Assembly (NCBI GenBank): GCA_035711365.1
Contig: DASTCF010000086.1
Location: 1 to 55,614, forward strand
Source of the DNA: Gemmatimonadales bacterium
GTDB lineage: Bacteria; Gemmatimonadota; Gemmatimonadetes; Gemmatimonadales; GWC2-71-9
Length of the DNA: 55,614 nucleotides
Direction: 5' to 3'
In this document: positions 1 through 55,614 of the stretch, one piece after another
Numbering within the stretch: position 1 is the stretch's first letter
Layout: each line of letters starts with the position of its first letter
Notes under the pieces: model-generated
Seen by the model: the letters and a program-made list of their open reading frames with translations, nothing else
What the model was told of the DNA's origin: nothing
The model's database searches: none
Program-made: the position numbers and the translations under genes

Positions 1-2124
1 GGCAGCGCAATCGCACCCGACATGCTGGGCAGCGTATTCGAAGGGGTGATGGAACCGGAGACACGCCGGGCAAGCGGAACGTACTACACGCCGCCGGCCA
101 TGGTCCACGACCTCCTGGAAGCCGGCCTGGCCGCATTCGTAGCAGGGAGGATCGGCGATTCCGAAGCGAACTCCCTCCGGCGCCTCGATCAGGGCGATCC
201 GGAGGCGCTCGGGCAACTGGAGGACATCGCGATTCTCGACCCGGCAGCGGGGTCTGGCGCTTTCCTGCTCGGCGCTCTCGAACGATTGGCGACACTGCGT
301 TCGCCCGCCGGGACGCCCGCGATCCGGCGCCGGATTCTCACTCGAAACCTGTACGGGGTGGATCTCAACCCGGCCGCCGTGCGCCTGACCGAACTGAGGC
401 TCTGGCTGGCCGTGATCGCCGGGGAGGCCGACGGGAATCCTGAGGCCGTTGCGCCGCTTCCCAACCTCGATGCGTTCGTGCGGCAAGGGGACAGCCTGCG
501 GGACCCGCTGTGGTTGATTCTCCGGCACCCGGTCAGGGCGAGCGGCCTTGGAGTGACGCTGGGCCGCGCGCGAATCGCAGCCGCCATGGCCAGCGGGCGG
601 GCCAAGCGCGAAGCGTCGCGTCACCTCCGCCTGCTCGAACTTGCAGCTGCCGCGGAGCGACTGGACCAGGCCATCGGAGTCCTGGAGCGACGGGCGCACG
701 CGTGTCTCGAGGCCGGTCGCCAGCGGACCCTGCTCGGCGAGCGGCGAGGACTCGACCGGGCAATGCGAGCCGAGCTCAAGGGCTGCCGCGACGGGTTGCG
801 TGCAGTTCGCGTGTTGCGCCGCCGGCTTTCCCTCGACGGAGCCCTTCCCGCGTTCGACTTTGACACCGCCTTTGCCGACGTGATGGCGCGCGGCGGATTC
901 GACCTGGTGATCGGGAACCCGCCGTGGGTACGGGCGGAATCGCTCGCGCCCGCGGTGCGACACGAGCTTCGGAACCGATTTCGGTGGTGGCGTGCCGGCA
1001 GCGGGCGCGGGTTCGGTCACCAGCCCGACCTCGCGCTCGCATTCCTCGAGCGCGGGTGGGAGTTGACCGCCCCTGGAGGGGTACTGGCGTTTCTGGTCCC
1101 CGCCAAGCTGGCGACGGCAGGGTACGGCGCGGTGGCACGGGCTGCGCTGACTCAGCAGGGCACCTTGCTCGCCGCGGCGGATCTCGCTGACTCGGAGGAG
1201 AGCTTCCGGGCGACCGTGTATCCGCTCGCGGTTGTCGCGCGCCGGACCGGCGCACCCGCGGGTCACCGGCCCCGGACCACACTTGCCTCGGACAGCGGAG
1301 CCACCTTCACAATTCCATCTCCGCCCGAAGGGCCATGGATCATTGTCAGAGATCCGGTACACGAGGCGATCGGCTCGTTCCGAGACTTCCCTTCCCTCTC
1401 GGCCCGATTTGCACCCCGCCTCGGCGTGAAGACGGGCGCGAATCACCTCTTCCTGAACCCCCCGTCACAGGTGGAACCGGACATGCTCCGGCCGGCCATC
1501 AGGGGGCGAGACATCCGGGCATTCACGGTATCGCCGACGGCACGAATCATCTGGACTCACGACCTGACCGGCCGGGTGATGATGCAACTTCCACCTGGAG
1601 CTGCGGCACACTTCGGTCCGCATGCGCGGGCGCTTGCAAGGCGCAGAGACGCGGACGGCGGCCCACCCTGGCAGCTCTTCCGGGTGGCGGCCGGCCAGCC
1701 GGGGCCTCGCGTTGTCTGGGCCGACCTCGCCGTGCGGCTCGAGGCTGCGGCGCTGGCGGAGGGCGATTCGACCGCCTGGATTCCCCTCAACAGCTGCTAT
1801 GTGATTTGCTGCAGCACCTCGGACGAGGCGCTCGCCCTCAGCGCGTGGCTCAACACGATGTGGATGCGATCCGCCGCTCGTGCCGTCGCGGATCCGGCAA
1901 GCGGCGGATACGCCCGCTTCAATACCCGCGCGATCTCGTCGCTGCCGCTTCCCGCGCCAGTGATGTCGCATCCCGAGTTCCTCGTGCTGGCCCGCAGGGC
2001 GATCGGAGGCTCACCGGTCCAGGCTGAAATCGATGAGCTCGGCGCGACGCTTCTCGGGCTGAGCGAGAGCGCTCGTAGAGCGCTGGCCAATGTGGTGGGC
2101 GTCGGCACCGCGCGTGGTCGCTGA
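1..2124 (+). CDS. N6-adenine DNA methyltransferase, gamma-class Eco57I/TaqI-like (5' end runs off the window)
   Basis: Frame 1 is open from nt 1, so the gene is 5'-truncated by the window edge. Motifs: GTYYTP; SAM-binding motif I ILDPAAGSGAFL (D codon at nt 238); LYGVDLNP; catalytic motif IV NPPW (nt 916-927); C-terminal TaqI_C-like target-recognition segment (GVKTGANHLFL). No nuclease motif in the part visible. Confidence 0.85.
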   Translation, partial: GSAIAPDMLGSVFEGVMEPETRRASGTYYTPPAMVHDLLEAGLAAFVAGRIGDSEANSLRRLDQGDPEALGQLEDIAILDPAAGSGAFLLGALERLATLRSPAGTPAIRRRILTRNLYGVDLNPAAVRLTELRLWLAVIAGEADGNPEAVAPLPNLDAFVRQGDSLRDPLWLILRHPVRASGLGVTLGRARIAAAMASGRAKREASRHLRLLELAAAAERLDQAIGVLERRAHACLEAGRQRTLLGERRGLDRAMRAELKGCRDGLRAVRVLRRRLSLDGALPAFDFDTAFADVMARGGFDLVIGNPPWVRAESLAPAVRHELRNRFRWWRAGSGRGFGHQPDLALAFLERGWELTAPGGVLAFLVPAKLATAGYGAVARAALTQQGTLLAAADLADSEESFRATVYPLAVVARRTGAPAGHRPRTTLASDSGATFTIPSPPEGPWIIVRDPVHEAIGSFRDFPSLSARFAPRLGVKTGANHLFLNPPSQVEPDMLRPAIRGRDIRAFTVSPTARIIWTHDLTGRVMMQLPPGAAAHFGPHARALARRRDADGGPPWQLFRVAAGQPGPRVVWADLAVRLEAAALAEGDSTAWIPLNSCYVICCSTSDEALALSAWLNTMWMRSAARAVADPASGGYARFNTRAISSLPLPAPVMSHPEFLVLARRAIGGSPVQAEIDELGATLLGLSESARRALANVVGVGTARGR

Positions 2125-4378
2125 GGCCCTGGCGCCGCTTCCGGACCCTCTGGAGGCGATGCTCATTCCGGGTCCGCTGGCTGCCGCCCGGGCGGTCGCC
2201 CGAGCAATGGCACAATTAGTTGGGCCGCCCGAAGCGCCGGATGCCGCGCCACCGTGGCTCAGGCCCGAGCAGGTGCAAGCCTTCCGGCAGGCGCTCGCCG
2301 TGCTCCGCCGCCACCGCGCCTGCCTTTGCGCCGCTCCGGTCGGGACCGGCAAGACCTACATCGCGCTGGCGGTAGCCGGAGCCTGGGGTTTCCGGACAAC
2401 GTGCATCGTGCCAGCCGCGCTGATGGATCAATGGCGGCACACGGCCCGGCGACTGAATATCGACCTGGATCTGTGGTCTCATGAGCGGGTGAGCCGGGGC
2501 GCCGTTCCGACGGGCGAACCCTGCCTGGTGATCGTGGACGAGAGTCACCAGTTCCGGAACCCGGCCACGAAGCGCTATCGCACGCTCGCACCGTGGCTGC
2601 TTGGCCGGGCGCTACTTCTCCTGACCGGCACCCCGGCCGTGAATCGCACGGCGGACCTCTTTCACCAACTCCACCTGGGATTGCGAGACGACGCGCTCTC
2701 GCTCGAAGGTGTGGCTTCTCTCCGGCTTGCTCTGGGCGCCGGAAATGCGCCCTCCGCCCTGGCCTCGGTCATCGTGACTTCCGGTGGAACGCTCGCCAAA
2801 CCGGGAGGGCGACACACCAGCGAGACCCCCAGGTGCGGTACCGTGCCCCTCCTTCCTGCGCTCGACACGCTTGCCCTCTCCTCCGATCCCGCCATTGCCG
2901 CGTTGGTTCGACTCGTCCTGCTCCGCTCGGCCGCCTCGAGCCCTGCCGCCCTCCTCACGACGCTACGTCGTTACCAGGCGCTCCTGGCGCATGCGAGGGA
3001 TGCCCGGACGGCCGGGCGCCCGCTCAACCGCCGGGCGCTGCTTCAGTTCACCCGCGGCGCCGCGGCCCAATTGGTGTTCTGGGAATTGCTGGCACCGGTG
3101 CTGGACGGAAGCGAGCTGGTTGCGGGCGATCTCGCGCAGCTTGACCTGCTCCTGCCAAGGGCGGCTCGCCTCTCTGGGCGGAAAGACGGCAAGGCTTCAC
3201 GCCTGCTGGAGCTGCTCGAGGATCGGGCCACGACCATCGTCTTCACCGGGGCCCGCGAAACGATCGGATATCTTCGCCGACATCTCGGAGACCCCTGGCT
3301 GGCGTGGTGCACCGGCTCCCGGGCCGGCATCGGGAGGACGGAACTGCCGCGTGCCGATGTGTTGCGCTGGTTCAGGCCCGGGCGCCTCGCGGATCAGCGG
3401 CACACGCTTCCGGGGGCGCCGCGCACGCTGGTGACGACCGATGTCGCCGCGGAAGGGCTGGACTTACAGGCTGCCGCACGCGTTGTGCACTACGATCTCC
3501 CATGGACCGCCATTCGCCTCGATCAGCGGGATGGGCGCGCCGTCCGACTCGGCTCACCGCACGCCGAGGTGGAGGTCATCAGATTCGAGCCGACGCGCGC
3601 CATCGAGAGGCGGCTCCGGATCCTGGATCGCCTGGGCATCAAGGCGCTGCTTCCCTCCCGCCTCGGCCTTGCATCCGGAGCCCGTGACGCCTGGCGCTGG
3701 CGAAGTGAGTTGACGGGCGCCATCGGTGGGGGTCCAGCATCCAACGGTACGGCGCGGGTGCGCTCGTCCTCGTGTGGCTGCCTCGTGGGAATTGCCCTTG
3801 TCGGACCAGACGATCGGCACAGCGGCTTCGTGGTCTGGCGGGATGCCGCGGGACGTTGGACCGATGAGCCGCGCGTGATCGAGGGGCGGATTGCGGAGGC
3901 CTCACTGGCCACCGAGGTGGCAGCAATCGGAAGCGACACGCCGATTCGCCCGCCGGCGGATCTCGCTGAACTGGTTCGCGCGCGACTACGCGTGGCCCTG
4001 CAACCCGGATTCCTCGGCACGCCGGCGAGTGAAGCCGGCCGACGACTCATCACGCGGCTGCGCCGCCTTGCGGGGCACGGCATTCGGGCGCGGGATGCCG
4101 CCCTCACCTCGATAATCCAGGCGGCGCTTCGGTTCGCCGCGGGAGGTCACACGGCCGGCGAGGAGATGCTGGTCGAGAATCTGCTCGCGCTGGACGACGC
4201 CGGGCTCCAGTCGCGAATCCACGGCCTGCCGGCGGCGAATCCGCCACCAACCCTGCTCGTGCCGCAGCTCGTTGGCATCATCCTCTTCGAGGCGGACTGC
4301 CCCGCACACCGTGGCACGGCTACGTTACCGGGATGCCGCGCATCAGGACCGTGCTGTTCGATCTCGACGGAACGCTGA
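2090..4378 (+). CDS. SNF2/Rad54-family helicase-like ATPase with an uncharacterised ~230-aa C-terminal region
   Basis: Motifs: Walker A APVGTGKTY (GTGKT codons nt 2342-2356); DESH box VIVDESHQFRN (nt 2537-2548); LLLTGTPAVNR; helicase-C motifs TTDVAAEGLDLQ and YDLPWTAIRLDQRDGRAVRLG. The ATG at 2090 overlaps the methyltransferase 3' end by 35 nt (alternative ATG at 2159). The 3' end overlaps the next gene by 46 nt. Confidence 0.8.
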   Translation: MWWASAPRVVAEALAPLPDPLEAMLIPGPLAAARAVARAMAQLVGPPEAPDAAPPWLRPEQVQAFRQALAVLRRHRACLCAAPVGTGKTYIALAVAGAWGFRTTCIVPAALMDQWRHTARRLNIDLDLWSHERVSRGAVPTGEPCLVIVDESHQFRNPATKRYRTLAPWLLGRALLLLTGTPAVNRTADLFHQLHLGLRDDALSLEGVASLRLALGAGNAPSALASVIVTSGGTLAKPGGRHTSETPRCGTVPLLPALDTLALSSDPAIAALVRLVLLRSAASSPAALLTTLRRYQALLAHARDARTAGRPLNRRALLQFTRGAAAQLVFWELLAPVLDGSELVAGDLAQLDLLLPRAARLSGRKDGKASRLLELLEDRATTIVFTGARETIGYLRRHLGDPWLAWCTGSRAGIGRTELPRADVLRWFRPGRLADQRHTLPGAPRTLVTTDVAAEGLDLQAAARVVHYDLPWTAIRLDQRDGRAVRLGSPHAEVEVIRFEPTRAIERRLRILDRLGIKALLPSRLGLASGARDAWRWRSELTGAIGGGPASNGTARVRSSSCGCLVGIALVGPDDRHSGFVVWRDAAGRWTDEPRVIEGRIAEASLATEVAAIGSDTPIRPPADLAELVRARLRVALQPGFLGTPASEAGRRLITRLRRLAGHGIRARDAALTSIIQAALRFAAGGHTAGEEMLVENLLALDDAGLQSRIHGLPAANPPPTLLVPQLVGIILFEADCPAHRGTATLPGCRASGPCCSISTER

Positions 4379-4980
4379 TCGACTCGATCGGCCTCATCAT
4401 CGATTCCTATCACCATACGCTGAGCGTCCATGGGCTGGCGCCGCGGAGCGATGCGGAGTGGCTGCGCGGCATAGGTACCCCGCTTCGGGCGCAGTTTGCC
4501 GAACTGGTTGAAGACGCGGCAATGATGGATGCGCTGATCGCCACCTACCGGACCTACAACCTCGCCCACCATGACAGCCGGGTGTCGGTCTACGCAGGAA
4601 TCGTGGACGTCGTGCGGGCCGTGAAAGAGGCGGGATGTGCGACCGGGCTCGTCACGAGCAAGAACCGGGGCGGGGCCCTCCGTGGCCTGAGCGTCGCCGG
4701 GTTGGTTGACGCGATCGACATTCTGGTCTGCGCCGATGACGTGACCAACCCCAAGCCGCACCGGGAACCCGTGGACCAGGCCGTCGCCCTGCTGCGCGCA
4801 GACCCGTCGACGACCGTGTACGTCGGCGACAGTGTCCACGACATGCAGTCGGGCCGGAGTGCGGGCGTCCTGACGGCCGCAGTATTGTGGGGGCCGTTCT
4901 CCCGCGAGGAACTCGCGCCGTCCGCCCCGGATTACTGGCTGTCCCGCCCTGAAGAGCTGATAACTCTCATCAGCGATTGA
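4333..4980 (+). CDS. HAD-superfamily phosphatase (PpaX/phosphoglycolate phosphatase-like)
   Basis: HAD motif I FDLDGTLIDS, motif II VTSK, motif IV YVGDSVHDMQSG. ATG at 4333. Confidence 0.85.
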   Translation: MPRIRTVLFDLDGTLIDSIGLIIDSYHHTLSVHGLAPRSDAEWLRGIGTPLRAQFAELVEDAAMMDALIATYRTYNLAHHDSRVSVYAGIVDVVRAVKEAGCATGLVTSKNRGGALRGLSVAGLVDAIDILVCADDVTNPKPHREPVDQAVALLRADPSTTVYVGDSVHDMQSGRSAGVLTAAVLWGPFSREELAPSAPDYWLSRPEELITLISD

Positions 4981-5091
4981 ACTTCCGCATTCCGAGATGC
5001 CCTCGGTAACGGGATTGCCTTGCGACCCCGGCCCCCGCCCTTATCTTCCCGCCCGGCCAGACCCAATCGTGACTTTCCTGAGGATGAGTTC

Positions 5092-5712
5092 ATGCGACTT
5101 CTGCCGCGGGATGAACGGTTCTTCGACCTGTTCGATGAGGTGGCCAAGCGTAACGTCGAAGCCGCGAAGCAGCTCCGTGACGTCCTTGCGGCCGACGTGG
5201 ATCACCGGTTGCCGCTGGTCGAATCGATCAAGCGACTGGAACACGAGGCCGACGACCTGACCCACGAAGTCGTCACCCGGCTCGACCGGACGTTCATCAC
5301 ACCGCTCGACCGCGAGGACATCCACATGCTCGCCTCGCGGCTTGACGATGTGATGGACCTGATCGACGGCTGCGCCAGGAAGGTGCAGATGTTCCATGCC
5401 GGAGATGCTCCCCAGGGGGCGCACCTTCTGGCGGAAGTCATCCATCGGACGACCGAGCAACTGCTCGTCGCGGTGTCCGGCCTCAAGAAGACGAAGAACA
5501 ACCACGTCATGCAGGCCTGCATCGCCGTGAAGGGGCTCGAGGAGGACGGGGATGCGATCTACCACGAGTGGCTGGGCCGGCTGTTCGAGGGCACTCCTGA
5601 TCCGCTGATGGTCATCCGCTGGAAGGAGATCTACGACACGCTGGAGAAGACCCTCGACTACGCCGAGGACGTGGCCAACGTGCTCGAGTCTGTCTTCATC
5701 AAGCACGCCTGA
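5092..5712 (+). CDS. DUF47 (PhoU-like) phosphate-transport regulator-type protein
   Basis: The N-terminus MRLLPRDERFFDLFDE is typical of DUF47 proteins paired with PiT transporters. ATG at 5092 is preceded by AGGA. The longer ORF from 5020 encodes a Pro/Arg-rich extension and is judged non-coding. Confidence 0.8.
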   Translation: MRLLPRDERFFDLFDEVAKRNVEAAKQLRDVLAADVDHRLPLVESIKRLEHEADDLTHEVVTRLDRTFITPLDREDIHMLASRLDDVMDLIDGCARKVQMFHAGDAPQGAHLLAEVIHRTTEQLLVAVSGLKKTKNNHVMQACIAVKGLEEDGDAIYHEWLGRLFEGTPDPLMVIRWKEIYDTLEKTLDYAEDVANVLESVFIKHA

Positions 5713-5714
5713 GC

Positions 5715-6743
5715 ATGACTGCCTCCATCAGCCTGATTCTCGTCATCATCCTGGTGGCGCTGATCTTCGATTTCATCAACGGCTTCCACGACAGCGCCAA
5801 CTCCATCGCTACCGTGGTTTCGACGCGGGTGCTGTCGCCCGGCGTCGCAGTGCTGTGGGCGGCGTTCTTCAATTTCGTCGCCGCATTCACGGTCGGGACC
5901 GCGGTGGCGAAGACCATCAGCAAAGGGCTGATCGAGCCCTCTGTCGTGGACGCCAACGTCGTGCTCGCTGCCCTGCTTGGCGCAATCGCGTGGAACCTGG
6001 TCACCTGGTACTTCGGGCTGCCGAGCTCGTCCTCGCACGCCCTGATGGGAGGGTTTGGCGGCGCGGCCGTGGCCAAGGCCGGTGCCGTCGCCCTGATCAC
6101 GGCTGGCTGGATCAAGCCGATCCTGTTCATCGTGATCAGCCCGATTCTGGGCATGACCATCGCACTGCTGCTGACCGTCGCCCTGTCGTGGGCCCTCCGC
6201 CGCCAGCACCCAGGGCCCCTCGACGCGGTATTCCGCCGGTTGCAGCTACTCTCGGCCGGTCTCTACTCACTGAGTCACGGCGCCAACGACGCCCAGAAGA
6301 CGATGGGCATCATCGTCAGCCTGCTCGTGGCCAGCCAGGCGCTCTTTGTGGACCAGACCGGCTGGCTTAGCCTGCTCCACGTCCCAACTGCCGATCATAT
6401 TCCGCTGTGGGTGGAGATGGCGGCCTACACGGCCATCGCACTCGGCACCGCCCTGGGCGGCTGGCGCATCGTCAAGACGATGGGCAGCCGGATCACGAAA
6501 CTCCGTCCGTTCGGTGGTTTCTGCGCGGAGACGGCGGGGGGCATTACGATCCTCATCGCGTCGGCGCTGGGTGTGCCCGTCAGCACAACCCACACCATCA
6601 CCGGCGCGATCGTGGGCGTGGGCGCGACGCGCCGAATCTCGGCGGTTCGCTGGGGAGTCGCCGGAACGATTGTGTGGGCGTGGGTCCTCACGATTCCGAT
6701 GAGCGCGGCCATCGCTGGCCTGACTTACTTCATCCTGCGCTGA
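5715..6743 (+). CDS. pit: inorganic phosphate transporter, PiT (PHO4) family
   Basis: FDFINGFHDSANSIAT signature and its repeated C-terminal counterpart (SHGANDAQKTMG). Multi-pass hydrophobic protein. Starts 2 nt after the DUF47 stop. Confidence 0.9.
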   Translation: MTASISLILVIILVALIFDFINGFHDSANSIATVVSTRVLSPGVAVLWAAFFNFVAAFTVGTAVAKTISKGLIEPSVVDANVVLAALLGAIAWNLVTWYFGLPSSSSHALMGGFGGAAVAKAGAVALITAGWIKPILFIVISPILGMTIALLLTVALSWALRRQHPGPLDAVFRRLQLLSAGLYSLSHGANDAQKTMGIIVSLLVASQALFVDQTGWLSLLHVPTADHIPLWVEMAAYTAIALGTALGGWRIVKTMGSRITKLRPFGGFCAETAGGITILIASALGVPVSTTHTITGAIVGVGATRRISAVRWGVAGTIVWAWVLTIPMSAAIAGLTYFILR

Positions 6744-6795
6744 GCCGCTTCACGTCCCGGCGGCAGCCCGGCAAGCCCGCTATTCTTCGTTGCGT

Positions 6796-7407
6796 ATGCC
6801 CGCGCACGCTCTCCTGCTCGCCGCCGGTTCGGGAAGCCGTTTCGGCAGCCACAAGCTGGTCGCCGTCTGGCGCGGCCGTCCCATGATCGCGCACGTCATC
6901 ACGACCATCAATGCCCTGCGCGACCGCGGCGCCATCGCCGGCGCGCTGGCGGTGGTTCGCTCCGGGGACGATCGGGTCATCGACCTGGCCCGGCAGGCGG
7001 GATTCCGGCTGGTGCTGAATTCGGATCCGGGGGAAGGGCTGTCGCACTCACTCAGGCTCGGGCTCGGCGCCCTTGCGATGCTCGATCCGGTTCCGGACGG
7101 AGCCCTGGTGTTCCTCGCGGATCAGCCGGCGGTGCCGATCGCGGCCGCCGAGGATGTGCTCACCGCGTGGAATCTCGCGGGTGGGCCGGTCGTCCGCCCA
7201 CGGTATGAGGCGAGTCCGGCGGAGCCGGGCCACCCGATCCTGCTCGACCGGGACGTGTGGGGCCTCGCCGACGGCCTGACCGGCGACCATGGACTCGGCG
7301 CGGCCCTGGCGCGGGCGCCGGACCTCGTGACGTATGTCGACGTGGACGGCGCCAATCCCGACGTGGATACTCCTGCGGACCTGACCCGCCTGCCGCGGTC
7401 CTCCTGA
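6796..7407 (+). CDS. MobA/MocA-like nucleotidyltransferase (molybdenum cofactor cytidylyl/guanylyl-transferase family)
   Basis: N-terminal LLLAAGSGSRFG NTP-transferase loop; size about 200 aa. ATG at 6796 (the ORF track starts at a TTG at 6790). Confidence 0.75.
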   Translation: MPAHALLLAAGSGSRFGSHKLVAVWRGRPMIAHVITTINALRDRGAIAGALAVVRSGDDRVIDLARQAGFRLVLNSDPGEGLSHSLRLGLGALAMLDPVPDGALVFLADQPAVPIAAAEDVLTAWNLAGGPVVRPRYEASPAEPGHPILLDRDVWGLADGLTGDHGLGAALARAPDLVTYVDVDGANPDVDTPADLTRLPRSS

Positions 7408-8936
7408 TGCAACTCGAGTTTTCCGGCACGCCGACCCTGGCGCTGCCGCGCGAGACGGTCTGGCGGCACCTCGTCGACCCTCAGACACTCGCGACCTGCA
7501 CCCCGGACGCCCGTGACTTCCGCATCGTCGCGCCGGGCCGGTATGCGGCCACCTGCGCGATCGGCGCCGGGGTGTTCCGGATTCACGTCGCGCTGGACAT
7601 CGAGCTGCACGATCTCGCGCCTCCCGCGTCCGTGCGGTGGCGTGCCCACGGCACCGCGCCCGGATCCACTCTCGAAGTCAACACGACCGTGCACCTCGAT
7701 GCTCTTGGCGGCGGGCACACGCATCTCGCGTGGCGGTCCGCGGTCACGACCCACGGGATGATCGCGAGACTGGGGCGCGGTCTCGTCGAGGAAACCCTGC
7801 GCCATTTCACCAGCCGCTTCTGGGACAACGTCGCCGACCGTTTCGCGACGCTCGGGCCCTCCGGGGCCGTTCGCCTGCTCCCGGACCAGCTGCTTGATCT
7901 CACCGCGGCGCGGCTGGACGGTGCGGTGCTGCTCGGCGCAGTGAGCCTGCCGTCCGGTGTATTGCCGAAGGGCACGCGTCTCGACTCGGTCGCTTCAGAC
8001 GCGCTGCTTGCGGCCGCCCGGGAGCGTCTCATCACCGCTCCGGTGTCCATCGCCTGGATCGGCTCCGACGAACTGCATGAGGACGATGCCGCACAGCGTC
8101 TCGCCGCGGCGGTAGCGGGCAGCGGGGTTGCCGTGCGCGACGCGAAACAGAGCCGCGTGGACCTGGTTGCAGCTCAACGGGGCGTGCTCCGGGTGGCCGT
8201 GGGACCGCTGTCACGGATCAATTCCCTCGATCCGCTGGAAGTGTTCTCCCGCTTCGACGGGCAGGCGGTCGAGGCGGGCGAGGTCGTGGCGAGCGCCAAG
8301 GTTGCGCCCCACGTCGTGGAGGCGCGAACCGTCGAGGAGGCGGAAATGCTGGCCCGGGACGGCGGGCCCGTCATCGACGTGCTGGGTTATGCGCGCATGG
8401 GTGTCGCGGCTATCGCGGCCGAGTCCCTCACACCGGAAGCGCGGACGCGGTTCGAGGCCGCGGCCCGGCTGCGGGCCGAGGCCCTCGACGGCTCGTTCGC
8501 CGGATTCGCCGACTGCGCCGCGCCGGAACCGGCTGCCGCACAGGCCCTGGCCTACACCGCCCTCACGGAGTTGAGCCTCGGTCGGAAGGTGCCGGTCCTC
8601 CTGATCGGGGGTGTCTCGGCGGGCAATCCGCTCGCGCCGTTCTTCGCGGCACTCACGGCACTCGGCGGCGAGGTCGTCCGCCGCGGCGTGCCGGCACATC
8701 CCGGCTCGATGCTCTGGCTCGGCCGCCTGGGAGAGTCGCAGCTGCTGGGGCTCCCGCAGTGCGGCGTGCTCGGCATGGCCACGGCGCTCGACCTGATTCT
8801 GCCCCGACTCATGACCGGAGAGCGACTCACGGCCGAAGCGCTGGCGGGCTTCGGACACGGGGGGCTCCTCGGCCCCGAAATGCGATTTCGCTTTCCGGCA
8901 TACGCCCGCACACTCCCGGACGCGCACTCCCCTTGA
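7407..8936 (+). CDS. CoxG-like SRPBCC domain fused to a MoeA-like molybdopterin-binding domain
   Basis: ATG at 7407 overlaps the upstream TGA (TGATG). The N-terminal ~145 aa resemble CoxG (carbon monoxide dehydrogenase subunit G family). The C-terminal part has a MoCF-binding-like segment (VPVLLIGGVSAGNPL ... GVPAHPGSMLWLG). The ORF part 7257-7406 is judged a spurious extension. Confidence 0.6.
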   Translation: MQLEFSGTPTLALPRETVWRHLVDPQTLATCTPDARDFRIVAPGRYAATCAIGAGVFRIHVALDIELHDLAPPASVRWRAHGTAPGSTLEVNTTVHLDALGGGHTHLAWRSAVTTHGMIARLGRGLVEETLRHFTSRFWDNVADRFATLGPSGAVRLLPDQLLDLTAARLDGAVLLGAVSLPSGVLPKGTRLDSVASDALLAAARERLITAPVSIAWIGSDELHEDDAAQRLAAAVAGSGVAVRDAKQSRVDLVAAQRGVLRVAVGPLSRINSLDPLEVFSRFDGQAVEAGEVVASAKVAPHVVEARTVEEAEMLARDGGPVIDVLGYARMGVAAIAAESLTPEARTRFEAAARLRAEALDGSFAGFADCAAPEPAAAQALAYTALTELSLGRKVPVLLIGGVSAGNPLAPFFAALTALGGEVVRRGVPAHPGSMLWLGRLGESQLLGLPQCGVLGMATALDLILPRLMTGERLTAEALAGFGHGGLLGPEMRFRFPAYARTLPDAHSP

Positions 8937-8969
8937 CCTCGCGTGCTTCGGGCCGGTTATTACCCCGTG

Positions 8970-10685
8970 ATGCCCCGCCCCAGCGCGACTTCCCCTGAGA
9001 CCGGCGCCCCAGCGCGCTCCTCGCCCCCTCCCGAATCGGTTTCTGCATTCGGGGTGTACCATTCGCTTCCCCGACAGGGGCTCTTCCGCCGCTTCCTGAC
9101 GACCCACCGACACCTGTTCGGCCTGATCTTCGGAGCGCTCTCCGCCGATGTCGAAATCAAGCGGCGCGATGGAACCGGTCGCGGCGCCCTCTTCTTCTTC
9201 GAGCGCCTGCTCAACGCATGCACCCGACCGTTCCTCGACCGCGGGCTCCGGGATCAGCCGTTTCCTGTACAGCTCCGCCGACGCCTCGAGCGGCTCGGCC
9301 CCACTTATATCAAGCTGGGCCAGATCCTGAGCCTCCGGGAGGACATCCTCCCCAAATCGGTGACCGAGGAGCTGAAGCATCTGCTCAGCACCTTACCTGC
9401 CGTCCCGTATCCAGTCTTTTGCGAGCTCATCGCCCGTGACCTGGGGCGCCCGCTGGGGGAGATGTTCGCCGAGATCGACGAGGTGCCGCTCGGGTCCGCT
9501 TCGATCGGGCAGGCCCATCGTGCCACCACCGTCGGCGGCGACAAGGTCATCGTGAAGGCGGTAAAGCCCGGGATCCCGGCGGTCCTCAGGCGGGATGCGA
9601 AACTGCTGGGGCTGGCGGGTTCGCTGCTGGAAATCGCGTTCCCGCGCTACGGCCCCAAGCGAATCATCCGGGAATTCACCGAGTACACGCTTCGTGAGGT
9701 CGACCTCCGCCGCGAGGCGGACAACGCGGAGACTTTCGCGGCCAATTTCCGGGATGAGCCCGGCATCGTCTTCCCGAAGATTTACCGGGAATACAGCGGG
9801 CCGCGTGTGCTGACGATGGAGTTCTTCGACGGGCATCGCCCCGACACGCCTCGCGTGCAGGCCATGCCGCTTGCCGAGCGTGAGCGACTCGTGGACCTCG
9901 GCGCGGAAGCCATCATCCGGATGATCTACCGGGACGGATTCTTCCACGCGGACCTCCACCCCGGCAACCTGCTGGTGCTCCCCGGCCCGAAGGCCGGGTT
10001 CATCGATCTCGGCATGGTGGGCCGCCTGCACGACGAACTGCGACGCACGCTGCTCTACTATTACTACTCGCTCGTGATGGGAGACGCGGAGAATGCGGCG
10101 CGCTATCTGTCTGCCGCCGCGGACCCGGGACGCGGTGGCGATCCGTCCGGCTTCCGGCGCGACGTCGCGGAGATCTCGAGCCGGTGGCGCCGGAGCGCCA
10201 ACTTCGACACGTTCTCGCTCGGCCAGCTGATCATGGAGTCGGTGACCCGCGGAGCCGAGTACCGCATGTTCTTTCCGGTCGAGATGGTGCTGATGGTCAA
10301 GGCGCTGATCACATTCGAGGGGGTTGGCCAGCTCCTGCTGCCGGGATTCGACGTTGCGGAGGTCTCCAAACGCCACGTGCGCCGGGTCTTCATTCAGCAG
10401 TTCAGCCCGGTGCGGCTGGTGCAGGAGGGCCTGCGAGGGGCGCCCGACCTGGTCGACGCGATGGTGAAGATGCCGCTCCTCGTCACCGAGGGCCTCCGGG
10501 TACTCGAAAAGACCACCAAGCGGAGCACCGAGAACCCGTTCGCGGGGCTCCGCGGCACGCTGATCGCGGGCTTCTCCCTTGTGGCCGGCGCCATCATCAT
10601 GGCGTTCGCCGGTACCCATGCATGGCCGCTCTGGGTGCCGTTCTTCGTGATCGCGCTGGTCCTGGCAGTCCGCCGCGGGGCCTGA
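8970..10685 (+). CDS. ABC1/UbiB-family atypical protein kinase with C-terminal membrane anchor
   Basis: Motifs: LGPTYIKLGQILSLREDILP, ASIGQAHRA, VKAVKPGI, FFHADLHPGNL. C-terminal hydrophobic helices. Alternative GTG start at 8943. Confidence 0.85.
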   Translation: MPRPSATSPETGAPARSSPPPESVSAFGVYHSLPRQGLFRRFLTTHRHLFGLIFGALSADVEIKRRDGTGRGALFFFERLLNACTRPFLDRGLRDQPFPVQLRRRLERLGPTYIKLGQILSLREDILPKSVTEELKHLLSTLPAVPYPVFCELIARDLGRPLGEMFAEIDEVPLGSASIGQAHRATTVGGDKVIVKAVKPGIPAVLRRDAKLLGLAGSLLEIAFPRYGPKRIIREFTEYTLREVDLRREADNAETFAANFRDEPGIVFPKIYREYSGPRVLTMEFFDGHRPDTPRVQAMPLAERERLVDLGAEAIIRMIYRDGFFHADLHPGNLLVLPGPKAGFIDLGMVGRLHDELRRTLLYYYYSLVMGDAENAARYLSAAADPGRGGDPSGFRRDVAEISSRWRRSANFDTFSLGQLIMESVTRGAEYRMFFPVEMVLMVKALITFEGVGQLLLPGFDVAEVSKRHVRRVFIQQFSPVRLVQEGLRGAPDLVDAMVKMPLLVTEGLRVLEKTTKRSTENPFAGLRGTLIAGFSLVAGAIIMAFAGTHAWPLWVPFFVIALVLAVRRGA

Positions 10686-10687
10686 AC

Positions 10688-11869
10688 GTGCGCGAACCCG
10701 CGACGCTTTCGCCTGCCGACATCCCGGAGCCCTACGAGCCGTTCGATCCGAGGTTCACTCGCGCCATGCTCGAGGACGTTCTCGAGCCGATCCTGCACCA
10801 TTATTTCCGCCCCGTCATCTTCGGCCTGGAGCACCTGCCTGCGGCCGGCCCAGTGATTCTCGCCGCCAACCACAGCGGCAACGCATTCCCCTACGACGCG
10901 ATCATCTTCGACGCCGAGCTCTGGCGGCTCGACGGTTACGACCCGGCGCGCAAGCTCCGAACGGTCTATGAGAAGGAGCTGTCCTATACCTGGTGGATGC
11001 GGCCGTTCGGGATCGACAACTTCTGGCGGCGCGGCGGCGGCGTCGACATGCTCTTCGACAACTTCGACCGGCTGCTCGCCCGCGGGGACCGGATCCTGTA
11101 TTTCCCCGAGGGCGTGCCGGGCATCGGCAAGGGCTTCAACCGGCGCTACCAGCTGCAGCGCTTCAGCACGAGCTTCGTGGTGCTCGCCGCGAAGCATGGC
11201 ATCCCGGTTTATCCGCTCTACATGGTCAACGCGGAGTGGATCAATCCGTATGGCTACGTCTTCCCGCCGCTCGACCGGGTAATGCAGCGCGCCTTCGCCG
11301 TGCCATTTCTCCCGCTCCCGGCCGGTCTCCTGGCCATCATCTTCCCCTGGATCTGGTACCTGGCGTTTCCGGCGCGGACGATTTTTGTCATCGGAGCGCC
11401 GCTGGACATTGCGACGCGGGTACGGGCGAGCGGGCTCGACGATCTTGCGCAGCCGGATCGGGCTGTCCTTCAGCGGGTGGCGGAGCATATCCGGCAGGAC
11501 ATGCAGCAGGAGCTGGACGACCTGGTGGCGATCCACGGCAAGCACCCGTACGATGGGCCGGGTCTGTGGAAGTCACTCAAGGCCGGCTGGGGGAGGTTGC
11601 GCTGGATTCTGCCAACGGGGTGGCCGGTGGCCTTCCTGCGAAAGGAGCGGGATTTCTATCGGCCGCCGGCGCGCAACGCGCTCCACCGGGTGCTTCGCGA
11701 CTGGGATCTCATCGGCTTCTACCTGCCGCTGGGATGGCCGCTCCTGTCCCTGGCTCGGCGCTTCCGGAAACCGCCCTACGGTGTGCGGGGGATCCCTCGG
11801 AAACAATGGAATGAACGCCAGGGTGCCTTCCTCTGGCGATTGGCGGAGCGCCCCCTACCGCCGCGGTAA
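10688..11869 (+). CDS. PlsC/LPLAT-superfamily acyltransferase
   Basis: H(X4)D-type motif ANHSGNAFPYD and FPEG motif (ILYFPEGVPG). GTG at 10688 lies 2 nt after the upstream stop. The ORF part 10184-10687 overlaps the kinase gene and is judged spurious. Confidence 0.7.
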   Translation: MREPATLSPADIPEPYEPFDPRFTRAMLEDVLEPILHHYFRPVIFGLEHLPAAGPVILAANHSGNAFPYDAIIFDAELWRLDGYDPARKLRTVYEKELSYTWWMRPFGIDNFWRRGGGVDMLFDNFDRLLARGDRILYFPEGVPGIGKGFNRRYQLQRFSTSFVVLAAKHGIPVYPLYMVNAEWINPYGYVFPPLDRVMQRAFAVPFLPLPAGLLAIIFPWIWYLAFPARTIFVIGAPLDIATRVRASGLDDLAQPDRAVLQRVAEHIRQDMQQELDDLVAIHGKHPYDGPGLWKSLKAGWGRLRWILPTGWPVAFLRKERDFYRPPARNALHRVLRDWDLIGFYLPLGWPLLSLARRFRKPPYGVRGIPRKQWNERQGAFLWRLAERPLPPR

Positions 11870-13108
11870 GCTGGGCGGTGGCAGCCGGTACTCGCCGGTG
11901 ACCGCCACCTCCAGCCGGCCCAGCGCGGCCTCGAACTCGCTCGTGACCGGATCGCGCTCGCTGAAATGGTCCAATCCCACGCTCATCCAGACGTCGCGCG
12001 GCGCTGAGAGGAGATCCTCGCGGAGCGTGATCCCGTGTCGCGCCAGCTGCGGCTTCAGCTCATGACGCCGGGCCCACAGATCGCGCCGGGTCGCCTGATA
12101 GGCCTGCTCGACCACCCGGCGACGCGACCGGAAGCTGAAGATGTTGCTGAAGAAGAGGTCGAATTCGTCCCGCGCAGGTTGGAAGAGCAGCACCTCTGAA
12201 TCCGGATACCGCGTGCGATACGCCGCCATCCCGACCTCGAGACGCGAGTGTATCAGGGTGCGGATGGTCTGACTGAGGACCGTCGGGAGCCCCTTCCGGA
12301 GGAGTGCCCCCTCGCGCAGCCGGCCGTCGCTCACCGCGCCGCGGATATCGGCCGGCACCATCGGGTTGACGCAGACGAGCAAGTCCACGCCTGTATCCAG
12401 GGCCACGGAAGCGTGCAACGTCTTCAGCAGGATGCCATCCACACAACTCCGCCCGTCGACCTCCACCGGCGGATAGAACCCGGGCACCGCGGTGCTCGCC
12501 TGCACCGCGACCGAGATGGGGACGTGATCCCATCCCTCGCCGCCGAACAAGATGGGGCGGCCGCTGTCCAGATCGGCTGCGACGACGATAAGCTTGTGGC
12601 GCAGCTTCCGGAAATCATCGGTGCGGTCCTTGATGGTGAAGGTGCGCTCGAGATAGCGCTGGATCGGCCTGTTATCGAAGAGGCCAATGGGAAGCGCCCG
12701 GGTGAGGCGGGTCAGCGACTCGAAGAGCGTCTGTTCTTCAGGGCCGCGGCGGAATTCCAACATCGCGTCGGCGAACAGCCTCGGCAGCATGATGCTGCGG
12801 CGGGCCCATTCGCGGTAATTGGGAGTGAAGAACGTCTGGGGGACGAAGGGATGCTCGCCGGGTTCGTGCTTCACGAGCGCCCGGACCAGCTGCACTGTCG
12901 TGATGTCGTTGGCGAGCGAAGAAGCGATGAATGCGCCCGCACTGACCCCGACGTAGATGTCGGCGTCCTGCAGGTTGAGCCCGTCCAGTGCTTCATCCAG
13001 GGCCCGGAGCGCGCCGATCTCATAGACGGCGCCCTCCGGGCCACCGCCGGCCAACGCGAGGCCGATCCGGCGGCGGGGCTTTGGCTTCTGCCGTGCCCGG
13101 GGAGGCAT
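11855..13108 (-). CDS. patatin-like phospholipase
   Basis: Oxyanion loop GLALAGGGPEGAVYEIGAL and nucleophile elbow GVSAG (GxSxG). GGAGGAG Shine-Dalgarno 5 nt before the ATG at 13108. Confidence 0.85.
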   Translation of the reverse strand: MPPRARQKPKPRRRIGLALAGGGPEGAVYEIGALRALDEALDGLNLQDADIYVGVSAGAFIASSLANDITTVQLVRALVKHEPGEHPFVPQTFFTPNYREWARRSIMLPRLFADAMLEFRRGPEEQTLFESLTRLTRALPIGLFDNRPIQRYLERTFTIKDRTDDFRKLRHKLIVVAADLDSGRPILFGGEGWDHVPISVAVQASTAVPGFYPPVEVDGRSCVDGILLKTLHASVALDTGVDLLVCVNPMVPADIRGAVSDGRLREGALLRKGLPTVLSQTIRTLIHSRLEVGMAAYRTRYPDSEVLLFQPARDEFDLFFSNIFSFRSRRRVVEQAYQATRRDLWARRHELKPQLARHGITLREDLLSAPRDVWMSVGLDHFSERDPVTSEFEAALGRLEVAVTGEYRLPPPSLPRR

Positions 13109-13131
13109 GGCGGCTCCTCCGGCGAGCCGGG

Positions 13132-13539
13132 CTACTTCGCGACGCGGCGGGCGCGGGTCCGCGCCTTGGCCTTCTTCTGCTCCACCGTGCGAGTCAGCTC
13201 TTCGACCCGACGGGTCAGGGCCATGATCTCCTTGCGCGTCGGCACGCCGAGCTTATTGAGCGCCGTCGAGACCCCGCGATCGATGGGGGCGGCGAGCCGC
13301 TCGACCGCCGTCTCCGCATCACCACGGAGAGCGCGCGCCCTGCCCTGAGCCTTCTCGAGCACGTTTGCCAGGCGCGCCTTGTTCATCTTTTCGATGTGCG
13401 AGCCCTTCTTCACGAGCTGCTCGAAGAGCCGACCACCCTCTTCGCCCGCCGTGGCCAGCGCGCCGAGACCGGCGAGCCAGATGTGCTGGGCATTCTCCCT
13501 CACGGTGAGCACCGGAGTCTTCCTGGTAGTGCGTGGCAT
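13132..13539 (-). CDS. phasin-family (PHA granule-associated) protein
   Basis: 135 aa. The N-terminal ENAQHIWLAGLGALATAGEEGGRLFEQLVKKG matches the phasin/PHA-granule-associated protein family as I remember it. Coiled, Lys/Arg-rich C-terminus. Strong SD (GGAGGAAGG) before the ATG at 13539. Confidence 0.7.
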   Translation of the reverse strand: MPRTTRKTPVLTVRENAQHIWLAGLGALATAGEEGGRLFEQLVKKGSHIEKMNKARLANVLEKAQGRARALRGDAETAVERLAAPIDRGVSTALNKLGVPTRKEIMALTRRVEELTRTVEQKKAKARTRARRVAK

Positions 13540-13616
13540 ACCTTCCTCCTGAGTACGGACCGCCGCGCGGCCCGGGGTGAGCTACTGTGCGCTTCGGCCG
13601 GCCTGGCCGCTGGCGC

Positions 13617-14108
13617 CTATCTGCGGCGGCGGTGGGCCGTCCGCTTGCCCTTCACCTGCCGGGCACCTCCCGGTGCCCGCTTCCGACTGACTGTTGTCCG
13701 TTCGAGCTCGGCCAGCGATCGCTCGAGACTGGCAATACCGTCCCGCAAGGCGTCGACCTCCGACCTGGCCTCACGCACCGGCCCGATGTGTTCAATCGAG
13801 TTGCGCACGATCCGGTCTACGCCGTGCTGCAACTGCTCGACCCGGGCCGCCACAGCCGCCTCGCCGCGCCGGATCACCGCGTGCAGCAGGTCGGCGGAGA
13901 GGAAGGCGATCCCGCGCTTCTCTCCCTCGAGGATCACCTGGGCCAACACCTGCCGCGTGACGTCCTCTCCGCCCGCGCTCTCGACCACCCGCACGTCCTG
14001 CCCGCCGCGGACCCAGCCGGCAAGCTCGCCAAGCGAGACATACCGGCTCTCCTCAGTGTCGTAGAGCTTGCGGCTACCGCCGCCGTACCGCTTGACCAGC
14101 CGGGCCAT
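13617..14108 (-). CDS. phaR: polyhydroxyalkanoate synthesis repressor PhaR
   Basis: LVKRYGGGSRKLYDTEESRYVSLGELAGWVRGGQDVRVVESAGGEDVTRQVLAQVILEGE is the conserved PhaR N-terminal DNA-binding region. Start chosen at ATG 14108 (MARLVKRY). The ORF extension to 14144 would run through the candidate operator. Confidence 0.85.
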   Translation of the reverse strand: MARLVKRYGGGSRKLYDTEESRYVSLGELAGWVRGGQDVRVVESAGGEDVTRQVLAQVILEGEKRGIAFLSADLLHAVIRRGEAAVAARVEQLQHGVDRIVRNSIEHIGPVREARSEVDALRDGIASLERSLAELERTTVSRKRAPGGARQVKGKRTAHRRRR

Positions 14109-14138
14109 CCCTGCCTCCTGGGTCGTGGCGGGAAGATA

Positions 14139-14152
14139 CCGCATTGCGGCAA
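14139..14152. promoter_or_regulatory. candidate operator repeat 1 (CCGCATTGCGGCAA)
   Basis: Inverted repeat CCGCA-T-TGCGG located 31-44 nt upstream of the phaR ATG. An identical 14-mer recurs 31 nt further on. Confidence 0.35.
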
Positions 14153-14167
14153 AAAGTCAAGCCTGGA

Positions 14168-14183
14168 TGCCGCATTGCGGCAA
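14168..14183. promoter_or_regulatory. candidate operator repeat 2 (perfect 7-1-7 palindrome TGCCGCATTGCGGCA)
   Basis: Perfect palindrome at 14168-14182. It shares the 14-mer CCGCATTGCGGCAA (14170-14183) with repeat 1. An inverted 9-nt copy TGCCGCAAT lies at 14232-14240. Confidence 0.4.
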
Positions 14184-14305
14184 TCCGGCCCGCTCCGCAC
14201 CGCGCCGCGTGGATCCGGTTCCGCTGGCGGCTGCCGCAATTCCGTGGTAGATAACTACATACGCGACCACCGTTCCCCGCTCCTGCGCTCCGTGGAGACC
14301 GCCCG

Positions 14306-15847
14306 ATGTTCATCCCGACCCTCCTGCTCAAGAAGCTCTACACCCTCGGCAGCCTGACCAATGTCGAGCATGGGGTGAGGTTCGCCATCAAGAATCGGCT
14401 GAGCAACGCCGAAGTCACCGAGCTCCTCAGCGTCGCGATTGACAACACCTCAATCCCGCGCGACGCAGTCGCGATTCACCTGGGCGACAGCCGGATCATC
14501 CAAGGCAGCGCCGTCCATCCGGACGCGCCGATCGAGTTTCCCCTCGGGGCGATCCTGACGCTGGTCGTCCAGTCCCCGCATCTCACCCCGGGAAAGCACA
14601 TGGTCGACATTGCGGTCAAGACCAGGCCATTCGGGAAACTGAGCTTCGACGTGGAGGACTCGATCCAGGCAGAGACCGAACAGCTGGTCCGGATACCCCG
14701 GGATGCGAAGGACGACTACGGGGAGGCTGCGATCCGGGCACGACAGGATTTCATCCGGAGTCAGACCGGCGCGACGCTCGATCACGTGACCCGGTTTTCA
14801 TTCGATGCCCACAGGGTCCAGGGGAACTGCGAGCATTTCACCGGTGTCGCCCAGATTCCGCTGGGCATCGCGGGACCCCTCACCATTCACGGCGAGCACG
14901 CGCAGGGAGATTTCTTCGTGCCCCTGGCCACGTCGGAGGGCACGCTGGTCGCGTCCTACAACCGCGGCATGAAGGTGGTCAACCTGTCGGGTGGCGCCCG
15001 GTGTACGATCGTGGGCGATGCGATGCAGCGGGCGCCTGTGTTCGTATTCGAAGACGCGCGCGCGTGCCGGGAATTCGTTCGGTGGGTCGGGGAGAACACG
15101 GCGAAGATTCGGGAGGAAGCGGAGGCCACCTCGAGTGTCGCGCGGCTCCAGTACATCGACCCCTACCTCGCCAACAAGTTCGTCTTCCTGCGGTTCAACT
15201 ACACGACGGGGGATGCCGCGGGCCAGAACATGGTCGGCCGTGCGACTTTCGCCGCGTGCAGCTGGATCCTGGACAACTATGCCGGCATCAAGCACTTCTA
15301 CCTCGAGTCGAATTTTGCCACCGACAAGAAGGCGTCCCAGATCAACATCATGCGGACCCGGGGCAAGCGCGTCACGGCCGAAGTGACCGTCCCGCGCGAC
15401 GTGCTGATCCAGCAGATGCGCGTGGAGCCCGAGAGCCTCGTCTATCATCACGGCGTGGCGAATGTGGGCGCCTTCCTGAGCGGCGCGAACAACAACGGCG
15501 CCCACTCCGCCAACGGCATCACTGCGATGTTCATCGCGACTGGCCAGGACGTCGCCAATGTGGCGGAGTCGTCGGCAGCCATTCTTTACGCCGAGCTTAC
15601 GCCCGATCGCGACATGTACCTGTCCATCACCATTCCCTCGCTCATCGTCGCAACCCACGGCGGCGGAACCGGCCTTCCCACCCAGAACGAGTGCCTCGAG
15701 ATGCTGGGCTGCCGCGGCAAGGGGAAGGTCAACAAGCTCGCCGAAATCATCGCCGGCGTGGTGCTCGCGGGCGAAATCTCCCTGGCCTCGGCGATCTCGT
15801 CCTCCGACTGGGTCTCCAGCCACGAGCGCTACGGACGCAACCGCTGA
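14306..15847 (+). CDS. class-I-type HMG-CoA reductase catalytic domain with an extra ~150-aa N-terminal soluble domain
   Basis: Motifs: IPLGIAGPLTIHG...VPLATSEGTLVASYNRG, TGDAAGQNMV, ATDKKASQIN..RGKRVTAEV, ANGITAMFIATGQDVANVAES, ATHGGGTGLPTQ. The N-terminal residues 1-150 have no motif I recognise and no TM helices. Confidence 0.8.
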   Translation: MFIPTLLLKKLYTLGSLTNVEHGVRFAIKNRLSNAEVTELLSVAIDNTSIPRDAVAIHLGDSRIIQGSAVHPDAPIEFPLGAILTLVVQSPHLTPGKHMVDIAVKTRPFGKLSFDVEDSIQAETEQLVRIPRDAKDDYGEAAIRARQDFIRSQTGATLDHVTRFSFDAHRVQGNCEHFTGVAQIPLGIAGPLTIHGEHAQGDFFVPLATSEGTLVASYNRGMKVVNLSGGARCTIVGDAMQRAPVFVFEDARACREFVRWVGENTAKIREEAEATSSVARLQYIDPYLANKFVFLRFNYTTGDAAGQNMVGRATFAACSWILDNYAGIKHFYLESNFATDKKASQINIMRTRGKRVTAEVTVPRDVLIQQMRVEPESLVYHHGVANVGAFLSGANNNGAHSANGITAMFIATGQDVANVAESSAAILYAELTPDRDMYLSITIPSLIVATHGGGTGLPTQNECLEMLGCRGKGKVNKLAEIIAGVVLAGEISLASAISSSDWVSSHERYGRNR

Positions 15848-15856
15848 CCGCCGCCG

Positions 15857-16864
15857 ATGCGTGACCTGCTCTCCGACCTCGACCGACTGAGTGCGCGTGG
15901 TCCTGTCGGCCGCGGCGTCGTGACCTCCGTGTGGGGATCTGCCCCGAGACCCGAAGGAGCCTGCCTGCTGGCAACGGCAGAGGGAGGCGTTGCAGGGTCG
16001 GTCTCCGGAGGCTGCGTGGAGGCGGCCGTGGCGGAGGAAATCGCTGCCGCCCTGAGGCGGGGGACACCGCGGCTGGTCCGGTACGGAGTGACCGACGAGC
16101 GCGCCTGGGAGGTGGGACTGGCGTGCGGGGGCACCATTGAGGTGCTCGTCCAGCCTTCCGTTCCCGACGCGGTGATCGCGGCGGCGAGGGGCCCCGGTGG
16201 GGTCGTGGTGGCGTCCCCGCTGGAAGGCGAAGATCTCGGCAGGCCCACTGTCATCCGTGAGGATGCGGACAGCCCGAAGTCCCCGCTCGTTGCCGCCGCA
16301 CTCGAGGCACTCCGCCACCAGCGGTCACGCACGGTGCGGGTCCCGTTCCCCGCCGGCGAGGTTCCGGTCTTTCTCGAGGTGTTCCCCCGCCCGCCGCGAC
16401 TGGTCATCGTCGGGGGTGTGCACCTTGCCGCGGCGCTGGTTCCGCTGGCCCGAACACTGGGGTATCGGACCCTCGTGGTAGACGGGCGGCCCGCATTCCT
16501 CACCCGGGAACGCTTCCCGGACGCCGATGACCTCGTGCACGGATGGCCGGCGGAGGCGTTCGCTCGAATCGGGCTTGATTCCGCGACGTACGTCTGCGTG
16601 CTGACGCACGACCCCAAGTTCGATGACCCGGCGCTGATGCTGGCACTTCGCTCGCCCGCGGCGTACGTCGGTGCGCTGGGCTCCCGGAAGACGCAGGGAG
16701 CACGCCGGCACCGCCTCCGCGAGGCCGGCCTCACGGACGCGGAGCTCGCGCGCCTCCACGGGCCGATCGGCCTCGACCTGGGCGGCCGGGGGCCGGCGGA
16801 AACCGCGCTTGAAATCCTGGCGGAGATGACGGCAGTGCGGTACGGAAAAGAACCCGACAGATGA
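15857..16864 (+). CDS. XdhC/CoxI-family accessory protein
   Basis: N-terminal XdhC_CoxI-type segment (WGSAPRPEGA...GSVSGGCVE) and C-terminal Rossmann-like segment (LVIVGGVHLAAALVPLARTLGYRTLVVD). Starts 9 nt after the HMGR stop. Confidence 0.8.
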   Translation: MRDLLSDLDRLSARGPVGRGVVTSVWGSAPRPEGACLLATAEGGVAGSVSGGCVEAAVAEEIAAALRRGTPRLVRYGVTDERAWEVGLACGGTIEVLVQPSVPDAVIAAARGPGGVVVASPLEGEDLGRPTVIREDADSPKSPLVAAALEALRHQRSRTVRVPFPAGEVPVFLEVFPRPPRLVIVGGVHLAAALVPLARTLGYRTLVVDGRPAFLTRERFPDADDLVHGWPAEAFARIGLDSATYVCVLTHDPKFDDPALMLALRSPAAYVGALGSRKTQGARRHRLREAGLTDAELARLHGPIGLDLGGRGPAETALEILAEMTAVRYGKEPDR

Positions 16865-16925
16865 GAAAGGAGGAAGGAGTCCGGCAGTAAGACGAAAGAA
16901 GGAAGCTCACCTCATCCAGGGCACC

Positions 16926-17378
16926 TCATCGAAGTGCCGCCAGTTTCCGCAGTTCGCGCATCACCGCGCGCTGGGCCACCGCATCCCGCACGGCAATGAA
17001 GATCGTATCGTCGCCGGCAATCGTCCCCACCACTTCCGCCCAGGCCAGGCGATCCAGCGCCGCGCCGACACGGTTCGCTTCACCGGGTGGCGTCCGGAGC
17101 ACGATGAGCGAATCTCCCGCCGGTTCCACGCCGATCAGCCCCTCCGCGATCCGCCGCTGGTCGGGATCGTCACTCGGCCGGCCGACCACCACCGGGCGGC
17201 GATAGGCGCCGTCCACTTTCACGAGGTGCAGCGCGGAGATGTCGCGGCTGACGGAGGACTGGGTCACCTCCCACCCTTCCTGTGCCAGCGCGTCGGCCAG
17301 CTCCTCCTGGGTCCGGATGGAGCGGGTGCTGATCAGCTCCAGAATCTTCAGGTGCCGCTGGCGTCGATCGCCGGTCAC
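16926..17378 (-). CDS. argR: arginine repressor ArgR
   Basis: Winged-helix N-terminus RQRHLKILELISTRSIRTQEELADALAQEGWEVTQSSVSRDISAL and C-terminal oligomerisation/arginine-binding domain (GTIAGDDTIFI). GTG start overlaps the argH stop (GTGA). Confidence 0.9.
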   Translation of the reverse strand: MTGDRRQRHLKILELISTRSIRTQEELADALAQEGWEVTQSSVSRDISALHLVKVDGAYRRPVVVGRPSDDPDQRRIAEGLIGVEPAGDSLIVLRTPPGEANRVGAALDRLAWAEVVGTIAGDDTIFIAVRDAVAQRAVMRELRKLAALR

Positions 17379-18766
17379 GGCTTCTTCCCGGGGGGAGGGC
17401 CCGCGAGACGACGGAGGGCGGATTCGAACCGGCGGCGCTCCCGGATCGCCCAGGCCCGGGTCGCCCGCAGACGACCCCGCAGATGCGCCAGGCCGAGATT
17501 CCCGAGTCCACCTGTCGACCGGCGTCTCGCCAGGATCTCCTGCTTCGAGGGAGACGGGAATACCGCGCCTCGCGCGAGCTCATCGGCGACTTCGCGGTAG
17601 GCACGGCGAAATGGCGTGCCGGCTTCAACGCGTCGCATCACCTCGTCTGTGGCGAGGGTCCCATTGTGAATCGCGGCAGCGCAGCGCTCCCGATTGATGC
17701 TGATCGACGGCACGGCCACCACCATCATCTCGAGCATCTCCAGCGTTCGCGTCGTCCCGCGGATGAGCGGCTCCTTGAGGAGCTGGAAATCCCGGTGGTA
17801 CCCTCCGGGCAGCCCGCCTGCCAGGTACCGCACGGCGGCGTGATCCCCCGCGACTCCAGCCGAGCGCGCCCGCGTCAACTCAAACAGGTCGGGATTCCGC
17901 TTGTGAGGCATGATGCTGGACCCGGTGGAGAGCGCCACCGGCAATGTCAGGTAGCCGTACTCCTCCGCGCTGAACAGGATGACGTCCGCGCTCAGACGGC
18001 CGAGGTCATGGCCCAGCTCCCCGCACCAGGCAAGGACGGCAGCTTCGAGCTTTCCCCTTCCGAGCTGGACGGCGGCCACGTTGTGCTCGACGGCGCCGAA
18101 GCCAAGCGCCCGGGCAGTGGCCTCCCGGTTCAGGTCGAGCGGCACACCGTACCCGGCCGCACTACCGAGCGGGCAGCGGTCCACCCGCGCCCATAGCGCA
18201 GGCAGGGATTCGAGCGTGTCCAGCAGGCTTTCTCCGTATGCGGCAGCCCACAGCCCGACGCTCGAGGGCATTGCGCGCCGGGTGTGGGTGTAGCCGGGCC
18301 AGAGCACGGTGGCGTGCCGGGCGGCAAGGCGACCGAGCGCCTCGATCAGGTCCGTACCGATCGCGTGCAGTTCGAGAAGCATCTCCTTGAGGTACAGGCG
18401 GATGTCCACGGCGACCTGATCATTCCGGGATCGGCCGGTGTGCAGTTGTTCCCCGGATATTCCGTGCCGGCGCGTGAGCCAGTCCTCGACAGCGGTATGC
18501 GCGTCCTCGTGGACGAGGTCGATGGTGAGTTTGCCGTCCTCGATCGCACGGAGGGCAGCGCGCAGTCCGGCCCGCAGGCGCAGGTGCGTGCGTGTCGAAA
18601 GCAGTCGCGAGGCCCGGAGCCCTTCGACGTGCCCGAGGCTGCCGTACACATCCCACGGCAGCAGGCGCAGGTCCCACCCCCGGTCCTCGCCGATCGTATA
18701 CGTCAGCATGCGCGGGTCGATTTCCCCGGACGACCACAGCGTTCTCGGGCGGCGGCGGGGGCTCAT
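17375..18766 (-). CDS. argH: argininosuccinate lyase
   Basis: Fumarate-lyase signature GSSIMPHKRNPD. ATG at 18766 overlaps the stop of the upstream gene (ATGA). The ORF extension to 18835 is judged spurious. Confidence 0.9.
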   Translation of the reverse strand: MSPRRRPRTLWSSGEIDPRMLTYTIGEDRGWDLRLLPWDVYGSLGHVEGLRASRLLSTRTHLRLRAGLRAALRAIEDGKLTIDLVHEDAHTAVEDWLTRRHGISGEQLHTGRSRNDQVAVDIRLYLKEMLLELHAIGTDLIEALGRLAARHATVLWPGYTHTRRAMPSSVGLWAAAYGESLLDTLESLPALWARVDRCPLGSAAGYGVPLDLNREATARALGFGAVEHNVAAVQLGRGKLEAAVLAWCGELGHDLGRLSADVILFSAEEYGYLTLPVALSTGSSIMPHKRNPDLFELTRARSAGVAGDHAAVRYLAGGLPGGYHRDFQLLKEPLIRGTTRTLEMLEMMVVAVPSISINRERCAAAIHNGTLATDEVMRRVEAGTPFRRAYREVADELARGAVFPSPSKQEILARRRSTGGLGNLGLAHLRGRLRATRAWAIRERRRFESALRRLAGPPPGKKP

Positions 18767-19839
18767 TGCAGGTACGCCCGGGCGAGATCCGCGTAGAAGC
18801 GGCGCGCGGCCGTCACCTCGCGCAGGTCCACGCATTCATCCGGCGTGTGCGAGCGGCTGCTCGTCCCCGGACCGCACTTGAACCCGTCGGCCTCGCGGAG
18901 GAATACCCAGTCGGAGCAGGTCGGGCTGCCGTAATGCCGCGCCTGGGGCCGGACCCGACTGGCGGCCGCGAGAAGCGGGGAGTCCAACCTCGTCTCACAG
19001 GGCACGAGCCGGTCCGACGTCACGAGCACCTCGCAGTCCAGCGCCTGACTGAGTGCATCGGCAAGCTCGGCGTGCGTCCAGGCCGGCGTGCTTCGGACGT
19101 CGAGAATCGCCCGGGCGCGCGGTGGCGTGACATTCCGGCTTACCCCTGCTTCGACCATCGTTGGGGTGACGGTCGGATGGCCCAGCAGCAAGTGCGGCCG
19201 GTCGCGGAAGAGCCCTTCGAGTTTCACCAGATCCCGGCTCAACAGTACCAGCGCATTGGTGAACGGACCGTCCTCGCTCACCCTGCCGGCGTGGCGCTGG
19301 TCCCCGTGCGCCACGAGATCCACCATCATCAATCCCCGCTGGGCGACGGCGAAGTCGAGATTCGTCGGCTCCCCGACCACGGCCGCGTTCACCGGCCCGG
19401 CGCGGGCGACGAGGTCCGGCATGCTTGTGTTGCGCGTCTCCTCGCCGAATCCGAGGAGCAGGAGGAGGTCGCCGCGTGCCGGCCCACCCTCCTGCGCCAC
19501 GTCCATCGCGGAGACGAGCATGGCGGCGACCGACGCCTTGGCATCGCCCGCGCCACGCCCATGAAGCATGGTGCCCTCGATGACGGGTGTGAACGGGTCG
19601 CGCGTCCATCCTGCACCGGGCGGGACGACGTCGAGGTGTGACACGAACGCCAGGGTTGGGCCGGCCTTCCGCCCCGCGATGCGCAGGCGCACGCCGGTCT
19701 CATCGCGCGCGACCGGGAGCCCCCATCCCCGCACGGTCTCCTCCACAAGCCGTGCCACGCCCTCCTCGTCCCCGCTGACCGAAGGGATCGCGACCAGGTC
19801 CCGCAGGAGCAGGATTTCAGTCGGCCAGGTCGACGCCAA
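18763..19839 (-). CDS. M20-family metallo-deacylase, ArgE-like (predicted N-acyl-citrulline/ornithine deacylase)
   Basis: LLRDLVAIPSVSGDE, SHLDVVP and GRGAGDAKAS motifs of M20 peptidases/ArgE. Positioned inside the arg operon. The only in-frame start is a TTG at 19839. Confidence 0.75.
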   Translation of the reverse strand: MASTWPTEILLLRDLVAIPSVSGDEEGVARLVEETVRGWGLPVARDETGVRLRIAGRKAGPTLAFVSHLDVVPPGAGWTRDPFTPVIEGTMLHGRGAGDAKASVAAMLVSAMDVAQEGGPARGDLLLLLGFGEETRNTSMPDLVARAGPVNAAVVGEPTNLDFAVAQRGLMMVDLVAHGDQRHAGRVSEDGPFTNALVLLSRDLVKLEGLFRDRPHLLLGHPTVTPTMVEAGVSRNVTPPRARAILDVRSTPAWTHAELADALSQALDCEVLVTSDRLVPCETRLDSPLLAAASRVRPQARHYGSPTCSDWVFLREADGFKCGPGTSSRSHTPDECVDLREVTAARRFYADLARAYLQ

Positions 19840-20752
19840 GGTAGGTCGCCTTTTCCTTTCGCCCCACGATCATCGTGCCGCAGCCGGCACCAGTGAAGAC
19901 TTCGAGGAGGATCGCGTCGGGAGCACGGCCGTCGATGATGTGGGTGCGCTCGACGCCGCCCGTCGCCGCCCGAATGCAGGCCTCGACCTTGGGCCGCATC
20001 CCGCCGGCAATCGCCCCGTTGGACATCAGGCTGGCCAGGTCATCGGGGTCGGCGAATGCGACGAGGCTCGTGGGATCGTCCCGGTCCCGCAACACTCCCG
20101 GCGCCCCGGTGAGGAAGATGAGCTTCTGCGCCCGAAGCGCCACCGCCAGCGCCTCGGCGACTGTATCCGCGTTGACGTTATAGACGCGCCCGTCGTCGTC
20201 GCCCGCCAGGCTGGCCACGACCGGGACGAACCGCGCATCGAGCAGCGTGACCAGCACGCGAGGATCCACGCGGTCGATGTCGCCGACGTGTCCGAAATCG
20301 AGCGTGATCGAAGCGCCCGAGTCATCCACTGTCTGGACCGGAGGGCGGCGGTGCGCCGTGAGCAGGTCGGCATCCACTCCGCTCAATCCGACCCCCTGCA
20401 CATGGTGTTCGCGCAACGCGGCGAGGAGATCCACGTTGAGCTGCCCGGCGTAGACCATCTTGGCAACGCCCAGCGCCTCGTCGTCGGTCACCCGGCGGCC
20501 GGCGACCATCCGCGGCTCGTGCCCCAGCCGCCGGCTCAGGGCGGTCGCCTGCGGCCCTCCGCCATGGACCACCACGAGACGGATGCCGAGACTGGAAAGC
20601 AGCGAGACCTGGGCGGCCACTCCATCGAGTGCCTCGAGGTCCGCGAGCACTTCGCCGCCCAGTTTCACCACGAAGACCTGGTCGCGATAGGCGCGAACGT
20701 AACGCAGGGCCCCCTTGAGGCCAGCGATGCCCTTTGAAGTGTCGATCGACAA
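19817..20752 (-). CDS. argB: acetylglutamate kinase (no fused GNAT domain)
   Basis: Amino-acid-kinase motifs VVKLGGEVL, VVHGGGPQ, NVNADT. No in-frame ATG downstream of the argF' stop. TTG at 20752 is preceded by GGAGGAG (20760-20766). The longer ORF to 21055 overlaps argF'. Confidence 0.8.
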   Translation of the reverse strand: MSIDTSKGIAGLKGALRYVRAYRDQVFVVKLGGEVLADLEALDGVAAQVSLLSSLGIRLVVVHGGGPQATALSRRLGHEPRMVAGRRVTDDEALGVAKMVYAGQLNVDLLAALREHHVQGVGLSGVDADLLTAHRRPPVQTVDDSGASITLDFGHVGDIDRVDPRVLVTLLDARFVPVVASLAGDDDGRVYNVNADTVAEALAVALRAQKLIFLTGAPGVLRDRDDPTSLVAFADPDDLASLMSNGAIAGGMRPKVEACIRAATGGVERTHIIDGRAPDAILLEVFTGAGCGTMIVGRKEKATYLGVDLAD

Positions 20753-20771
20753 TGTTGAACTCCTCCGAGAT

Positions 20772-21791
20772 TCACGCCCCGTTGCGGAGCAATGCGAGCA
20801 GAAGCGCCCGCTGCACGTGCAGGCGATTCTCCGCTTCATCCACCACGACGGCATTGGGTCCATCGAGGACCGCGTCGTCGATTTCCACGTTGCGGCGGAC
20901 GGGCAGGCAGTGCATGACGATCGCCTTGCCGTTCCGCGTCGCACGAACCCGGTCCGCCGTGAGCCGCCAATCCCGGTGCCGGTCGAAATAGGAGCGCTGC
21001 TGTTCCGGGTGCCCATAGAAGGCCACCGGCCCCCACGACTTGGCATACACGGCATCCGCCCCCGACATCGCCGCGTCCTGATCGTTCACTATGGTCACGG
21101 GGCGGGCGCCGGCCTCCCCTGCCGTGGCCTGGATCACCTGCATGTCCTCCGGGTCCAGATCGCACCCCTCGGGCGCCGCGATGGTGACGTCCATCCCCAT
21201 GCGGGCGGCGGCGAGGGCTGCGCTGACCGGCACCGCCGTGGGCAGCGCCTTCGGGTGCCACGCCCATGTGAGCACGAAGCGCTTCCCATGAGTCTCCCCA
21301 AGCCGTTCGCGCAGAGTGAACGCGTCCGCAAGCTCCTGGCACGGATGGCGCCGGGCAGATTCCAGGTTGATCACCGGCCGCTCGCAGTGCTGCGCAAACT
21401 TCCGGATCACCGCGTCCTTCCTGGCCGCGGCCCATTCCGCGCCGCGGGGAAAGGCGCGCACCGCGAGGGCATCTGCGTAGCGCCCTAGCACGCGCGCGGC
21501 CTCCGTCACGTGCTCGACGGAGTCCTGGTCCATGACTACCCCGTCCTCGGTCTCGAGCGCCCAGCTGCCCTTCCCAGGTTCCAGCACCACGGCGTGCCCG
21601 CCGTGAAGAAACATCGCGGCCTCGAAGCTGGTGCGGGTGCGGAGGCTCGGATCGAGGAACACCATCGCCAGGATCTTCCGCTCCAGGCCTCCCTTTATCT
21701 CGCCCCGCTTCACGCGAGCCGCCAGCTGGAAGAGCGCCTCGATTTCGCCGGGCGACCAATCCTCCACTGCCAAAAAGTCGCGCTTGGTCAC
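20772..21791 (-). CDS. argF': N-acyl-L-ornithine carbamoyltransferase (AOTCase/SOTCase family, not classical OTCase)
   Basis: DPSLRTRTSFE (carbamoyl-phosphate site), RHPCQELAD, YAKSWG, MHCLPVRRNVEIDDAVLD, DEAENRLHVQRALL. From memory, these follow the Xanthomonas/Bacteroides N-acyl-ornithine transcarbamylase pattern nearly residue for residue. GTG start overlaps the argD stop (GTGA). Confidence 0.8.
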   Translation of the reverse strand: MTKRDFLAVEDWSPGEIEALFQLAARVKRGEIKGGLERKILAMVFLDPSLRTRTSFEAAMFLHGGHAVVLEPGKGSWALETEDGVVMDQDSVEHVTEAARVLGRYADALAVRAFPRGAEWAAARKDAVIRKFAQHCERPVINLESARRHPCQELADAFTLRERLGETHGKRFVLTWAWHPKALPTAVPVSAALAAARMGMDVTIAAPEGCDLDPEDMQVIQATAGEAGARPVTIVNDQDAAMSGADAVYAKSWGPVAFYGHPEQQRSYFDRHRDWRLTADRVRATRNGKAIVMHCLPVRRNVEIDDAVLDGPNAVVVDEAENRLHVQRALLLALLRNGA

Positions 21792-22960
21792 GCCAGAACC
21801 TCGCGCAATCCGCCCAGGAGGCGGTCGGCCTCGGAGATCGAGAACGAGAGCGGTGGCAGCAGGCGCAGCACGTTCGGATCGGCAGAGGTGCCGGTCAGGA
21901 TCCGGTGGGCGAAGAGCGCCGATTGAATCTCCCTGGCGCTCCGGCCGAAATCGAGCCCCAACAGCAGTCCACGGCCCCAGACTCTCCGGGCGCCGAGGGC
22001 GAGCGCACCGGCCGTGAGGTGGGCGCCGACCCGGCGGGCATTGGCCGGCAGCTGCTCGTCGGCCAGAACATCGAGTGTCGCCAGTGCCGCGGCACAGGGG
22101 ACCGGTCCGCCGCCGAAGGTGCTGCCGAGATCGCCCACTGCGATGCCCTCAGTCACGTCCTGGGTCGCGATGACGGCACCGATCGGTATCCCCGAGGCAA
22201 GACCTTTTGCCAGGGTCAGGAGGTCAGGCGTGACCCCGAAGGACTCGGCGGCTGTGAACTGACCGGTCCGGCCCACGCCGCACTGTATCTCATCGAAGAT
22301 GAGCGCGACGCCGCGCTCGGTGCAGATCCGCCGGGCGGCATGGAGGAACTCGGCGCTGCAATCCCTCGCGCCAGCCATGCCCTGCACCGGCTCCACGATC
22401 AGTGCCGCGATGGACTCATCGAGGACCGCATCGAGTGACGCCACATCGTTGAACGCCACGCGGCGCGAGAGCGCGATGCCGGCCCGGCGGGCGGTTGCCT
22501 CATAGCCGGGGCCATCGCAACACGCGAGGGTGGCCACCGTTCGCCCGTGCCATCCTCCGGTCACCGAGGCGACCGCGATCCGCCCGGTCCTGCGGCGTGC
22601 CAGGTGCAGGGCATTCTCGTTGGCTTCCGCCCCCGAATTGCAGAAGAACACCCGGTCGAGCGGTTCGGGACACAGTTCCGCCAGCCGGGCGGCCAGCCGT
22701 TCCCGGTTGGGATGCGGGACAGCGGTGGAGTAGAACAGCAGCCGCGCGGCCTGATCCGCGATCGCCTGCACGACGCGCGGATGGCTGTGGCCGGTCGCGG
22801 CGACGGCATGCCCGCCGTAGGCGTCCAGCCACTCAAGACCGTCCTCGTCGATCAGCCAGGAGCCGCGGCCCGACACCGGTCGCACCGGCATCTGGGCATA
22901 GACCGGCAGCAGGGCCGACCCGCCGGCGTTTTTCGATGCCCGCTGCTCGGCCTTCAGCAT
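21788..22960 (-). CDS. argD: acetylornithine (N-acyl-ornithine) aminotransferase, class-III PLP enzyme
   Basis: FCNSGAEANE, DEIQCGVGRTG and TLAKGLASGIPIG (PLP-lysine region). ATG at 22960 overlaps the argC 3' end by 7 nt. Confidence 0.9.
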   Translation of the reverse strand: MLKAEQRASKNAGGSALLPVYAQMPVRPVSGRGSWLIDEDGLEWLDAYGGHAVAATGHSHPRVVQAIADQAARLLFYSTAVPHPNRERLAARLAELCPEPLDRVFFCNSGAEANENALHLARRRTGRIAVASVTGGWHGRTVATLACCDGPGYEATARRAGIALSRRVAFNDVASLDAVLDESIAALIVEPVQGMAGARDCSAEFLHAARRICTERGVALIFDEIQCGVGRTGQFTAAESFGVTPDLLTLAKGLASGIPIGAVIATQDVTEGIAVGDLGSTFGGGPVPCAAALATLDVLADEQLPANARRVGAHLTAGALALGARRVWGRGLLLGLDFGRSAREIQSALFAHRILTGTSADPNVLRLLPPLSFSISEADRLLGGLREVLA

Positions 22961-23982
22961 GGGAATGCGCCCGTCAGCCGGAGCCCCGCCCGCTCGTCGA
23001 GCCCGAGTGCGAGGTTCATCGCCTGCACCGCCTGGCCGCCGGCGCCCTTGATGAGATTGTCGAGCACGACCATGACCTGCACCTCTCCAGTGGTGGCGTC
23101 GCCCGCGGCGTGCAGATGCACCTCATTGGTGCCGACGACGTGGGTGAGTTCAGGGGGCTGTGCGAGCACGCGGACGAACGGCCGGCCGCGGTAGGCCGCG
23201 GCGTACCGATCGGCCACTTGGCCGGCCGCGGCGCCGGAAACCGTGGCGTGCATCGTGAGGTGGATCCCGCGCACAAATGGACCGGAGTGCGTCATGAGGC
23301 GGGCGACCGCATCGGTCCGACCGGTCCACTCCCGCCACGCTTGCAGGACTTCGGCCTCGTGACGATGGCCCAGAACCGAGTAAGCGAAGAGATTATGCGC
23401 CCTGGTCGGGTGGTGGGTCGTGGCCTTCGGGTGAACGCCCGCACCGCTCGAGCCGGTCACCGCGAAGAGCGCCGGGATTCCCGTCACGCCAAGGGTCGCC
23501 AACGGATGGAGCGCCAGCTGCGCCGCGGTTGCGAAGCAGCCCGGCGCCGCGAGCGCAGTCGCACCGGCAAGCCTTTGCCCCATCACATCCGCGAGCGCAT
23601 ACGTGAAGCGGGTCACGAACTCCGGCGCGGCATGCGGCCCATAGAACCGCTCGTAGAGCCGGAGGTCGCGCACCCGGAAGTCGGCGGCCAGGTCGACGAC
23701 CAACCCGGGCGCGGCCTCGAATACTTCGGATGCCACCCGCGCGGATTCCCCATGCTCGAGCGCGAGAAACACGACATCCCGGTGCCGGGCGGCCTCTCCG
23801 GCCCCGAGCCCGCTGAACCGCGCGTCGGTGAGGCTCGCGAGTGCCGGGTGGATGTCGGCGATCGGCTTGCCGGCCTGGCTCCGGCTTGTGGCGACGAGCT
23901 CGGTCACCTCCGGATGCTGCAACAGGATGCGGAGCAGCTCACCGCCGACGTAACCGGCCCCCCCGATCAGGGCCGCTCTCAC
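22954..23982 (-). CDS. argC: N-acetyl-gamma-glutamyl-phosphate reductase
   Basis: N-terminal GGAGYVGGELLR NAD(P) loop and active-site PGCFATAAQLAL. GTG start overlaps the stop of the upstream P-loop gene (GTGA). Confidence 0.9.
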   Translation of the reverse strand: MRAALIGGAGYVGGELLRILLQHPEVTELVATSRSQAGKPIADIHPALASLTDARFSGLGAGEAARHRDVVFLALEHGESARVASEVFEAAPGLVVDLAADFRVRDLRLYERFYGPHAAPEFVTRFTYALADVMGQRLAGATALAAPGCFATAAQLALHPLATLGVTGIPALFAVTGSSGAGVHPKATTHHPTRAHNLFAYSVLGHRHEAEVLQAWREWTGRTDAVARLMTHSGPFVRGIHLTMHATVSGAAAGQVADRYAAAYRGRPFVRVLAQPPELTHVVGTNEVHLHAAGDATTGEVQVMVVLDNLIKGAGGQAVQAMNLALGLDERAGLRLTGAFPC

Positions 23983-25037
23983 CTCGCCTCCAGAGCAGCC
24001 CGCACGACGCCGAGAAGGCCATCGGCGTCGCGCAGCGCATTGTGAGCCGGTATGCCGAGTGAGGCCCGGATGTAGTCGCGGCCGACTTCATTGTCGGTCG
24101 CCGGACCGGTGAGCGCGGTGATGGAAAGGCCGAAGGTGTGGCGCATGAGCTGGTCGGCGCCCCAACACCCGACCGGATCGGGTGCCGCCATCACCCACGC
24201 GGCACCGAGCCGCGACAGGTCAGGATCGCGGAGGATATCCTGAACGCCGTACTCGCCCAGAATGCCATCTCCCAGCTCGGCGACAATGACGTCCGGGCGG
24301 GCGGATTTCATGAGCCGGTTGAATATCCCCTTCGCGACGGGTACGGTCATCCCGGCCCGCGTGCTCGCCGCCCCGGCATCGTTGAACGTCAACGCCACGG
24401 CCGCTCCGGCGTCCTGCATCGCCAGGGTGTCCCGCATCAGGGACACGCCGGTCAGCTTGGCGGCGGCGACCTTCAGACCGCTCCGCGCGAGCCCCCGCAC
24501 CAGTTCGGTCGCGGCCACGGTCTTGCCAGCGTTCATGCACGTCCCGGCCACATAGACAACCGGCACCGAGCCTTCGAGGACTTCCGCCGTGGGCACCGCG
24601 CTGTCCCGAATGTGCGCCGGGCGCCCGATCCGATCCCCAAGGGCAGGAAACGCCAGGATCGCTCCGAGCACCTCCGCCTTGAATGGCGGTCCGATCTCGG
24701 GGTTCATCGACGTGCAGCGGCCGAGAATCCCGCCGAGGTTCAGGACTTCGATGGTGTCCCCAACGGCAAGGTGGGACGGCACCTCACCGGCGTAGCCGCG
24801 GAGGGCCCGTCGACTGCCGAGCGTCCCGGCCAGGACGTCGCCCTTGCGCAGCGAGACCATTCGCCCTGACAGGTCTTCCACGGTGTTGTACGTAGACTTG
24901 TCCTCGAGAATCCGGACCGCGAGGACATACCCCTCAGCGGCCAGGATGTCGTTCCCCACGATCACCTCAGGCGAGAGGTGCGCGTTCCGGGTCGAGGAGG
25001 CGATGCGGTCGAGGCGGACACGGGTCGTGGTGACCAT
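23979..25037 (-). CDS. uncharacterised protein: ~150-aa N-terminal domain plus BioD/DUF1611-like P-loop domain (GTCMNAGKT)
   Basis: 352 aa. Walker-A-like VAGTCMNAGKTVAATELVRGLARSGLKV followed by VAELGDGILGEYGV. Translationally coupled on both sides (TGATG with argG, GTGA with argC). No arg-pathway family motif recognised. Confidence 0.7.
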   Translation of the reverse strand: MVTTTRVRLDRIASSTRNAHLSPEVIVGNDILAAEGYVLAVRILEDKSTYNTVEDLSGRMVSLRKGDVLAGTLGSRRALRGYAGEVPSHLAVGDTIEVLNLGGILGRCTSMNPEIGPPFKAEVLGAILAFPALGDRIGRPAHIRDSAVPTAEVLEGSVPVVYVAGTCMNAGKTVAATELVRGLARSGLKVAAAKLTGVSLMRDTLAMQDAGAAVALTFNDAGAASTRAGMTVPVAKGIFNRLMKSARPDVIVAELGDGILGEYGVQDILRDPDLSRLGAAWVMAAPDPVGCWGADQLMRHTFGLSITALTGPATDNEVGRDYIRASLGIPAHNALRDADGLLGVVRAALEAR

Positions 25038-26233
25038 CAGGCACCCCGCCCTGCCCGGCGGGCCAGCAGCGACGGAATGGCCGCCACCCGGGCAAAATCG
25101 CGGGCCTCCTCCCCGGTCCAGAGCAGGTTCTCCTCGCCATACGTGGCGACGGAACGATCCATCATCGAGTGGGGACTCCGAGCGCCCACCACCTGGAACC
25201 TGCCGGGGGCGAATCGCACTCGCGTCTCGCCGGTGACGCGGCTCTGGGAGCTCGTGATGAGCGCCTCGATATCTCGGAGCGCCGGGTCAAAGTACTGACC
25301 CTCGTGCAGGCGGTCACCGTAGAAGCGGGCAAGCTGGTCCTTCCAGAACGCCTGCCACTTGGTGAGCACGAGCTTCTCCAGCTCGCGATGGGCACCGATC
25401 AGGACCAGCGCGGCACCGGCCTCGAAGCCGATCCGGCCCTTGATGCCCAGCGCGGTTTCGCCGACGTGAATCCCGCGCCCGAAGCCGTACGCGGATGCGA
25501 GGGCGTTCAGCGACTCGACCAGCTCCGGACCGGCAAGCGGAGTTCCGTCGAGGGCGACCGGCAGTCCCTGCTCCCAGTGCAGGACGACTTCGCGAGGTGC
25601 AGGGGGGTCGGCGGGAGGATCAAGCAGTTCCGGCGGCGGGCCGGCCCACGAATCGTGAGTCCACCCTCCGCCCCACGTCGTGCCCCACAGGCCGGCATTG
25701 ACGGAATAGGAGCCGGCCCGGGCCGGAACCGGGAGCTTCCGTTCGTTGAGATACGCGATCGCCTGGTCGCGGGTGAGCCCTTCCTCGCGGATGGGCGTCA
25801 CAATCTCCAGTTCGGGCGCGAGGACGCGGAGCGCGACATCGAAGCGCACCTGGTCGTTGCCGGCGCCCGTGGATCCGTGTGCCACGGCGCGTGCCCCGAT
25901 GGCCCGGGCCACCCCCACCACAGAGATCGCCTGCTGGGTGCGCTCGGCGGCGACACTCAGCGGATAAACCTCCCCGCGGAGCACGTTGCCCTGGATCAGG
26001 TAGCGGACGAATTCGTCAAAGACCTGCTGGCGGGCATCCACGTCGTGGTGTTCGACGGCTCCCACCGCGGTGGCCTGGCGGCGGATCGCGTCGCGCTCCG
26101 CCGGGCCAGCGCCGCCCGTATTGACGTATACGGTGTGGACCGCCCAGCCCTGCTCGCGCAGGCGGGGCACGCAGTAGGACGTATCGAGCCCGCCGGAGAA
26201 CGCGAGGGCGATGGAGCCGCGCTGAGTTTGCAT
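25037..26233 (-). CDS. argG: argininosuccinate synthase
   Basis: ATP-pyrophosphatase motif AFSGGLDTS, plus GSTGAGNDQVRF. ATG at 26233. Confidence 0.92.
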   Translation of the reverse strand: MQTQRGSIALAFSGGLDTSYCVPRLREQGWAVHTVYVNTGGAGPAERDAIRRQATAVGAVEHHDVDARQQVFDEFVRYLIQGNVLRGEVYPLSVAAERTQQAISVVGVARAIGARAVAHGSTGAGNDQVRFDVALRVLAPELEIVTPIREEGLTRDQAIAYLNERKLPVPARAGSYSVNAGLWGTTWGGGWTHDSWAGPPPELLDPPADPPAPREVVLHWEQGLPVALDGTPLAGPELVESLNALASAYGFGRGIHVGETALGIKGRIGFEAGAALVLIGAHRELEKLVLTKWQAFWKDQLARFYGDRLHEGQYFDPALRDIEALITSSQSRVTGETRVRFAPGRFQVVGARSPHSMMDRSVATYGEENLLWTGEEARDFARVAAIPSLLARRAGRGA

Positions 26234-26234
26234 A

Positions 26235-26250
26235 ATGCATAATTATGCAT
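26235..26250. promoter_or_regulatory. ARG-box-like perfect palindrome ATGCATAATTATGCAT (candidate ArgR operator)
   Basis: Perfect 16-bp palindrome starting 2 nt upstream of the argG ATG, inside an AT-rich island in a GC-rich genome. It resembles the TGAAT-W4-ATTCA ARG-box core with symmetrical A-to-C changes. The TGCATA unit occurs three times between 26229 and 26251. Confidence 0.55.
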
Positions 26251-26270
26251 ACTCGGCGTGATTCAGGCAA
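26242..26270 (-). promoter_or_regulatory. candidate sigma70-type promoter of the arg operon (TTGCCT-N17-CATAAT), apparently leaderless
   Basis: On the minus strand: -35 TTGCCT (26265-26270), 17-nt spacer, -10 CATAAT (26242-26247). Only 8 nt separate the -10 from the argG ATG, so there is no room for a Shine-Dalgarno. Confidence 0.4.
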
Positions 26271-26276
26271 GGGGGG

Positions 26277-27374
26277 TCAGCCGCCCAGCACCGTCTCCAC
26301 CACCGAGGTCAGCAGCGGGACATATCCCCGCCAGAAGAACGCTTCTCCGGCGTCGAGCGACCACGCCGGGCGCAGTCGGTAGAAGTCCCCGCCCCACCGA
26401 AGACCGGTCCACCCCGGGACCCTCGGCACGCTCGCGAAATCTCCGGCCAGGTAGTAGGCCGATGCCGCGCCGTCCCGCCGCAGGATGGCGGGGAATTGTA
26501 TCCGGAGCCCGGCTGCGCGGAGTGCCAGCTCTCCCTCATCGGACAGGTTCAGGCGATATAGGGCAAGCGGGGTGCTGCCCTCCGATTCAACCACGTCGAA
26601 CCAGGTCTCCGGTGCAGGGGCCCGGCGCATGCCGAGGGTCCTGCCGGCACGCGTAGGCACGATGTCGAGCACGCTCCCGCGGATCGCATCCTTCCCCAGC
26701 ACGATGATACGTCCATCGGCATGAGCCAGCAGGAGTCCGGGCCCGCGAAACGGCCATCGCGCCTGATGCTGCTGTTCCCATCCCACCACGGCCCAGCGCG
26801 GGGTCTCCTCTTCAAGGTCGTGCAGACGGCGGCCGGTCCAGCCGGACCAGCGGAAGCCGAGCAGGTGTTCCACTCGCTGGCGGACCTCGGGAGACGTCGG
26901 CTCTCCGATCGTATTGAATTCCGCCACGACGGTCGCCCCGGCGCGTGCCGCGGATTCCAGGAGGTCCGCCTCGGCCGTCGTGAGGCCGCCGTAGAGCAGC
27001 CGGCCCGCCTCGGCGGCTGCCGGTGGCTCGAGATCGGCCTGCCGCACGCCATAGGTATCCGCGACGTAAATGATCCGCCGCGTCAGGAAATCGGCCGGGA
27101 GCGGGCGCACGGACCACGCCCGCGCGGTGAGCGGCACGAACCCGGAATAATCCATCGCCGCATTGTAGGGCTCATGCGATGCCGGATGGACCACCTTCAG
27201 GTGATTGAGCAGCCAGATGACGGCGCGGTGCCCGCGGAAGGTCGTGTCCGGAACCGTCTTGTCCACGATGAGCACACCGAGCGGGCGGAGGGGGATCAGC
27301 CGCCAGGCGAGGCCCGGCGCGAGCGCCGCCAACAGCACCACGGTCGACAGGATGAGGAGGCCGGCCGGCCGCAT
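26277..27374 (-). CDS. membrane-anchored protein of unknown function
   Basis: One N-terminal hydrophobic helix (GLLILSTVVLLAALAPGLAW) followed by ~340 aa without any motif I recognise. ATG at 27374 lies 1 nt after the upstream stop (TGAcATG). Alternative ATGs at 27389 and 27395; the ORF-track start at 27431 is a TTG. Confidence 0.6.
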   Translation of the reverse strand: MRPAGLLILSTVVLLAALAPGLAWRLIPLRPLGVLIVDKTVPDTTFRGHRAVIWLLNHLKVVHPASHEPYNAAMDYSGFVPLTARAWSVRPLPADFLTRRIIYVADTYGVRQADLEPPAAAEAGRLLYGGLTTAEADLLESAARAGATVVAEFNTIGEPTSPEVRQRVEHLLGFRWSGWTGRRLHDLEEETPRWAVVGWEQQHQARWPFRGPGLLLAHADGRIIVLGKDAIRGSVLDIVPTRAGRTLGMRRAPAPETWFDVVESEGSTPLALYRLNLSDEGELALRAAGLRIQFPAILRRDGAASAYYLAGDFASVPRVPGWTGLRWGGDFYRLRPAWSLDAGEAFFWRGYVPLLTSVVETVLGG

Positions 27375-27375
27375 G

Positions 27376-29214
27376 TCACGGCCGTTCATCACCATCCCCT
27401 GGCGGCCGCAGCCTGTACGAAAGCGTTTCAAGAGTGCGCTCGAGCGCCGCTTCGTACTCCGGGCCTTCGACGAGGCCTCGAAGCCGGTCGCTCACCGGGA
27501 CAACCATCGGCGCTGGTTCCCAGGAAATGGTGGCTCCGCTTATGGCATCCACGACCAGCCCCTCTTCCACGGCTCGGCTCGCATCCACGAGCCGGAGGCC
27601 GATGAGCGCCCGCCGCATCGCTTCGAAGCGCGCCTGGCGGGCAGGATCGATGAAGCGGGTTCCGAAGGTGGCCACGAAGTATCCCGCGGGAGTGTACATC
27701 AGGCCGTCGAGCCCCAACTCCTGGCAAAGGACGAGGAGCCACGCGGAGATCTCCCGCAACAACCCGAGTCCCGGGTGCTTCTGGCCGGGAAGTGAGCGCT
27801 TCCCAGGCAGGAATGAGCGCCTTGGGTTCTGGAGCAGGAGCCACTCCAGGTACAACACCTCCATGCCGGGCAGCCGCGACGCGTCACGCCGGAACCGGAC
27901 CTCAACCAGGAGCTCCCGGCGGTTCGGGTCTCCGAAGAGTCGCACGGTGTCCCAGTCTTCCTGCCGCAGGTCGAGCTGCAGCGCGGGCTGCGCGAATCCG
28001 AGCGCACGGATCTGGCCGAGGAGGCCCACGCGCTCGAGCAACAGTTCCAGGCCCTGCGCCGTGTATCGCCCAAGCATGCGGTGCCGGCGTCCGCCTCCCG
28101 GCGAGAGCGCTGCCACGTCCTCGGCGGTGAGGCCCCAGTCCGGCCCGACGCCCGCAGAAGTCGCCGCGCCGTCCAGTGTGTGGTGAAGCTGCTCCGCTCG
28201 GCGCACGAGCATCTCAGCATTGGTCGGCGGCTCCACCACTGTGCCCGCGGCGAGCCATCCCAGGAACCGTGCCGAGTACCGCCAGGCATTCTGCCCGTAT
28301 CCCCCGGCGAGGACGATTACGAGTGGAATCTCCGCACCGGGGCGGCGAACTTGTTCCACCACGAAGCGGTCCCTGCTGAGCATGCCTTCTGCCGTGATGT
28401 TCCAGTCGCCAACCAGGTCATCGGCCGCCGGGTCAACGCCCGCGACGTAGAAGACGAGGCCGGGCGCGTGCTGCTGAACAACCGGCGGGAGGGTTTCGCG
28501 GAGCATGGTGAGGTACCGACCATCGTCGACGCCGGCCCCGAGGGCGAGCACCGTGGCGGCGACGGCCTCGCGCGGCCCCCAGTCGGCGTTGTGGATGCTG
28601 TAGGTATAGACACTCGGGTCCTTGGCGAAGATGGCGCGGGTGCCATTCCCATCATGCACGTCGAGGTCGACCACGAGGATCGGCTGGGAGAATCCGCGGG
28701 CGCGAAGCCGGGCGATCGTGATGGCGACATCATTGATGGCGCAGTAGCCGACGCCCCGGTCCGCCGTCGCGTGATGCAGGCCGCCACCCAGGTTGGCAAC
28801 CGGGACGCCGCTTCTGAGTGCAATGGCGGTCGCGACGATCGTGCCGCCGGTCATCAGCCGCTGCACCTCGAGGATCTGCTGCGCCCGGGCATCATCCACC
28901 GGCATGCCGACGACCGGCTCCATGCCCTCGGGGTGTTGCAGCGACTCGAGGTAGCGGTCGGTGTGGACGCGCCGGAGGTTTTTTAACGAGGCGGGCAAGG
29001 GGCGGACGACATGGCGGGGGCGGACGAGGCCTTCCTCGGTCAGGAAGGCGAGGATCATCTCCGCCCGCAGGTGATCGATGGGCGCCTCGGGCGCGGGGAG
29101 TGCGTATCCGGGATCGTACACCAGGGCGAGTGCGGAGTGCCCACCACCGCGAAGGCCCCGCCACATTCGTCGTCCGAGCCGGCGCGCGGCCGGTAAGAGC
29201 CCGCCCTCTTCCAC
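27376..29214 (-). CDS. histone-deacetylase-family (HDAC/acetylpolyamine amidohydrolase-like) deacylase fused to an uncharacterised ~250-aa C-terminal domain
   Basis: HDAC motifs: GGGLHHATADRGVGYCAINDVAI, VVDLDVHDGNGT, YVAGVDPAADDLVG, LAGGYG. The C-terminal domain (about nt 27376-28134) has no family I can name. Start chosen at GTG 29214, 8 nt after GAGGAGG. Alternatives are TTG 29286 (longest ORF) and ATG 29166. Confidence 0.75.
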   Translation of the reverse strand: MEEGGLLPAARRLGRRMWRGLRGGGHSALALVYDPGYALPAPEAPIDHLRAEMILAFLTEEGLVRPRHVVRPLPASLKNLRRVHTDRYLESLQHPEGMEPVVGMPVDDARAQQILEVQRLMTGGTIVATAIALRSGVPVANLGGGLHHATADRGVGYCAINDVAITIARLRARGFSQPILVVDLDVHDGNGTRAIFAKDPSVYTYSIHNADWGPREAVAATVLALGAGVDDGRYLTMLRETLPPVVQQHAPGLVFYVAGVDPAADDLVGDWNITAEGMLSRDRFVVEQVRRPGAEIPLVIVLAGGYGQNAWRYSARFLGWLAAGTVVEPPTNAEMLVRRAEQLHHTLDGAATSAGVGPDWGLTAEDVAALSPGGGRRHRMLGRYTAQGLELLLERVGLLGQIRALGFAQPALQLDLRQEDWDTVRLFGDPNRRELLVEVRFRRDASRLPGMEVLYLEWLLLQNPRRSFLPGKRSLPGQKHPGLGLLREISAWLLVLCQELGLDGLMYTPAGYFVATFGTRFIDPARQARFEAMRRALIGLRLVDASRAVEEGLVVDAISGATISWEPAPMVVPVSDRLRGLVEGPEYEAALERTLETLSYRLRPPGDGDERP

Positions 29215-29312
29215 GGGTGACGCCTCCTCTTGGCCGACGGTTGGCCGGCCACGACGGACGGTAGCGATCCCCGTTCGGCGGTTCAAGGGCCGGTTATTAT
29301 TGTCCCACCCGC

Positions 29313-30044
29313 ATGGCTGCCCATCCGACGCCCCCTGAAGTGGAACGCCGACGCCCGTTCTTGACGGCGCGCTGGTCGAATATCATCACATTGACGTTCC
29401 CGGTGCCGCCGCGGCTCGTTGCCTCCCGCCTGCCGCCGGGGGTGGAGCCGGACCTTCGGGGCGGCGCGGCCCATGTCAGCCTGGCAGCATTCGACTTCCT
29501 GGATACTCGCATCCGTGGCCGGCGAATCCCGGGCTTCGTCAACTTCCCCGAGGTGAATCTTCGTGCGTACGCCCGCCAGGGCGAGCGCCGCGGCATTGTG
29601 CTGCTCAGCGAACTCGTGCCCAGCCGGATCGCGGCTGCCATCGCGCGGCTTCGGTTCAACGAACCGTTCCGGTCGACACCGATGGAGAGCCGGACCGCTG
29701 GCATCGGAAGCGACCTGGTCGTGGAGCACCGATGGCGATGGGAGGACCGGCGATTCCACGTGAGAGTCACGGCCTCGCAGGGTTCGGAGCTCCCGTTGCA
29801 GGGCGGGATCGAGGAGTACGTCCTGGGACGCTGGTGGGCCTTTGGACGGACGCGGACAGGTAATCCCAGGGCGGTGCGGGTGCAGCACCCGGTCTGGTCC
29901 CTCCGACGCATCAAGGATGTGGATTACGAGATCGGGTTCGGCGCCCTCTACGGTCCGGATTGGGCCGAGCTCGATCACACGCCTCCTGTCGCCGCGCTCC
30001 TCGCGGTCGGCTCAGCGGTGTCGGTCTTCCCGCCGGGACGCTAG
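29313..30044 (+). CDS. DUF2071 (YqjF-like, acetoacetate-decarboxylase-like fold) family protein
   Basis: The pattern LTARWSNIITLTFPVPPRLVASRLPPGVEPDL...HVSLAAFDF...FPEVNLRAYA matches my memory of COG3361/DUF2071 proteins. Confidence 0.6.
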   Translation: MAAHPTPPEVERRRPFLTARWSNIITLTFPVPPRLVASRLPPGVEPDLRGGAAHVSLAAFDFLDTRIRGRRIPGFVNFPEVNLRAYARQGERRGIVLLSELVPSRIAAAIARLRFNEPFRSTPMESRTAGIGSDLVVEHRWRWEDRRFHVRVTASQGSELPLQGGIEEYVLGRWWAFGRTRTGNPRAVRVQHPVWSLRRIKDVDYEIGFGALYGPDWAELDHTPPVAALLAVGSAVSVFPPGR

Positions 30045-31057
30045 GGCTCGGCCGGCCCTTCGCCGGCCCCGGTGCGAGCGATCGCATCGGCGATCTCGTC
30101 CAGATCTTCCCTCGCCAGCTGAAGTCGTGCCGCTCCGATCCACCCATCCACCTGGGCGGCCGATCGGGCACCCACGATTGCGGCCGTGACGCCGGGCCAG
30201 GCAAGCGTCCAGGCGATGGCAAGCTCCCCGACGCTCGTGTGATGCCGCGCTGCAACGGGACGCATCGCATCACGAAGCGCGAGATTGCGGGCGAGCCGCG
30301 GCTCCTGGAACTCAGTCCCGCGGTGGCGGTAGTCATCGGCAGGAAGGCCGGCGAGACGCTCCGCGGAGAAGCGCTCGGTCAACAATCCGGACTGCATGGG
30401 ACTGTACACGATGGTCCCCACCCCGTTTCCCCGACACCACGGGAGCTCCGCCGCGGCGAACTTCCGGCGCACCGCCGAGAACGGCGGCTGCAGGGACGCC
30501 ACCGGTCCGAGGACCTGGCACCGCTCGAGCCGCGCCACGTCGAAATTACAGACGCCGGGCCAGCGGATCTTCCCCTCATCCACCAACGCGAGCATCGCGG
30601 CCCACGAATCTTCGACCGCCACGCCGCTTTCATCGGGCCAATGGAACTGGTAGAGATCGATCCGCTCGACGCCGAGCCGCCGCAGCGAGGCTTCGCATTC
30701 GCGCCGAATGGTGTCGGGCCGGAGCACTCGGCGCGGCTCGATCGTCCGATCCCGCTCATCCCAGACCAGGCCGCATTTCGTAAAGAGATAGGGCCGCTCG
30801 GACGGAGCCAGCGCGCGGACCGTGCGTCCGACGATCTCTTCGGAATGACCGAGCCCGTACACCGCGGCCGTGTCGATCCAGTTGATCCCCAGGGCCACGG
30901 CGCGCCGGATGGCCGCCTGCGATTCGCCGTCATCCTGGGGCCCCCACCCGAATGCCCACGGTCCCCCAATGGCCCACGTGCCGAGCCCGACCCTGGTGAT
31001 ATCGAGATCGGTCCGTCCAAGCCGTCTCACCGGAAGCTGTGCCGACTGGAAATACAT
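30041..31057 (-). CDS. aldo/keto reductase
   Basis: LGTWAIGG...DDGESQAAIRRAVALGINWIDTAAVYGLGHSEE and the downstream AKR pattern. ATG overlaps the deaminase stop (TGATG). Confidence 0.85.
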   Translation of the reverse strand: MYFQSAQLPVRRLGRTDLDITRVGLGTWAIGGPWAFGWGPQDDGESQAAIRRAVALGINWIDTAAVYGLGHSEEIVGRTVRALAPSERPYLFTKCGLVWDERDRTIEPRRVLRPDTIRRECEASLRRLGVERIDLYQFHWPDESGVAVEDSWAAMLALVDEGKIRWPGVCNFDVARLERCQVLGPVASLQPPFSAVRRKFAAAELPWCRGNGVGTIVYSPMQSGLLTERFSAERLAGLPADDYRHRGTEFQEPRLARNLALRDAMRPVAARHHTSVGELAIAWTLAWPGVTAAIVGARSAAQVDGWIGAARLQLAREDLDEIADAIARTGAGEGPAEP

Positions 31058-31620
31058 CAGTAGATCACGCCGCCAGCCGTGCGGTAGGCCTCGAGCACGG
31101 CGCGCGCCTCGACTCGCCGCACTCCCCGCACCACTTGAACGCCCGCATGCTCGAGGTAGTCGTACGAGGACGGAAACACCGGCCCTTCGTCATATCCGAT
31201 CGCTTCCGCGTCCTTCCGGTCGGCTCCGGAGACCAGTCGCGACACGCCACTCCACAGCGCGGCGCCCAGGCACATCGCGCAGGGATCGCACGAGCAGACC
31301 AGCTCGTGCCGGGGCATGCCTTCCGCTCCCAAGTCATGGCTGTGCAGCAGCGTCTCGGCCATCATCAACGCCACCGTCTCTGCATGCAGCACGCTGTTGT
31401 GACTCGGGACGGCCAGGTTGACGCCGACTGCAACGAGTCGCCCTGCGTCTCGCTCGAAGACCGCCGCGGCGAAGGGCCCGCCGGACCCGCGCTTCACGTG
31501 TTCCGCAGCCAGCACGAGGACCAGGTCCATCCGGTCCTCGAGCGACACATATCGGCGGCGCCAGTCGATGAAGGGGTCCACCCACGGTGGCAGGGCCACG
31601 GCAAGCGTCGGAGAGGTCAT
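31057..31620 (-). CDS. CMP/dCMP-type zinc deaminase (guanine/nucleoside deaminase-like)
   Basis: Zinc-binding HAE (VLHAETVALM) and PCxxC (CDPCAMC) motifs. ATG overlaps the DinB-family gene stop (ATGA). Confidence 0.8.
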   Translation of the reverse strand: MTSPTLAVALPPWVDPFIDWRRRYVSLEDRMDLVLVLAAEHVKRGSGGPFAAAVFERDAGRLVAVGVNLAVPSHNSVLHAETVALMMAETLLHSHDLGAEGMPRHELVCSCDPCAMCLGAALWSGVSRLVSGADRKDAEAIGYDEGPVFPSSYDYLEHAGVQVVRGVRRVEARAVLEAYRTAGGVIY

Positions 31621-32096
31621 GGGAGCATCCTCTTGATCAGGCCGATCTGTCCGGCGTGATAGAGGTCGTGGGCGGTGACACCTTCAATCGTCTGCGCCAC
31701 GGTCCAGCTTCGCCCGATACGCTGTGAAAGCCGCCGGGGGTGGAGGGCCGCCACCGTGGCCCTGAGCCGCCGATGTTCCTCCTCGAGTAGCGCCACGTCC
31801 TCCTTCCACCGCGACGCGTCAGGCTTCGGCGGTGCCCCTGGCCAGTTGCTGGGCTTCCGCGGGAAACTCCCAACCGAGGCACCGGTCAACCGCCGCGTGA
31901 CGGCATGTTTCCAGTAAGCCGTGTGCAGCACCAGCTCCCAGATCGTGTGCCGGCCAGCGGCAGGTCGCCAAAGCGCCTGGCGCGGGGTGAGGCCACGGAT
32001 CAGCCCGCGCAGGCCCGGTCCGTGCCAGGAGCGGGTGTCGAAGGCGCGGTCGAGGGCGTCGAGCAGGATGGCGAGGTCGGGGGCCAGTCGGGGCAC
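31617..32096 (-). CDS. DinB-family (DinB_2) four-helix-bundle protein
   Basis: His triad context: HTIWELVLHTAYW ... HDLYHAGQI. GTG start at 32096. Confidence 0.7.
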   Translation of the reverse strand: MPRLAPDLAILLDALDRAFDTRSWHGPGLRGLIRGLTPRQALWRPAAGRHTIWELVLHTAYWKHAVTRRLTGASVGSFPRKPSNWPGAPPKPDASRWKEDVALLEEEHRRLRATVAALHPRRLSQRIGRSWTVAQTIEGVTAHDLYHAGQIGLIKRMLP

Positions 32097-32158
32097 GGGG
32101 ATCTCCGGTGCGGGCGCAGGTAGAAGGGTGCATCGGCGCGCCGACCGCGCAAGGGCGC

Positions 32159-33076
32159 TCAGCCGCGCGCCCGGGCGGGAAGTCCGGTGATGAGTACCAC
32201 GCTGAGCAGGATGATCGCGGCGGCGACCGCCGTCCGGGCGGTCACGGGCTCGTCGCCGGACGCCCAGCCGAGCATGACCGCGACGAGAGGATTCACATAC
32301 GAGATCGTCGAGATGCGGGCCGGGGTCGTGGCCCGCAGCAGCCAGAAGTAGGCGCTATATGCCACGAGCGAGCCGAACACCGTCAGGTACAGGAACGCCG
32401 CGAGCGATCGGAGTGACACTGCTCCGGCAAGCATCCGTCCGCCGTCACCCGTCAGCAGCGCGATCGTCACGAGCATGGCCCCGGCAGTCAGCATTTGCAT
32501 GCCGACGGCAAGCGAGGGAGAGCGGGGCCGGGGAAGCCGTATCGCGTGCAGTGAGCCAACGGCCCAACTGAGCGCTGACAGGGTGAGGGCGGCCGCACCC
32601 ACCAGGTTCACGTGCTCGCCGCCGGCGAGCCGTCCGGGCACGACGAGGAATGCCACGCCGAGAAACCCGGCGAGCAGACCCGTGACGATTCGCCCGCTCG
32701 GGCGATCCCCGCCGAGCCACAGCCAGTTGAGGATCACCAGCCAAAGTGCCGAGGTGCAGACGATGAGGGCGGTGAGTCCCGATGGGACGAACTGCTCGGC
32801 CCATGTGGTGGACCCGTTGGCGAGCACCAGCATCATCATCCCGAGCACTGCGGCGTTTCGCCACTCCTCCCCCGTGGGCGGAGCGGCGTGAAGCCTCGCC
32901 CGGGCCCACACATATAGGACGGTGCCTGCCAGCAGATGGCGGACGCCGGCCATCAGGATCGGCGGCAGGGTTTCAATCCCGATCCGTATGGCCAGGTAAG
33001 TGGAGCCCCAGATGACGTAGACCGCGAAAAAGATCGCGGCGATCCGGAGGGGGCTCGGGCGGGAGACGTCGTTCAC
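32159..33076 (-). CDS. EamA/DMT-superfamily transporter
   Basis: Ten predicted hydrophobic helices in two EamA-like halves; WGSTYLAI motif near the N-terminus. GTG overlaps the upstream stop (GTGA). Confidence 0.8.
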   Translation of the reverse strand: MNDVSRPSPLRIAAIFFAVYVIWGSTYLAIRIGIETLPPILMAGVRHLLAGTVLYVWARARLHAAPPTGEEWRNAAVLGMMMLVLANGSTTWAEQFVPSGLTALIVCTSALWLVILNWLWLGGDRPSGRIVTGLLAGFLGVAFLVVPGRLAGGEHVNLVGAAALTLSALSWAVGSLHAIRLPRPRSPSLAVGMQMLTAGAMLVTIALLTGDGGRMLAGAVSLRSLAAFLYLTVFGSLVAYSAYFWLLRATTPARISTISYVNPLVAVMLGWASGDEPVTARTAVAAAIILLSVVLITGLPARARG

Positions 33077-34101
33077 GTGACGGGCGGCGGACGGTCCGGG
33101 ACGTCCCCGGAGAGACTCACGTATTCCTCATTGTAGAGACGAACGAGCTCGAAGAAGTATGAGAGCGCGAGGGGGCCGATCAGAATCCCGATGAGCCCCA
33201 GGTACCTGATGCCGGCGAAGGCGCCGATGACCGTGATGAGCGGGTGAATCTGGGCCCAGCGGCGGAAGACCGTCGGCCGGATGATATTGTCGATGTTCCC
33301 GACGAGGAGCAGCCCCCACAGCACCATGAACACCGCCTGGCCGGTATGGCCCTGCAGCGCGAGGGCCACGGCTCCCGGACCCCAGACGAGTCCACTCCCC
33401 ACAACCGGAAGGACCGAGAACACCGCGGTCACGACGCCCCAAAAGGCGGCATTCGGGAGGCCGGTGATGACAAACGCGATGCCGACCAGGGCCCCCTGAA
33501 CAACCGCAGTGAGACCGGTGCCCACCACCGTGGAGATAGTGACGGCCTCGAATCGCTCCCGCAGCTTCTCGGCGCTGCCCGCGGAGAACGGGATGTACGG
33601 CCGCACCACGTGCCAGGCCGATCCTTCGGTGACCAGCATGTAATAGAGGCCAAAGAAGCCCACTGTGAGATTCAGTACCCCGAGCGTTACCGAACCCACC
33701 GCTCGGAAGGCGCCCCGACCCAGGGCGCCGATGACGCCCTGCCCCATCTTCACCAGTTCCGGCCCGATGGCAAAGCGCCCCACCTTCAGGGTATCCAGGC
33801 GGGCGAGGACCTCGCTGCTCAGCAAGCTGGCCAGCACGTCCTGGGCCTGCCCTACGATGAGTGTCAGGAGCCAGAGCCCCGGCAGCAGGATCAGGAGGAG
33901 CGCGAGGGCAACCGTGAGTCCGGCTGAAGCCCCGCGGCCGACCCGGCGGCGGAGCCACCGGTAGACCGGGGCAAAGATGACGAACAGAACCGGCGCACTG
34001 AGGAGTCCGGTCGCGAACGGCGTGAGGGCGATGATCAGAGCGGCGCCGAGGATCACGATCAGCACGGCAGCACGGCGTTGGCGCGAGTCTTTGATCTCCA
34101 T
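33073..34101 (-). CDS. AI-2E family transporter (PerM/UPF0118)
   Basis: Multi-pass membrane protein with the conserved C-terminal part (LSVLPVVGSGLVWGPGAV ... GNIDNIIRP ... HPLITVIGAFAG). ATG at 34101 chosen. The ORF extension to 34308 is Arg/Trp-rich and judged spurious. Confidence 0.75.
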   Translation of the reverse strand: MEIKDSRQRRAAVLIVILGAALIIALTPFATGLLSAPVLFVIFAPVYRWLRRRVGRGASAGLTVALALLLILLPGLWLLTLIVGQAQDVLASLLSSEVLARLDTLKVGRFAIGPELVKMGQGVIGALGRGAFRAVGSVTLGVLNLTVGFFGLYYMLVTEGSAWHVVRPYIPFSAGSAEKLRERFEAVTISTVVGTGLTAVVQGALVGIAFVITGLPNAAFWGVVTAVFSVLPVVGSGLVWGPGAVALALQGHTGQAVFMVLWGLLLVGNIDNIIRPTVFRRWAQIHPLITVIGAFAGIRYLGLIGILIGPLALSYFFELVRLYNEEYVSLSGDVPDRPPPVT

Positions 34102-34189
34102 CGGGCGGCTCCGCGGCTGGGAAAACAAGTGATGCAATCTAGTGCCGCCCCCCGTGGCCCGCGCATCCCGGCAGGCATATCTTCCCGCC

Positions 34190-35473
34190 ATGGTTCGATT
34201 CCACTGGCGCCGCGCCCATGTGGCGGCCTTCCTGCTCCCCGTCATCGCGATGCCCGCCAGCGCCCAGCGGGGCGGAACCATCGAGATCATGCCGCTCGCC
34301 CGATACACATTCTTCTACGATTCCCTGGCCCTCAAGAACACCCTGGGGATCGGACTGGGATTCGGCATCTACTTCGTCCCAAGGCTGGCGCTCGAGGTTA
34401 CCGGATCTTATGCGGAGACCAACCTACAGGACTCGTCCCGCGTCACGGTGCTGCCGGTGCACGCGCGTTTCGTCGCGCATTTGCCGATCCGGCCACGGAC
34501 TTCGGCGCTACTTGGCCTCGGTTATGGCCGCTACTCGTACGGAGACGGCATGGATGCACACGAGGATGGACTCGCCGCCCTCGCGGGGCTTCGATTCTCG
34601 CTCGCTGAACGGCTGGGATTCCGGCTCGAGGGAACGGCGGACTACATCCCGACTCCGACCTCGAGCGCGGTTCGGGTCTGGACGTTTGGACTACAAGCGG
34701 GGATCTCAATTCTCGCCGGGCCGGTCGGCCCAGGAGATGCGGACCACGACGGTATCCTGAACCAGCTCGACCGGTGCCCTGGGACACCAGTCGGCGAGCG
34801 GGTTGATCCTACGGGCTGTCCCCTGCCGCGTGATGCGGATGGCGACGGGGTGCTGGACACGGCCGATCGCTGTCCCGAGAGTCCCGCGGGCCAGCGGGTG
34901 GATCTGAGTGGCTGCAGCGCGGACCTCGACGGTGACGGGGTGGAAAACACCCGCGATCGCTGCCCCGCGACCCCTGCAGGCGTCGCCGTGGACGACACCG
35001 GATGTCCGCCGGCACCGCCGCCCGCCGACACCGACGGTGATGGCGTGCCGGACGCCGCCGACCGGTGTCCCGCCACGCCACACGGCGGCCGGGTCGATGC
35101 GGTGGGGTGCAGCACGCTGTTCGAGCCCTCCCAACGGACCCTCGTCCTGCAAGGTGTGACCTTCGCAAGCGGAGCTGCCACGCTGAGCCAGGAAGCCGAA
35201 GGGACGTTGCGGGAAACCGCGACGGCGCTGATGCAGAACCCAAGTGCTCGCGTGGAAATTGCAGGCCACACCGATTCGACCGGCTCGCGGAGTGCCAATC
35301 TGCGGCTCTCGCGGGACCGGGCCCGCTCGGTGCGCGCCTTTCTCGTCGCCGCCGGCGTTCCCGCCGATCGGCTGACCACGGCCGGCTACGGGCCGGACGA
35401 ACCGATCGCCACCAACACAACAGCTGAAGGGCGGGCGGCGAACCGGCGCGTGGAACTGCGGCGGCGGGACTGA
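34190..35473 (+). CDS. OmpA-family outer-membrane protein with thrombospondin type-3 (Ca-binding) repeats
   Basis: Signal peptide (AFLLPVIAMPASAQ) and N-terminal beta-barrel-like region. Four TSP3-like repeats (DADGDGVLDTADRCP, DLDGDGVENTRDRCP, DTDGDGVPDAADRCP...). C-terminal OmpA domain (GHTDSTGSRSANLRLSRDRA...NRRVEL). Confidence 0.85.
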   Translation: MVRFHWRRAHVAAFLLPVIAMPASAQRGGTIEIMPLARYTFFYDSLALKNTLGIGLGFGIYFVPRLALEVTGSYAETNLQDSSRVTVLPVHARFVAHLPIRPRTSALLGLGYGRYSYGDGMDAHEDGLAALAGLRFSLAERLGFRLEGTADYIPTPTSSAVRVWTFGLQAGISILAGPVGPGDADHDGILNQLDRCPGTPVGERVDPTGCPLPRDADGDGVLDTADRCPESPAGQRVDLSGCSADLDGDGVENTRDRCPATPAGVAVDDTGCPPAPPPADTDGDGVPDAADRCPATPHGGRVDAVGCSTLFEPSQRTLVLQGVTFASGAATLSQEAEGTLRETATALMQNPSARVEIAGHTDSTGSRSANLRLSRDRARSVRAFLVAAGVPADRLTTAGYGPDEPIATNTTAEGRAANRRVELRRRD

Positions 35474-35543
35474 CCAACCGACTTGGACTACCCAGGCAGC
35501 CTGGATACAAACCCCGAAACCCTCGGCGGCATCCCACCTTACG

Positions 35544-36059
35544 GTGACCGACCTGATCGCACGCGCCCGCGAGGGCGACCAGGCTGCGTTCCGCGAGCTG
35601 TACGAGACCCACGTGGGCAGGGTCTATGCCCTCTGTCTCCGGCTCACGGCCGACCCGGCGCACGCTGAAGAGCTCACTCAGGATGCTTTTGTGCGCGCCT
35701 GGGAACGGCTCGGCTCGTTCCGGGGCGAGAGTGCGTTCAGCACCTGGCTCCACCGGCTCACGGTCAACGTCGTCCTGCAAGAACGCCGTACAGTGGGCAG
35801 ACGGGACCGTCGCGTGACGCTCACTGATGATCCGGACGCACTCGGCAGCTTCAGCCGATCCACTTCGCCGACCGACCGGATTGATCTCGACGGGGCGATC
35901 GCCAGGCTCCCACCCGGTGCGCGGGCGGTTTTCGTCCTTCATGACGTCGAAGGGTACAAGCACGAGGAAATCGCAGCCATGACGGGCATTGCAGAGGGTA
36001 CATCCAAGACCCAGTTATTCCGCGCCCGCCGCCTGTTGCGGGAGGCACTGAACCGATGA
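35544..36059 (+). CDS. ECF (sigma-24 type) RNA polymerase sigma factor
   Basis: Region 2 (FRELYETHVGRVYALCLRLT...AEELTQDAFVRAW, STWLHRLTVN) and region 4 (EGYKHEEIAAMTGIAEGTSKTQLFRARRLLRE). GTG start. Confidence 0.85.
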   Translation: MTDLIARAREGDQAAFRELYETHVGRVYALCLRLTADPAHAEELTQDAFVRAWERLGSFRGESAFSTWLHRLTVNVVLQERRTVGRRDRRVTLTDDPDALGSFSRSTSPTDRIDLDGAIARLPPGARAVFVLHDVEGYKHEEIAAMTGIAEGTSKTQLFRARRLLREALNR

Positions 36060-36703
36060 CCTGCTCCGAACTCGACGACGTCCTGGACGCGTATCTCGAC
36101 GGGACACTCGTCCCTGCGCAGCGCGAGATCGCGGAGGCGCACCTCGCCGGGTGTCCCGAGTGCCGCGTGCGAGCCGACGCCCTGCGCAGCCTGCTCGCGG
36201 ACGCGCGGGCCTTGCCGCCGGAGATCCGGCCCGCGAGGGAGCTCTGGCCGGAGATCGCATCCCGGCTGGACGCTTCCGTAGTGCGGGTCTTCAAGACCCG
36301 GCCGCAACCCAAGCGGCGGTGGGCTCCGCTCGCCGCGGCCGCCGTCCTGTTGGTAGCGGTCTCCGTCCTGCTGACGCTGCAGTTTGCGACGTCGCGTACT
36401 ACGACTCCGGCGCTCCCGCCTGTCGCGGGAGTGATCCCCGCAGGCACGAAATCGATGGACGCGGATTTCGTGCGGGCGGCAGTGGACCTGGAGCAGGCGT
36501 TGGCCGAACAGCGTGATCACCTGGCACCTTCCACAATCGCGACCCTCGAGCGCAACCTGGCCGTGATCGATCGGGCCATCGAGGAATCGCGCGCAGCGCT
36601 TGCTGCCGACCCCGCCAATCGAGACCTGCGCGCGCTGCTGCTGGGCGCGCACCGCCAGAAACTGGACCTGCTGGAGCGGGCTACCCGCTCGACCCGGAGC
36701 TGA
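36056..36703 (+). CDS. anti-sigma factor (zf-HC2 type), single-pass membrane protein
   Basis: N-terminal H-x3-C-x2-C motif (AHLAGCPEC); TM helix WAPLAAAAVLLVAVSVLL. ATGA overlap with the sigma-factor gene. Confidence 0.8.
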   Translation: MTCSELDDVLDAYLDGTLVPAQREIAEAHLAGCPECRVRADALRSLLADARALPPEIRPARELWPEIASRLDASVVRVFKTRPQPKRRWAPLAAAAVLLVAVSVLLTLQFATSRTTTPALPPVAGVIPAGTKSMDADFVRAAVDLEQALAEQRDHLAPSTIATLERNLAVIDRAIEESRAALAADPANRDLRALLLGAHRQKLDLLERATRSTRS

Positions 36704-36705
36704 CC

Positions 36706-37596
36706 ATGGGGTTTCGCCTTCCTTTGCTCCTCATCCTGCTTGCGGCCATCCCCTGGCCCACGGCGGCGCAGGGTCGGATCGAGCGCGGCCTGGCGATCTC
36801 GCCCGAGGCGGCGGTGAGGGTGTTCAACCTGGCCGGCACCGTTCGGGTGACCGCATGGGATCGCGACAGCATCGCAGTCACTGCCAGCGTCCCGAAGGGA
36901 GGAGGCTCCTTCTATTTCGGCGGGAGCGCGGCCGCCGTCAAAATGTCGGTCGAACCGCCGCCGGGGGTTGCGACGGTGCCAGGCTCGGTGATCGAGGTCA
37001 AGGTTCCGCCTCGCACGCGGGTGTGGGTCAAGACCGAGAGCGCGGAAATCCTGGTCAGCGGCCTGACCGGATCGGTGGACCTCTCCACCGTCAGTGGGCG
37101 AATCTGGGTGGAGGGAAGCCTCCGCCAGCTTGCCGCCGAGTCGATGGATGGAAGCGTCCAGGTTGACGGTCAGAATGGGCTGGTCCGGCTCCGGAGCGCG
37201 AGTGGTACGCTCGTGCTCCGTGGCACGGCGGAGGACGCCACCCTGACCACCGTCAGCGGCACGGTTGCCGTCGGGACGCACCTGCTGGGGCGGGGTCGCT
37301 TCGAGTCGGTGAGCGGAGGGATTTCCTTCAAGAGCGGTCTCGCGGCCGGCGGTTCCTTCACCTTTGAGAGTCATAGCGGCGATATCGAGCTGCGGTTATC
37401 CCCGTCCGCGGACGCCGCGCTCGACCTCACCGCGGTCGAGGGCCGCATCGTCAATGAGTACAGCAAGCAGCAGCCCAGGACTGGCCGGAGTGGCAAGGGG
37501 CAGGTCCTGACTCTCTTCCGTGGGCAGGGAGCCGCCGACGTCGTGGCCCGGACCTTCAAGGGGACGATCTCGGTGCAGCCCCAAACGATTCCCTGA
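36706..37596 (+). CDS. DUF4097-like beta-strand-repeat protein (putative adhesin family)
   Basis: Signal peptide. Repeated G-x-I/V-x-V strand motifs (GTVRVTAWD, GSVDLSTVSGRIWVEG, GDIELRL) typical of the third gene in ECF sigma/anti-sigma operons. Confidence 0.6.
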   Translation: MGFRLPLLLILLAAIPWPTAAQGRIERGLAISPEAAVRVFNLAGTVRVTAWDRDSIAVTASVPKGGGSFYFGGSAAAVKMSVEPPPGVATVPGSVIEVKVPPRTRVWVKTESAEILVSGLTGSVDLSTVSGRIWVEGSLRQLAAESMDGSVQVDGQNGLVRLRSASGTLVLRGTAEDATLTTVSGTVAVGTHLLGRGRFESVSGGISFKSGLAAGGSFTFESHSGDIELRLSPSADAALDLTAVEGRIVNEYSKQQPRTGRSGKGQVLTLFRGQGAADVVARTFKGTISVQPQTIP

Positions 37597-37657
37597 CCGC
37601 CGGCATCCAAGGGAACGAACCCGGAAGTCATCGAACCCTGTCCCGGAGGATGCCGTC

Positions 37658-38230
37658 ATGCGTCATCGAATCCTGACACCGGCCCTGGCCCTCGCCGGCC
37701 TGCTGGCCGCAACGCCCGCCCACGCCGGCCCGCCGTGGATTTCAATCGAGCTCCCGGCGAACCCGCTCGACGCGACGACCCGCGGGGCGTACCTGCTCGT
37801 TCACACCTTCCACCACGAGACCGTCGTGCGGCAGTACCTCGAGGGCCGCGCGGAGGGAATGGTGAACGGCAAGCGAGTGACTGTGCCGCTCAGTTTCACC
37901 CTTACCTCCCGCGACAACGTGAGGGCCCTGAAGAAGAATTGGGCTTCCGAGGGCGCCTGGGTGCTCGTCCTGACCGCGGGCGGCCCGGAGGGCGCCACCG
38001 CGCTGGTTGGCATCGGTACAGACGGCGAGGTCCGCTCGATCAAGGTCCCTTCGCGGAATGAGCGTGGCTATACGGTGCCGACCAAGGTCACCCCGGCCGA
38101 TGTGGACGCCGCCCTGCGGCAGATGGTGGCACTGGATTCCCCGAGCCAAGCCCCGGCCGGCCGTGACCTGGCGCTCGGACTCCTGCTGGCGGTGCCCGCC
38201 GGCGCGTTGATCTTTCGCCGTCGCGGTTGA
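37658..38230 (+). CDS. secreted protein of unknown function with C-terminal hydrophobic anchor plus RRR tail
   Basis: ATG at 37658, 7 nt after GGAGGA. Signal peptide MRHRILTPALALAGLLAATPAHA. C-terminus LALGLLLAVPAGALIFRRRG. The ORF part 37520-37657 is judged spurious. Confidence 0.6.
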   Translation: MRHRILTPALALAGLLAATPAHAGPPWISIELPANPLDATTRGAYLLVHTFHHETVVRQYLEGRAEGMVNGKRVTVPLSFTLTSRDNVRALKKNWASEGAWVLVLTAGGPEGATALVGIGTDGEVRSIKVPSRNERGYTVPTKVTPADVDAALRQMVALDSPSQAPAGRDLALGLLLAVPAGALIFRRRG

Positions 38231-38251
38231 TCGTTCCAGTTTCCGCGTGAG

Positions 38252-38281
38252 CGCGCCCCACCGCGTCCGCGGTGGGGCGCG
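38252..38281 (+). terminator. GC-rich hairpin, candidate intrinsic terminator
   Basis: CGCGCCCCACCGCG-TC-CGCGGTGGGGCGCG: perfect 14-nt inverted arms starting 22 nt after the stop at 38230. Only a weak T tract follows (TTCGCG). Confidence 0.5.
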
Positions 38282-38384
38282 TTCGCGTCACGCAAGCTTG
38301 ACGTAACCCCATTGACGGCACAACATTCGCTCCTTCCCCCGACGAGAATCCGCCACGGCAGGCCCGCCGGCACATCGAGGTGTC

Positions 38385-41246
38385 ATGAACGACGCGCTGC
38401 TGACGCGAGTCAGGCAGGCGCTCGCTCCGACGTACGCCGTCGAGCGGGAGTTGGCGAGTGGCGGGATGGGTGTCATCTACCTCGCGCGCGACCGCGTGCT
38501 TGATCGCCAGGTCGCGATCAAGGTACTTCGACCCGAACTCGCCACTGCACTCGCCGCCGAGCGATTCCAGCTCGAAGCCCGACTCCTGGCTAAGCTCCGG
38601 CATCCCCACGTGGTACCGGTGTTCGTGGCCAGCGAGGCAGACGGGCTTTCCCATTATGTGATGGAATACATCGAGGGCGGGACCCTCGAGGACCGGCTCG
38701 CATCCGGGCCGCTACCGGCCGGCGAGGCACTCACTCTCGCAAACCAGCTGCTCGACGCGCTCGAGGCCGTGCATGGCCACGGCATCGTCCATCGCGACAT
38801 CAAGCCTTCCAACATCTTCCTGGTTCACGGTCGCGCCATCCTGACAGATTTCGGGATTGCGCGCAGCGAGGGCGCACCGGCATCGACCCTCAGCACTCCC
38901 GGATCCCTGGTAGGCACTCCCGCCTACATGGCCCCGGAGCAGCTGGCGATGCAGCCGGCGACCGCTCGATCTGATCTGTATTCGCTCGGGATGGTGCTGT
39001 TCGAGGCGGCAACGGGGCGTCGATGGGAGCCCCTCGGCGACCCGGATCGCGCCGACTGGACCGGGATGCCGCCGGCGCTGGCCAGCGCTCTGCGCCGAGC
39101 CCTCGCGGTCGATCCGGCCGGCCGATGGCCGAGCGCAAGAGATTTCCGTTTGGCCGTGGCGGGAGCCTCGTCTTCGAGCCGGCGCCGCCGCGCGTGGTTC
39201 GCTGCGATCGCCGCCGGCGCGGGGGTGATCCTCTGGTGGGCCGTATGGCCAGGGCCGGGTCCACAGGTGTCCGAGCGACACCTGGCCGTGTTGCCGTTCG
39301 AGGTGCTGGGTACGCCCGATGACCCGCTCGGACAGCTTGTGTCCGATCAGACGCACATGCACCTCGAGTGGTTTCCGGGCGTGACGCGTGTCCCTGTTCG
39401 ACGCGCCGCCCGATGGTGGAAGGAGACTGGTGAACAAACCGGCGCCGATCCGGCCCGGGCCGCGCGGGACCTCCACGCGCGCTATGCCGTCGCCGGTCAA
39501 CTCTATCGCAAGGGAAGCTCGCTCGAGCTCAAGATATCGGTATCCGATGGCCATGGCGGGGCGCCCGTGCCTCCCTTCAACGTGCCCGGCGACACCGCAC
39601 ATCCGGAGGAATTAGGACGCCTGGCCGCCTATGAAATCGGCACCCGGGTCTTTCGAATGCGCTCCGTGGCCAGAACCGATTTCACCAACCTGGCGAGTCG
39701 CAATCCGGAGGCCGCAGGGCACTTTGCACAGGGCGAGGCACTGTTCGAGCGCGACGCCTGGCACTCCGCGTCCGAGTTTTATGCCCTCGCCGCCCGGGCA
39801 GATTCGAGCTTTGCGCTGGCCCGCTGGCGGCACGTGATCACGCTGCTCTGGGCGCGCGAGCCCTTCGAGGAAGAACTCCGAGCCCTTTACGCCTGTTGCA
39901 GCGACCGGCTTCCGGCGCATGACCGTGAGACCATCGCGGCGATGCTGGAGCCGGATCTGCGTGCCAGGATCGCGCGCTATGCGGCACTCGCCCGGCGCTA
40001 CCAGAGTGAAGGCTACGTGCCGCTCCTGTATGCGAGCGAGCTGTTCCATCGCGGCCCGCTCATCGGCATCGGACTCGAGGAGTCGGTGCGGTGGTTCGAG
40101 GCCGCCGTCAACGCCAACCCCACCTCCACCCCGGCGCCAGCCTACGACCACTTGGTGTGGGCCAATATCCGTCTCGGCAATCGCGCGGAAGCCAGGGGCT
40201 GGCTCCGGCGGCGCGCCGCTCTTGGAAATGCCGCCGGTGAACCACCCATCGACCAGTTCCTCGCACTGGGTTACGACTCCCGGTGGGCCCCGGCCAGGGC
40301 ACGGTTCAAGCTCTGGTGGATGGGACGCATGATGGCCGCGGAGGATTTCGAGACGCTCTCACGCTGGTTCCGCTTCGCCGCGACGTTCGACTTGCCCGAA
40401 ACACTGCTCCTGGTCGGTGATGCCATCCTGGCACGGCACCCTACCGCGACGGTCCGCGCAACCGCGCACCAGGGACAGGCGATCGGCCTCTTCATGCGCG
40501 GCCGGATGACCGACGGCTGGGCGCGACTGGATTCGGTCGTGGCGCTCATCGCCTCTCCCGAGGCCAGGCTCCAGCACGCGGAGTGGCCCCTGATGCTGCC
40601 CCTGCTCGGTCTGCCGGTCGCCGATACCGGGAGGGTGGCGCGCGCGCGCAGAACTCTCGCAACCCTCGCCGAGCCGCAAGGCGGTGAATCGCGGATGCGA
40701 GCGGTCTGGTCGCTTTCGCTGGACGCCGTTGCCCGGGGCGACTCACTCCGCGCCCGTGCTCTCGGCGATACGTTGCTGACAGCCAGTACCCGGGATTCCG
40801 CTGCAGCCCGCCTGAGCCAGTTGCTCGAAGCCATCATGCTCTCTCGGACGGATCCGGCAGCCGCCCTCTCGGCGACGGATGAGCTGATCGCCCTCGACCG
40901 GCCCGATCCGGGGGAGGACGTATTTGCGCGCAGCCTGACCCACCTGGAGCGGGCAAGGTGGCTGATGCGGCTGGACCGGGATTCGCTGGCCGAGCGGGAG
41001 CTGCTCTGGTACGAGAACTCTGACACGTATCGGCTTCCCATCGGGGAGGCGCAGAAGTCCGAGGTGGATGCCGTGGCGAGCGTGCCGGCCCGCATCGAGC
41101 GCGCCCGCCTTCTGGCGCGGCGGGGAGAGCGGGACGAGGCCTGCCGCCATCTGACCCGAGTCCGCCAACTCTGGACCGCCGCGGACAGCTCGATGAGTCC
41201 GGTGCGCCACCGAGCAGACTCCCTGCATGCGGAGGTGTGCCGGTGA
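38385..41246 (+). CDS. receptor-type Ser/Thr protein kinase with single TM helix and ~600-aa TPR-like extracytoplasmic region
   Basis: Hanks motifs: VAIKVL, HRDIKPSNIF, DFGIA, GTPAYMAPE. TM helix WFAAIAAGAGVILWWAVW. Helical-repeat C-terminus. Confidence 0.85.
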   Translation: MNDALLTRVRQALAPTYAVERELASGGMGVIYLARDRVLDRQVAIKVLRPELATALAAERFQLEARLLAKLRHPHVVPVFVASEADGLSHYVMEYIEGGTLEDRLASGPLPAGEALTLANQLLDALEAVHGHGIVHRDIKPSNIFLVHGRAILTDFGIARSEGAPASTLSTPGSLVGTPAYMAPEQLAMQPATARSDLYSLGMVLFEAATGRRWEPLGDPDRADWTGMPPALASALRRALAVDPAGRWPSARDFRLAVAGASSSSRRRRAWFAAIAAGAGVILWWAVWPGPGPQVSERHLAVLPFEVLGTPDDPLGQLVSDQTHMHLEWFPGVTRVPVRRAARWWKETGEQTGADPARAARDLHARYAVAGQLYRKGSSLELKISVSDGHGGAPVPPFNVPGDTAHPEELGRLAAYEIGTRVFRMRSVARTDFTNLASRNPEAAGHFAQGEALFERDAWHSASEFYALAARADSSFALARWRHVITLLWAREPFEEELRALYACCSDRLPAHDRETIAAMLEPDLRARIARYAALARRYQSEGYVPLLYASELFHRGPLIGIGLEESVRWFEAAVNANPTSTPAPAYDHLVWANIRLGNRAEARGWLRRRAALGNAAGEPPIDQFLALGYDSRWAPARARFKLWWMGRMMAAEDFETLSRWFRFAATFDLPETLLLVGDAILARHPTATVRATAHQGQAIGLFMRGRMTDGWARLDSVVALIASPEARLQHAEWPLMLPLLGLPVADTGRVARARRTLATLAEPQGGESRMRAVWSLSLDAVARGDSLRARALGDTLLTASTRDSAAARLSQLLEAIMLSRTDPAAALSATDELIALDRPDPGEDVFARSLTHLERARWLMRLDRDSLAERELLWYENSDTYRLPIGEAQKSEVDAVASVPARIERARLLARRGERDEACRHLTRVRQLWTAADSSMSPVRHRADSLHAEVCR

Positions 41247-43147
41247 TCCAGTGCAGAGTGCTCGGCCCACCAGATCTCACAGTCGAAGGTGGCGCGCCGC
41301 CGGCCGAACTTCTCTGGCGGAAGAACCTGGCCCTGCTGGTCTACCTGGCCCTTTCACCGAGGCGGACGCGCGCGCGGGACCACCTGATCGGTCTCCTGTG
41401 GAGCGACAAGCCAGAATCCGCGGCGCGGCACTCACTCAATGAGGCACTCCGGGTGCTGCGCCGGGCCGTCGGGGACGACGGCATCATCAGCGATCCGACG
41501 ACGGTCCGGCTCGGAGATGGCGCGATCGAACTGGACACCGAAGCTTTCGCGACTCACGAGTCCGAGGGCCGGTGGGCCGAGGCTGCAATCCTGGCCGGCG
41601 GCGAGTTTCTGGAGGGATTCGCCGTGCCGGGCGCGTCGGGGTTTGAGGATTGGATGGCCGCCGAACGATCGGCGTGGCGCCGTCGCGCCGTGTCGGCCCT
41701 GGTCCGGGCCGCCGAAGCTGCCCTCGGCAGGGCCCGGACCGGTGAGGCCTGCGGACTCGCTGAGCGCGCCGTTGCCCTGGATCCGGCGTCGAGTGCCGGG
41801 CAGCTGGCGCTGCTCCGTGCCCTCGCCGTCGCCGGCGACCGGGCCGGGGCGCTCCGGCGATTCGCGGAGTATGCCAGTCTGGTGCGCGACCAGGTCGGGA
41901 CCGCACCGGATCCCGAGGTCTCCGCACTGGCCGAGCGCATCCGCCGGGAACGCATACCTCCTCCGGTCGATTCTCAGCGGACCGAGACCCCGAGCCGCCG
42001 GCTCCCACTCGTCGATCGAGATGGCCCGATGACCATCGGGCTCGAGGCGTGGCGAAGTGCCCGTCTCGAGCATCGCACCGCCATCTTCCTGATCACCGCC
42101 GGCGCAGGGCTCGGGAAGACTCGACTGGCCGAAGAGTTGATGGCCCGGGCGCGCCTTGACGGTGCGGCCACGCTCGCCGTGCGCGGGGTGGCCGCGGATC
42201 GGGAGGCGCCGTGGAATGGGATCATCGGACTTGCCCGCGGGGGGCTCCTTTCGACGTCTGGCATCGCCGCCGCAACACCTGCCGCGCACGCCGCCTTCGC
42301 GGAACGGATTCCGGAATGGGCGGACCGCTTTCCCGGCAGCCGGGGGGCGCAACCGGCGCCCCTAGGGAGCGCGTTCGTGGAGGTCATCCGGGCCGCGGCC
42401 GAGGAACAGCCGCTGGTCATTCTCGCAGATGATGCGCACATGATTGACCGGGAGTCGGTCCTCGCGCTGGAGCAGTTGTCGCGGGACTTGCCGACCGCCC
42501 CGCTGCTGATCCTGCTGGCGGCCGAACCGACTCCACCCCGCGAGGAACTCGATGTGCTGAGTGCCCGGCTCGGTCGCGACGCGCACGGGGCGAGCATCGT
42601 GCTTGAGCCGCTGGCGCAGTCCGGCATTCGCGCGCTCGCGGCGGCTGCCTTCCCCAAATACGACGATGCCGAGCTCGATCGCCTCACCCGCCGTGTCGCG
42701 ACGGACTCCGCGGGGCTCCCGCTGCTTGCGGTCGAGATCCTCAACGCCGTCGCGTCCGGGCTGGACCTCAGGGGCACGACGGGTGCCTGGCCTGAGCCTT
42801 TTCACACGCTCACGCAGACGACGCCTGGTGGGCTGCCGGACACGGTGGTCGCGGCCATTCGTGTGGGCTTCCGGCGTCTGCCCGCCGAGGCGCAGACTGT
42901 CCTCGGCGCGGCGGCGGCGCTTGGGGGTCGGGTGACGGCGCGCACGCTTGCGTCGGCGACCGGCCTTTCCCCGGTGGTGACCGATGGGGCGCTCGACGAG
43001 CTCGAATGGCAGCGGTGGCTGGTCGCGGACGTTCAGGGCTACAGTTTCGTCGCAGCGATCGTGGCACAGGTCGTGGAGATGGACATGATCACCCCGGGTC
43101 AGCGGCGCCGGTTCCGTGACGCATCCACGGCCGGGGAGGGCGCTTGA
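41237..43147 (+). CDS. SARP-type winged-helix + BTAD + AAA/NB-ARC-like P-loop regulator
   Basis: N-terminus VLGPPDLTVEGG...WRKNLALLVYLAL...RDHLIGLLWSD (OmpR/SARP wHTH), BTAD-like helical segment, and Walker A ITAGAGLGKTRLAEEL. GTG at 41237 (or GTG at 41243 giving a GTGA overlap) overlaps the kinase stop at 41244-41246. Confidence 0.75.
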   Translation: MPVIQCRVLGPPDLTVEGGAPPAELLWRKNLALLVYLALSPRRTRARDHLIGLLWSDKPESAARHSLNEALRVLRRAVGDDGIISDPTTVRLGDGAIELDTEAFATHESEGRWAEAAILAGGEFLEGFAVPGASGFEDWMAAERSAWRRRAVSALVRAAEAALGRARTGEACGLAERAVALDPASSAGQLALLRALAVAGDRAGALRRFAEYASLVRDQVGTAPDPEVSALAERIRRERIPPPVDSQRTETPSRRLPLVDRDGPMTIGLEAWRSARLEHRTAIFLITAGAGLGKTRLAEELMARARLDGAATLAVRGVAADREAPWNGIIGLARGGLLSTSGIAAATPAAHAAFAERIPEWADRFPGSRGAQPAPLGSAFVEVIRAAAEEQPLVILADDAHMIDRESVLALEQLSRDLPTAPLLILLAAEPTPPREELDVLSARLGRDAHGASIVLEPLAQSGIRALAAAAFPKYDDAELDRLTRRVATDSAGLPLLAVEILNAVASGLDLRGTTGAWPEPFHTLTQTTPGGLPDTVVAAIRVGFRRLPAEAQTVLGAAAALGGRVTARTLASATGLSPVVTDGALDELEWQRWLVADVQGYSFVAAIVAQVVEMDMITPGQRRRFRDASTAGEGA

Positions 43148-43228
43148 CGCTGGCTTGATGCCCTGGGCCGAAGCTCCGGCCGTTCCCAACCATGCCGGTT
43201 GGGGCGCCACATCGAGCCCGGAGGCAGC

Positions 43229-44449
43229 ATGTCGTCATCCTTTTCGACCATCCTCGTACGCGGTTTCTCCGCGGGTGTCCTCACGCTTTCGGCGGTCGCG
43301 TGCGACTCCTCCACGCTCCTGGACGGGCAGGGCGACTCCACCGCCGACGCTGCGCTCGCCCAGGTCTCCGCCCCGGCGCCATCCCCGATCGCAGCGGTCC
43401 CTGTCGGGAGCACGAGCGTACACCTATGGCCGTATGTCAGCTCGAATCTGCAGGCGCCAGAGGATCCGGTGAGCCTGATCTTCGTCGGGGAAGCGGATCC
43501 GCGCGCACTTCGAGCCGCGTTACTCGCCCTGGACGGTGACCGCACTGCCTTCGGTTTCCCGCCGGTCTTCCCGTTCAACTGCACGTGGGACGACGCGATC
43601 GGCGGTGTCCAGGGCGGGTACACCGACGACGCCGGCTGGAGCGGCAGCGCCATCCAACTGCAATGCGGCGCGTACCAGCCGATCCGGTTCCACCTCCGGT
43701 TCTTCGCCGCGGGCGGCGTGACACTTGGCGGGGCACACTTCGAGGTTCTGATCCCCGGGACGGCCGACCATCAGGTGCTCAGCTGGGAACTGGCCGAGCA
43801 GCTGGTGACGGCTGACTTCGTGCGGAGCGGCCTGCTCGGTGCCGCGCCGTCGCAGACTGCGGCCATCAACGGCTCCCCCTGGCGCGCGATTCCTCCTGTC
43901 ATCTATAACGGCTTGCCTGCCGAGTTACAGCAGCTCGCCGGTGGCCCGATCGGCAGTACTGCCATCCCGGTGCCCATCCAGAACGACGGCCATGCCACGA
44001 TTCTCACCCTGGCAGAACGCGCCGCCCCGGTTCCGAACCGGCCGCCCCAGGACTTCGTGATCCAGTACGATCAGGTCGTGCCCAAGCCATTCTGCGCTGG
44101 CGGCGCGTTCCAGTACGTGTACGTCGACGGACCCGTTCGGCTGCGACAGTGGGCCGAGGAAACGGCATCCGGCAACTTCGTCAGCCACTTCCACGCCGAG
44201 GGCACGCTGGCAGTGACGCCGGTCGACCCGAGCACGTCACCGCCAACCCCGATCGGCGACACTTATCTCGCCCAGGTGAACGAGATGCACCGTGGCCGGG
44301 TGACCGATCAGGGCTCCTTCGCGCAGAGCACGATCATTCAGATGGAGCTGCCGCCGATCGGTGAGTTCCGGGGGCGGTTGGTCGCCGTCCTTGGCGTCGA
44401 GTCCGGCGGCGAGGGCACGTTCGGTCTGACCATCGAATGCGCACCCTGA
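43229..44449 (+). CDS. secreted protein/possible lipoprotein of unknown function
   Basis: ATG at 43229 after GGAGG. Signal peptide with possible lipobox (LTLSAVAC-DSS). No motif recognised in the remaining ~380 aa. Confidence 0.6.
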   Translation: MSSSFSTILVRGFSAGVLTLSAVACDSSTLLDGQGDSTADAALAQVSAPAPSPIAAVPVGSTSVHLWPYVSSNLQAPEDPVSLIFVGEADPRALRAALLALDGDRTAFGFPPVFPFNCTWDDAIGGVQGGYTDDAGWSGSAIQLQCGAYQPIRFHLRFFAAGGVTLGGAHFEVLIPGTADHQVLSWELAEQLVTADFVRSGLLGAAPSQTAAINGSPWRAIPPVIYNGLPAELQQLAGGPIGSTAIPVPIQNDGHATILTLAERAAPVPNRPPQDFVIQYDQVVPKPFCAGGAFQYVYVDGPVRLRQWAEETASGNFVSHFHAEGTLAVTPVDPSTSPPTPIGDTYLAQVNEMHRGRVTDQGSFAQSTIIQMELPPIGEFRGRLVAVLGVESGGEGTFGLTIECAP

Positions 44450-44566
44450 GTGCGCCGGTGGCGCATCTCCGGAGCCCGGCGGCGTCATGCTGGCGGGCTC
44501 CGTGGGCCCGGGATATCCTACATCACTGCTTCAGGCGCCCCATCCGGCGACAACCCCGGGCCCATA

Positions 44567-47500
44567 ATGAGCGGATCGCTCCGCATTCTGATTCTCGACG
44601 ACCAGGCTGAAGAACGCACTCTGCTCGGGGCATCCCTTCGCGACGCCGGTGGGTTTGAGGTCGCCGCCCCGGCAGACCCGGCTGGGTTTCGCGCGCTGCT
44701 CGCCGGGCCCTGTTTCGATGCGGTGCTGACCTCCGCCCGATTCGACGCCATCACGTGGGACGACGCCCTCCGCGAGGTGCGGGTCGTGTGGCCGGACGCG
44801 GCAGTTGTGATCATCGCAGACCGTGCCGACGACCGGATCGTCAATGAGGCGCTGCAGGGCGGGGTGGACAATTACCTGCTCCGTACCGCCGATCCGAAAC
44901 GCCGCGTCCCGCTCGTCCTCCATTCCGCCCTGGTGTGGGCAAAGCAACGTGCCAAGTCCGCCCGGGTGATGGAGCGGCTCCAGCGACTCCTCGACCAGAT
45001 CAACGTCGGGGTCTTCCGCAGCACGCTGGACGGCAGGTGCCTGGAGGCCAATCCCGCGCTCCTCCGGATCCTGCAGCTTCCCGACCTGGCCAGCCTGCAG
45101 GGGATCAACACGAGAGCGTTCTACAGCGATCCCGACGATCGGGACCTGTTCGTCGGGCGCATGACGCGAGAGGGTCAGGTGCGGGATTTCGAATTCGACG
45201 CGCACCGCTCCGACGGTGAACCGCTCCGGCTCTCGATCAGTGCGACTCTGGACCGTACCGGACCGGATCCGGTGATCGACGGCCTGATTGACGACATCAC
45301 GGAGCGCCGGCGCGACCGGGAGGCGCTGCGGCGTTCCGAAACCGAACTGCGGGCGCTGTTCGCCGCGCTGCCCGAAACGGTCATCGTCTTCAATCGGGAC
45401 GGTCGCTACATCAAGATCCTGTCGACGGATCCCCGCCTTCTGTACATGCCGACCGAGGACCGGATCGGGCGCACGGTGCAGGAAGTGTGGCCCGAAATGG
45501 CCGATTTCTTTCAGCTGCACATCCTGCGCGCACTTGCGGTGGGGGGCTCGGTCACGACGGAGTACCGCGTCATGATGCGGGGCGAGGAGAAGTGGTACGA
45601 GGCGGTGGTGTCACCGCTCGGAAACGACCAGGTGATCTGGGTGGCCCGCGATACGACGGAGCGGCGCCAGGCGCGGGAGGCGCTCCAGTCCTCGGAGGAG
45701 CGGCTGCGCGCGCTTCTGGCCGCGCTCCCCGACCTCGTGATGGTCTTCGACCGGGAGGGGCGGTACGTCCAGATCGCCCCGACGAACCCCCGGCTGCTGG
45801 TCCGCCCCGCCGAGGAGCTGATCGGGCGGTCCATTCACGAGGTCCTGCCCACGGCGCAGGCGGGCGAGTTCCTCGGCTACATCCGGAAGGCGCTCGACGG
45901 GGAGCAGCCGGTGGTGCACGGCTACGACCTCGACGTGCGCGGCGAACGGATCCGCTTCCAGTCCACCATTGCCCGCCTCACAGCCGACACCGTCATTGCC
46001 GTCGCCAGAGACGTGACCGAGGCGTATGAGGCCGAGCAGCGGCTCCAGGCCAGCGAGGAGCGGTTTCGCGCGCTGGTGCAGAACAGCCGTGATGCCATCG
46101 CCCTGCTCGACGCGCAGGGCGTCCTCCTCTACAACAGCCACTCGGTGGAACGGATCACCGGCTACAGTGTGACCGAGAACCTCGGGCGCAGCGTGTTCGA
46201 GTTCGCAGATCCCGCCGAACTGCCACGGGCCCAGCGGATGTTCGCCGACGTCCTCGCGGAACCGGGGAAGGCCAAGGAGGCGGTGCTCCGCATCCGCATC
46301 AAGAGCGGCGAGCTGCGCGACTTCGAGATCACCGCCGTCAACCGGCTCGACGACCCCGCGATTGGCGCAATCGTCCTCAACTTCCGGGACGTCACCAAGC
46401 GCATCGAGGCAGAGCGGGAAGTGCGCGAGAGCTCAGAGCGGCTGGATCTGGCGCTCGAGGCAGCGAGCGGCGCCGTCTGGGACTGGGATCTCCAGACCGG
46501 ACACGTGTACTGGGACCCGCGCTGGGCCCGCCTGCTTGGCTACGAGCCCGGGGAGCTCGGCCCGGACATCGACGAATGGGACCGCCGTATTCACCCGGAC
46601 GATGTACCGAGCGTCCGGCGCGCCCTCGCCGCGCACCTCGAGGGACGCCGGCCGGTGTACGAGTGCGAGCACCGGCTCCGTGCCAAGGACGGAACGTGGA
46701 AGTGGATGCTCGACCGTGGCAAGGTGGTCTCGTGGGACGCGGAAGGGCGGGCACGCCGTCTGGTCGGCACACTTACCGACCTCTCCGATCGGAGGCGGCT
46801 CGAGGAGCAACTGGCTCAGGCCCAGAAAATGGAGGCCGTGGGTCAGTTGGCCGGGGGCATCGCGCATGATTTCAACAATGTCCTCACCGCCATCCTCGGC
46901 ACCAGCGAGCTGATCCTGGCCGAGCTCGACACGAGCGATCCCCACCGCGAGGATCTCGAGGAGATCAAGCGGTCGGCCAACCGGGCCGCGACGCTCACCC
47001 GGCAGCTCCTCGCGTTCAGCCGCCGGCAGGTGCTTCAGCCCAGAGTGGTCGACCTCAACGCTGTCGTCACGAACATCGACCGGATGCTGCATCGCCTCAC
47101 CGGCGAGAACATCACCCTGGAGCTCAACCTGGCGCGGGATCTCGGGCGGGTGCGTGCGGACCCCGGTCAGATCGAGCAGATCATCGTGAACCTGGCGGTG
47201 AACGCGAGAGACGCGATGCCCGGGGGCGGCCGCCTGCTGATCGACACGCTGAACGTGCGCGAAGAACGCGGCGATGGCGATGCCGGTGCCGAGGGCGGGT
47301 ATGTGATGCTCGCCGTCCGGGACACCGGAGTGGGCATGGATGCGCAGACCAAGGCCCACCTCTTCGAGCCGTTCTTCACCACCAAGGAGCGCGGGCGGGG
47401 CACCGGGCTTGGCCTCGCGACCGTCTACGGGATCGTCCGGCAGAGCGGAGGCTTCATCCGGGTTGCGAGCGAGTCGGGCCAGGGTGCTCTGTTCCAGATC

Positions 47501-47950
47501 TACCTGCCGCGGGTGGAGCCGACTCCGTCGGACGAATCGGAAATCGCCGCCGCGGCTCGGCTCTCGCCCGACCGTGGCGTCGGTACGATTCTCTTCGTCG
47601 AGGACGAGGAGCCGGTCCGCAAGCTGGGCCAGCGGATCCTCGAGCGGGAAGGATACACCGTGCTCGCCGCGGCAGATGGGGACGAGGCGCTCCGCATCGC
47701 CGAAGTGCATCCGGGCCCGATTCACGTGCTGCTCACCGACGTCGTGATGCCAGGGATGAACGGCGTGGACCTGGCCCGCCGTATGGAGCCGCTCCGCCCC
47801 GGGCTCCGCGTGATGTTCACCAGCGGTTATCCCGAGACCGAGCGCGGCCAGCACGGGACGCTGGAGCGCGGCGGCGCATTCCTCCAGAAGCCGTTCACTC
47901 CCGAAGAGCTGACCCGGCGCATCCGCGAGATCTTCGCCGTCCGTGGATAA
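44567..47950 (+). CDS. hybrid sensor histidine kinase: degenerate N-terminal receiver, five PAS/PAC units, HisKA-HATPase_c, C-terminal receiver
   Basis: H-box GGIAHDFNNVLT, N-box NLAVNARDAM, G-boxes DTGVGMD and GTGLGLATV. C-terminal REC has canonical EDEE...LLTDVVMPGMNG...KPF. ATG at 44567 (MSGSLRILILDD). The ORF part 44450-44566 is judged spurious. Confidence 0.85.
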   Translation: MSGSLRILILDDQAEERTLLGASLRDAGGFEVAAPADPAGFRALLAGPCFDAVLTSARFDAITWDDALREVRVVWPDAAVVIIADRADDRIVNEALQGGVDNYLLRTADPKRRVPLVLHSALVWAKQRAKSARVMERLQRLLDQINVGVFRSTLDGRCLEANPALLRILQLPDLASLQGINTRAFYSDPDDRDLFVGRMTREGQVRDFEFDAHRSDGEPLRLSISATLDRTGPDPVIDGLIDDITERRRDREALRRSETELRALFAALPETVIVFNRDGRYIKILSTDPRLLYMPTEDRIGRTVQEVWPEMADFFQLHILRALAVGGSVTTEYRVMMRGEEKWYEAVVSPLGNDQVIWVARDTTERRQAREALQSSEERLRALLAALPDLVMVFDREGRYVQIAPTNPRLLVRPAEELIGRSIHEVLPTAQAGEFLGYIRKALDGEQPVVHGYDLDVRGERIRFQSTIARLTADTVIAVARDVTEAYEAEQRLQASEERFRALVQNSRDAIALLDAQGVLLYNSHSVERITGYSVTENLGRSVFEFADPAELPRAQRMFADVLAEPGKAKEAVLRIRIKSGELRDFEITAVNRLDDPAIGAIVLNFRDVTKRIEAEREVRESSERLDLALEAASGAVWDWDLQTGHVYWDPRWARLLGYEPGELGPDIDEWDRRIHPDDVPSVRRALAAHLEGRRPVYECEHRLRAKDGTWKWMLDRGKVVSWDAEGRARRLVGTLTDLSDRRRLEEQLAQAQKMEAVGQLAGGIAHDFNNVLTAILGTSELILAELDTSDPHREDLEEIKRSANRAATLTRQLLAFSRRQVLQPRVVDLNAVVTNIDRMLHRLTGENITLELNLARDLGRVRADPGQIEQIIVNLAVNARDAMPGGGRLLIDTLNVREERGDGDAGAEGGYVMLAVRDTGVGMDAQTKAHLFEPFFTTKERGRGTGLGLATVYGIVRQSGGFIRVASESGQGALFQIYLPRVEPTPSDESEIAAAARLSPDRGVGTILFVEDEEPVRKLGQRILEREGYTVLAAADGDEALRIAEVHPGPIHVLLTDVVMPGMNGVDLARRMEPLRPGLRVMFTSGYPETERGQHGTLERGGAFLQKPFTPEELTRRIREIFAVRG

Positions 47951-48920
47951 TCTCTGCCACACCCTCACGGGAGCCGCACTGGCTCAGGCCGGGCTCAAGC
48001 GCCGGACCGCCCTTGGCGCCGCCACGCTCATCATCGCGGCCAATCTGCCGGACGTGGACATCCTCTCCTATTTCCGCGGGGAGACATTCGCGCTCAGCTT
48101 CCGCCGCGGATGGACGCACGGGATCCTCGCCCTGCTCGTCTGGCCCTGGATCCTGGCCGGCGTGATGCTCGCGTTCGACCGGACCTTTACCCGGCGCGGC
48201 GCCCGATTCGGACCACTTCTGCTTCTCGCGGCCGTCGGGATTCTCAGTCACCCGCTGCTCGACTCACTGAACACCTACGGCGTCCGCTGGTTGATGCCGT
48301 TCTCCGGCCGCTGGTTCTACGGCGACACCCTCTTCATCGTGGACGTGTGGGTGTGGCTGGTGCTCGCGGCGGGACTGGTGTGGAGCACAAGGCGGGAGCG
48401 GAAGGGGCGCGCCGATTGGGCGCAACCCGCGAAGGCGGCGCTCCTCACGGCCACGGTCTACGTCGCCATCATGGCGACGCTCGGCCGGCTGGCGGAAGGC
48501 CAGGTGCGCTTCGAGCTACGCGGGCAGGGCGGTTCGCCCCGCGACATCCTGGCCTCGCCGCTGCCGGTCACCCCGATCGAGCGCGAGGTCGTCGTTGCGG
48601 AGCCGGACGGGTTTCGGGTCGGGACCATCCGGGTGGGCGGCAGCTTCCAGGAGCAAGGCCGATGGCCGCACCTTGGGGACGGCGGACCGGCTGTCGCCGC
48701 CGCGGCCGACCGGCCCGACGCGAGGGCGTTCCTCGCCTGGGCGCGCTACCCGACCTTCCTGGTCGACCGCCGGGGTGGGATGACGATCATTCACTTCATC
48801 GACCTGCGCTATGCGCGGGCCCCGGGACCGGGATTTGGTACCCTCGCCGTCCCGCTTACAGTCGGCCAGATGGCACGGACCGAGGCTCGCGAACCGAGGG
48901 ACGTTACCCGCCGCGAGTGA
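47943..48920 (+). CDS. membrane-bound metal-dependent hydrolase, YdjM/DUF457 family
   Basis: N-terminus DNLCHTLTGAALAQAGL...IIAANLPDVD and His-rich TM segments. GTG start overlaps the kinase 3' end by 8 nt. Confidence 0.7.
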   Translation: MDNLCHTLTGAALAQAGLKRRTALGAATLIIAANLPDVDILSYFRGETFALSFRRGWTHGILALLVWPWILAGVMLAFDRTFTRRGARFGPLLLLAAVGILSHPLLDSLNTYGVRWLMPFSGRWFYGDTLFIVDVWVWLVLAAGLVWSTRRERKGRADWAQPAKAALLTATVYVAIMATLGRLAEGQVRFELRGQGGSPRDILASPLPVTPIEREVVVAEPDGFRVGTIRVGGSFQEQGRWPHLGDGGPAVAAAADRPDARAFLAWARYPTFLVDRRGGMTIIHFIDLRYARAPGPGFGTLAVPLTVGQMARTEAREPRDVTRRE

Positions 48921-49578
48921 CCCCGGCCCGCAGGAGCGGCTCGAGGGCCGGCCAGATGTTCCCCGCCATCCTGCGATGCCCCTCGGGCGTTGGATGAATT
49001 CCGTCGGCCTGGTTCAGGGAATCGACCCCGGCCACACCCTCCAGCACAAATGGAACCAGCGGGATACTGTTTGCGGCGGCGACCGCCCGGTACGCCTCTC
49101 GGAACCGGGAAGTGTACGATGCCCCCAGGTTGGGCGGCGCCTCCATCCCCAGCAGCAGGATCTCCGGTGCCGGATTCCGGCTGCGTGCCAGGTCAATCAC
49201 CGCCTGGATGTTGGCCCGCAGCTCACCCGGATCGAGACCACGGAGTCCGTCGTTCCCACCGGTCTCCAATACGAGCACCGCGACTGGCTGCTGGAGCAGC
49301 CAGGCGGCCCGCTTGGCAGCGCCCGCCGAAGTCTCGCCACTCACGCCACGATTGAGCACCCGGTAGTCGTAGCCCGCCGAATCGATCATGTGCTGGAGCA
49401 CGGCGGGGTACGCCAGTTCGGGGTCAATGCCCTGCCCCGCGGCGAGGCTGGTGCCAAGCACCATCACGACCGGCAGGTCGGCGGCGCCCGGGGCCTCTGC
49501 GGGCGGGCGAACGGCGTCCGGGCGCGAGCACGCGAGGAGGCCGGCGGCCAGGAGCGAATGGCTGGATCGAAGTATCAT
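48904..49578 (-). CDS. SGNH/GDSL-family arylesterase/thioesterase (TesA-like), probable lipoprotein
   Basis: Block I VMVLGTSLAAG (GDS-like), block III ETGGNDGL, block V DGIHPTPEGH. Lipobox LLAC after the ATG at 49578. The longest ORF starts at 49611. Confidence 0.8.
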   Translation of the reverse strand: MILRSSHSLLAAGLLACSRPDAVRPPAEAPGAADLPVVMVLGTSLAAGQGIDPELAYPAVLQHMIDSAGYDYRVLNRGVSGETSAGAAKRAAWLLQQPVAVLVLETGGNDGLRGLDPGELRANIQAVIDLARSRNPAPEILLLGMEAPPNLGASYTSRFREAYRAVAAANSIPLVPFVLEGVAGVDSLNQADGIHPTPEGHRRMAGNIWPALEPLLRAGVTRGG

Positions 49579-49609
49579 TCGGGAAACCACGCCGTGTCTG
49601 GGAGCGATC

Positions 49610-50278
49610 ATGCTGCGATGTGCGGGGCTGACCCAATCCTATCCGTCGGGCAATCAGGCCCTGACGGTCCTGCAAGATATCAGCTTCGAGGTGTCCGCCG
49701 GTGAGTTCGTGGCCGTGATCGGGCCGTCGGGGAGCGGGAAGACCACGTTGCTGGGCCTCCTCGCGGGCCTCGACAGGCCCGAATCCGGACAGGTCTGGCT
49801 CGATGGCGCCGAACTCACCACGCTGGGAGAAGATGCACGAGCCAGGCTCAGGGGTGCGAAAGTCGGATTCGTGTTTCAGTCGTTCCACCTCATCCCTACG
49901 CTCACGGCCCGGGAGAACGTTCAGGTGCCGCTCGAGCTGCGCGGGGAACCGGGTGGTGAACGGGCCGAGGAGCTTCTTGCACGCGTGGGGCTCGCCGACC
50001 GAGCTCACCACTACCCGGCACAGCTCTCCGGTGGCGAGCAGCAGCGCGTTGCGCTGGCCCGGGCCTTCAGCACCCGCCCGAAGGTCCTGTTCGCGGATGA
50101 GCCCACTGGCAATCTCGATCAGCGGACCGGGGCGCGCATCATCGAGCTGATGACCGAACTGAATCGCGAGGCCGGCACGACCCTCATTCTCGTCACGCAT
50201 GACCCCGAGCTGGCCAGCCGCGCGCGTCGCATCCTCCGGCTGGCCGACGGCCGCCTCGTCGCCGACAGCGCGGCGTGA
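49610..50278 (+). CDS. ABC transporter ATP-binding protein (YbbA/LolD-like)
   Basis: Walker [10 protein letters not shown], signature [13 protein letters not shown], Walker [15 protein letters not shown] at 49610. The upstream ORF part from 49388 is antisense to the tesA-like gene and judged spurious. Confidence 0.9.
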
Positions 50279-52842
50279 CAGGCACGTCCGCCGTGCTCGG
50301 TCTCGCGTGGCGCGAGGCGCGCGCCGCCCGGCGCCGCCTCACACTTTTGGTCGGCGCAATCGCCGTCGGCACGGCGGCGCTCGTGGCGATCAATGCCTTT
50401 ACCGCCAACCTGCGCCGGAGCGTGGCCGGTGAGGCCCGGGCTCTCCTCGGCGCGGACCTCTCCTTCGCCTCACGCGCCCGCCTCACGCCTCGGGTCGATT
50501 CCCTGGCAGACTCCCTGGCGTGCGGCGGCCGCTCCGGCTGCGGTCGACGCTCCACCGTCACCAGCTTCGCCGCAATGGCCTACGTTCCCGCGAGAGCAGG
50601 GGTCAGGCTGGTGCGGGTGACGGCTGTCGAGGGCGGCTGGCCGTTCTACGGACGGATCGCGACGACGCCGGCCGGCGTGTGGGACACCCTGCAGGGAGCG
50701 CGCATCGCTCTCGTCGATCCGGCGCTGCTCACCGCGCTCGGGGCAATGCCTGGTGACACCCTCGCGCTCGGCCGGCTGCGCCTCCCGATCGCCGGCACGG
50801 TGGATCGAGTTCCCGGGGACATCGGCATCTCGGCAGCCTTCGGACCCCGCGTGGTGATTCCGGGAGCGCTGCTCGGGGAAACCGGGTTGCTCCAGTTCGG
50901 CGCGCGCGCCGAATATGAGACCTTCCTCCGGCTCGGCCCCCAGCAGGACCCAGACGCCATTGCGAAGCAGCTTCGCCCCACACTCCGTCCCGAGCGGGTC
51001 CGGGTCCGCACGGTCCAGGACGAACAGCAGAATCTCGGCAACGCACTGGAACGGCTCGGCCGGTTCCTGGGCCTTGTGGCGCTGGTCGCGCTGTTGCTGG
51101 GCGGTCTCGGCGTCGCGAGCGCGGTCCATGTCTTCATCCGGCAGCGCATGGAAACCATCGCCGTCCTGCGCTGCATCGGGGCCACGACGCGCCAGGTCTT
51201 CAGCGTGTACCTGATCCAGGCCGCGGGCATCGGCCTCGTTGGCAGCGTCGTGGGTGCGGCGCTCGGACTGGCCGTGCAGTTGGCGCTCCCATCGGTACTC
51301 GGCGACTTCCTGCCCGTGAAAGTGGAGGCGCGGATCCCGTGGCCGGTGGTGGCGCTGGGGCTCGGACTGGGGCTCTGGACCGCCTTGGCGTTCGCAATCC
51401 TGCCGCTCCTCGGCGTGCGGCAGATCTCGCCCCTTGCCACGCTCCGCCGGCCGTATGACGCGAGTGTCCGGCTCACGCGCGACCGCTGGTTCTGGCTCGC
51501 GGCGAGCGGCCTCGGGCTCAGCGTGATCGGGATGGCGGTGCTGGAAGCGCATCATGCGCTGCGTGGACTGGCGTTCGCCGCGGGCATCGGCGCCACCTTG
51601 ATGGGCCTTGCCATAGCGGCACTGGCGCTGGTCCGCGGACTCCGGCGCTGGTTTCCCCATCACCTGCCGTATGTCTGGCGACAGGGACTCGCCAACCTCT
51701 ACCGGCCGGCCAACCAGACCGTCGCGGTCGTGCTCGCGCTCGGCTTCGGCGTATTCCTGCTCGCGACGCTGATCCTCGTGCAGCACAACCTGCTGCGCGA
51801 CCTGCGCGTCGGCGACGGTGGGGCGCGGCCGAACCTGGTGCTGTTCGACATTCAGGCCGATCAGGCGCGAGGCGTCGACTCCCTGCTCCGGGCCGCCGGG
51901 CACGAGCCTCCAGCTACGATCCCGATCGTCCCGATGCGGATCCAGGCTCTCGATGGAGTTCCGGTGGGGCCGATCCTCGCGGACACGAGCGAGCGACCAG
52001 GCCAGCCGTCCGGCTGGGCGGTGCGGCGCGAGTATCGCTCGACCTATCGGGACACCCTGGTGGGCTCGGAGCGCCTCGTGGCGGGCAAGTGGTGGAAGCC
52101 TGGCGGGCGGGATCCTGCCGGGGAGCCGGTTTCGGTGTCGGTGGAAGTGGAGGTCGCTGCCGAGCTGGGCGTCGGCATCGGTGACGAAATCACCTGGGAC
52201 GTCCAGGGCGTGCCCGTTCGGAGCCGGGTGACGAGCCTGCGCGAGGTGGAATGGGCCCGCTTCGAGCCGAACTTCTTCGTCATCTTCCGCCCCGGGGCGC
52301 TCGAGGCGGCTCCGCAAACCTACGTGACACTGATCCGCGTGGACGACGCCGCCGCGCGGGGCCGCCTGCAGCGCGCGATGGTTGAGCACTTCCCCAACGT
52401 CTCAACTCTGGATCTCTCCACCGTCCAGCGCGCGGTCGATGATATTCTGCGCACCGTGTCGGCCGCCATCCGCTTCATGGCCGGTTTCACACTCATCGCC
52501 GGGCTGGTCGTGCTGCTGGGAGCGATTGCGACGACGCGGCTGCAGCGGATGCGGGAGACGGTCCTCCTCAAGACGCTCGGCGCGACCCGGCGCCAGGTGG
52601 TGCGGATCGTGCTCGCGGAATATCTGGCGCTTGGCCTGCTGGCTTCGGCGGCGGGGCTGTGCCTGGCTACGGGCGCCGGCTGGGCGCTCGCGCACTGGCT
52701 GTTCGAGACGCGGTTTGCACTTCCCGCCGGCCCGCTCGCAGGGCTTGGTGCCCTGGTGATCGGCCTGACCGTGGCGATCGGCCTCTGGACGTCGCTCGAG
52801 GCGTTTCGCCGGACACCGGTGGAGATGTTGCGCGATGAGTAG
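50275..52842 (+). CDS. FtsX-family ABC transporter permease (YbbP-like, duplicated FtsX/MacB-type domains)
   Basis: 855 aa; two FtsX-like 4-TM modules separated by soluble regions. GTGA overlap with the ATPase gene. Confidence 0.85.
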
Positions 52843-52885
52843 GCGCGCTATGTTTGACGGGTCTCCAACCCGGCGGAATCCCTCG

Positions 52886-53800
52886 ATGCTCCCGATCGAC
52901 CTCCGTGGCAAGCGCGCGTTCGTGGCCGGTGTCGCCGACGATGGCGGGTTCGGGTTCGCCATCGCCAAGTCCCTGGCCGAAGCCGGCGCGACCATCTGCC
53001 TCGGCTCGTGGCCGCCGGCGCTCGGGATCTTTCAGAAGCTGCTCGAGCGTGGCAAGATGGACGAGTCGATGAGGCTGTCCGACGGCGGGAAGCTCACGTT
53101 CGAGCGCATCTACCCTCTGGACGCCGCATTCGACACGATGGCCGACGTTCCCGCGGACATCCGCGAGAACAAGCGCTACATGGAGCAGGGCGATTTCACG
53201 ATCCAGGGCGTGGTGGAGCGGGTGCAGCAGGACTTCGGACGGCAGCCGCTCGACATCGTGGTCCATTCCCTCGCGAACGGCCCCGAGGTGAAGAATCCGC
53301 TCATCGACACGTCCCGATCGGGATACCTCGCGGCCGTGAGCGTGAGCGCCTACAGCAACGTCTCCTTCGTCCGCAACTTCGGACCGCTGATGCGGGCCGG
53401 CGGCTCGTTCCTCTCGCTCACCTACATGGCCGGGGAACGGGTGATCCCGGGCTACGGCGGCGGCATGTCATCCGCCAAGGCGGCACTCGAGGCGGACACC
53501 CGCACGCTGGCCTATGAGGCCGGGCGCCGGTTCGGCGTACGGGTCAACGCCATCAGCGCGGGACCGTGGGCCTCGCGCGCCGCGTCCGCCATCGGCTTCA
53601 TCGACATGATGATCGAGTATTGTGCGCGTAATGCCGCGCTGCCCAAGAAGCTCGAGGCCTCTGAGGTCGGAGGCACTGCGGCATTCCTTGCAAGCCCGCT
53701 GGCCTCTGCCATCACCGGTACCGTGGTGTACGTGGACAACGGGTATCACGCGATGGGCATGGCGGTGTCACCGGAAGCGCTCGCCACTCCACAGGGCTGA
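52886..53800 (+). CDS. fabI: enoyl-ACP reductase FabI, long plant/chlamydia-like subtype
   Basis: [28 protein letters not shown] dinucleotide fold. Catalytic region [16 protein letters not shown] matches the plastid-type ENR signature as I remember it. Confidence 0.8.
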
Positions 53801-53809
53801 GCGCCACCC

Positions 53810-54469
53810 GTGTTCCTGGGCCATTACGGGCTGGCATTTGCGCTCAAGCGGGCGGAGCCCAAGGTCTCGCTTGGCACACTCTTCCTTGCGACGCAGCTCG
53901 TGGATCTCGCGTGGGGTGCCACCATCCTCCTCGGATGGGAAGTCGTCGTAATCTCGCCAGGCGTGACGCCCGCAACGCCGCTCAGGTTCATCTCCTATCC
54001 GATTACCCACAGCCTCGTGGCCGCGGTGCTCTGGGCCGCAGCCGCCTCGGCTGTGTGGTACACCCTGCCCACACGAGATACGAGTCACCACGCGCGTGCC
54101 GCGATGGTCGTCGCCTTCGCGGTCGCCTCGCATTGGGTCCTTGACCTGGTCGTCCACGTGCCGGACCTTCCGCTCGCCGGCGACGCGTCACCGAAGTTCG
54201 GCCTGGGACTGTGGAACAACCTCCCTGCGACGCTCACGGTGGAGTTCGCCCTGCTGACCGTCGGCGTCGGACTCTACCTGGGGAGCGGGACGCGGCGCCA
54301 TCCCGTGCGGCGGGCCTGGACCCTCGCCTTCGCAGCCGTGCTCGGCGCCGTGTACCTCCTCGCCACGCTCGGTCCGCCGCCACCGAGCGTCAAGGCGATC
54401 GGCGTCGGGGCGATCGCGAGCATCGCCGGGATTGCCGGCCTGGCCGGCTGGCTCGACTCTTCCCGGTGA
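53810..54469 (+). CDS. integral membrane protein of unknown function
   Basis: About six hydrophobic segments and conserved-looking His residues (GHYG, ITHSL, SHWVLDLVVH). GTG start. Confidence 0.55.
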   Translation: MFLGHYGLAFALKRAEPKVSLGTLFLATQLVDLAWGATILLGWEVVVISPGVTPATPLRFISYPITHSLVAAVLWAAAASAVWYTLPTRDTSHHARAAMVVAFAVASHWVLDLVVHVPDLPLAGDASPKFGLGLWNNLPATLTVEFALLTVGVGLYLGSGTRRHPVRRAWTLAFAAVLGAVYLLATLGPPPPSVKAIGVGAIASIAGIAGLAGWLDSSR

Positions 54470-54831
54470 ACCGCACCTTCTTCCGGCTCGGTGCAGTCTC
54501 GGCGTTCCTGGCCGTCGCCGCCGGCGCCTTCGGCGCGCACGCCCTACGATCCCGCCTTGCGCCCGACCTGCTTGCCGTCTTCGAGACCGGCGCCCGATAC
54601 CAGATGTATCACGCCGTCGGCCTGTTCGTCGCCGCCTGGGTGGGGTCGTGCCGGCCTGGCCGCATCGCGGGGTGGTGCTTCGCGGCAGGGACACTGCTCT
54701 TTTCCGGCAGCCTCTACGCCCTCGCCCTGACGGGCATCCGGCCGCTCGGCGCGATCACCCCGTTCGGCGGAATCGCGTTCCTTGCCGGCTGGGTCTGCCT
54801 GCTGTTCGCCGTCGGCCGTGACGACGCGTGA
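54466..54831 (+). CDS. DUF423 (YgdD-like) small membrane protein
   Basis: AAGAFGAHAL ... YQMYHAV ... GTLLFSGSLYALAL ... TPFGGIAFLAGW closely parallels E. coli YgdD as remembered. GTGA overlap with the upstream gene. Confidence 0.8.
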   Translation: MNRTFFRLGAVSAFLAVAAGAFGAHALRSRLAPDLLAVFETGARYQMYHAVGLFVAAWVGSCRPGRIAGWCFAAGTLLFSGSLYALALTGIRPLGAITPFGGIAFLAGWVCLLFAVGRDDA

Positions 54832-55481
54832 GTGCGCTCGCCGGAAAATACCGCGCGCTCCTCGGACGACTCGACGATTGGACGCTACAGGTGCGGGAAC
54901 GCAACCCGGGCGTGATCCCCTGTGCTCGGGGATGCACCGCCTGCTGCCATGGGCCGTTCGATGTGTCGGCCGCCGACGTTGTACTCCTCCTCTCTGGCTT
55001 CGCTTCCCTCCCGGACGATCAGAGGCGCCAGGTGCTCGCGCAGGCGAAGCACCTCACGGCTCGCATTGCATTCGTGGAGCCCGCCTGGCGGGCGCCGTAC
55101 GACGTCGGTGAGCTCGGGGAGTCCCGGTTCGACGCACTGACCATGGCGCTGGCGGACGAACCCTGTCCGTTCCTGCAGCAGGGCTCGTGCAGTATCTACG
55201 TGGACCGGCCGTTGGTCTGTCGCGTGATGGGCCTGGGACTCCTCACCCCGGATGACCAGTGCCTGCCGAATGCCTGCCCTATCCAGGCCGATTTCCCCGA
55301 GTACCTTGCCCTGCCGCCCCAGCGATTCGATCTGGCCGGGCTCGAACGCGAGGAAAAGCCATGCCTGGCGGAGGCCGGGCGAGAACTGTTCGGACATGAG
55401 TCGGCGGAATCGTACGAAACGACCATCGCGACCGCGCTGATGCATTTCGCACACCCCGTCACGGAGGCCGGAGCATGCTGA
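54828..55481 (+). CDS. YkgJ-family cysteine-cluster (CxxCxxCC) protein
   Basis: CARGCTACCHGPF and CPFLQQGSCSIYVDRPLVCR motifs (UPF0153/PF03692 type). GTGA overlap with the upstream gene. Confidence 0.75.
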   Translation: MSALAGKYRALLGRLDDWTLQVRERNPGVIPCARGCTACCHGPFDVSAADVVLLLSGFASLPDDQRRQVLAQAKHLTARIAFVEPAWRAPYDVGELGESRFDALTMALADEPCPFLQQGSCSIYVDRPLVCRVMGLGLLTPDDQCLPNACPIQADFPEYLALPPQRFDLAGLEREEKPCLAEAGRELFGHESAESYETTIATALMHFAHPVTEAGAC

Positions 55482-55614
55482 GCACCGCGACCACGCACAA
55501 CAGAACCGGTTTCGGACGAAACCGGCTGCTCCAGGCCCTTGTCGCGTGGTATGCCGTGATCTGGGTGGTGACCGCCATCCACCCGGTGTACCCCGCGGAC
55601 TGGCTGCTGGAGAA
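55475..55614 (+). CDS. 5' fragment of a membrane protein, possibly DUF2238/YjdF-like (runs off the window)
   Basis: ATG at 55475 overlaps the upstream 3' end. Translation MLSTATTHNRTGFGRNRLLQALVAWYAVIWVVTAIHPVYPADWLLE; the AI-P....WLLE pattern recalls DUF2238 N-termini. Confidence 0.4.
   Translation, partial: MLSTATTHNRTGFGRNRLLQALVAWYAVIWVVTAIHPVYPADWLLE

Follow-up and report, generated by a model that had tools for sequence, protein, structure and literature searches.

The fcrA locus

We analyzed a 55,614-nucleotide stretch of DNA from a Gemmatimonadales bacterium (the window). The features considered here are:

8943..10685, + strand: ABC1/UbiB-type atypical kinase (PF03109, E 1e-59), the commonest neighbor of FcrA genes
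10688..11869, + strand: PlsC-like acyltransferase, 393 aa (PF01553, E 1.1e-11), whose GTG start lies 2 nt beyond the ABC1 stop
11855..13108, − strand: patatin-like lipase (PF01734, E 3.5e-23), FcrA-linked in 7/80 loci
13132..13539, − strand: phasin (PF05597, E 1.4e-31), FcrA-linked in 5/80 loci
13617..14144, − strand: phaR-like regulator (PF07879, E 1e-19), divergent from fcrA
14140..14183, no strand: pair of CGCATTGCGGCAA boxes (31 nt apart) in the intergenic region between the divergent phaR and fcrA genes, candidate operators for PhaR
14306..15847, + strand: fcrA, predicted FcrA-type fatty acyl-CoA reductase (class-I-HMGR-derived), 513 aa, assigned by PF25653 + PF00368, signature residues and clade
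14324..14668, + strand: Lad (long-chain alkyl carrier) domain of FcrA, residues 7-121, ten beta strands (PF25653, E 1e-35)
14732..15838, + strand: HMGR-fold catalytic core of FcrA, residues 143-511 (PF00368, E 2.8e-128)
15857..16864, + strand: XdhC-family gene, 335 aa (PF02625, E 8e-19; PF13478, E 1.5e-42), 9 nt after fcrA

The fcrA open reading frame begins with ATG, and GGAGA lies 8 nt upstream. The initial annotation called its product a class-I HMG-CoA reductase (HMGR) with a novel soluble N-terminal domain. The class-I-like catalytic domain is confirmed: all four motifs quoted for it (PLATSEGTLVASYNRG, DKK, ATGQD and GGGTGLPTQ) occur in the 513-aa protein, and PF00368 spans residues 143-511. 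The core of the window protein matched PDB 6hr7 at E 1.5e-78, and a Foldseek search matched both 6hr7 and human HMGR at E 1e-30. The only NCBIfam models to match were those for HMG-CoA reductase, every one scoring below its cut-off; TIGR00533 gave 353 bits against a cut-off of 441.8. There are more than 8000 homologues, and the best 120 listed share the PF25653 + PF00368 architecture.

The N-terminal domain

The N-terminal region had been described as matching nothing known. It matches the curated Pfam family PF25653 (HMG-CoA_red_N), which is the "Lad" domain of FcrA (Grossi et al. 2025, ISME J, PMC11948995). A mis-called start or an unexpressed N-terminus is ruled out: homologues from many phyla (>80 species) align from residue 1-3, and residues 1-130 modeled alone with AF2 fold confidently (pLDDT 90.7, 10 strands). 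A membrane anchor is likewise ruled out, and the earlier statement that the region is not membrane-spanning holds, since residues 7-121 form a separate, soluble, all-beta domain. The linker that follows is disordered in the AF2 model.

The structure prediction and fold search called for by the initial annotation revealed a known beta-sandwich fold. The Lad model aligns with 8qvc_B, a C-glycoside deglycosidase (CGD) beta subunit, with Z 14.7 and an rmsd of 2.5 Å over 116 of 125 residues at 21% identity, and the Lad sequence weakly matches CGDB PF19906 (E 0.008). The comparison with CGD beta subunits (DgpB/CarC type, PF19906 CGDB; 8QVC_B, 7BVR_B) extends to Lad alone. The settings differ: Lad is part of a reductase polypeptide, and the partner of the CGD beta subunit is a separate TIM-barrel subunit. 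The fold match does not imply a common function.

Pocket residues and phylogeny

The catalytic tetrad is kept in the window protein (E211, K341, D415 and H506) and is invariant or nearly so across the family. The HMG-site residues R242 (human R590), D340 and K342 are also retained, and from the human structure we take D340 and R242 to be contacts of the 3-OH region. By alignment, the positions of human S684, K735 and L862 are occupied by E334, A385 and W502. Over 80 two-domain sequences this signature is complete, with Glu in 80/80, Ala, Ser or Gly in 80/80 and Trp in 80/80. In the same alignment, HMGRs encoded next to mevalonate kinase have Ser, Lys and Leu at these positions. Confidence in the full-length AF2 model is low at the pocket loops (residues 335-350, 387-398 and 501-513).

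These three pocket changes are the ones named for FcrA (section 19 of PMC11948995, where human K735 is printed as Lys795). The window protein carries all three, giving the FcrA combination of Glu, small residue and Trp. The Ser684 and Lys735 that bind the HMG carboxylate in biosynthetic HMGRs are replaced here by E334 and A385.

[quoted passage not shown] 2025, ISME J 19:wraf035, PMC11948995). The known members comprise Pb-FcrA, from 'Ca. Promineifilum breve' (CUS01882.1), and a protein that Natronomonas pharaonis encodes as its second HMGR copy; the Lad beta domain is present in part of the family (PMC11948995). Pb-FcrA is NADPH-dependent, reduces only acyl-CoA of at least C14 and is inactive on C4-C12; HMG-CoA is not reduced, and simvastatin has no inhibitory effect (PMC11948995). 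Free aldehyde is not reduced by FcrA (PMC11948995).

The initial annotation had proposed a phylogeny. In a quick ML tree, two-domain/FcrA-type sequences split from the class-I HMGRs adjacent to mevalonate kinase (SH-aLRT 99), which makes the window protein a separate paralogue from the mevalonate-linked enzymes. It clusters with 36 other two-domain sequences, including L024, which comes from a MAG of the tested enzyme's family (Promineifilaceae) and is 68% identical to the window protein; L024 stood as the Promineifilaceae representative in place of the assayed sequence CUS01882.1. The Lad + HMGR-core architecture, the catalytic tetrad, the three pocket substitutions and the clade are all common to FcrA and the window protein, and both are found in genomes lacking a mevalonate pathway. 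The host phylum, Gemmatimonadota, is absent from the main text of the FcrA paper (PMC11948995).

Class-I HMGRs (human 1DQ8/1DQA, Arabidopsis 7ULI and M. thermolithotrophicus 6HR7) have the same fold as the window protein (Foldseek E 1e-30, 33-39% identity) and share its catalytic Glu/Lys/Asp/His and NADPH-type core. They differ in that the window protein has replaced the HMG-pocket Ser/Lys/Leu, falls in a separate clade and has no linkage to mevalonate kinase; where the eukaryotic enzymes have a membrane anchor, it has an extra beta domain at the N-terminus. Other alcohol-forming fatty acyl-CoA reductases of bacteria, the FarA/Maqu_2220 and AcrB types, have an unrelated Rossmann/SDR-type fold. 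Their net reaction is that of FcrA (acyl-CoA + 2 NADPH to fatty alcohol), and like FcrA they are tied to wax-ester or ether-lipid synthesis (PMC11948995).

Isoprenoid pathways in the host and in other FcrA-bearing genomes

No mevalonate-pathway gene was found among the window genes scanned against Pfam, in line with the earlier reading of the 55 kb. A complete mevalonate pathway elsewhere in the genome would have spoken against a role outside isoprenoid synthesis. HMG-CoA synthase, mevalonate kinase and mevalonate-PP decarboxylase were not found in the host MAG, which is 85% complete, and IspG of the MEP route was. One weak GHMP-kinase match on contig C99, considered as a mevalonate kinase candidate, is a galactokinase. 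Together with the separation of the window protein from mevalonate-linked HMGRs, these data support the initial proposal that the enzyme does not serve isoprenoid synthesis.

We examined 50 other genomes that encode a window-type protein. Mevalonate kinase was found in 21 (17 above the cut-off and 4 just below it) and IspG in 27, and no genome had both. Each of the 21 genomes with mevalonate kinase encodes a second HMGR, either class I beside mevalonate kinase or class II, and in 18 MEP users the window-type protein is the only HMGR-family copy. The locus, mevalonate kinase, HMGR, IspG and WS/DGAT tallies each include one count from an unpublished genome (G045, locus L078), and no claim depends solely on it.

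The lipid-body neighborhood

The arrangement phaR-phasin-patatin-PlsC-ABC1 around fcrA, followed by xdhC, is a neighborhood not found in the FcrA paper. Genes that recur near FcrA across phyla encode ABC1 kinase, WS/DGAT, PhaR, acyl-CoA ligase, patatin, PlsC-like acyltransferase and phasin. ABC1 kinase was present in 14 loci by neighbor clustering (counting the window's own) and in 15/80 other loci by tblastn. A PhaR homologue lies near FcrA in 9/80 loci, and PlsC-like orthologues adjoin FcrA in L005, L008, L014, L031 and L041. The window ABC1 kinase and PhaR both score under the cut-offs of their NCBIfam models (307 bits for TIGR01982 and 75.6 bits for TIGR01848). Motif I of the PlsC-like acyltransferase is atypical (NHSGNAFPYD).

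WS/DGAT is encoded by 33 of the 50 other FcrA genomes, in 13 of them within about 10 kb of the FcrA gene. FcrA is frequently found without WS/DGAT (PMC11948995). A wax-ester pathway of FcrA plus WS/DGAT calls for both in the same genome; PF03007, the WS/DGAT family, matched nothing in the host MAG (85% complete) and nothing in the closest relative of that MAG. WS/DGAT was present in 1/6 genomes with a linked PlsC-like gene vs 32/45 without one (Fisher p 0.017, uncorrected for relatedness), which is only a lead. PHA synthase was sought as class I/II (PF07167) and class III/IV (TIGR01836). Neither was found in the host MAG, in four further genomes that share the PhaR-phasin-FcrA layout, or in G008, a genome with ABC1, PlsC-like and patatin neighbors.

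The CGCATTGCGGCAA boxes occur twice where 0.27 matches are expected. An identical pair is present in L005 (at 9802/9834) and variant boxes in L107 and L109; an exact search of the distant PhaR-FcrA loci L008, L031 and L041 gave no match. The boxes are conserved among close kin only, and PhaR may bind them.

The XdhC neighbor

The gene 9 nt downstream of fcrA had been assigned to the XdhC/CoxI family, and both domains, XdhC_CoxI and XdhC_C, are present. Its scores against NCBIfam equivalogs are under their cut-offs. No second XdhC_C copy was found in the MAG, which encodes two Mo-hydroxylase large subunits (MoCoBD_1) on contigs C91 and C40. These two domains, along with potential Mo-hydroxylase clients in the genome, are consistent with an XdhC/CoxI maturation factor.

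The initial annotation had left the HMGR/XdhC pairing unexplained and suggested a synteny survey. In that survey the pair occurred in 1/80 loci from other species (L005) and, within the order, in 2/16 other genomes with an HMGR-family match (L107 and L109). These three are the closest relatives, and a conserved HMGR-XdhC operon is ruled out as a general feature. We considered whether, in this lineage, XdhC could be functionally partnered with FcrA, serving the reductase or the lipid module as a Rossmann-fold accessory or chaperone rather than acting in molybdoenzyme maturation. The 9-nt gap is consistent with co-transcription, and L005, L107 and L109 all preserve the phaR-phasin / fcrA-xdhC arrangement, although their XdhC proteins are only 67-70% identical. 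However, none of the remaining 79 loci across phyla shows the pairing, nor do the five further complete FcrA loci with a Lad domain in the same order, and the two Mo-hydroxylase large subunits encoded elsewhere need an XdhC, of which this is the genome's only one. Because the three genomes are close kin, shared ancestry would suffice to explain the layout. We regard a partnership as unlikely; xdhC is probably a neighbor kept by descent and not a general FcrA partner.

Proposed function and alternatives

We consider it very likely that the window protein is an FcrA-type reductase that converts long-chain acyl-CoA to fatty alcohol, most likely feeding the adjacent lipid-storage module and not isoprenoid synthesis. 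Long-chain activity is suggested by analogy with the assayed relative of the same clade (PMC11948995). The HMGR-fold core would use Glu/Lys/Asp/His and two NADPH for a four-electron reduction of thioester to alcohol, as in HMG-CoA reductase, turning a long-chain fatty acyl-CoA, from about C14 upward, into a fatty alcohol. Replacement of Ser by Glu334, Lys by Ala385 and Leu by Trp502 would open and de-charge the HMG carboxylate site, and the ten-strand Lad domain probably accommodates the alkyl chain, be it that of the substrate or that of the product. The alcohol would most likely enter neutral-lipid or alkyl-lipid storage through the module of PlsC-like acyltransferase, patatin lipase, phasin and ABC1 kinase, and PhaR may regulate it. 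Isoprenoids would be made by the MEP route, without the product of this enzyme.

Could the protein be a genuine HMG-CoA reductase, biosynthetic or degradative, working on HMG-CoA from leucine catabolism or on imported mevalonate? The strong PF00368 and TIGR00533 matches (the latter below its cut-off) and the conserved tetrad, R242, D340 and K342 speak for this. Against it, the carboxylate-binding Ser and Lys have become Glu and Ala, and Leu has become Trp, as in FcrA, which is unable to reduce HMG-CoA; no mevalonate genes were found in the MAG (85% complete), and, among the 50 other genomes with a window-type protein, every mevalonate user has another HMGR. We judge this extremely unlikely. 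The oxidative or degradative role raised by the initial annotation also does not fit with Pb-FcrA, which has the same pocket signature, reduces only acyl-CoA of at least C14 with NADPH and leaves HMG-CoA untouched (PMC11948995).

A substrate from the acetoacetyl-CoA/PHA node, in the form of a short or medium 3-hydroxyacyl-CoA (for example 3-hydroxybutyryl-CoA, reduced to a diol), would explain the presence of PhaR and phasin, whose genes adjoin fcrA with operator-like boxes in the common intergenic region. Retention of D340 and R242, presumed contacts of the 3-OH region, would also suit such a substrate. This proposal, likewise from the initial annotation, is very unlikely to be correct. Pb-FcrA, with an identical pocket signature, is inactive on C4-C12 acyl-CoA (PMC11948995), PHA synthase was found in neither the MAG, the four same-layout genomes nor G008, and the other recurrent neighbors are long-chain lipid genes (WS/DGAT, acyl-CoA ligase, PlsC-like and patatin).

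Returning to the FcrA-type reductase, we tentatively raise a wider possibility, which we think doubtful as it stands: that FcrA is part of a PhaR-regulated storage-lipid body system, operating without PHA synthase or WS/DGAT, in this lineage, KSB1, Rhodothermales and an unclassified bacterium. In such a system, phasin would form the coat of the lipid body, which the patatin lipase would mobilize and the ABC1 kinase accompany. The PlsC-like acyltransferase would replace WS/DGAT, using the FcrA alcohol or an alkyl-glycerol derivative. If true, PhaR and phasin would have been recruited to non-PHA lipid bodies.

Implications

The window gene is explained and ordinary, except for its setting among lipid-body genes. 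The enzyme family is already published; what is new here is one member and its context, and no new principle is involved. Among the matches listed, homologues carry the source name "hydroxymethylglutaryl-CoA reductase (NADPH)". An HMGR label on FcrA would give the false impression that bacteria using the MEP route have part of a mevalonate pathway, and the correct FcrA reading predicts fatty alcohol production by these soil Gemmatimonadales. The conserved lipid-body neighborhood, with neither PHA synthase nor WS/DGAT, points to a testable and undescribed route of fatty-alcohol storage or use.

FcrA-type reductase encoded in the window

The window carries an ORF that the initial annotation described as class-I HMG-CoA reductase (HMGR)-like. 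Every motif it quoted is found in the 513-aa ORF at 14306-15847, and the XdhC-like gene reported 9 nt downstream is also there. The N-terminal domain had been called new. Because PF25653 matches residues 7-121, the domain is real, yet it belongs to an already curated family, the Lad domain of FcrA.

Features of fcrA and its neighbours
10688-11869: PlsC-like acyltransferase, GTG start at 10688, 2 nt past the ABC1 stop
14306-15847, + strand: fcrA, 513 aa, ATG start with GGAGA 8 nt upstream
fcrA residues 7-121: HMG-CoA_red_N (PF25653; Pfam, E = 1e-35)
fcrA residues 143-511: HMG-CoA_red (PF00368; Pfam, E = 2.8e-128)
15857-16864, + strand: XdhC_CoxI + XdhC_C gene (Pfam), starting 9 nt past the fcrA stop
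16926-26233, - strand: arginine operon (argR, argH, M20 deacylase, argB, argF', argD, argC, 352-aa gene, argG)

The NCBIfam NADPH-HMGR equivalog scored 353 bits against the window protein, below its cut-off of 441.8. Among the best 80 loci from at least 584 species, the closest protein relative comes from a Gemmatimonadales MAG (81% identity). Lipid-gene neighbours and pocket changes pointed to reduction of fatty acyl-CoA, and a literature search then matched the protein to FcrA, a family named by Grossi et al. (2025, ISME J 19:wraf035; PMC11948995). In that paper, the purified 'Ca. Promineifilum breve' enzyme is NADPH-dependent and converts acyl-CoA substrates of at least C14 to alcohols, is inactive on HMG-CoA and on free aldehyde, and is not inhibited by 10 uM simvastatin. 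E. coli expressing FcrA produces C16 alcohol, and wax esters once the wax-ester synthase WS/DGAT is co-expressed. The ten-strand N-terminal domain is Lad, a long-chain alkyl carrier domain (PMC11948995). These activities speak against the earlier suggestion of a short 3-hydroxyacyl-CoA substrate at the PHA node or an oxidative direction. Our literature search found no later FcrA papers.

Pocket residues and phylogeny

We aligned the window protein to solved class-I HMGRs and to mevalonate kinase (MK)-linked HMGRs from the same genomes as two-domain proteins (Lad plus HMGR-fold core). Catalytic E211, K341, D415 and H506 are retained, as are N403, R242, D340 and K342. Three pocket changes are published for FcrA (PMC11948995): Glu in place of Ser684, a small residue in place of Lys (numbered 795 in print) and Trp in place of Leu862. 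The same three positions are changed here. Glu334 replaces the Ser of 'SGNxCxDKK'; Ala385 replaces the Lys of 'YRKNLLGS', a position that is A in 58, S in 20 and G in 2 of 80 sequences; and Trp502 replaces the Leu four residues ahead of the catalytic His and is W in 80/80. All sequence criteria for FcrA in PMC11948995 are found in the window protein.

The phylogeny proposed in the initial annotation was run as a quick ML tree. The window protein groups in the two-domain clade with a Promineifilaceae sequence, and a set of Lad-less FcrA-like copies of Acidobacteriota is sister to this clade. A split with SH-aLRT 99 sets the whole FcrA group apart from class-I HMGRs linked to MK. Judged by its sequence, the window gene is a new member of the known, recently published FcrA family.

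Extra FcrA-like copies lie at G016:C99:1088-2191, G028:C108:14727-15830 and G008:C15:2066-3175 (genome, contig and positions; loci L099, L100 and L101). The second copy is Lad-less in some Acidobacteriota and Lad-bearing in Longimicrobium, and a WS/DGAT gene lies within a few kb of each. Lad-less copies, the sister clade, have W at the Leu862 position.

Structure of the Lad domain

The full-length AF2 model (pLDDT 76, low near the pocket loops) resembles archaeal and human HMGR. Modelled by itself, Lad (14324-14668) has ten strands (pLDDT 90.7). C-glycoside deglycosidases supply its top structural matches, in each case the small beta subunit (8qvc_B, 21% identity, Z 14.7 and rmsd 2.5 A across 116 aa; DgpB 7bvr_B, Z 13.6). 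The next unrelated fold has Z 9. A sub-threshold match to Pfam PF19906 (CGDB; E = 0.008) agrees with the fold match. The Lad (PF25653) and PF19906 families are probably distant homologues, a kinship of which we found no mention in the accessible text of PMC11948995.

Relationship to the mevalonate pathway

The source MAG (2.64 Mb, 213 contigs, 84.9% complete; the window is contig C86) contains the HMGR fold once. HMG-CoA synthase, diphosphomevalonate decarboxylase and MK were not found in this 84.9% complete MAG, and IspG of the MEP pathway was (394 bits). The only GHMP-kinase match, a weak one on contig C99 (89.7 bits), bears a galactokinase signature and was ruled out as MK.

A gene can be missed in a MAG that is 85% complete, and the same questions were therefore put to other genomes with the protein. 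At least 584 species have a relative; the best 80 loci were retained (63-81% identity) and span Gemmatimonadota, Acidobacteriota, Chloroflexota, KSB1, Calditrichota, Bacteroidota/Rhodothermota, Planctomycetota and Pseudomonadota. Among 50 genomes with the two-domain protein, 21 have MK (including four just under the family cut-off) and 27 have IspG, with zero overlap. All 21 MK-bearing genomes encode a second HMGR; therefore, no mevalonate user in this set has the two-domain protein as its only HMGR. The second HMGR is class I and adjoins MK in several Thermoanaerobaculia, one unclassified Acidobacteriota and one Rhodothermales genome. Among the Chloroflexota and Calditrichia genomes covered, it is class II. 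An Aureispira genome without IspG or a clear MK also has a second, class-II-like HMGR. The two-domain protein is the only HMGR-family member in 18 of the 27 MEP users and is common in genomes without the mevalonate pathway. Bacteria whose only homologue is FcrA are reported to be without this pathway (PMC11948995). Together, the MAG and its relatives bear out the proposal that this enzyme works outside isoprenoid synthesis.

Canonical HMGR directly adjoins MK in mevalonate-using FcrA genomes at G021:C118, G022:C4, G023:C332, G024:C65, G040:C10, G041:C20 and G048:C2.

Lipid-gene context

Recurrent neighbours across phyla (tblastn and ORF clustering over the best 80 loci; ABC1, PhaR and PlsC-like counts include the window's own locus)
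ABC1/UbiB-type kinase: 14 loci
WS/DGAT wax-ester synthase: 10 loci
PhaR: 9 loci
Long-chain-type AMP-binding ligase: 8 loci
Patatin: 7 loci
PlsC-like acyltransferase: 6 loci
Phasin: 5 loci

WS/DGAT occurs in 33/50 genomes with the two-domain protein versus 0/14 control genomes; none was found in the source MAG (84.9% complete) or its closest relative genome. According to PMC11948995, FcrA is frequently without WS/DGAT and may then supply ether-lipid synthesis, with Coxiella, where FcrA lies beside a PlsC-like gene, as an example of the possible link.

Upstream of fcrA the order is a CoxG/SRPBCC-domain protein, ABC1 kinase and PlsC-like acyltransferase, then minus-strand patatin, phasin and phaR. 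Motif I of the PlsC-like protein is NHSGNAFPYD versus the usual HX4D, and motif III, FPEG, is intact. The CoxG/SRPBCC protein (559 aa, 7257-8936), encoded immediately ahead of the ABC1 kinase gene and conserved in the closest relative's locus (L005), has its lipid-binding-type domain confined to residues 62-194.

The phaR/fcrA intergenic region contains a pair of CGCATTGCGGCAA boxes spaced 31 nt apart (14140-14183; 0.27 expected by chance). The pair (CGCAYTGCGGCAA) recurs in L005 (9802-9846), and variant boxes occur in the intergenic regions of L107 and L109, loci from the same order. As candidate PhaR operators, the CGCATTGCGGCAA boxes could act on both transcription units. Closer to the fcrA start than the CGCAYTGCGGCAA boxes is another conserved, CGTGATAGATAC-like block, which may belong to a promoter.

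In the window (8943-14144), L005, L008, L031 and L041, PhaR and phasin lie beside FcrA together with patatin, PlsC-like and ABC1 genes, in genomes without a detected PHA synthase.

PHA synthase (PF07167, TIGR01836) was found neither in the source MAG nor in four further genomes that share the PhaR-phasin-FcrA layout, nor in G008, a genome with ABC1, PlsC-like and patatin neighbours. WS/DGAT is missing from 5/6 genomes with a linked PlsC-like gene, a count that ignores kinship. Together, these absences weakly suggest a non-PHA, non-WS/DGAT lipid-body module as the alcohol sink.

The XdhC neighbour

XdhC adjoins the two-domain gene in 1/80 loci, L005 (tblastn and ORF clustering, best 80 loci). 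The HMGR fold is present in 17/121 genomes of the same order (10/56 genera), and only two more of these, at L107 and L109, have the phaR-phasin/fcrA-xdhC layout; these two are closely related (core identity 87-89%). The HMGR-XdhC pair noted initially is thus real here and in L005, L107 and L109 but absent from the other surveyed loci. The window XdhC is the sole XdhC_C protein in the source MAG (84.9% complete), and two molybdenum-hydroxylase large subunits are encoded on other contigs. On the simplest view, XdhC works for those hydroxylases, and its place next to fcrA in this sub-lineage reflects common descent. The minus-strand arginine operon (16926-26233) converges on xdhC. The remaining interest of the locus lies in its lipid-body context and its lineage-restricted XdhC neighbour.

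Follow-up and report, generated by a model that had tools for sequence, protein, structure and literature searches.

The arginine operon and the argF' gene

The window, a stretch of 55,614 nucleotides from a Gemmatimonadales bacterium found in soil (contig DASTCF010000086.1), carries a nine-gene arginine operon on the minus strand, which runs from argG to argR and contains argF' between argD and argB (Table 1). The names of close homologues agree with this source. The ORF of argF' has a stop-free translation. The ArgB protein stays below the cut-off of the LysW-kinase model (165 versus 223 bits). The best match of the M20 protein in the PDB is 3CT9 (155 bits), followed by several DapE (succinyl-diaminopimelate) desuccinylases (50-90 bits), while it reaches 49.7 bits against Escherichia coli ArgE and 36.9 bits against the Xanthomonas acetylcitrulline deacetylase 2F7V. 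3CT9 is probably a protein of Bacteroides thetaiotaomicron, perhaps BT3549, for which there is genetic support as succinylcitrulline desuccinylase; a literature search did not confirm this identity, and it is not counted as evidence here. The matches agree weakly with the M20 protein being a desuccinylase, and either succinyl-citrulline or succinyl-ornithine would fit them.

Table 1. Genes of the arginine operon and codons of interest within argF' (positions in the window).
Feature	Position	Strand	Remarks
argG	25037..26233	(-)	argininosuccinate synthase; first operon gene
P-loop protein	23979..25037	(-)	predicted N-succinylglutamate synthase (prediction from the GapMind 2026 preprint); weak Pfam matches to DUF1611 and CbiA
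argC	22954..23982	(-)	TIGR01850, 325 bits
argD	21788..22960	(-)	acetyl/succinyl-ornithine family aminotransferase
argF'	20772..21791	(-)	339 aa; start codon GTG, overlaps with the stop of argD; predicted to be an N-succinyl-L-ornithine transcarbamylase
Val92 codon (GTC)	21516..21518	(-)	acyl-specificity residue; corresponds to Glu92 in X. campestris AOTCase and to Pro90 in B. fragilis SOTCase
Pro184 codon	21240..21242	(-)	second discriminator; corresponds to Asn185 in AOTCase and to Pro181 in SOTCase; 'hpkalpta' on 'hpkplnta'
Counterparts of the succinyl anchors (span)	20895..21257	(-)	His179 21255-21257, Lys181 21249-21251, Arg299 20895-20897
Glu303 codon	20883..20885	(-)	third discriminator; corresponds to Lys302 in AOTCase and to Ile282 in B. 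fragilis SOTCase; 'rrnveidd' on 'rrnvkatd'
argB	19817..20752	(-)	acyl-glutamate kinase; TIGR00761, 222 bits; TTG start at 20752 after GGAGGAG
M20 deacylase	18763..19839	(-)	ArgE/DapE family; predicted N-succinyl-citrulline desuccinylase
argH	17375..18835	(-)	argininosuccinate lyase
argR	16926..17378	(-)	arginine repressor; Pfam Arg_repressor and Arg_repressor_C; last operon gene

Family and fold of ArgF'

The first-pass annotation had described ArgF' as following the motif pattern of the N-acetyl- and N-succinyl-ornithine transcarbamylases (AOTCase and SOTCase), and every motif that it quoted is found in the translation: DPSLRTRTSFE (residues 47-57), VMDQDSVEH (86-94), RHPCQELAD (148-156), YAKSWG (249-254), HCLPVRRN (294-301), and DEAENRLHVQ (318-327). 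ArgF' matches the Pfam domains OTCace_N and OTCace and contains the carbamoyl-phosphate motifs S-x-R-T-R (SLRTR, 49-53), H-P-x-Q (HPCQ, 149-152), and H-C-L-P (HCLP, 294-297). The second-substrate site of the knotted family, which in AOTCase numbering consists of Glu144, Lys252, and a proline-rich H-P-K-x-L-x loop, is also present, with E144, K251 in the YAKSWG motif, and WHPKALP (178-184) as the loop. The SMG ornithine loop of the ornithine transcarbamylases (OTCases) is absent from the ArgF' sequence and YAKSWG is in its place.

The NCBIfam model for N-acetylornithine carbamoyltransferases (NF003384), which is blind to specificity and is matched by B. thetaiotaomicron as well, gives 431.4 bits with a cut-off of 288. 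ArgF' remains under the cut-offs of the OTCase models TIGR00658 (192.6 versus 280.85 bits) and NF001986 (212.4 versus 306 bits), and below those of the models for putrescine transcarbamylase, YgeW, and ATCase. The AlphaFold2 model of ArgF' has a pLDDT of 96.5. In global alignments with VIA-align this model superposes on Xanthomonas campestris AOTCase with a Z-score of 48 and an rmsd of 1.1-1.2 Å over 329-331 residues, and on Bacteroides fragilis SOTCase with a Z-score of 40. Because of the score against NF003384 and the close superposition on the AOTCase structures, ArgF' is a member of the knotted N-acyl-ornithine transcarbamylases, which comprise both AOTCase and SOTCase. The superposition of the model on the knotted AOTCase also suggests a trefoil knot in the C-terminal domain.

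Residues at the acyl-specificity positions

Glu92, Asn185, and Lys302 set AOTCase apart from SOTCase, in which the equivalent positions are occupied by A/S/P/V/Q, P, and V/I/E, respectively (Shi, Allewell, Tuchman 2015 review, PMC4581275 section 8). Val is thereby listed as a natural SOTCase residue at position 92. The succinyl group in B. fragilis SOTCase is anchored by H176, R178, and R278 (PMC4581275 section 5). As far as Shi 2007 is cited in GapMind 2020 (PMC7311316) and the GapMind 2026 preprint, the Xanthomonas AOTCase turns to N-succinylornithine when E92 is replaced by A, P, S, or V, and the Bacteroides enzyme is switched by the opposite exchange at position 90. The PDB titles of 3L02, 3L04, 3L05, and 3L06 name the E92A, E92P, E92S, and E92V mutants with carbamoyl phosphate and N-succinyl-L-norvaline. 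The rule that had been given in the first-pass annotation (Glu for acetyl, Pro for succinyl, and a shift towards succinyl with small or hydrophobic residues) is thus documented in the literature (PMC4581275, PMC7311316, GapMind 2026 preprint) and in the PDB titles.

A phmmer search against the PDB aligned residues 4-145 of ArgF' without any gap to X. campestris AOTCase, with a constant offset of 20 from the His-tag. Because there is no gap and the tag offset is constant, the numbering of ArgF' equals the native Xanthomonas numbering within this region. 'VMDQDSVEH' pairs with 'VMDGDTEEH', which places V92 on E92. The by-eye alignment that had put Val at the equivalent of position 92 is therefore exact, and the translation confirms its codon. 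The eight best PDB matches of ArgF' are all entries of X. campestris AOTCase, and the top one is 3L06, the engineered E92V mutant. An adjacent Glu could be imagined to occupy the specificity pocket instead. This was ruled out by the ungapped alignment and by E93, which is invariant in the 55-sequence family alignment described below and has its counterpart in E91 of B. fragilis SOTCase. Since this Glu is common to the acetyl and the succinyl enzymes, no neighbouring Glu slips into position 92 and Val92 stands.

The native numbering of the B. fragilis enzyme was obtained by aligning a family member to 1JS1. Residues P90, E142, H176, R178, P181, K236, R278, and I282 of 1JS1 correspond to V92, E144, H179, K181, P184, K251, R299, and E303 of ArgF', respectively. 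Val92, Pro184, and Glu303 thus differ from the AOTCase triplet at each of the three positions, and all three are among the residues given for SOTCase. The succinyl anchors are found as H179, K181, and R299, of which K181 is a conservative exchange of Arg by Lys and is the same residue as in the acetyl enzyme of Xanthomonas.

Conservation and distribution of the V-P-E triplet

The 120 closest database homologues together with the query (n=121) share 71-95% identity. All 121 have V92 and P184, and 120 have E303, so that the complete V-P-E triplet is found in 120/121. The anchors are similarly conserved, H179 in 121/121 and K181 in 117/121. Because Val92 has been kept in all homologues over this range of identity, it is not a chance substitution.

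To cover the whole family, representatives of clusters at 50% identity were taken from 1.8 billion proteins, and 55 with the family motifs were retained. R299 is invariant in their alignment. The commonest triplet is V-P-E (11 representatives), followed by A-P-V (10) and S-P-V (5), while the acetyl-type E-N-K is found in a single sequence, which is placed in a small separate clade. In a quick maximum-likelihood tree the V-P-E sequences are spread over no fewer than seven separate positions. The protein of the window groups with its nearest representative, which also has V-P-E, and the sister of this pair is an A-P-V sequence (SH-aLRT 98). Positions 92 and 302 appear to be coupled: Val, Ile, or Met at 92 pairs with Glu at 302, and Ala, Ser, Pro, or Gln at 92 pairs with Val or Ile, with such pairings recurring across several separate clades.

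In addition, we surveyed one genome per prokaryotic species, which yielded 80 loci that were scored by tblastn with the nine operon proteins of the window. These loci belong to several phyla and the E-N-K pattern was found in none of the 80. The most frequent triplet is T-P-I (34 loci, mostly Pyrinomonadaceae), followed by V-P-E (23), A-P-V (6), T-P-V (5), S-P-V (4), I-P-E (3), and four singletons. All 23 loci of the Gemmatimonadota type have V-P-E, and the gene order of the window is kept at every V-P-E locus whose contig is long enough. In most of the 80 loci the P-loop gene adjoins argF', and this adjacency is found in Gemmatimonadota, Acidobacteriota, Planctomycetota, Bacteroidota (Salinivenus-like), Cloacimonadota, Chloroflexota, and two CPR genomes. 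Judged from the homologues, the cluster representatives, and the tree, Val at position 92 is no oddity but a natural variant that is common in the family and recurs within it, and the acetyl type is in the minority.

Co-occurrence across relatives and the classical OTCase

The window genome and 40 relatives were compared (n=41), including one unpublished genome (G015). ArgF' is present in 13/41 genomes, and precisely these 13 also encode a close homologue of the P-loop protein. ArgJ is encoded in 10/41 genomes, none of which has ArgF'. In the window genome, which is 84.9% complete, ArgJ and AstA were not found and no ArgA scored above the cut-off. What was argued in the GapMind 2026 preprint is thereby reproduced with a different data set.

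The window genome also encodes a second transcarbamylase on another contig (C12), which is a bona fide OTCase (NF001986, 456 bits with a cut-off of 306) surrounded by housekeeping genes (hslU, gcvT, and moaB). OTCases above the cut-off are present in 37/41 genomes including 12 of the 13 with ArgF', and a contamination can therefore be ruled out. G015 has the classical OTCase only; without this genome the count is 36/40 and the co-occurrence pattern is unaltered. As a possible explanation for the additional OTCase, an arginine deiminase (arcA) was sought in the window genome and none was found. However, an arginase is present (TIGR01229, 303.8 bits with a cut-off of 227.6). The simplest reading seems to be a division of labour, in which ArgF' would serve de novo synthesis and the classical OTCase would re-use the ornithine released by arginase, and together with ArgG and ArgH this re-use would close an ornithine cycle. 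If the arginase and the classical OTCase are read in this way, free ornithine would be a metabolite in the cell. With the classical OTCase, some flux may run via free ornithine, and ArgF' may not be the sole route to citrulline. The M20 enzyme may accordingly act on either acyl-citrulline or acyl-ornithine.

Acyl group of the pathway

ArgF' probably prefers N-succinyl-L-ornithine, given its three signature residues and the way in which the engineered E92V enzyme behaves. It would then carbamoylate N-succinyl-L-ornithine at the delta-amino group, with carbamoyl phosphate as the donor, resulting in N-succinyl-L-citrulline. In such a pathway the P-loop protein would make N-succinyl-glutamate, which ArgB, ArgC, and ArgD would convert to N-succinyl-ornithine, the M20 enzyme would take the succinyl group off N-succinyl-citrulline, and ArgG and ArgH would complete arginine. 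What the P-loop and M20 proteins act on is likewise predicted. The first-pass annotation had suggested that the pathway runs on N-succinyl or another acyl group. The discriminators (three of three), the anchors, the conservation, the gene context, and the complementary phyletic pattern all agree with succinyl, and the interpretation is therefore stronger than had been proposed, whereas another acyl group has gained no positive support. A literature search revealed no assay of a natural V-P-E enzyme. The only characterised natural SOTCase is that of B. fragilis, with P-P-I and 35-37% identity to ArgF', and the E92V switch data come from a Xanthomonas background that keeps N185 and K302.

It could be that ArgF' is a true N-acetyl-L-ornithine transcarbamylase in which Val92 is tolerated through compensating pocket residues. 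The match to the AOTCase equivalog model, the public names of the homologues (N-acetylornithine carbamoyltransferase), the closer relationship to the Xanthomonas AOTCase (47-48% identity and Z 48) than to the B. fragilis SOTCase (35-37% and Z 40), and the Lys at position 181, where SOTCase has Arg, would all be consistent with such an enzyme. However, the equivalog model does not discriminate between the acyl groups, all three discriminators are of the non-AOTCase type, and E92V by itself is reported to remove the acetyl preference, at least in the accounts given in PMC7311316 and the GapMind 2026 preprint. In addition, no acetyl donor (ArgJ or ArgA) was detected in the incomplete window genome, and the E-N-K type is limited to one small clade of the tree. 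An acetyl-specific ArgF' is thus quite unlikely. Even harder to imagine, and very improbable, is an ordinary OTCase acting on free ornithine. ArgF' has its fold and its carbamoyl-phosphate motifs in common with such enzymes, but it is below the cut-offs of all OTCase models, has YAKSWG instead of the SMG loop, and is accompanied by the separate OTCase on C12. This identity was rejected.

Another acyl-ornithine (e.g. malonyl-, glutaryl-, or propionyl-ornithine), or both the acetyl and the succinyl compound, could also be the substrate, with V92 and E303 marking a third specificity class. The two combinations at positions 92 and 302 that recur in separate clades suggest two types of pocket, of which only the type with A/S/P/Q and Val/Ile is represented by an assayed natural enzyme. 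Moreover, the pathway would start with a novel protein that is not of the GNAT type and has a putative acyl donor. However, nothing in the operon points to an unusual acyl-CoA supply. Li et al. 2010 reportedly described the carboxylation of K302, and residue 302 in the E92V pocket is said to be a carboxylated, and hence anionic, lysine. Such a pocket would presumably be electrostatically near to one with V92 and E303, which argues against a different acyl group. The E92V mutant also binds N-succinyl-norvaline according to the title of 3L06, and V and E are already among the SOTCase variants (PMC4581275). A substrate of this kind is thus unlikely. That the recurrent natural pairing of a beta-branched or hydrophobic residue at 92 with Glu at 302, as in V-P-E, constitutes a third class of ArgF', with an acyl group that is neither acetyl nor succinyl or with a truly dual specificity, seems rather improbable to us; if it were true, arginine synthesis in Gemmatimonadota and a number of further phyla would rely on an undescribed protecting group provided by a non-GNAT P-loop acyltransferase.

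With N-succinyl-L-ornithine as the probable substrate, the Gemmatimonadota would join the lineages predicted to make arginine via succinylated intermediates. For the P-loop protein, the predicted role as a novel type of N-succinylglutamate synthase gains independent comparative support from its perfect co-occurrence with ArgF' and from the mutual exclusion with ArgJ in the 41 genomes. This matters for the metabolic reconstruction of uncultured soil bacteria, in which the arginine pathway otherwise seems gapped.

Comparison with known systems

The closest known counterpart is the E92V mutant of X. campestris AOTCase (3L06; wild type 3KZC/3KZK), which is collinear with ArgF' at 47-48% identity (Z 48, rmsd 1.2 Å over 329 residues). 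Both have Val at position 92, and His180, Lys182, and Arg298 of the Xanthomonas enzyme are kept in ArgF' as H179, K181, and R299. However, the mutant is engineered and retains Asn185 and Lys302, whereas the window protein naturally combines Val with Pro184 and Glu303.

The SOTCase of B. fragilis (1JS1, 2FG6, 2FG7) serves arginine synthesis via succinylated intermediates (PMC7311316). It belongs to the same knotted subfamily and shares with ArgF' a residue other than Glu at 92, Pro at 185, and a residue other than Lys at 302, as well as the substrate-binding Glu and Lys (E142/K236 versus E144/K251). It differs in its lower similarity (35-37% identity, Z 40), in the triplet P-P-I instead of V-P-E, and in the anchor Arg178, which is Lys181 in ArgF'. 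The first enzyme also differs, because Bacteroides uses the GNAT-type BT3761 (PMC7311316) while the window operon contains the P-loop protein.

These Gemmatimonadota proteins pass the NCBIfam AOTCase equivalog cut-off and bear the name 'N-acetylornithine carbamoyltransferase' in public databases. This name is probably wrong, which would be a systematic misannotation.

With respect to gene content, the operon resembles the loci of the ACG33_RS14135 type (Steroidobacter denitrificans), which comprise argG, the P-loop gene, argC, argD, argF', argB, sometimes argE, argH, and argR. According to Appendix 2 of the GapMind 2026 preprint, 90% of 70 ArgF' proteins encoded beside homologues of ACG33_RS14135 have A, P, S, or V at position 92, and it was concluded that these organisms use succinylated intermediates and predicted that the P-loop protein is the N-succinylglutamate synthase. 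The specificity rule with Val as a SOTCase residue (PMC4581275) and the inference for this type of operon (GapMind 2026 preprint) are therefore already known, and our analysis opens no new question. What remains useful is the probable misannotation and the testable coupling of positions 92 and 302. The preprint likewise argues from position 92, and the 80 loci analysed here give the same picture, both being based on sequences. It differs in that the Gemmatimonadota, the other two discriminators, and the coexisting classical OTCase are not singled out there.

Co-occurrence of two transcarbamylases

In the 41 genomes analysed (the window's own genome and 40 relatives), ArgF' and the P-loop gene, the predicted N-succinylglutamate synthase, are found in the same 13, which all belong to the window's own family (12 of its 24 relatives there and the window's genome itself). 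ArgJ is encoded in 10 other genomes and in none of these 13, and in the remaining 18, including all eight of family f3, neither ArgF' and the P-loop gene nor ArgJ was found. The relative G035, which does not encode ArgF', contains a distant homologue of the P-loop protein (34% identity) about 11 kb from a classical OTCase on the same contig.

The window's genome also encodes an arginase and a bona fide classical OTCase; the latter has housekeeping neighbours, in the order hslU, an unknown gene, OTCase, gcvT, moaB. With ArgG and ArgH, the arginase and this OTCase could close an ornithine (urea) cycle. Because an OTCase is present in 37 of the 41 genomes (a tally that takes in the unpublished genome G015) and in 12 of the 13 with ArgF', both transcarbamylases coexist as a lineage trait.

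Coordinates of the features discussed
Feature	Location	Strand	Locus
Classical OTCase, window's genome (G000)	C12:3943-4848	-	L086
Arginase, G000	C169:4904-5779	+	L087
P-loop homologue, G035	C21:36987-37862		
Classical OTCase, G035	C21:48589-49473		
ArgF' position 92, codon	window 21516-21518		
ArgF' position 302, codon	window 20883-20885		
M20 gene	window 18763-19839		
Reduced arg cluster, Candidatus Roizmanbacteria and Daviesbacteria MAGs	L071:1-3700 and L075:4900-9300		

Covariation and annotation of ArgF'

Positions 92 and 302 (Xanthomonas numbering) co-vary across the family alignment A1. In plain tallies of cluster representatives, which ignore kinship, Glu is present at 302 in 14 of the 17 sequences with Val, Ile, or Met at 92, and Val or Ile in 25 of the 31 with Ala, Ser, Pro, or Gln. 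Pairings of both types reappear in several separate clades of a quick tree. Thr at 92 is mixed, with T-P-E (residues 92/185/302) in three representatives and T-P-I in Pyrinomonadaceae. All named proteins among the closest homologues (P0003-P0122) are labelled N-acetylornithine carbamoyltransferase, and these homologues pass the corresponding NCBIfam equivalog model NF003384 well above its cut-off despite their SOTCase signature. Judged by sequence, the Gemmatimonadota ArgF' look systematically misannotated.

ArgF' loci in CPR genomes and a contig binned as DPANN

In two CPR genomes the cluster is reduced and consists of argG, a gene for a P-loop homologue with 30-32% identity, argF' with the triplet I-P-E, and argH; argB, argC, and argD were not detected at E<1e-8 in the fetched flanks. 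Contig JAFCCW010000018.1, labelled Candidatus Iainarchaeum archaeon and binned as DPANN, has the complete operon of bacterial type, with argG, the P-loop gene, argC, argD, argF', argB, M20, and argH. Its argF' is A-P-V with 48% identity. Either the contig is bacterial and was mis-binned, or the operon was acquired by horizontal transfer.

Relatives of the M20 deacylase

Among PDB entries the window's M20 protein matches 3CT9, presumably a Bacteroides thetaiotaomicron protein, with 155 bits and DapE desuccinylases with 50-90 bits, whereas the Xanthomonas acetylcitrulline deacetylase 2F7V is far more distant (36.9 bits).

Follow-up and report, generated by a model that had tools for sequence, protein, structure and literature searches.

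We predict that gene X, a 352-aa ORF in the arginine operon of a Gemmatimonadota bacterium, encodes the operon's missing first enzyme, which would N-acylate L-glutamate, most likely to N-succinyl-L-glutamate, and we put the probability of this at roughly 65%. A sequence-only reading of the window (the whole 55.6-kb stretch of DNA analysed) had named X as a candidate non-GNAT enzyme for the absent glutamate N-acylation, and this candidacy is supported by the genomic context of X across phyla, its evolutionary rate, its fusions to arginine enzymes and the gap in the pathway. The role is not proven, nor is it new, because Appendix 2 of the GapMind 2026 preprint predicts the same first step for the Steroidobacter arg-cluster protein ACG33_RS14135 (bioRxiv 10.1101/2024.10.14.618325). 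To the preprint our data add fusions of X with ArgB and with ArgC, an evolutionary rate of X in step with that of the arginine enzymes, a clean split from paralogues outside arginine clusters, and the position of X outside the true DUF1611 proteins.

An arginine operon without a recognizable first-step enzyme

Pfam and NCBIfam matches gave the gene order argG-X-argC-argD-argF'-argB-M20 deacylase-argH-argR (Table 1), bearing out the content read earlier from the sequence (argB, argC, argD, argF', deacylase, argG, argH and argR). NF003384 matches the argF' product at 432 bits (cut-off 288), Lyase_1 is the sole domain of ArgH, and ArgB (311 aa) has an AA_kinase domain only, with no fused GNAT, as had been claimed. 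Matches of the operon genes to Pfam and NCBIfam likewise agree with the claim that the operon carries no ArgA, ArgJ or GNAT gene, and none is encoded in the 55.6-kb window (Pfam and NCBIfam, the other called genes being swept with Pfam). A small GNAT-type synthase or an ArgJ may nonetheless be encoded elsewhere in the genome. X itself has no GNAT domain and no ArgJ domain (PF01960) in either database. A hidden GNAT or ArgJ was also absent from ten unassigned neighbour ORFs of class-A operons (defined below) from other phyla; such neighbours matched AstE-like deacylase, rhomboid and tRNA_bind proteins. We infer that the perfect palindrome TGCATAATTATGCA is a candidate ArgR operator (ARG box).

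The ORF between argG and argC was confirmed, and so was its translational coupling on both sides. The argG stop codon TGA shares bases with the X start ATG (cTGATGg), and the X stop shares bases with the argC GTG start (GTGA), which a GGAGG Shine-Dalgarno sequence precedes by 5 nt. X is a real gene, with a GC3 of 0.83 and more than 3,000 homologues, many of them about 80% identical, and it has no match above threshold in Pfam, NCBIfam or the PDB sequences.

Table 1. Positions in the window of the arginine operon genes and of the features of X
Feature	Position	Strand	Basis or remark
argR (arginine repressor), last gene of the operon	16926..17378	-	Pfam, NCBIfam
argH (argininosuccinate lyase)	17375..18772	-	Pfam, NCBIfam; longest ORF reaches 18835
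M20 ArgE/DapE-family deacylase (presumed N-acylcitrulline deacylase)	18763..19839	-	Pfam, NCBIfam
argB (N-acylglutamate kinase), 311 aa, TTG start	19817..20752	-	Pfam, NCBIfam; without GNAT domain
argF' (N-acylornithine carbamoyltransferase), Val92 at the acetyl/succinyl specificity position	20772..21791	-	NF003384, alignment with X. campestris AOTCase
argD (N-acylornithine aminotransferase)	21788..22960	-	Pfam, NCBIfam
argC	22954..23982	-	Pfam, NCBIfam; GTG start overlaps X stop
Gene X, 352 aa, ATG start; predicted alternative N-acyl (probably N-succinyl)-L-glutamate synthase	23979..25037	-	ORF and translation
X C-terminal BioD-like / SIMIBI P-loop domain, about residues 155-352	23979..24575	-	Foldseek and family profile
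X V252-A-E-L-G-D-G258, acidic Walker-B-like strand end (E254)	24264..24284	-	Conservation
X Walker A, G165-T-C-M-N-A-G-K-T173	24519..24545	-	Read from the sequence
X N-terminal domain, about residues 1-150	24588..25037	-	Predicted all-beta, AF2 secondary structure
argG (argininosuccinate synthase), first gene of the operon	25037..26233	-	Pfam, NCBIfam; stop overlaps X start
Perfect palindrome	26236..26249	.	Directly upstream of argG start; candidate ARG box

Genomic context, evolutionary rate and fusions

Loci of X were found with a hand-built degenerate DNA pattern, which returned at least 120 loci in species-representative genomes, and the taxa named here are a sample. The 120 loci listed were divided into class A, relatives scoring at least 140 bits (n = 70), and class B, 50 weaker paralogues, the 140- and 200-bit class limits having been set after the scores were seen. 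Among the matches listed, 68 of the 70 class-A loci have same-strand arg genes within the 8-kb locus, with argG next to X upstream in 52 and argC next to it downstream in 59, and two (L090 and L017) have no arg neighbours. None of the 50 class-B paralogues listed lies near arg genes, and their surroundings hold ABC exporters, or an SDR and an M20 fragment. One class-B branch is consistently paired with ABC exporters, and its present labels, 'DUF1611 domain-containing protein' or 'dethiobiotin synthase', are in our view wrong. Class A was found among the matches listed in Gemmatimonadota, Steroidobacteraceae, Woeseiaceae, Chromatiaceae, Planctomycetota, Elusimicrobiota, Bdellovibrionales, Acidobacteriota, Myxococcota, Peribacteria and Bacteroidota, and the argG-X-argC position is held across at least 10 phyla.

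X evolves at the rate of the core arginine enzymes and as slowly as ArgG: the median identity to the window protein over the class-A loci is 47.2% for X, compared to 48.4% for ArgG, 46.9% for ArgB, 45.6% for ArgF', 43.5% for ArgD and 39.6% for ArgC. The M20 deacylase accompanies X in the operon of the window and in several other phyla, and is missing from gammaproteobacterial operons that retain X; in operons of Steroidobacteraceae, Woeseiaceae and Chromatiaceae argB runs straight into argH with no deacylase gene (L009, L024, L031, L072, L105 and L126). In a Peribacteria operon, argB and argH flank a gene of the AstE/AspA family (succinylglutamate-desuccinylase-like).

X is also fused to enzymes of the pathway. 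A 673-aa protein found on four contigs from four samples joins full X to ArgB, and a 721-aa X-ArgC protein is encoded within an argR-argG-[X-argC]-argD cluster. ArgB-ArgJ fusions exist with the same layout, the partner there being a known first-step enzyme. Another possible X-ArgC fusion, P0242 (687 aa), has out-of-frame, low-complexity stretches, and it was treated as a frameshifted gene call and left unused.

The acyl group

The residue that decides between acetyl and succinyl specificity in the X. campestris enzyme, Glu92, is replaced by Val in ArgF' of the window. The best PDB match of this ArgF', aligned with the mutant series of X. campestris AOTCase, is the very chain that has Val at this site. 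Position 92 was confirmed and read in 35 class-A loci, where it is Ala in 17, Thr in 11, Val in six, Gln in one and Glu in none. Since ArgF' has Val at this position, the acyl group is likelier to be succinyl than acetyl, and this residue, with the lack of Glu in the 35 loci, points to succinylated intermediates. The AstE/AspA-family gene of the Peribacteria operon speaks for a succinyl group as well. The NCBIfam label of ArgF', 'N-acetylornithine carbamoyltransferase', conflicts with this residue-based call.

Predicted fold and conserved motifs of X

The full-length model of X (pLDDT 84.6) and the family motifs show a C-terminal P-loop domain with a predicted fold of the BioD-like SIMIBI type. 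Foldseek matched the full model to SRP GTPases, HypB, BioD, DUF1611 (2obn) and MeaB at E about 1e-5, with the BioD structures 1dae, 1dts and 3of5 at E 2e-5 to 7e-5 and a target-normalised TM of about 0.5. The family profile matches the P-loops of FtsY, BioD and MobB among PDB sequences (best E about 2e-4), and its motifs align with the BioD P-loop and KP...G. Searches of the PDB sequences with the single sequence and with shallow profiles returned nothing, and the deeper A2 profile returned generic P-loops only. No family model of the BioD superfamily (AAA_26, CbiA or BioD) matched above its cut-off, with CbiA at 17.3 bits against a cut-off of 25.4 and mobB and cobQ far below theirs, and the Pfam and NCBIfam matches of X include no G3E or SRP GTPase family.

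Both segments on which the earlier P-loop assignment was based, VAGTCMNAGKT (residues 163-173) and AELGDGILGEYGV (253-265), do occur in X, and the family conserves both strongly. The family alignment A2, which is unbiased, shows no variation at G171 and K172 of Walker A and at least 90% conservation of T173; E254 likewise reaches at least 90% there, and in classes A and B its conservation is 100%. X has a BioD-type motif set, GT-x4-GK[ST], K194 (AAAKLTG) and E254, all invariant or at least 90% conserved, and VAELGDG resembles VEGAGG of BioD. The locus-finding DNA pattern fixes GKT, K194, G197, D203, G211-A212, D220 and G222, so that the conservation of these residues within classes A and B is partly circular, and A2 is the source free of pattern bias for them.

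Residues 1-130 of the AF2 model form beta strands only. In this N-terminal domain E54, G58-R59, G66-D67, G74, R76, A78, G103 and G125 are kept in classes A and B. It has no significant structural neighbour, and the model of the isolated domain is poor (pLDDT 58.6); the best match of that model, the LexA/UmuD' C-domain, was rejected as not significant (E = 0.25).

Function of X and alternative explanations

In the reading that we favour, X would N-acylate L-glutamate, most likely giving N-succinyl-L-glutamate. ArgB, ArgC, ArgD, ArgF' (as a succinylornithine-type transcarbamylase) and the M20 deacylase would take this product to citrulline, from which ArgG and ArgH would make arginine. The all-beta N-terminal domain, with its invariant Arg, Glu and Asp, probably helps to build the substrate site, and the BioD-like P-loop domain would bind the nucleotide part of the acyl donor. 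The donor is assumed, by analogy with DgcN, to be an acyl-CoA, here succinyl-CoA. To our knowledge, enzymes of the BioD-like part of the P-loop proteins use ATP or GTP and not CoA esters, and the assumed donor may therefore be wrong. A tentative alternative with a modest chance of being right keeps the physiological role and changes the chemistry: X would be an ATP-dependent ligase that turns succinate (or acetate) into an acyl phosphate for attack by the alpha-amino group of glutamate, with no CoA ester involved. Activation of an oxygen by phosphorylation followed by nitrogen attack is the chemistry of BioD, CobB/CobQ, CTP synthase and adenylosuccinate synthetase. X keeps all three BioD-type motifs (GT-x4-GKT, the invariant K194 and the acidic strand end VAELGDG), the solved proteins nearest to its profile are FtsY and BioD rather than DUF1611 or DgcN, and the BioD structures are among its best Foldseek matches, as described above. 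However, known N-acylglutamate synthases all use acyl-CoA or transfer an acyl group, the characterised P-loop N-acyltransferase DgcN is described as an acetyltransferase, and DUF1611 is still the top Pfam match of X, even if sub-threshold; the sequence, moreover, gives no split between binding of ATP and of the ADP moiety of CoA. A broader proposal, equally tentative, is that X founds a new enzyme class with a BioD-like P-loop and an undescribed beta domain, which would make N-succinylglutamate by ligating free succinate at the expense of ATP, or through some other chemistry that is neither GNAT nor ArgJ. X would then be the arginine branch of a large unannotated superfamily in which class B, with its branch paired with ABC exporters, would N-acylate other amino acids or peptides.

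HypB, UreG and MeaB serve partner proteins as accessory or assembly factors, and the SIMIBI fold of X, with HypB, MeaB and SRP-type GTPases among its top Foldseek matches, would suit an accessory NTPase or regulator, such as a protein that assembles an arginine enzyme, inserts its metal or acts as its chaperone; an accessory or regulatory role had also been named before as an alternative. We consider this unlikely: the G3E/SRP GTPase families are missing from the Pfam and NCBIfam matches, the set of partners varies (gammaproteobacterial operons keep X without the M20 deacylase), the fusions to ArgB and ArgC and the ArgG-like conservation fit an enzyme better, and the first step of the pathway would stay unfilled. 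More doubtful still is an ArgJ-like recycling transacylase that would move succinyl from N-succinylcitrulline or N-succinylornithine onto glutamate. Such an enzyme would cover the gaps of both ArgA and ArgE where there is no recognizable deacylase, and it is consistent with the Steroidobacteraceae, Woeseiaceae and Chromatiaceae operons without a deacylase and with the absence of ArgE, too, from S. denitrificans (bioRxiv 10.1101/2024.10.14.618325). In contrast, the M20 deacylase goes with X in the window and several phyla, as does the AstE-like one in a Peribacteria operon; an intact Walker A and Walker-B-like site is unexpected for an energy-neutral acyl transfer, and the cycle would still require a priming synthase. 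Finally, it is very improbable that X has a function outside arginine metabolism and is simply carried along with the operon. The unrelated surroundings of the paralogous classes, described above, and the two class-A loci without arg neighbours, are in keeping with this, but argG-X-argC is kept, translationally coupled, in at least 10 phyla, and X is fused to arginine enzymes and shares their evolutionary rate.

Many arginine-independent bacteria have no recognizable first-step enzyme, and this gap has long hampered the reconstruction of the pathway and the prediction of auxotrophy. If our prediction for X is true, the gap would close for Gemmatimonadota, many Acidobacteriota, Planctomycetota and Myxococcota and several gammaproteobacterial families, covering thousands of soil and sediment genomes, and biosynthesis would be seen to have co-opted a P-loop fold to N-acylate an amino acid. 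Tests are easy with this family, as X is a single soluble protein of 352 aa with cheap substrates.

Comparison with known systems

DgcN is, like X as predicted here, a P-loop protein acting on the amino group of glutamate, and we know of no other characterised P-loop amino-acid N-acyltransferase. It is reportedly a D-glutamate N-acetyltransferase, described by Yu et al. in 2023 (ISME J 17:537) with the structure PDB 7XRJ. DgcN takes D-glutamate, whereas X would take L-glutamate in a biosynthetic role and its acyl group would probably be succinyl. The earlier description of X as 'DUF1611-like' survives only as a sub-threshold P-loop match: DUF1611_C (PF07755) is the top Pfam match of X, at E = 1.3e-3 and 18.6 bits (cut-off 25), over 41 residues around Walker A (X 155-195, profile positions 9-49 of 201). 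DUF1611_N (PF17396), which we take to be a Rossmann-like domain, has no Pfam match in X, whose N-terminal domain is predicted to be all-beta. The DUF1611 structure 2obn ranks seventh in Foldseek (E = 2.7e-5, TM 0.38-0.41), no closer than SRP GTPases, HypB and BioD. The DgcN structure 7XRJ is absent from the top 50 Foldseek matches, and a PDB search with the family profile, at E ≤ 10, reaches neither DUF1611 nor DgcN chains. Judged by these scores and the model, X falls outside the true DUF1611 proteins and has a weak link to DgcN, so that the acyl donor may be a CoA ester or else ATP and the acid. The class-B paralogues were also rejected as DgcN or DUF1611 proteins, having marginal Pfam P-loop matches only, and a B2 member had no PDB match to 7XRJ.

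The likeness of X to BioD, CobQ/CobB and the N-domain of CTP synthase is limited to the P-loop core, with no match at family level. K194 (AAAKLTG) corresponds to the Lys after strand 2 in GYKPVASG of BioD, and X differs from the BioD-type enzymes in its additional N-terminal beta domain.

Arg-cluster proteins from MAGs of the same bacterial family, Steroidobacteraceae, were used as a proxy for S. denitrificans ACG33_RS14135. X is 45-49% identical to these arg-cluster proteins over about 340 aa (full length), with 250-304 bits of a maximum of roughly 750. Their clusters run argR-argG-X-argC-argD-argF'-argB, the same order as in the window from argG to argB, and the Gemmatimonadota operon differs in its added M20 deacylase and in having argR last. 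As expected of proteins of the ACG33_RS14135 type, X lies in an arg operon, and the neighbouring ArgF' has not Glu at position 92 but one of the residues A, P, S and V (or I and T), here Val. The preprint reports that homologues of ACG33_RS14135 and of ArgA never co-occur, finds a weak Foldseek match to DgcN (PDB 7XRJ) and lists the function as predicted (bioRxiv 10.1101/2024.10.14.618325). Function is a prediction for ACG33_RS14135 and X alike.

First-step enzymes of the GNAT type include ArgA (a kinase-like domain and a GNAT), the bifunctional ArgB-GNAT of Xanthomonadales and the short S-NAGS. ArgA2 of Bacteroidetes (BT3761) is a GNAT-type N-succinylglutamate synthase (PMC9026213). X has the same presumed reaction and operon position as these synthases (ArgA, ArgA2 and S-NAGS), but its fold is unrelated and contains no GNAT. 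In many bacteria without ArgA the first step is filled by ArgJ (ornithine acetyltransferase / glutamate N-acetyltransferase, PF01960), an autoproteolytic Ntn-type enzyme without a nucleotide site. X has no sequence similarity to ArgJ, and yet the ArgB-ArgJ fusions parallel X-ArgB, whose fusion partner also echoes the make-up of ArgA and of the bifunctional kinase/synthase.

Gene X in the arginine operon

The ORF for a 352-aa P-loop protein (X) that the sequence-only reading had placed between argG and argC is present with an ATG start, and its proposed overlaps with both neighbours were borne out, with cTGATGg joining the argG stop to the X start and GTGA joining the X stop to the argC start; on the coding strand, a GGAGG stands ahead of the latter. 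The claim that the operon carries no glutamate N-acyltransferase also holds, as ArgB has an AA_kinase domain only, and a Pfam sweep detected neither GNAT nor ArgJ among the remaining called genes of the 55.6-kb window. The organism belongs to Gemmatimonadota: the window has a G+C content of 68%, and the closest named homologues come from Gemmatimonadales MAGs.

A perfect palindrome directly upstream of the argG start codon, TGCATAATTATGCA, lies within a longer AT-rich repeat, TGCATAATGCATAATTATGCATA, and is a candidate ArgR operator; the regulated operon would then begin at argG. The 636-aa/384-aa pair just upstream is found ahead of argG in related contigs of Gemmatimonadota, too (L001, L002), and the 384-aa protein had no Pfam match. 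The HMG-CoA reductase–XdhC pair, which adjoins the lipase, phasin and PhaR genes, borders the arg operon in L001 too. At the left end of the window, the methyltransferase and helicase probably form a restriction-modification or related defence module.

Coordinates of features in the window and, where an L number is given, in 8-kb loci around relatives of X
Feature	Position	Strand	Remark
DNA methyltransferase, Eco57I/N6-methylase type (~700 aa), then SNF2/ResIII-type helicase (~760 aa)	22-4378	+	
Patatin-like lipase, phasin, PhaR-type PHA regulator (span shared with the next row)	11855-16864	-	
HMG-CoA reductase with its N-terminal domain, XdhC-family protein	11855-16864	+	
argR	16926-17378	-	Pfam + NCBIfam
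argH	17375-18772	-	Pfam + NCBIfam
M20 ArgE/DapE-type deacylase	18763-19839	-	Pfam + NCBIfam
argB	19817-20752	-	311 aa, TTG start
argF' (N-acylornithine carbamoyltransferase)	20772-21791	-	NF003384, 432 bits (cut-off 288)
argD	21788-22960	-	Pfam + NCBIfam
argC	22954-23982	-	Pfam + NCBIfam; GTG start
X	23979-25037	-	352 aa
argG	25037-26233	-	Pfam + NCBIfam
Palindrome	26236-26249		14 bp
Histone-deacetylase-family protein (636 aa, PF00850) and 384-aa protein	26277-29286	-	
AstE/AspA-family gene, Peribacteria	L022 4410-5282		between argB and argH
tRNA_bind-domain gene (~120 aa), Pyrinomonadaceae	L035 6992-7366; L053 5817-6182		between argC and argD
Class-A-level relatives without arg genes nearby	L090 194-1429; L017 2380-3411		
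GNRYAPDQFE-subtype gene, then fused ABC exporter	L128 4908-7546; L129 4923-7693; L043 4476-7477		

The X family and its arg-linked class

Over 3,000 homologues were found in a first search, many ~80% identical and all labelled 'hypothetical'; at 50% identity the family forms 1,429 clusters (E<=1e-3), and its full-length relatives extend to ~28% identity. A degenerate DNA pattern on the P-loop region, with several residues fixed, gave at least 120 loci of 8 kb from species-representative genomes, which were split by tblastn with X and the arg proteins of the window. With class limits chosen once the scores were known, the matches listed fell cleanly into 70 class-A loci (at least 140 bits, mostly at least 200; 38-85% identity) and 50 class-B loci (60-118 bits; 27-41% identity). 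Among these matches, same-strand arg genes occur in 68/70 class-A loci, the upstream gene being argG in 52 and the downstream gene argC in 59; in class B, 0/50 loci adjoin an arg gene. Class A, again among the matches listed, covers Gemmatimonadota, Steroidobacteraceae, Woeseiaceae, Chromatiaceae, Planctomycetota, Elusimicrobiota, Bdellovibrionales, Acidobacteriota (Pyrinomonadaceae, Holophagaceae, Thermoanaerobaculia), Myxococcota, Peribacteria and Bacteroidota. Across these class-A loci, conservation of X equals that of the pathway enzymes, with a median identity to the window protein of 47.2% compared to 48.4% for ArgG, 46.9% for ArgB, 45.6% for ArgF', 43.5% for ArgD and 39.6% for ArgC.

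Of the two class-A-level relatives lacking arg neighbours, one (56% identity), from an uncultured proteobacterium, has a T2SS ATPase and a serpin as neighbours, and the other (29% identity, 182 bits) belongs to an Asbonarchaeaceae archaeon. Pyrinomonadaceae arg operons carry a small tRNA_bind-domain gene.

X also occurs fused to arg enzymes. The representative protein P0232 joins a complete X domain to full ArgB through a ~50-aa linker; it reaches 673 aa with an upstream ATG at L004:9860, and the identical gene recurs on four contigs, each from a different metagenome sample. P0429 (721 aa) fuses X (44% identical to the window protein) to ArgC (43%) in the order argR-argG-[X-argC]-argD, and is weaker evidence because it comes from one contig only, seen in two samples. 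The same search brought up ArgB-ArgJ fusions, in which an enzyme known to perform the first step is joined in this architecture.

The unannotated class-B paralogues (L011, L012, L014, L023, L028-L030, L033, L036, L038-L040, L042, L043, L045, L047 and L048, among others) align to X over most of both domains. Both classes occur in one Woeseiaceae MAG (L024, class A; L014, class B), and other Gemmatimonadota MAGs hold class-B copies (L036, L083, L117). Class B is found in Actinomycetota, marine Alphaproteobacteria, Bacteroidota, Haloferacaceae and Planctomycetota, and has at least two subtypes, marked by GNRYAPDQFEA...VE[IV]ADGL and E-x-GASPLEPYNGE. On Paracoccus and Sulfitobacter plasmids and in Streptomyces, the former has a fused ABC exporter gene immediately downstream; on the plasmids, genes for an Asp/Asn beta-hydroxylase, an S8 peptidase or an alpha/beta hydrolase lie nearby. 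RefSeq labels these genes 'DUF1611 domain-containing protein' or 'dethiobiotin synthase', although one member gave only marginal P-loop matches in Pfam.

Domains, motifs and fold of X

No curated family in Pfam or NCBIfam matched X. The P-loop had been called DUF1611-like, which is right insofar as DUF1611_C is the best Pfam match, yet it scores only 18.6 bits (cut-off 25; residues 155-195), followed by CbiA with 17.3 bits; in NCBIfam, mobB and cobQ alone appear, far below threshold. Searching PDB sequences with X or a shallow profile returned nothing, and a profile built from 61 diverse members of the family gets no further than the FtsY, BioD and MobB P-loops (E ~2e-4). The AlphaFold2 model (pLDDT 84.6, pTM 0.85) agrees with the suggested separate N-terminal domain, modelled as all-beta (residues 1-130), and has an alpha/beta C-terminal domain (residues 155-352). 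Foldseek against the PDB matches the latter domain to SIMIBI-class P-loop proteins (E ~1e-5, query-normalised TM ~0.37), including SRP GTPases, HypB, BioD, the DUF1611 structure 2obn (rank 7) and MeaB; 7XRJ, the structure of DgcN, the D-glutamate N-acetyltransferase of DUF1611, is absent from the best 50. The N-terminal domain modelled alone (a poor model) had no significant structural neighbour. Walker A (G165-TCMNA-GKT173), K194 in AAAKLTG, invariant in the family, and E254 in the strand ending VAELGDG, kept in at least 90% of members, match the BioD type. Their conservation was read from the alignment of an unbiased HMMER search.

Probable succinylated intermediates

ArgF' of the window aligns without gaps to PDB chains of the X. 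campestris N-acetylornithine carbamoyltransferase, a mutant series at residue 92 (chain index 112). It has Val at this residue (DSVEH versus DTEEH), and its best PDB match is the Val chain. According to Shi et al. 2007, as cited in bioRxiv 10.1101/2024.10.14.618325, replacement of Glu92 by Ala, Pro, Ser or Val makes the enzyme specific for N-succinylornithine instead. In 35 class-A loci, residue 92 is Ala (17), Thr (11), Val (6) or Gln (1), and never Glu. In one arg operon of Candidatus Peribacteria, the AstE/AspA-family gene (succinylglutamate desuccinylase/aspartoacylase) may take the place of the M20 enzyme and encode the deacylase for a pathway of the succinyl type. Therefore, the pathway probably runs through succinylated intermediates, although NCBIfam names ArgF' acetyl-specific.

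Proposed role of X

The GapMind 2026 preprint (bioRxiv 10.1101/2024.10.14.618325, Appendix 2) proposes the same role for Steroidobacter denitrificans ACG33_RS14135, listed as a predicted rather than a tested enzyme. It reports that this family never co-occurs with ArgA homologues, that the adjacent ArgF' is non-Glu at position 92, and that ACG33_RS14135 weakly matches DgcN in Foldseek (7XRJ, E=1.4e-7, rmsd 5.6 A). Eight Steroidobacteraceae MAGs have arg-cluster proteins, our stand-ins for ACG33_RS14135, that are 45-49% identical to X and lie in the order argR-argG-X-argC-argD-argF'-argB-argH, and P0128, with close relatives named Steroidobacteraceae, is 48% identical (304 bits); X is thus an orthologue in a family of already predicted function. 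To that extent our finding is ordinary; what keeps it worthwhile is that the function is a prediction and the test a simple one.

The idea that X is the missing first-step enzyme gains support from its arg-operon context, its conservation, the ArgB and ArgC fusions and the published prediction. We predict, with a probability of about 0.65, that X makes N-succinyl-L-glutamate for ArgB. Its P-loop domain would hold the acyl donor by its nucleotide moiety, and the conserved beta-domain residues E54, R59, D67 and R76 would contribute to the substrate site.

Among BioD-like enzymes, BioD, CobB/CobQ, CTP synthase and adenylosuccinate synthetase use ATP or GTP to activate an oxygen before a nitrogen attacks. 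Since the BioD-type motifs of X are all intact, an ATP-dependent succinate-glutamate ligase is the main rival, though an unlikely one. An ArgJ-like recycling transacylase would suit the gammaproteobacterial operons in which argB runs directly into argH with no deacylase inside the 8-kb locus (L009, L024, L031, L072, L105 and L126; Steroidobacteraceae, Woeseiaceae, Chromatiaceae), but it is contradicted by operons having both genes, as the M20 deacylase is kept in Gemmatimonadota, some Acidobacteriota, Phycisphaerae and Myxococcota; we consider it highly improbable, slightly more so than an accessory NTPase, while a mere passenger gene is the least credible of all.

For X as the first-step enzyme, succinyl-CoA is the assumed donor, by analogy with DgcN and with all other known enzymes of this step, which to our knowledge use an acyl-CoA or transfer an acyl group. 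The analogy is weak, since DUF1611 resembles X no more closely than BioD does. In the pathway that N-acetylates and racemises D-glutamate, DgcN is described as the key enzyme. The known N-succinylglutamate synthase ArgA2 of Bacteroidetes (BT3761) is a GNAT enzyme (PMC9026213); X has no GNAT match.
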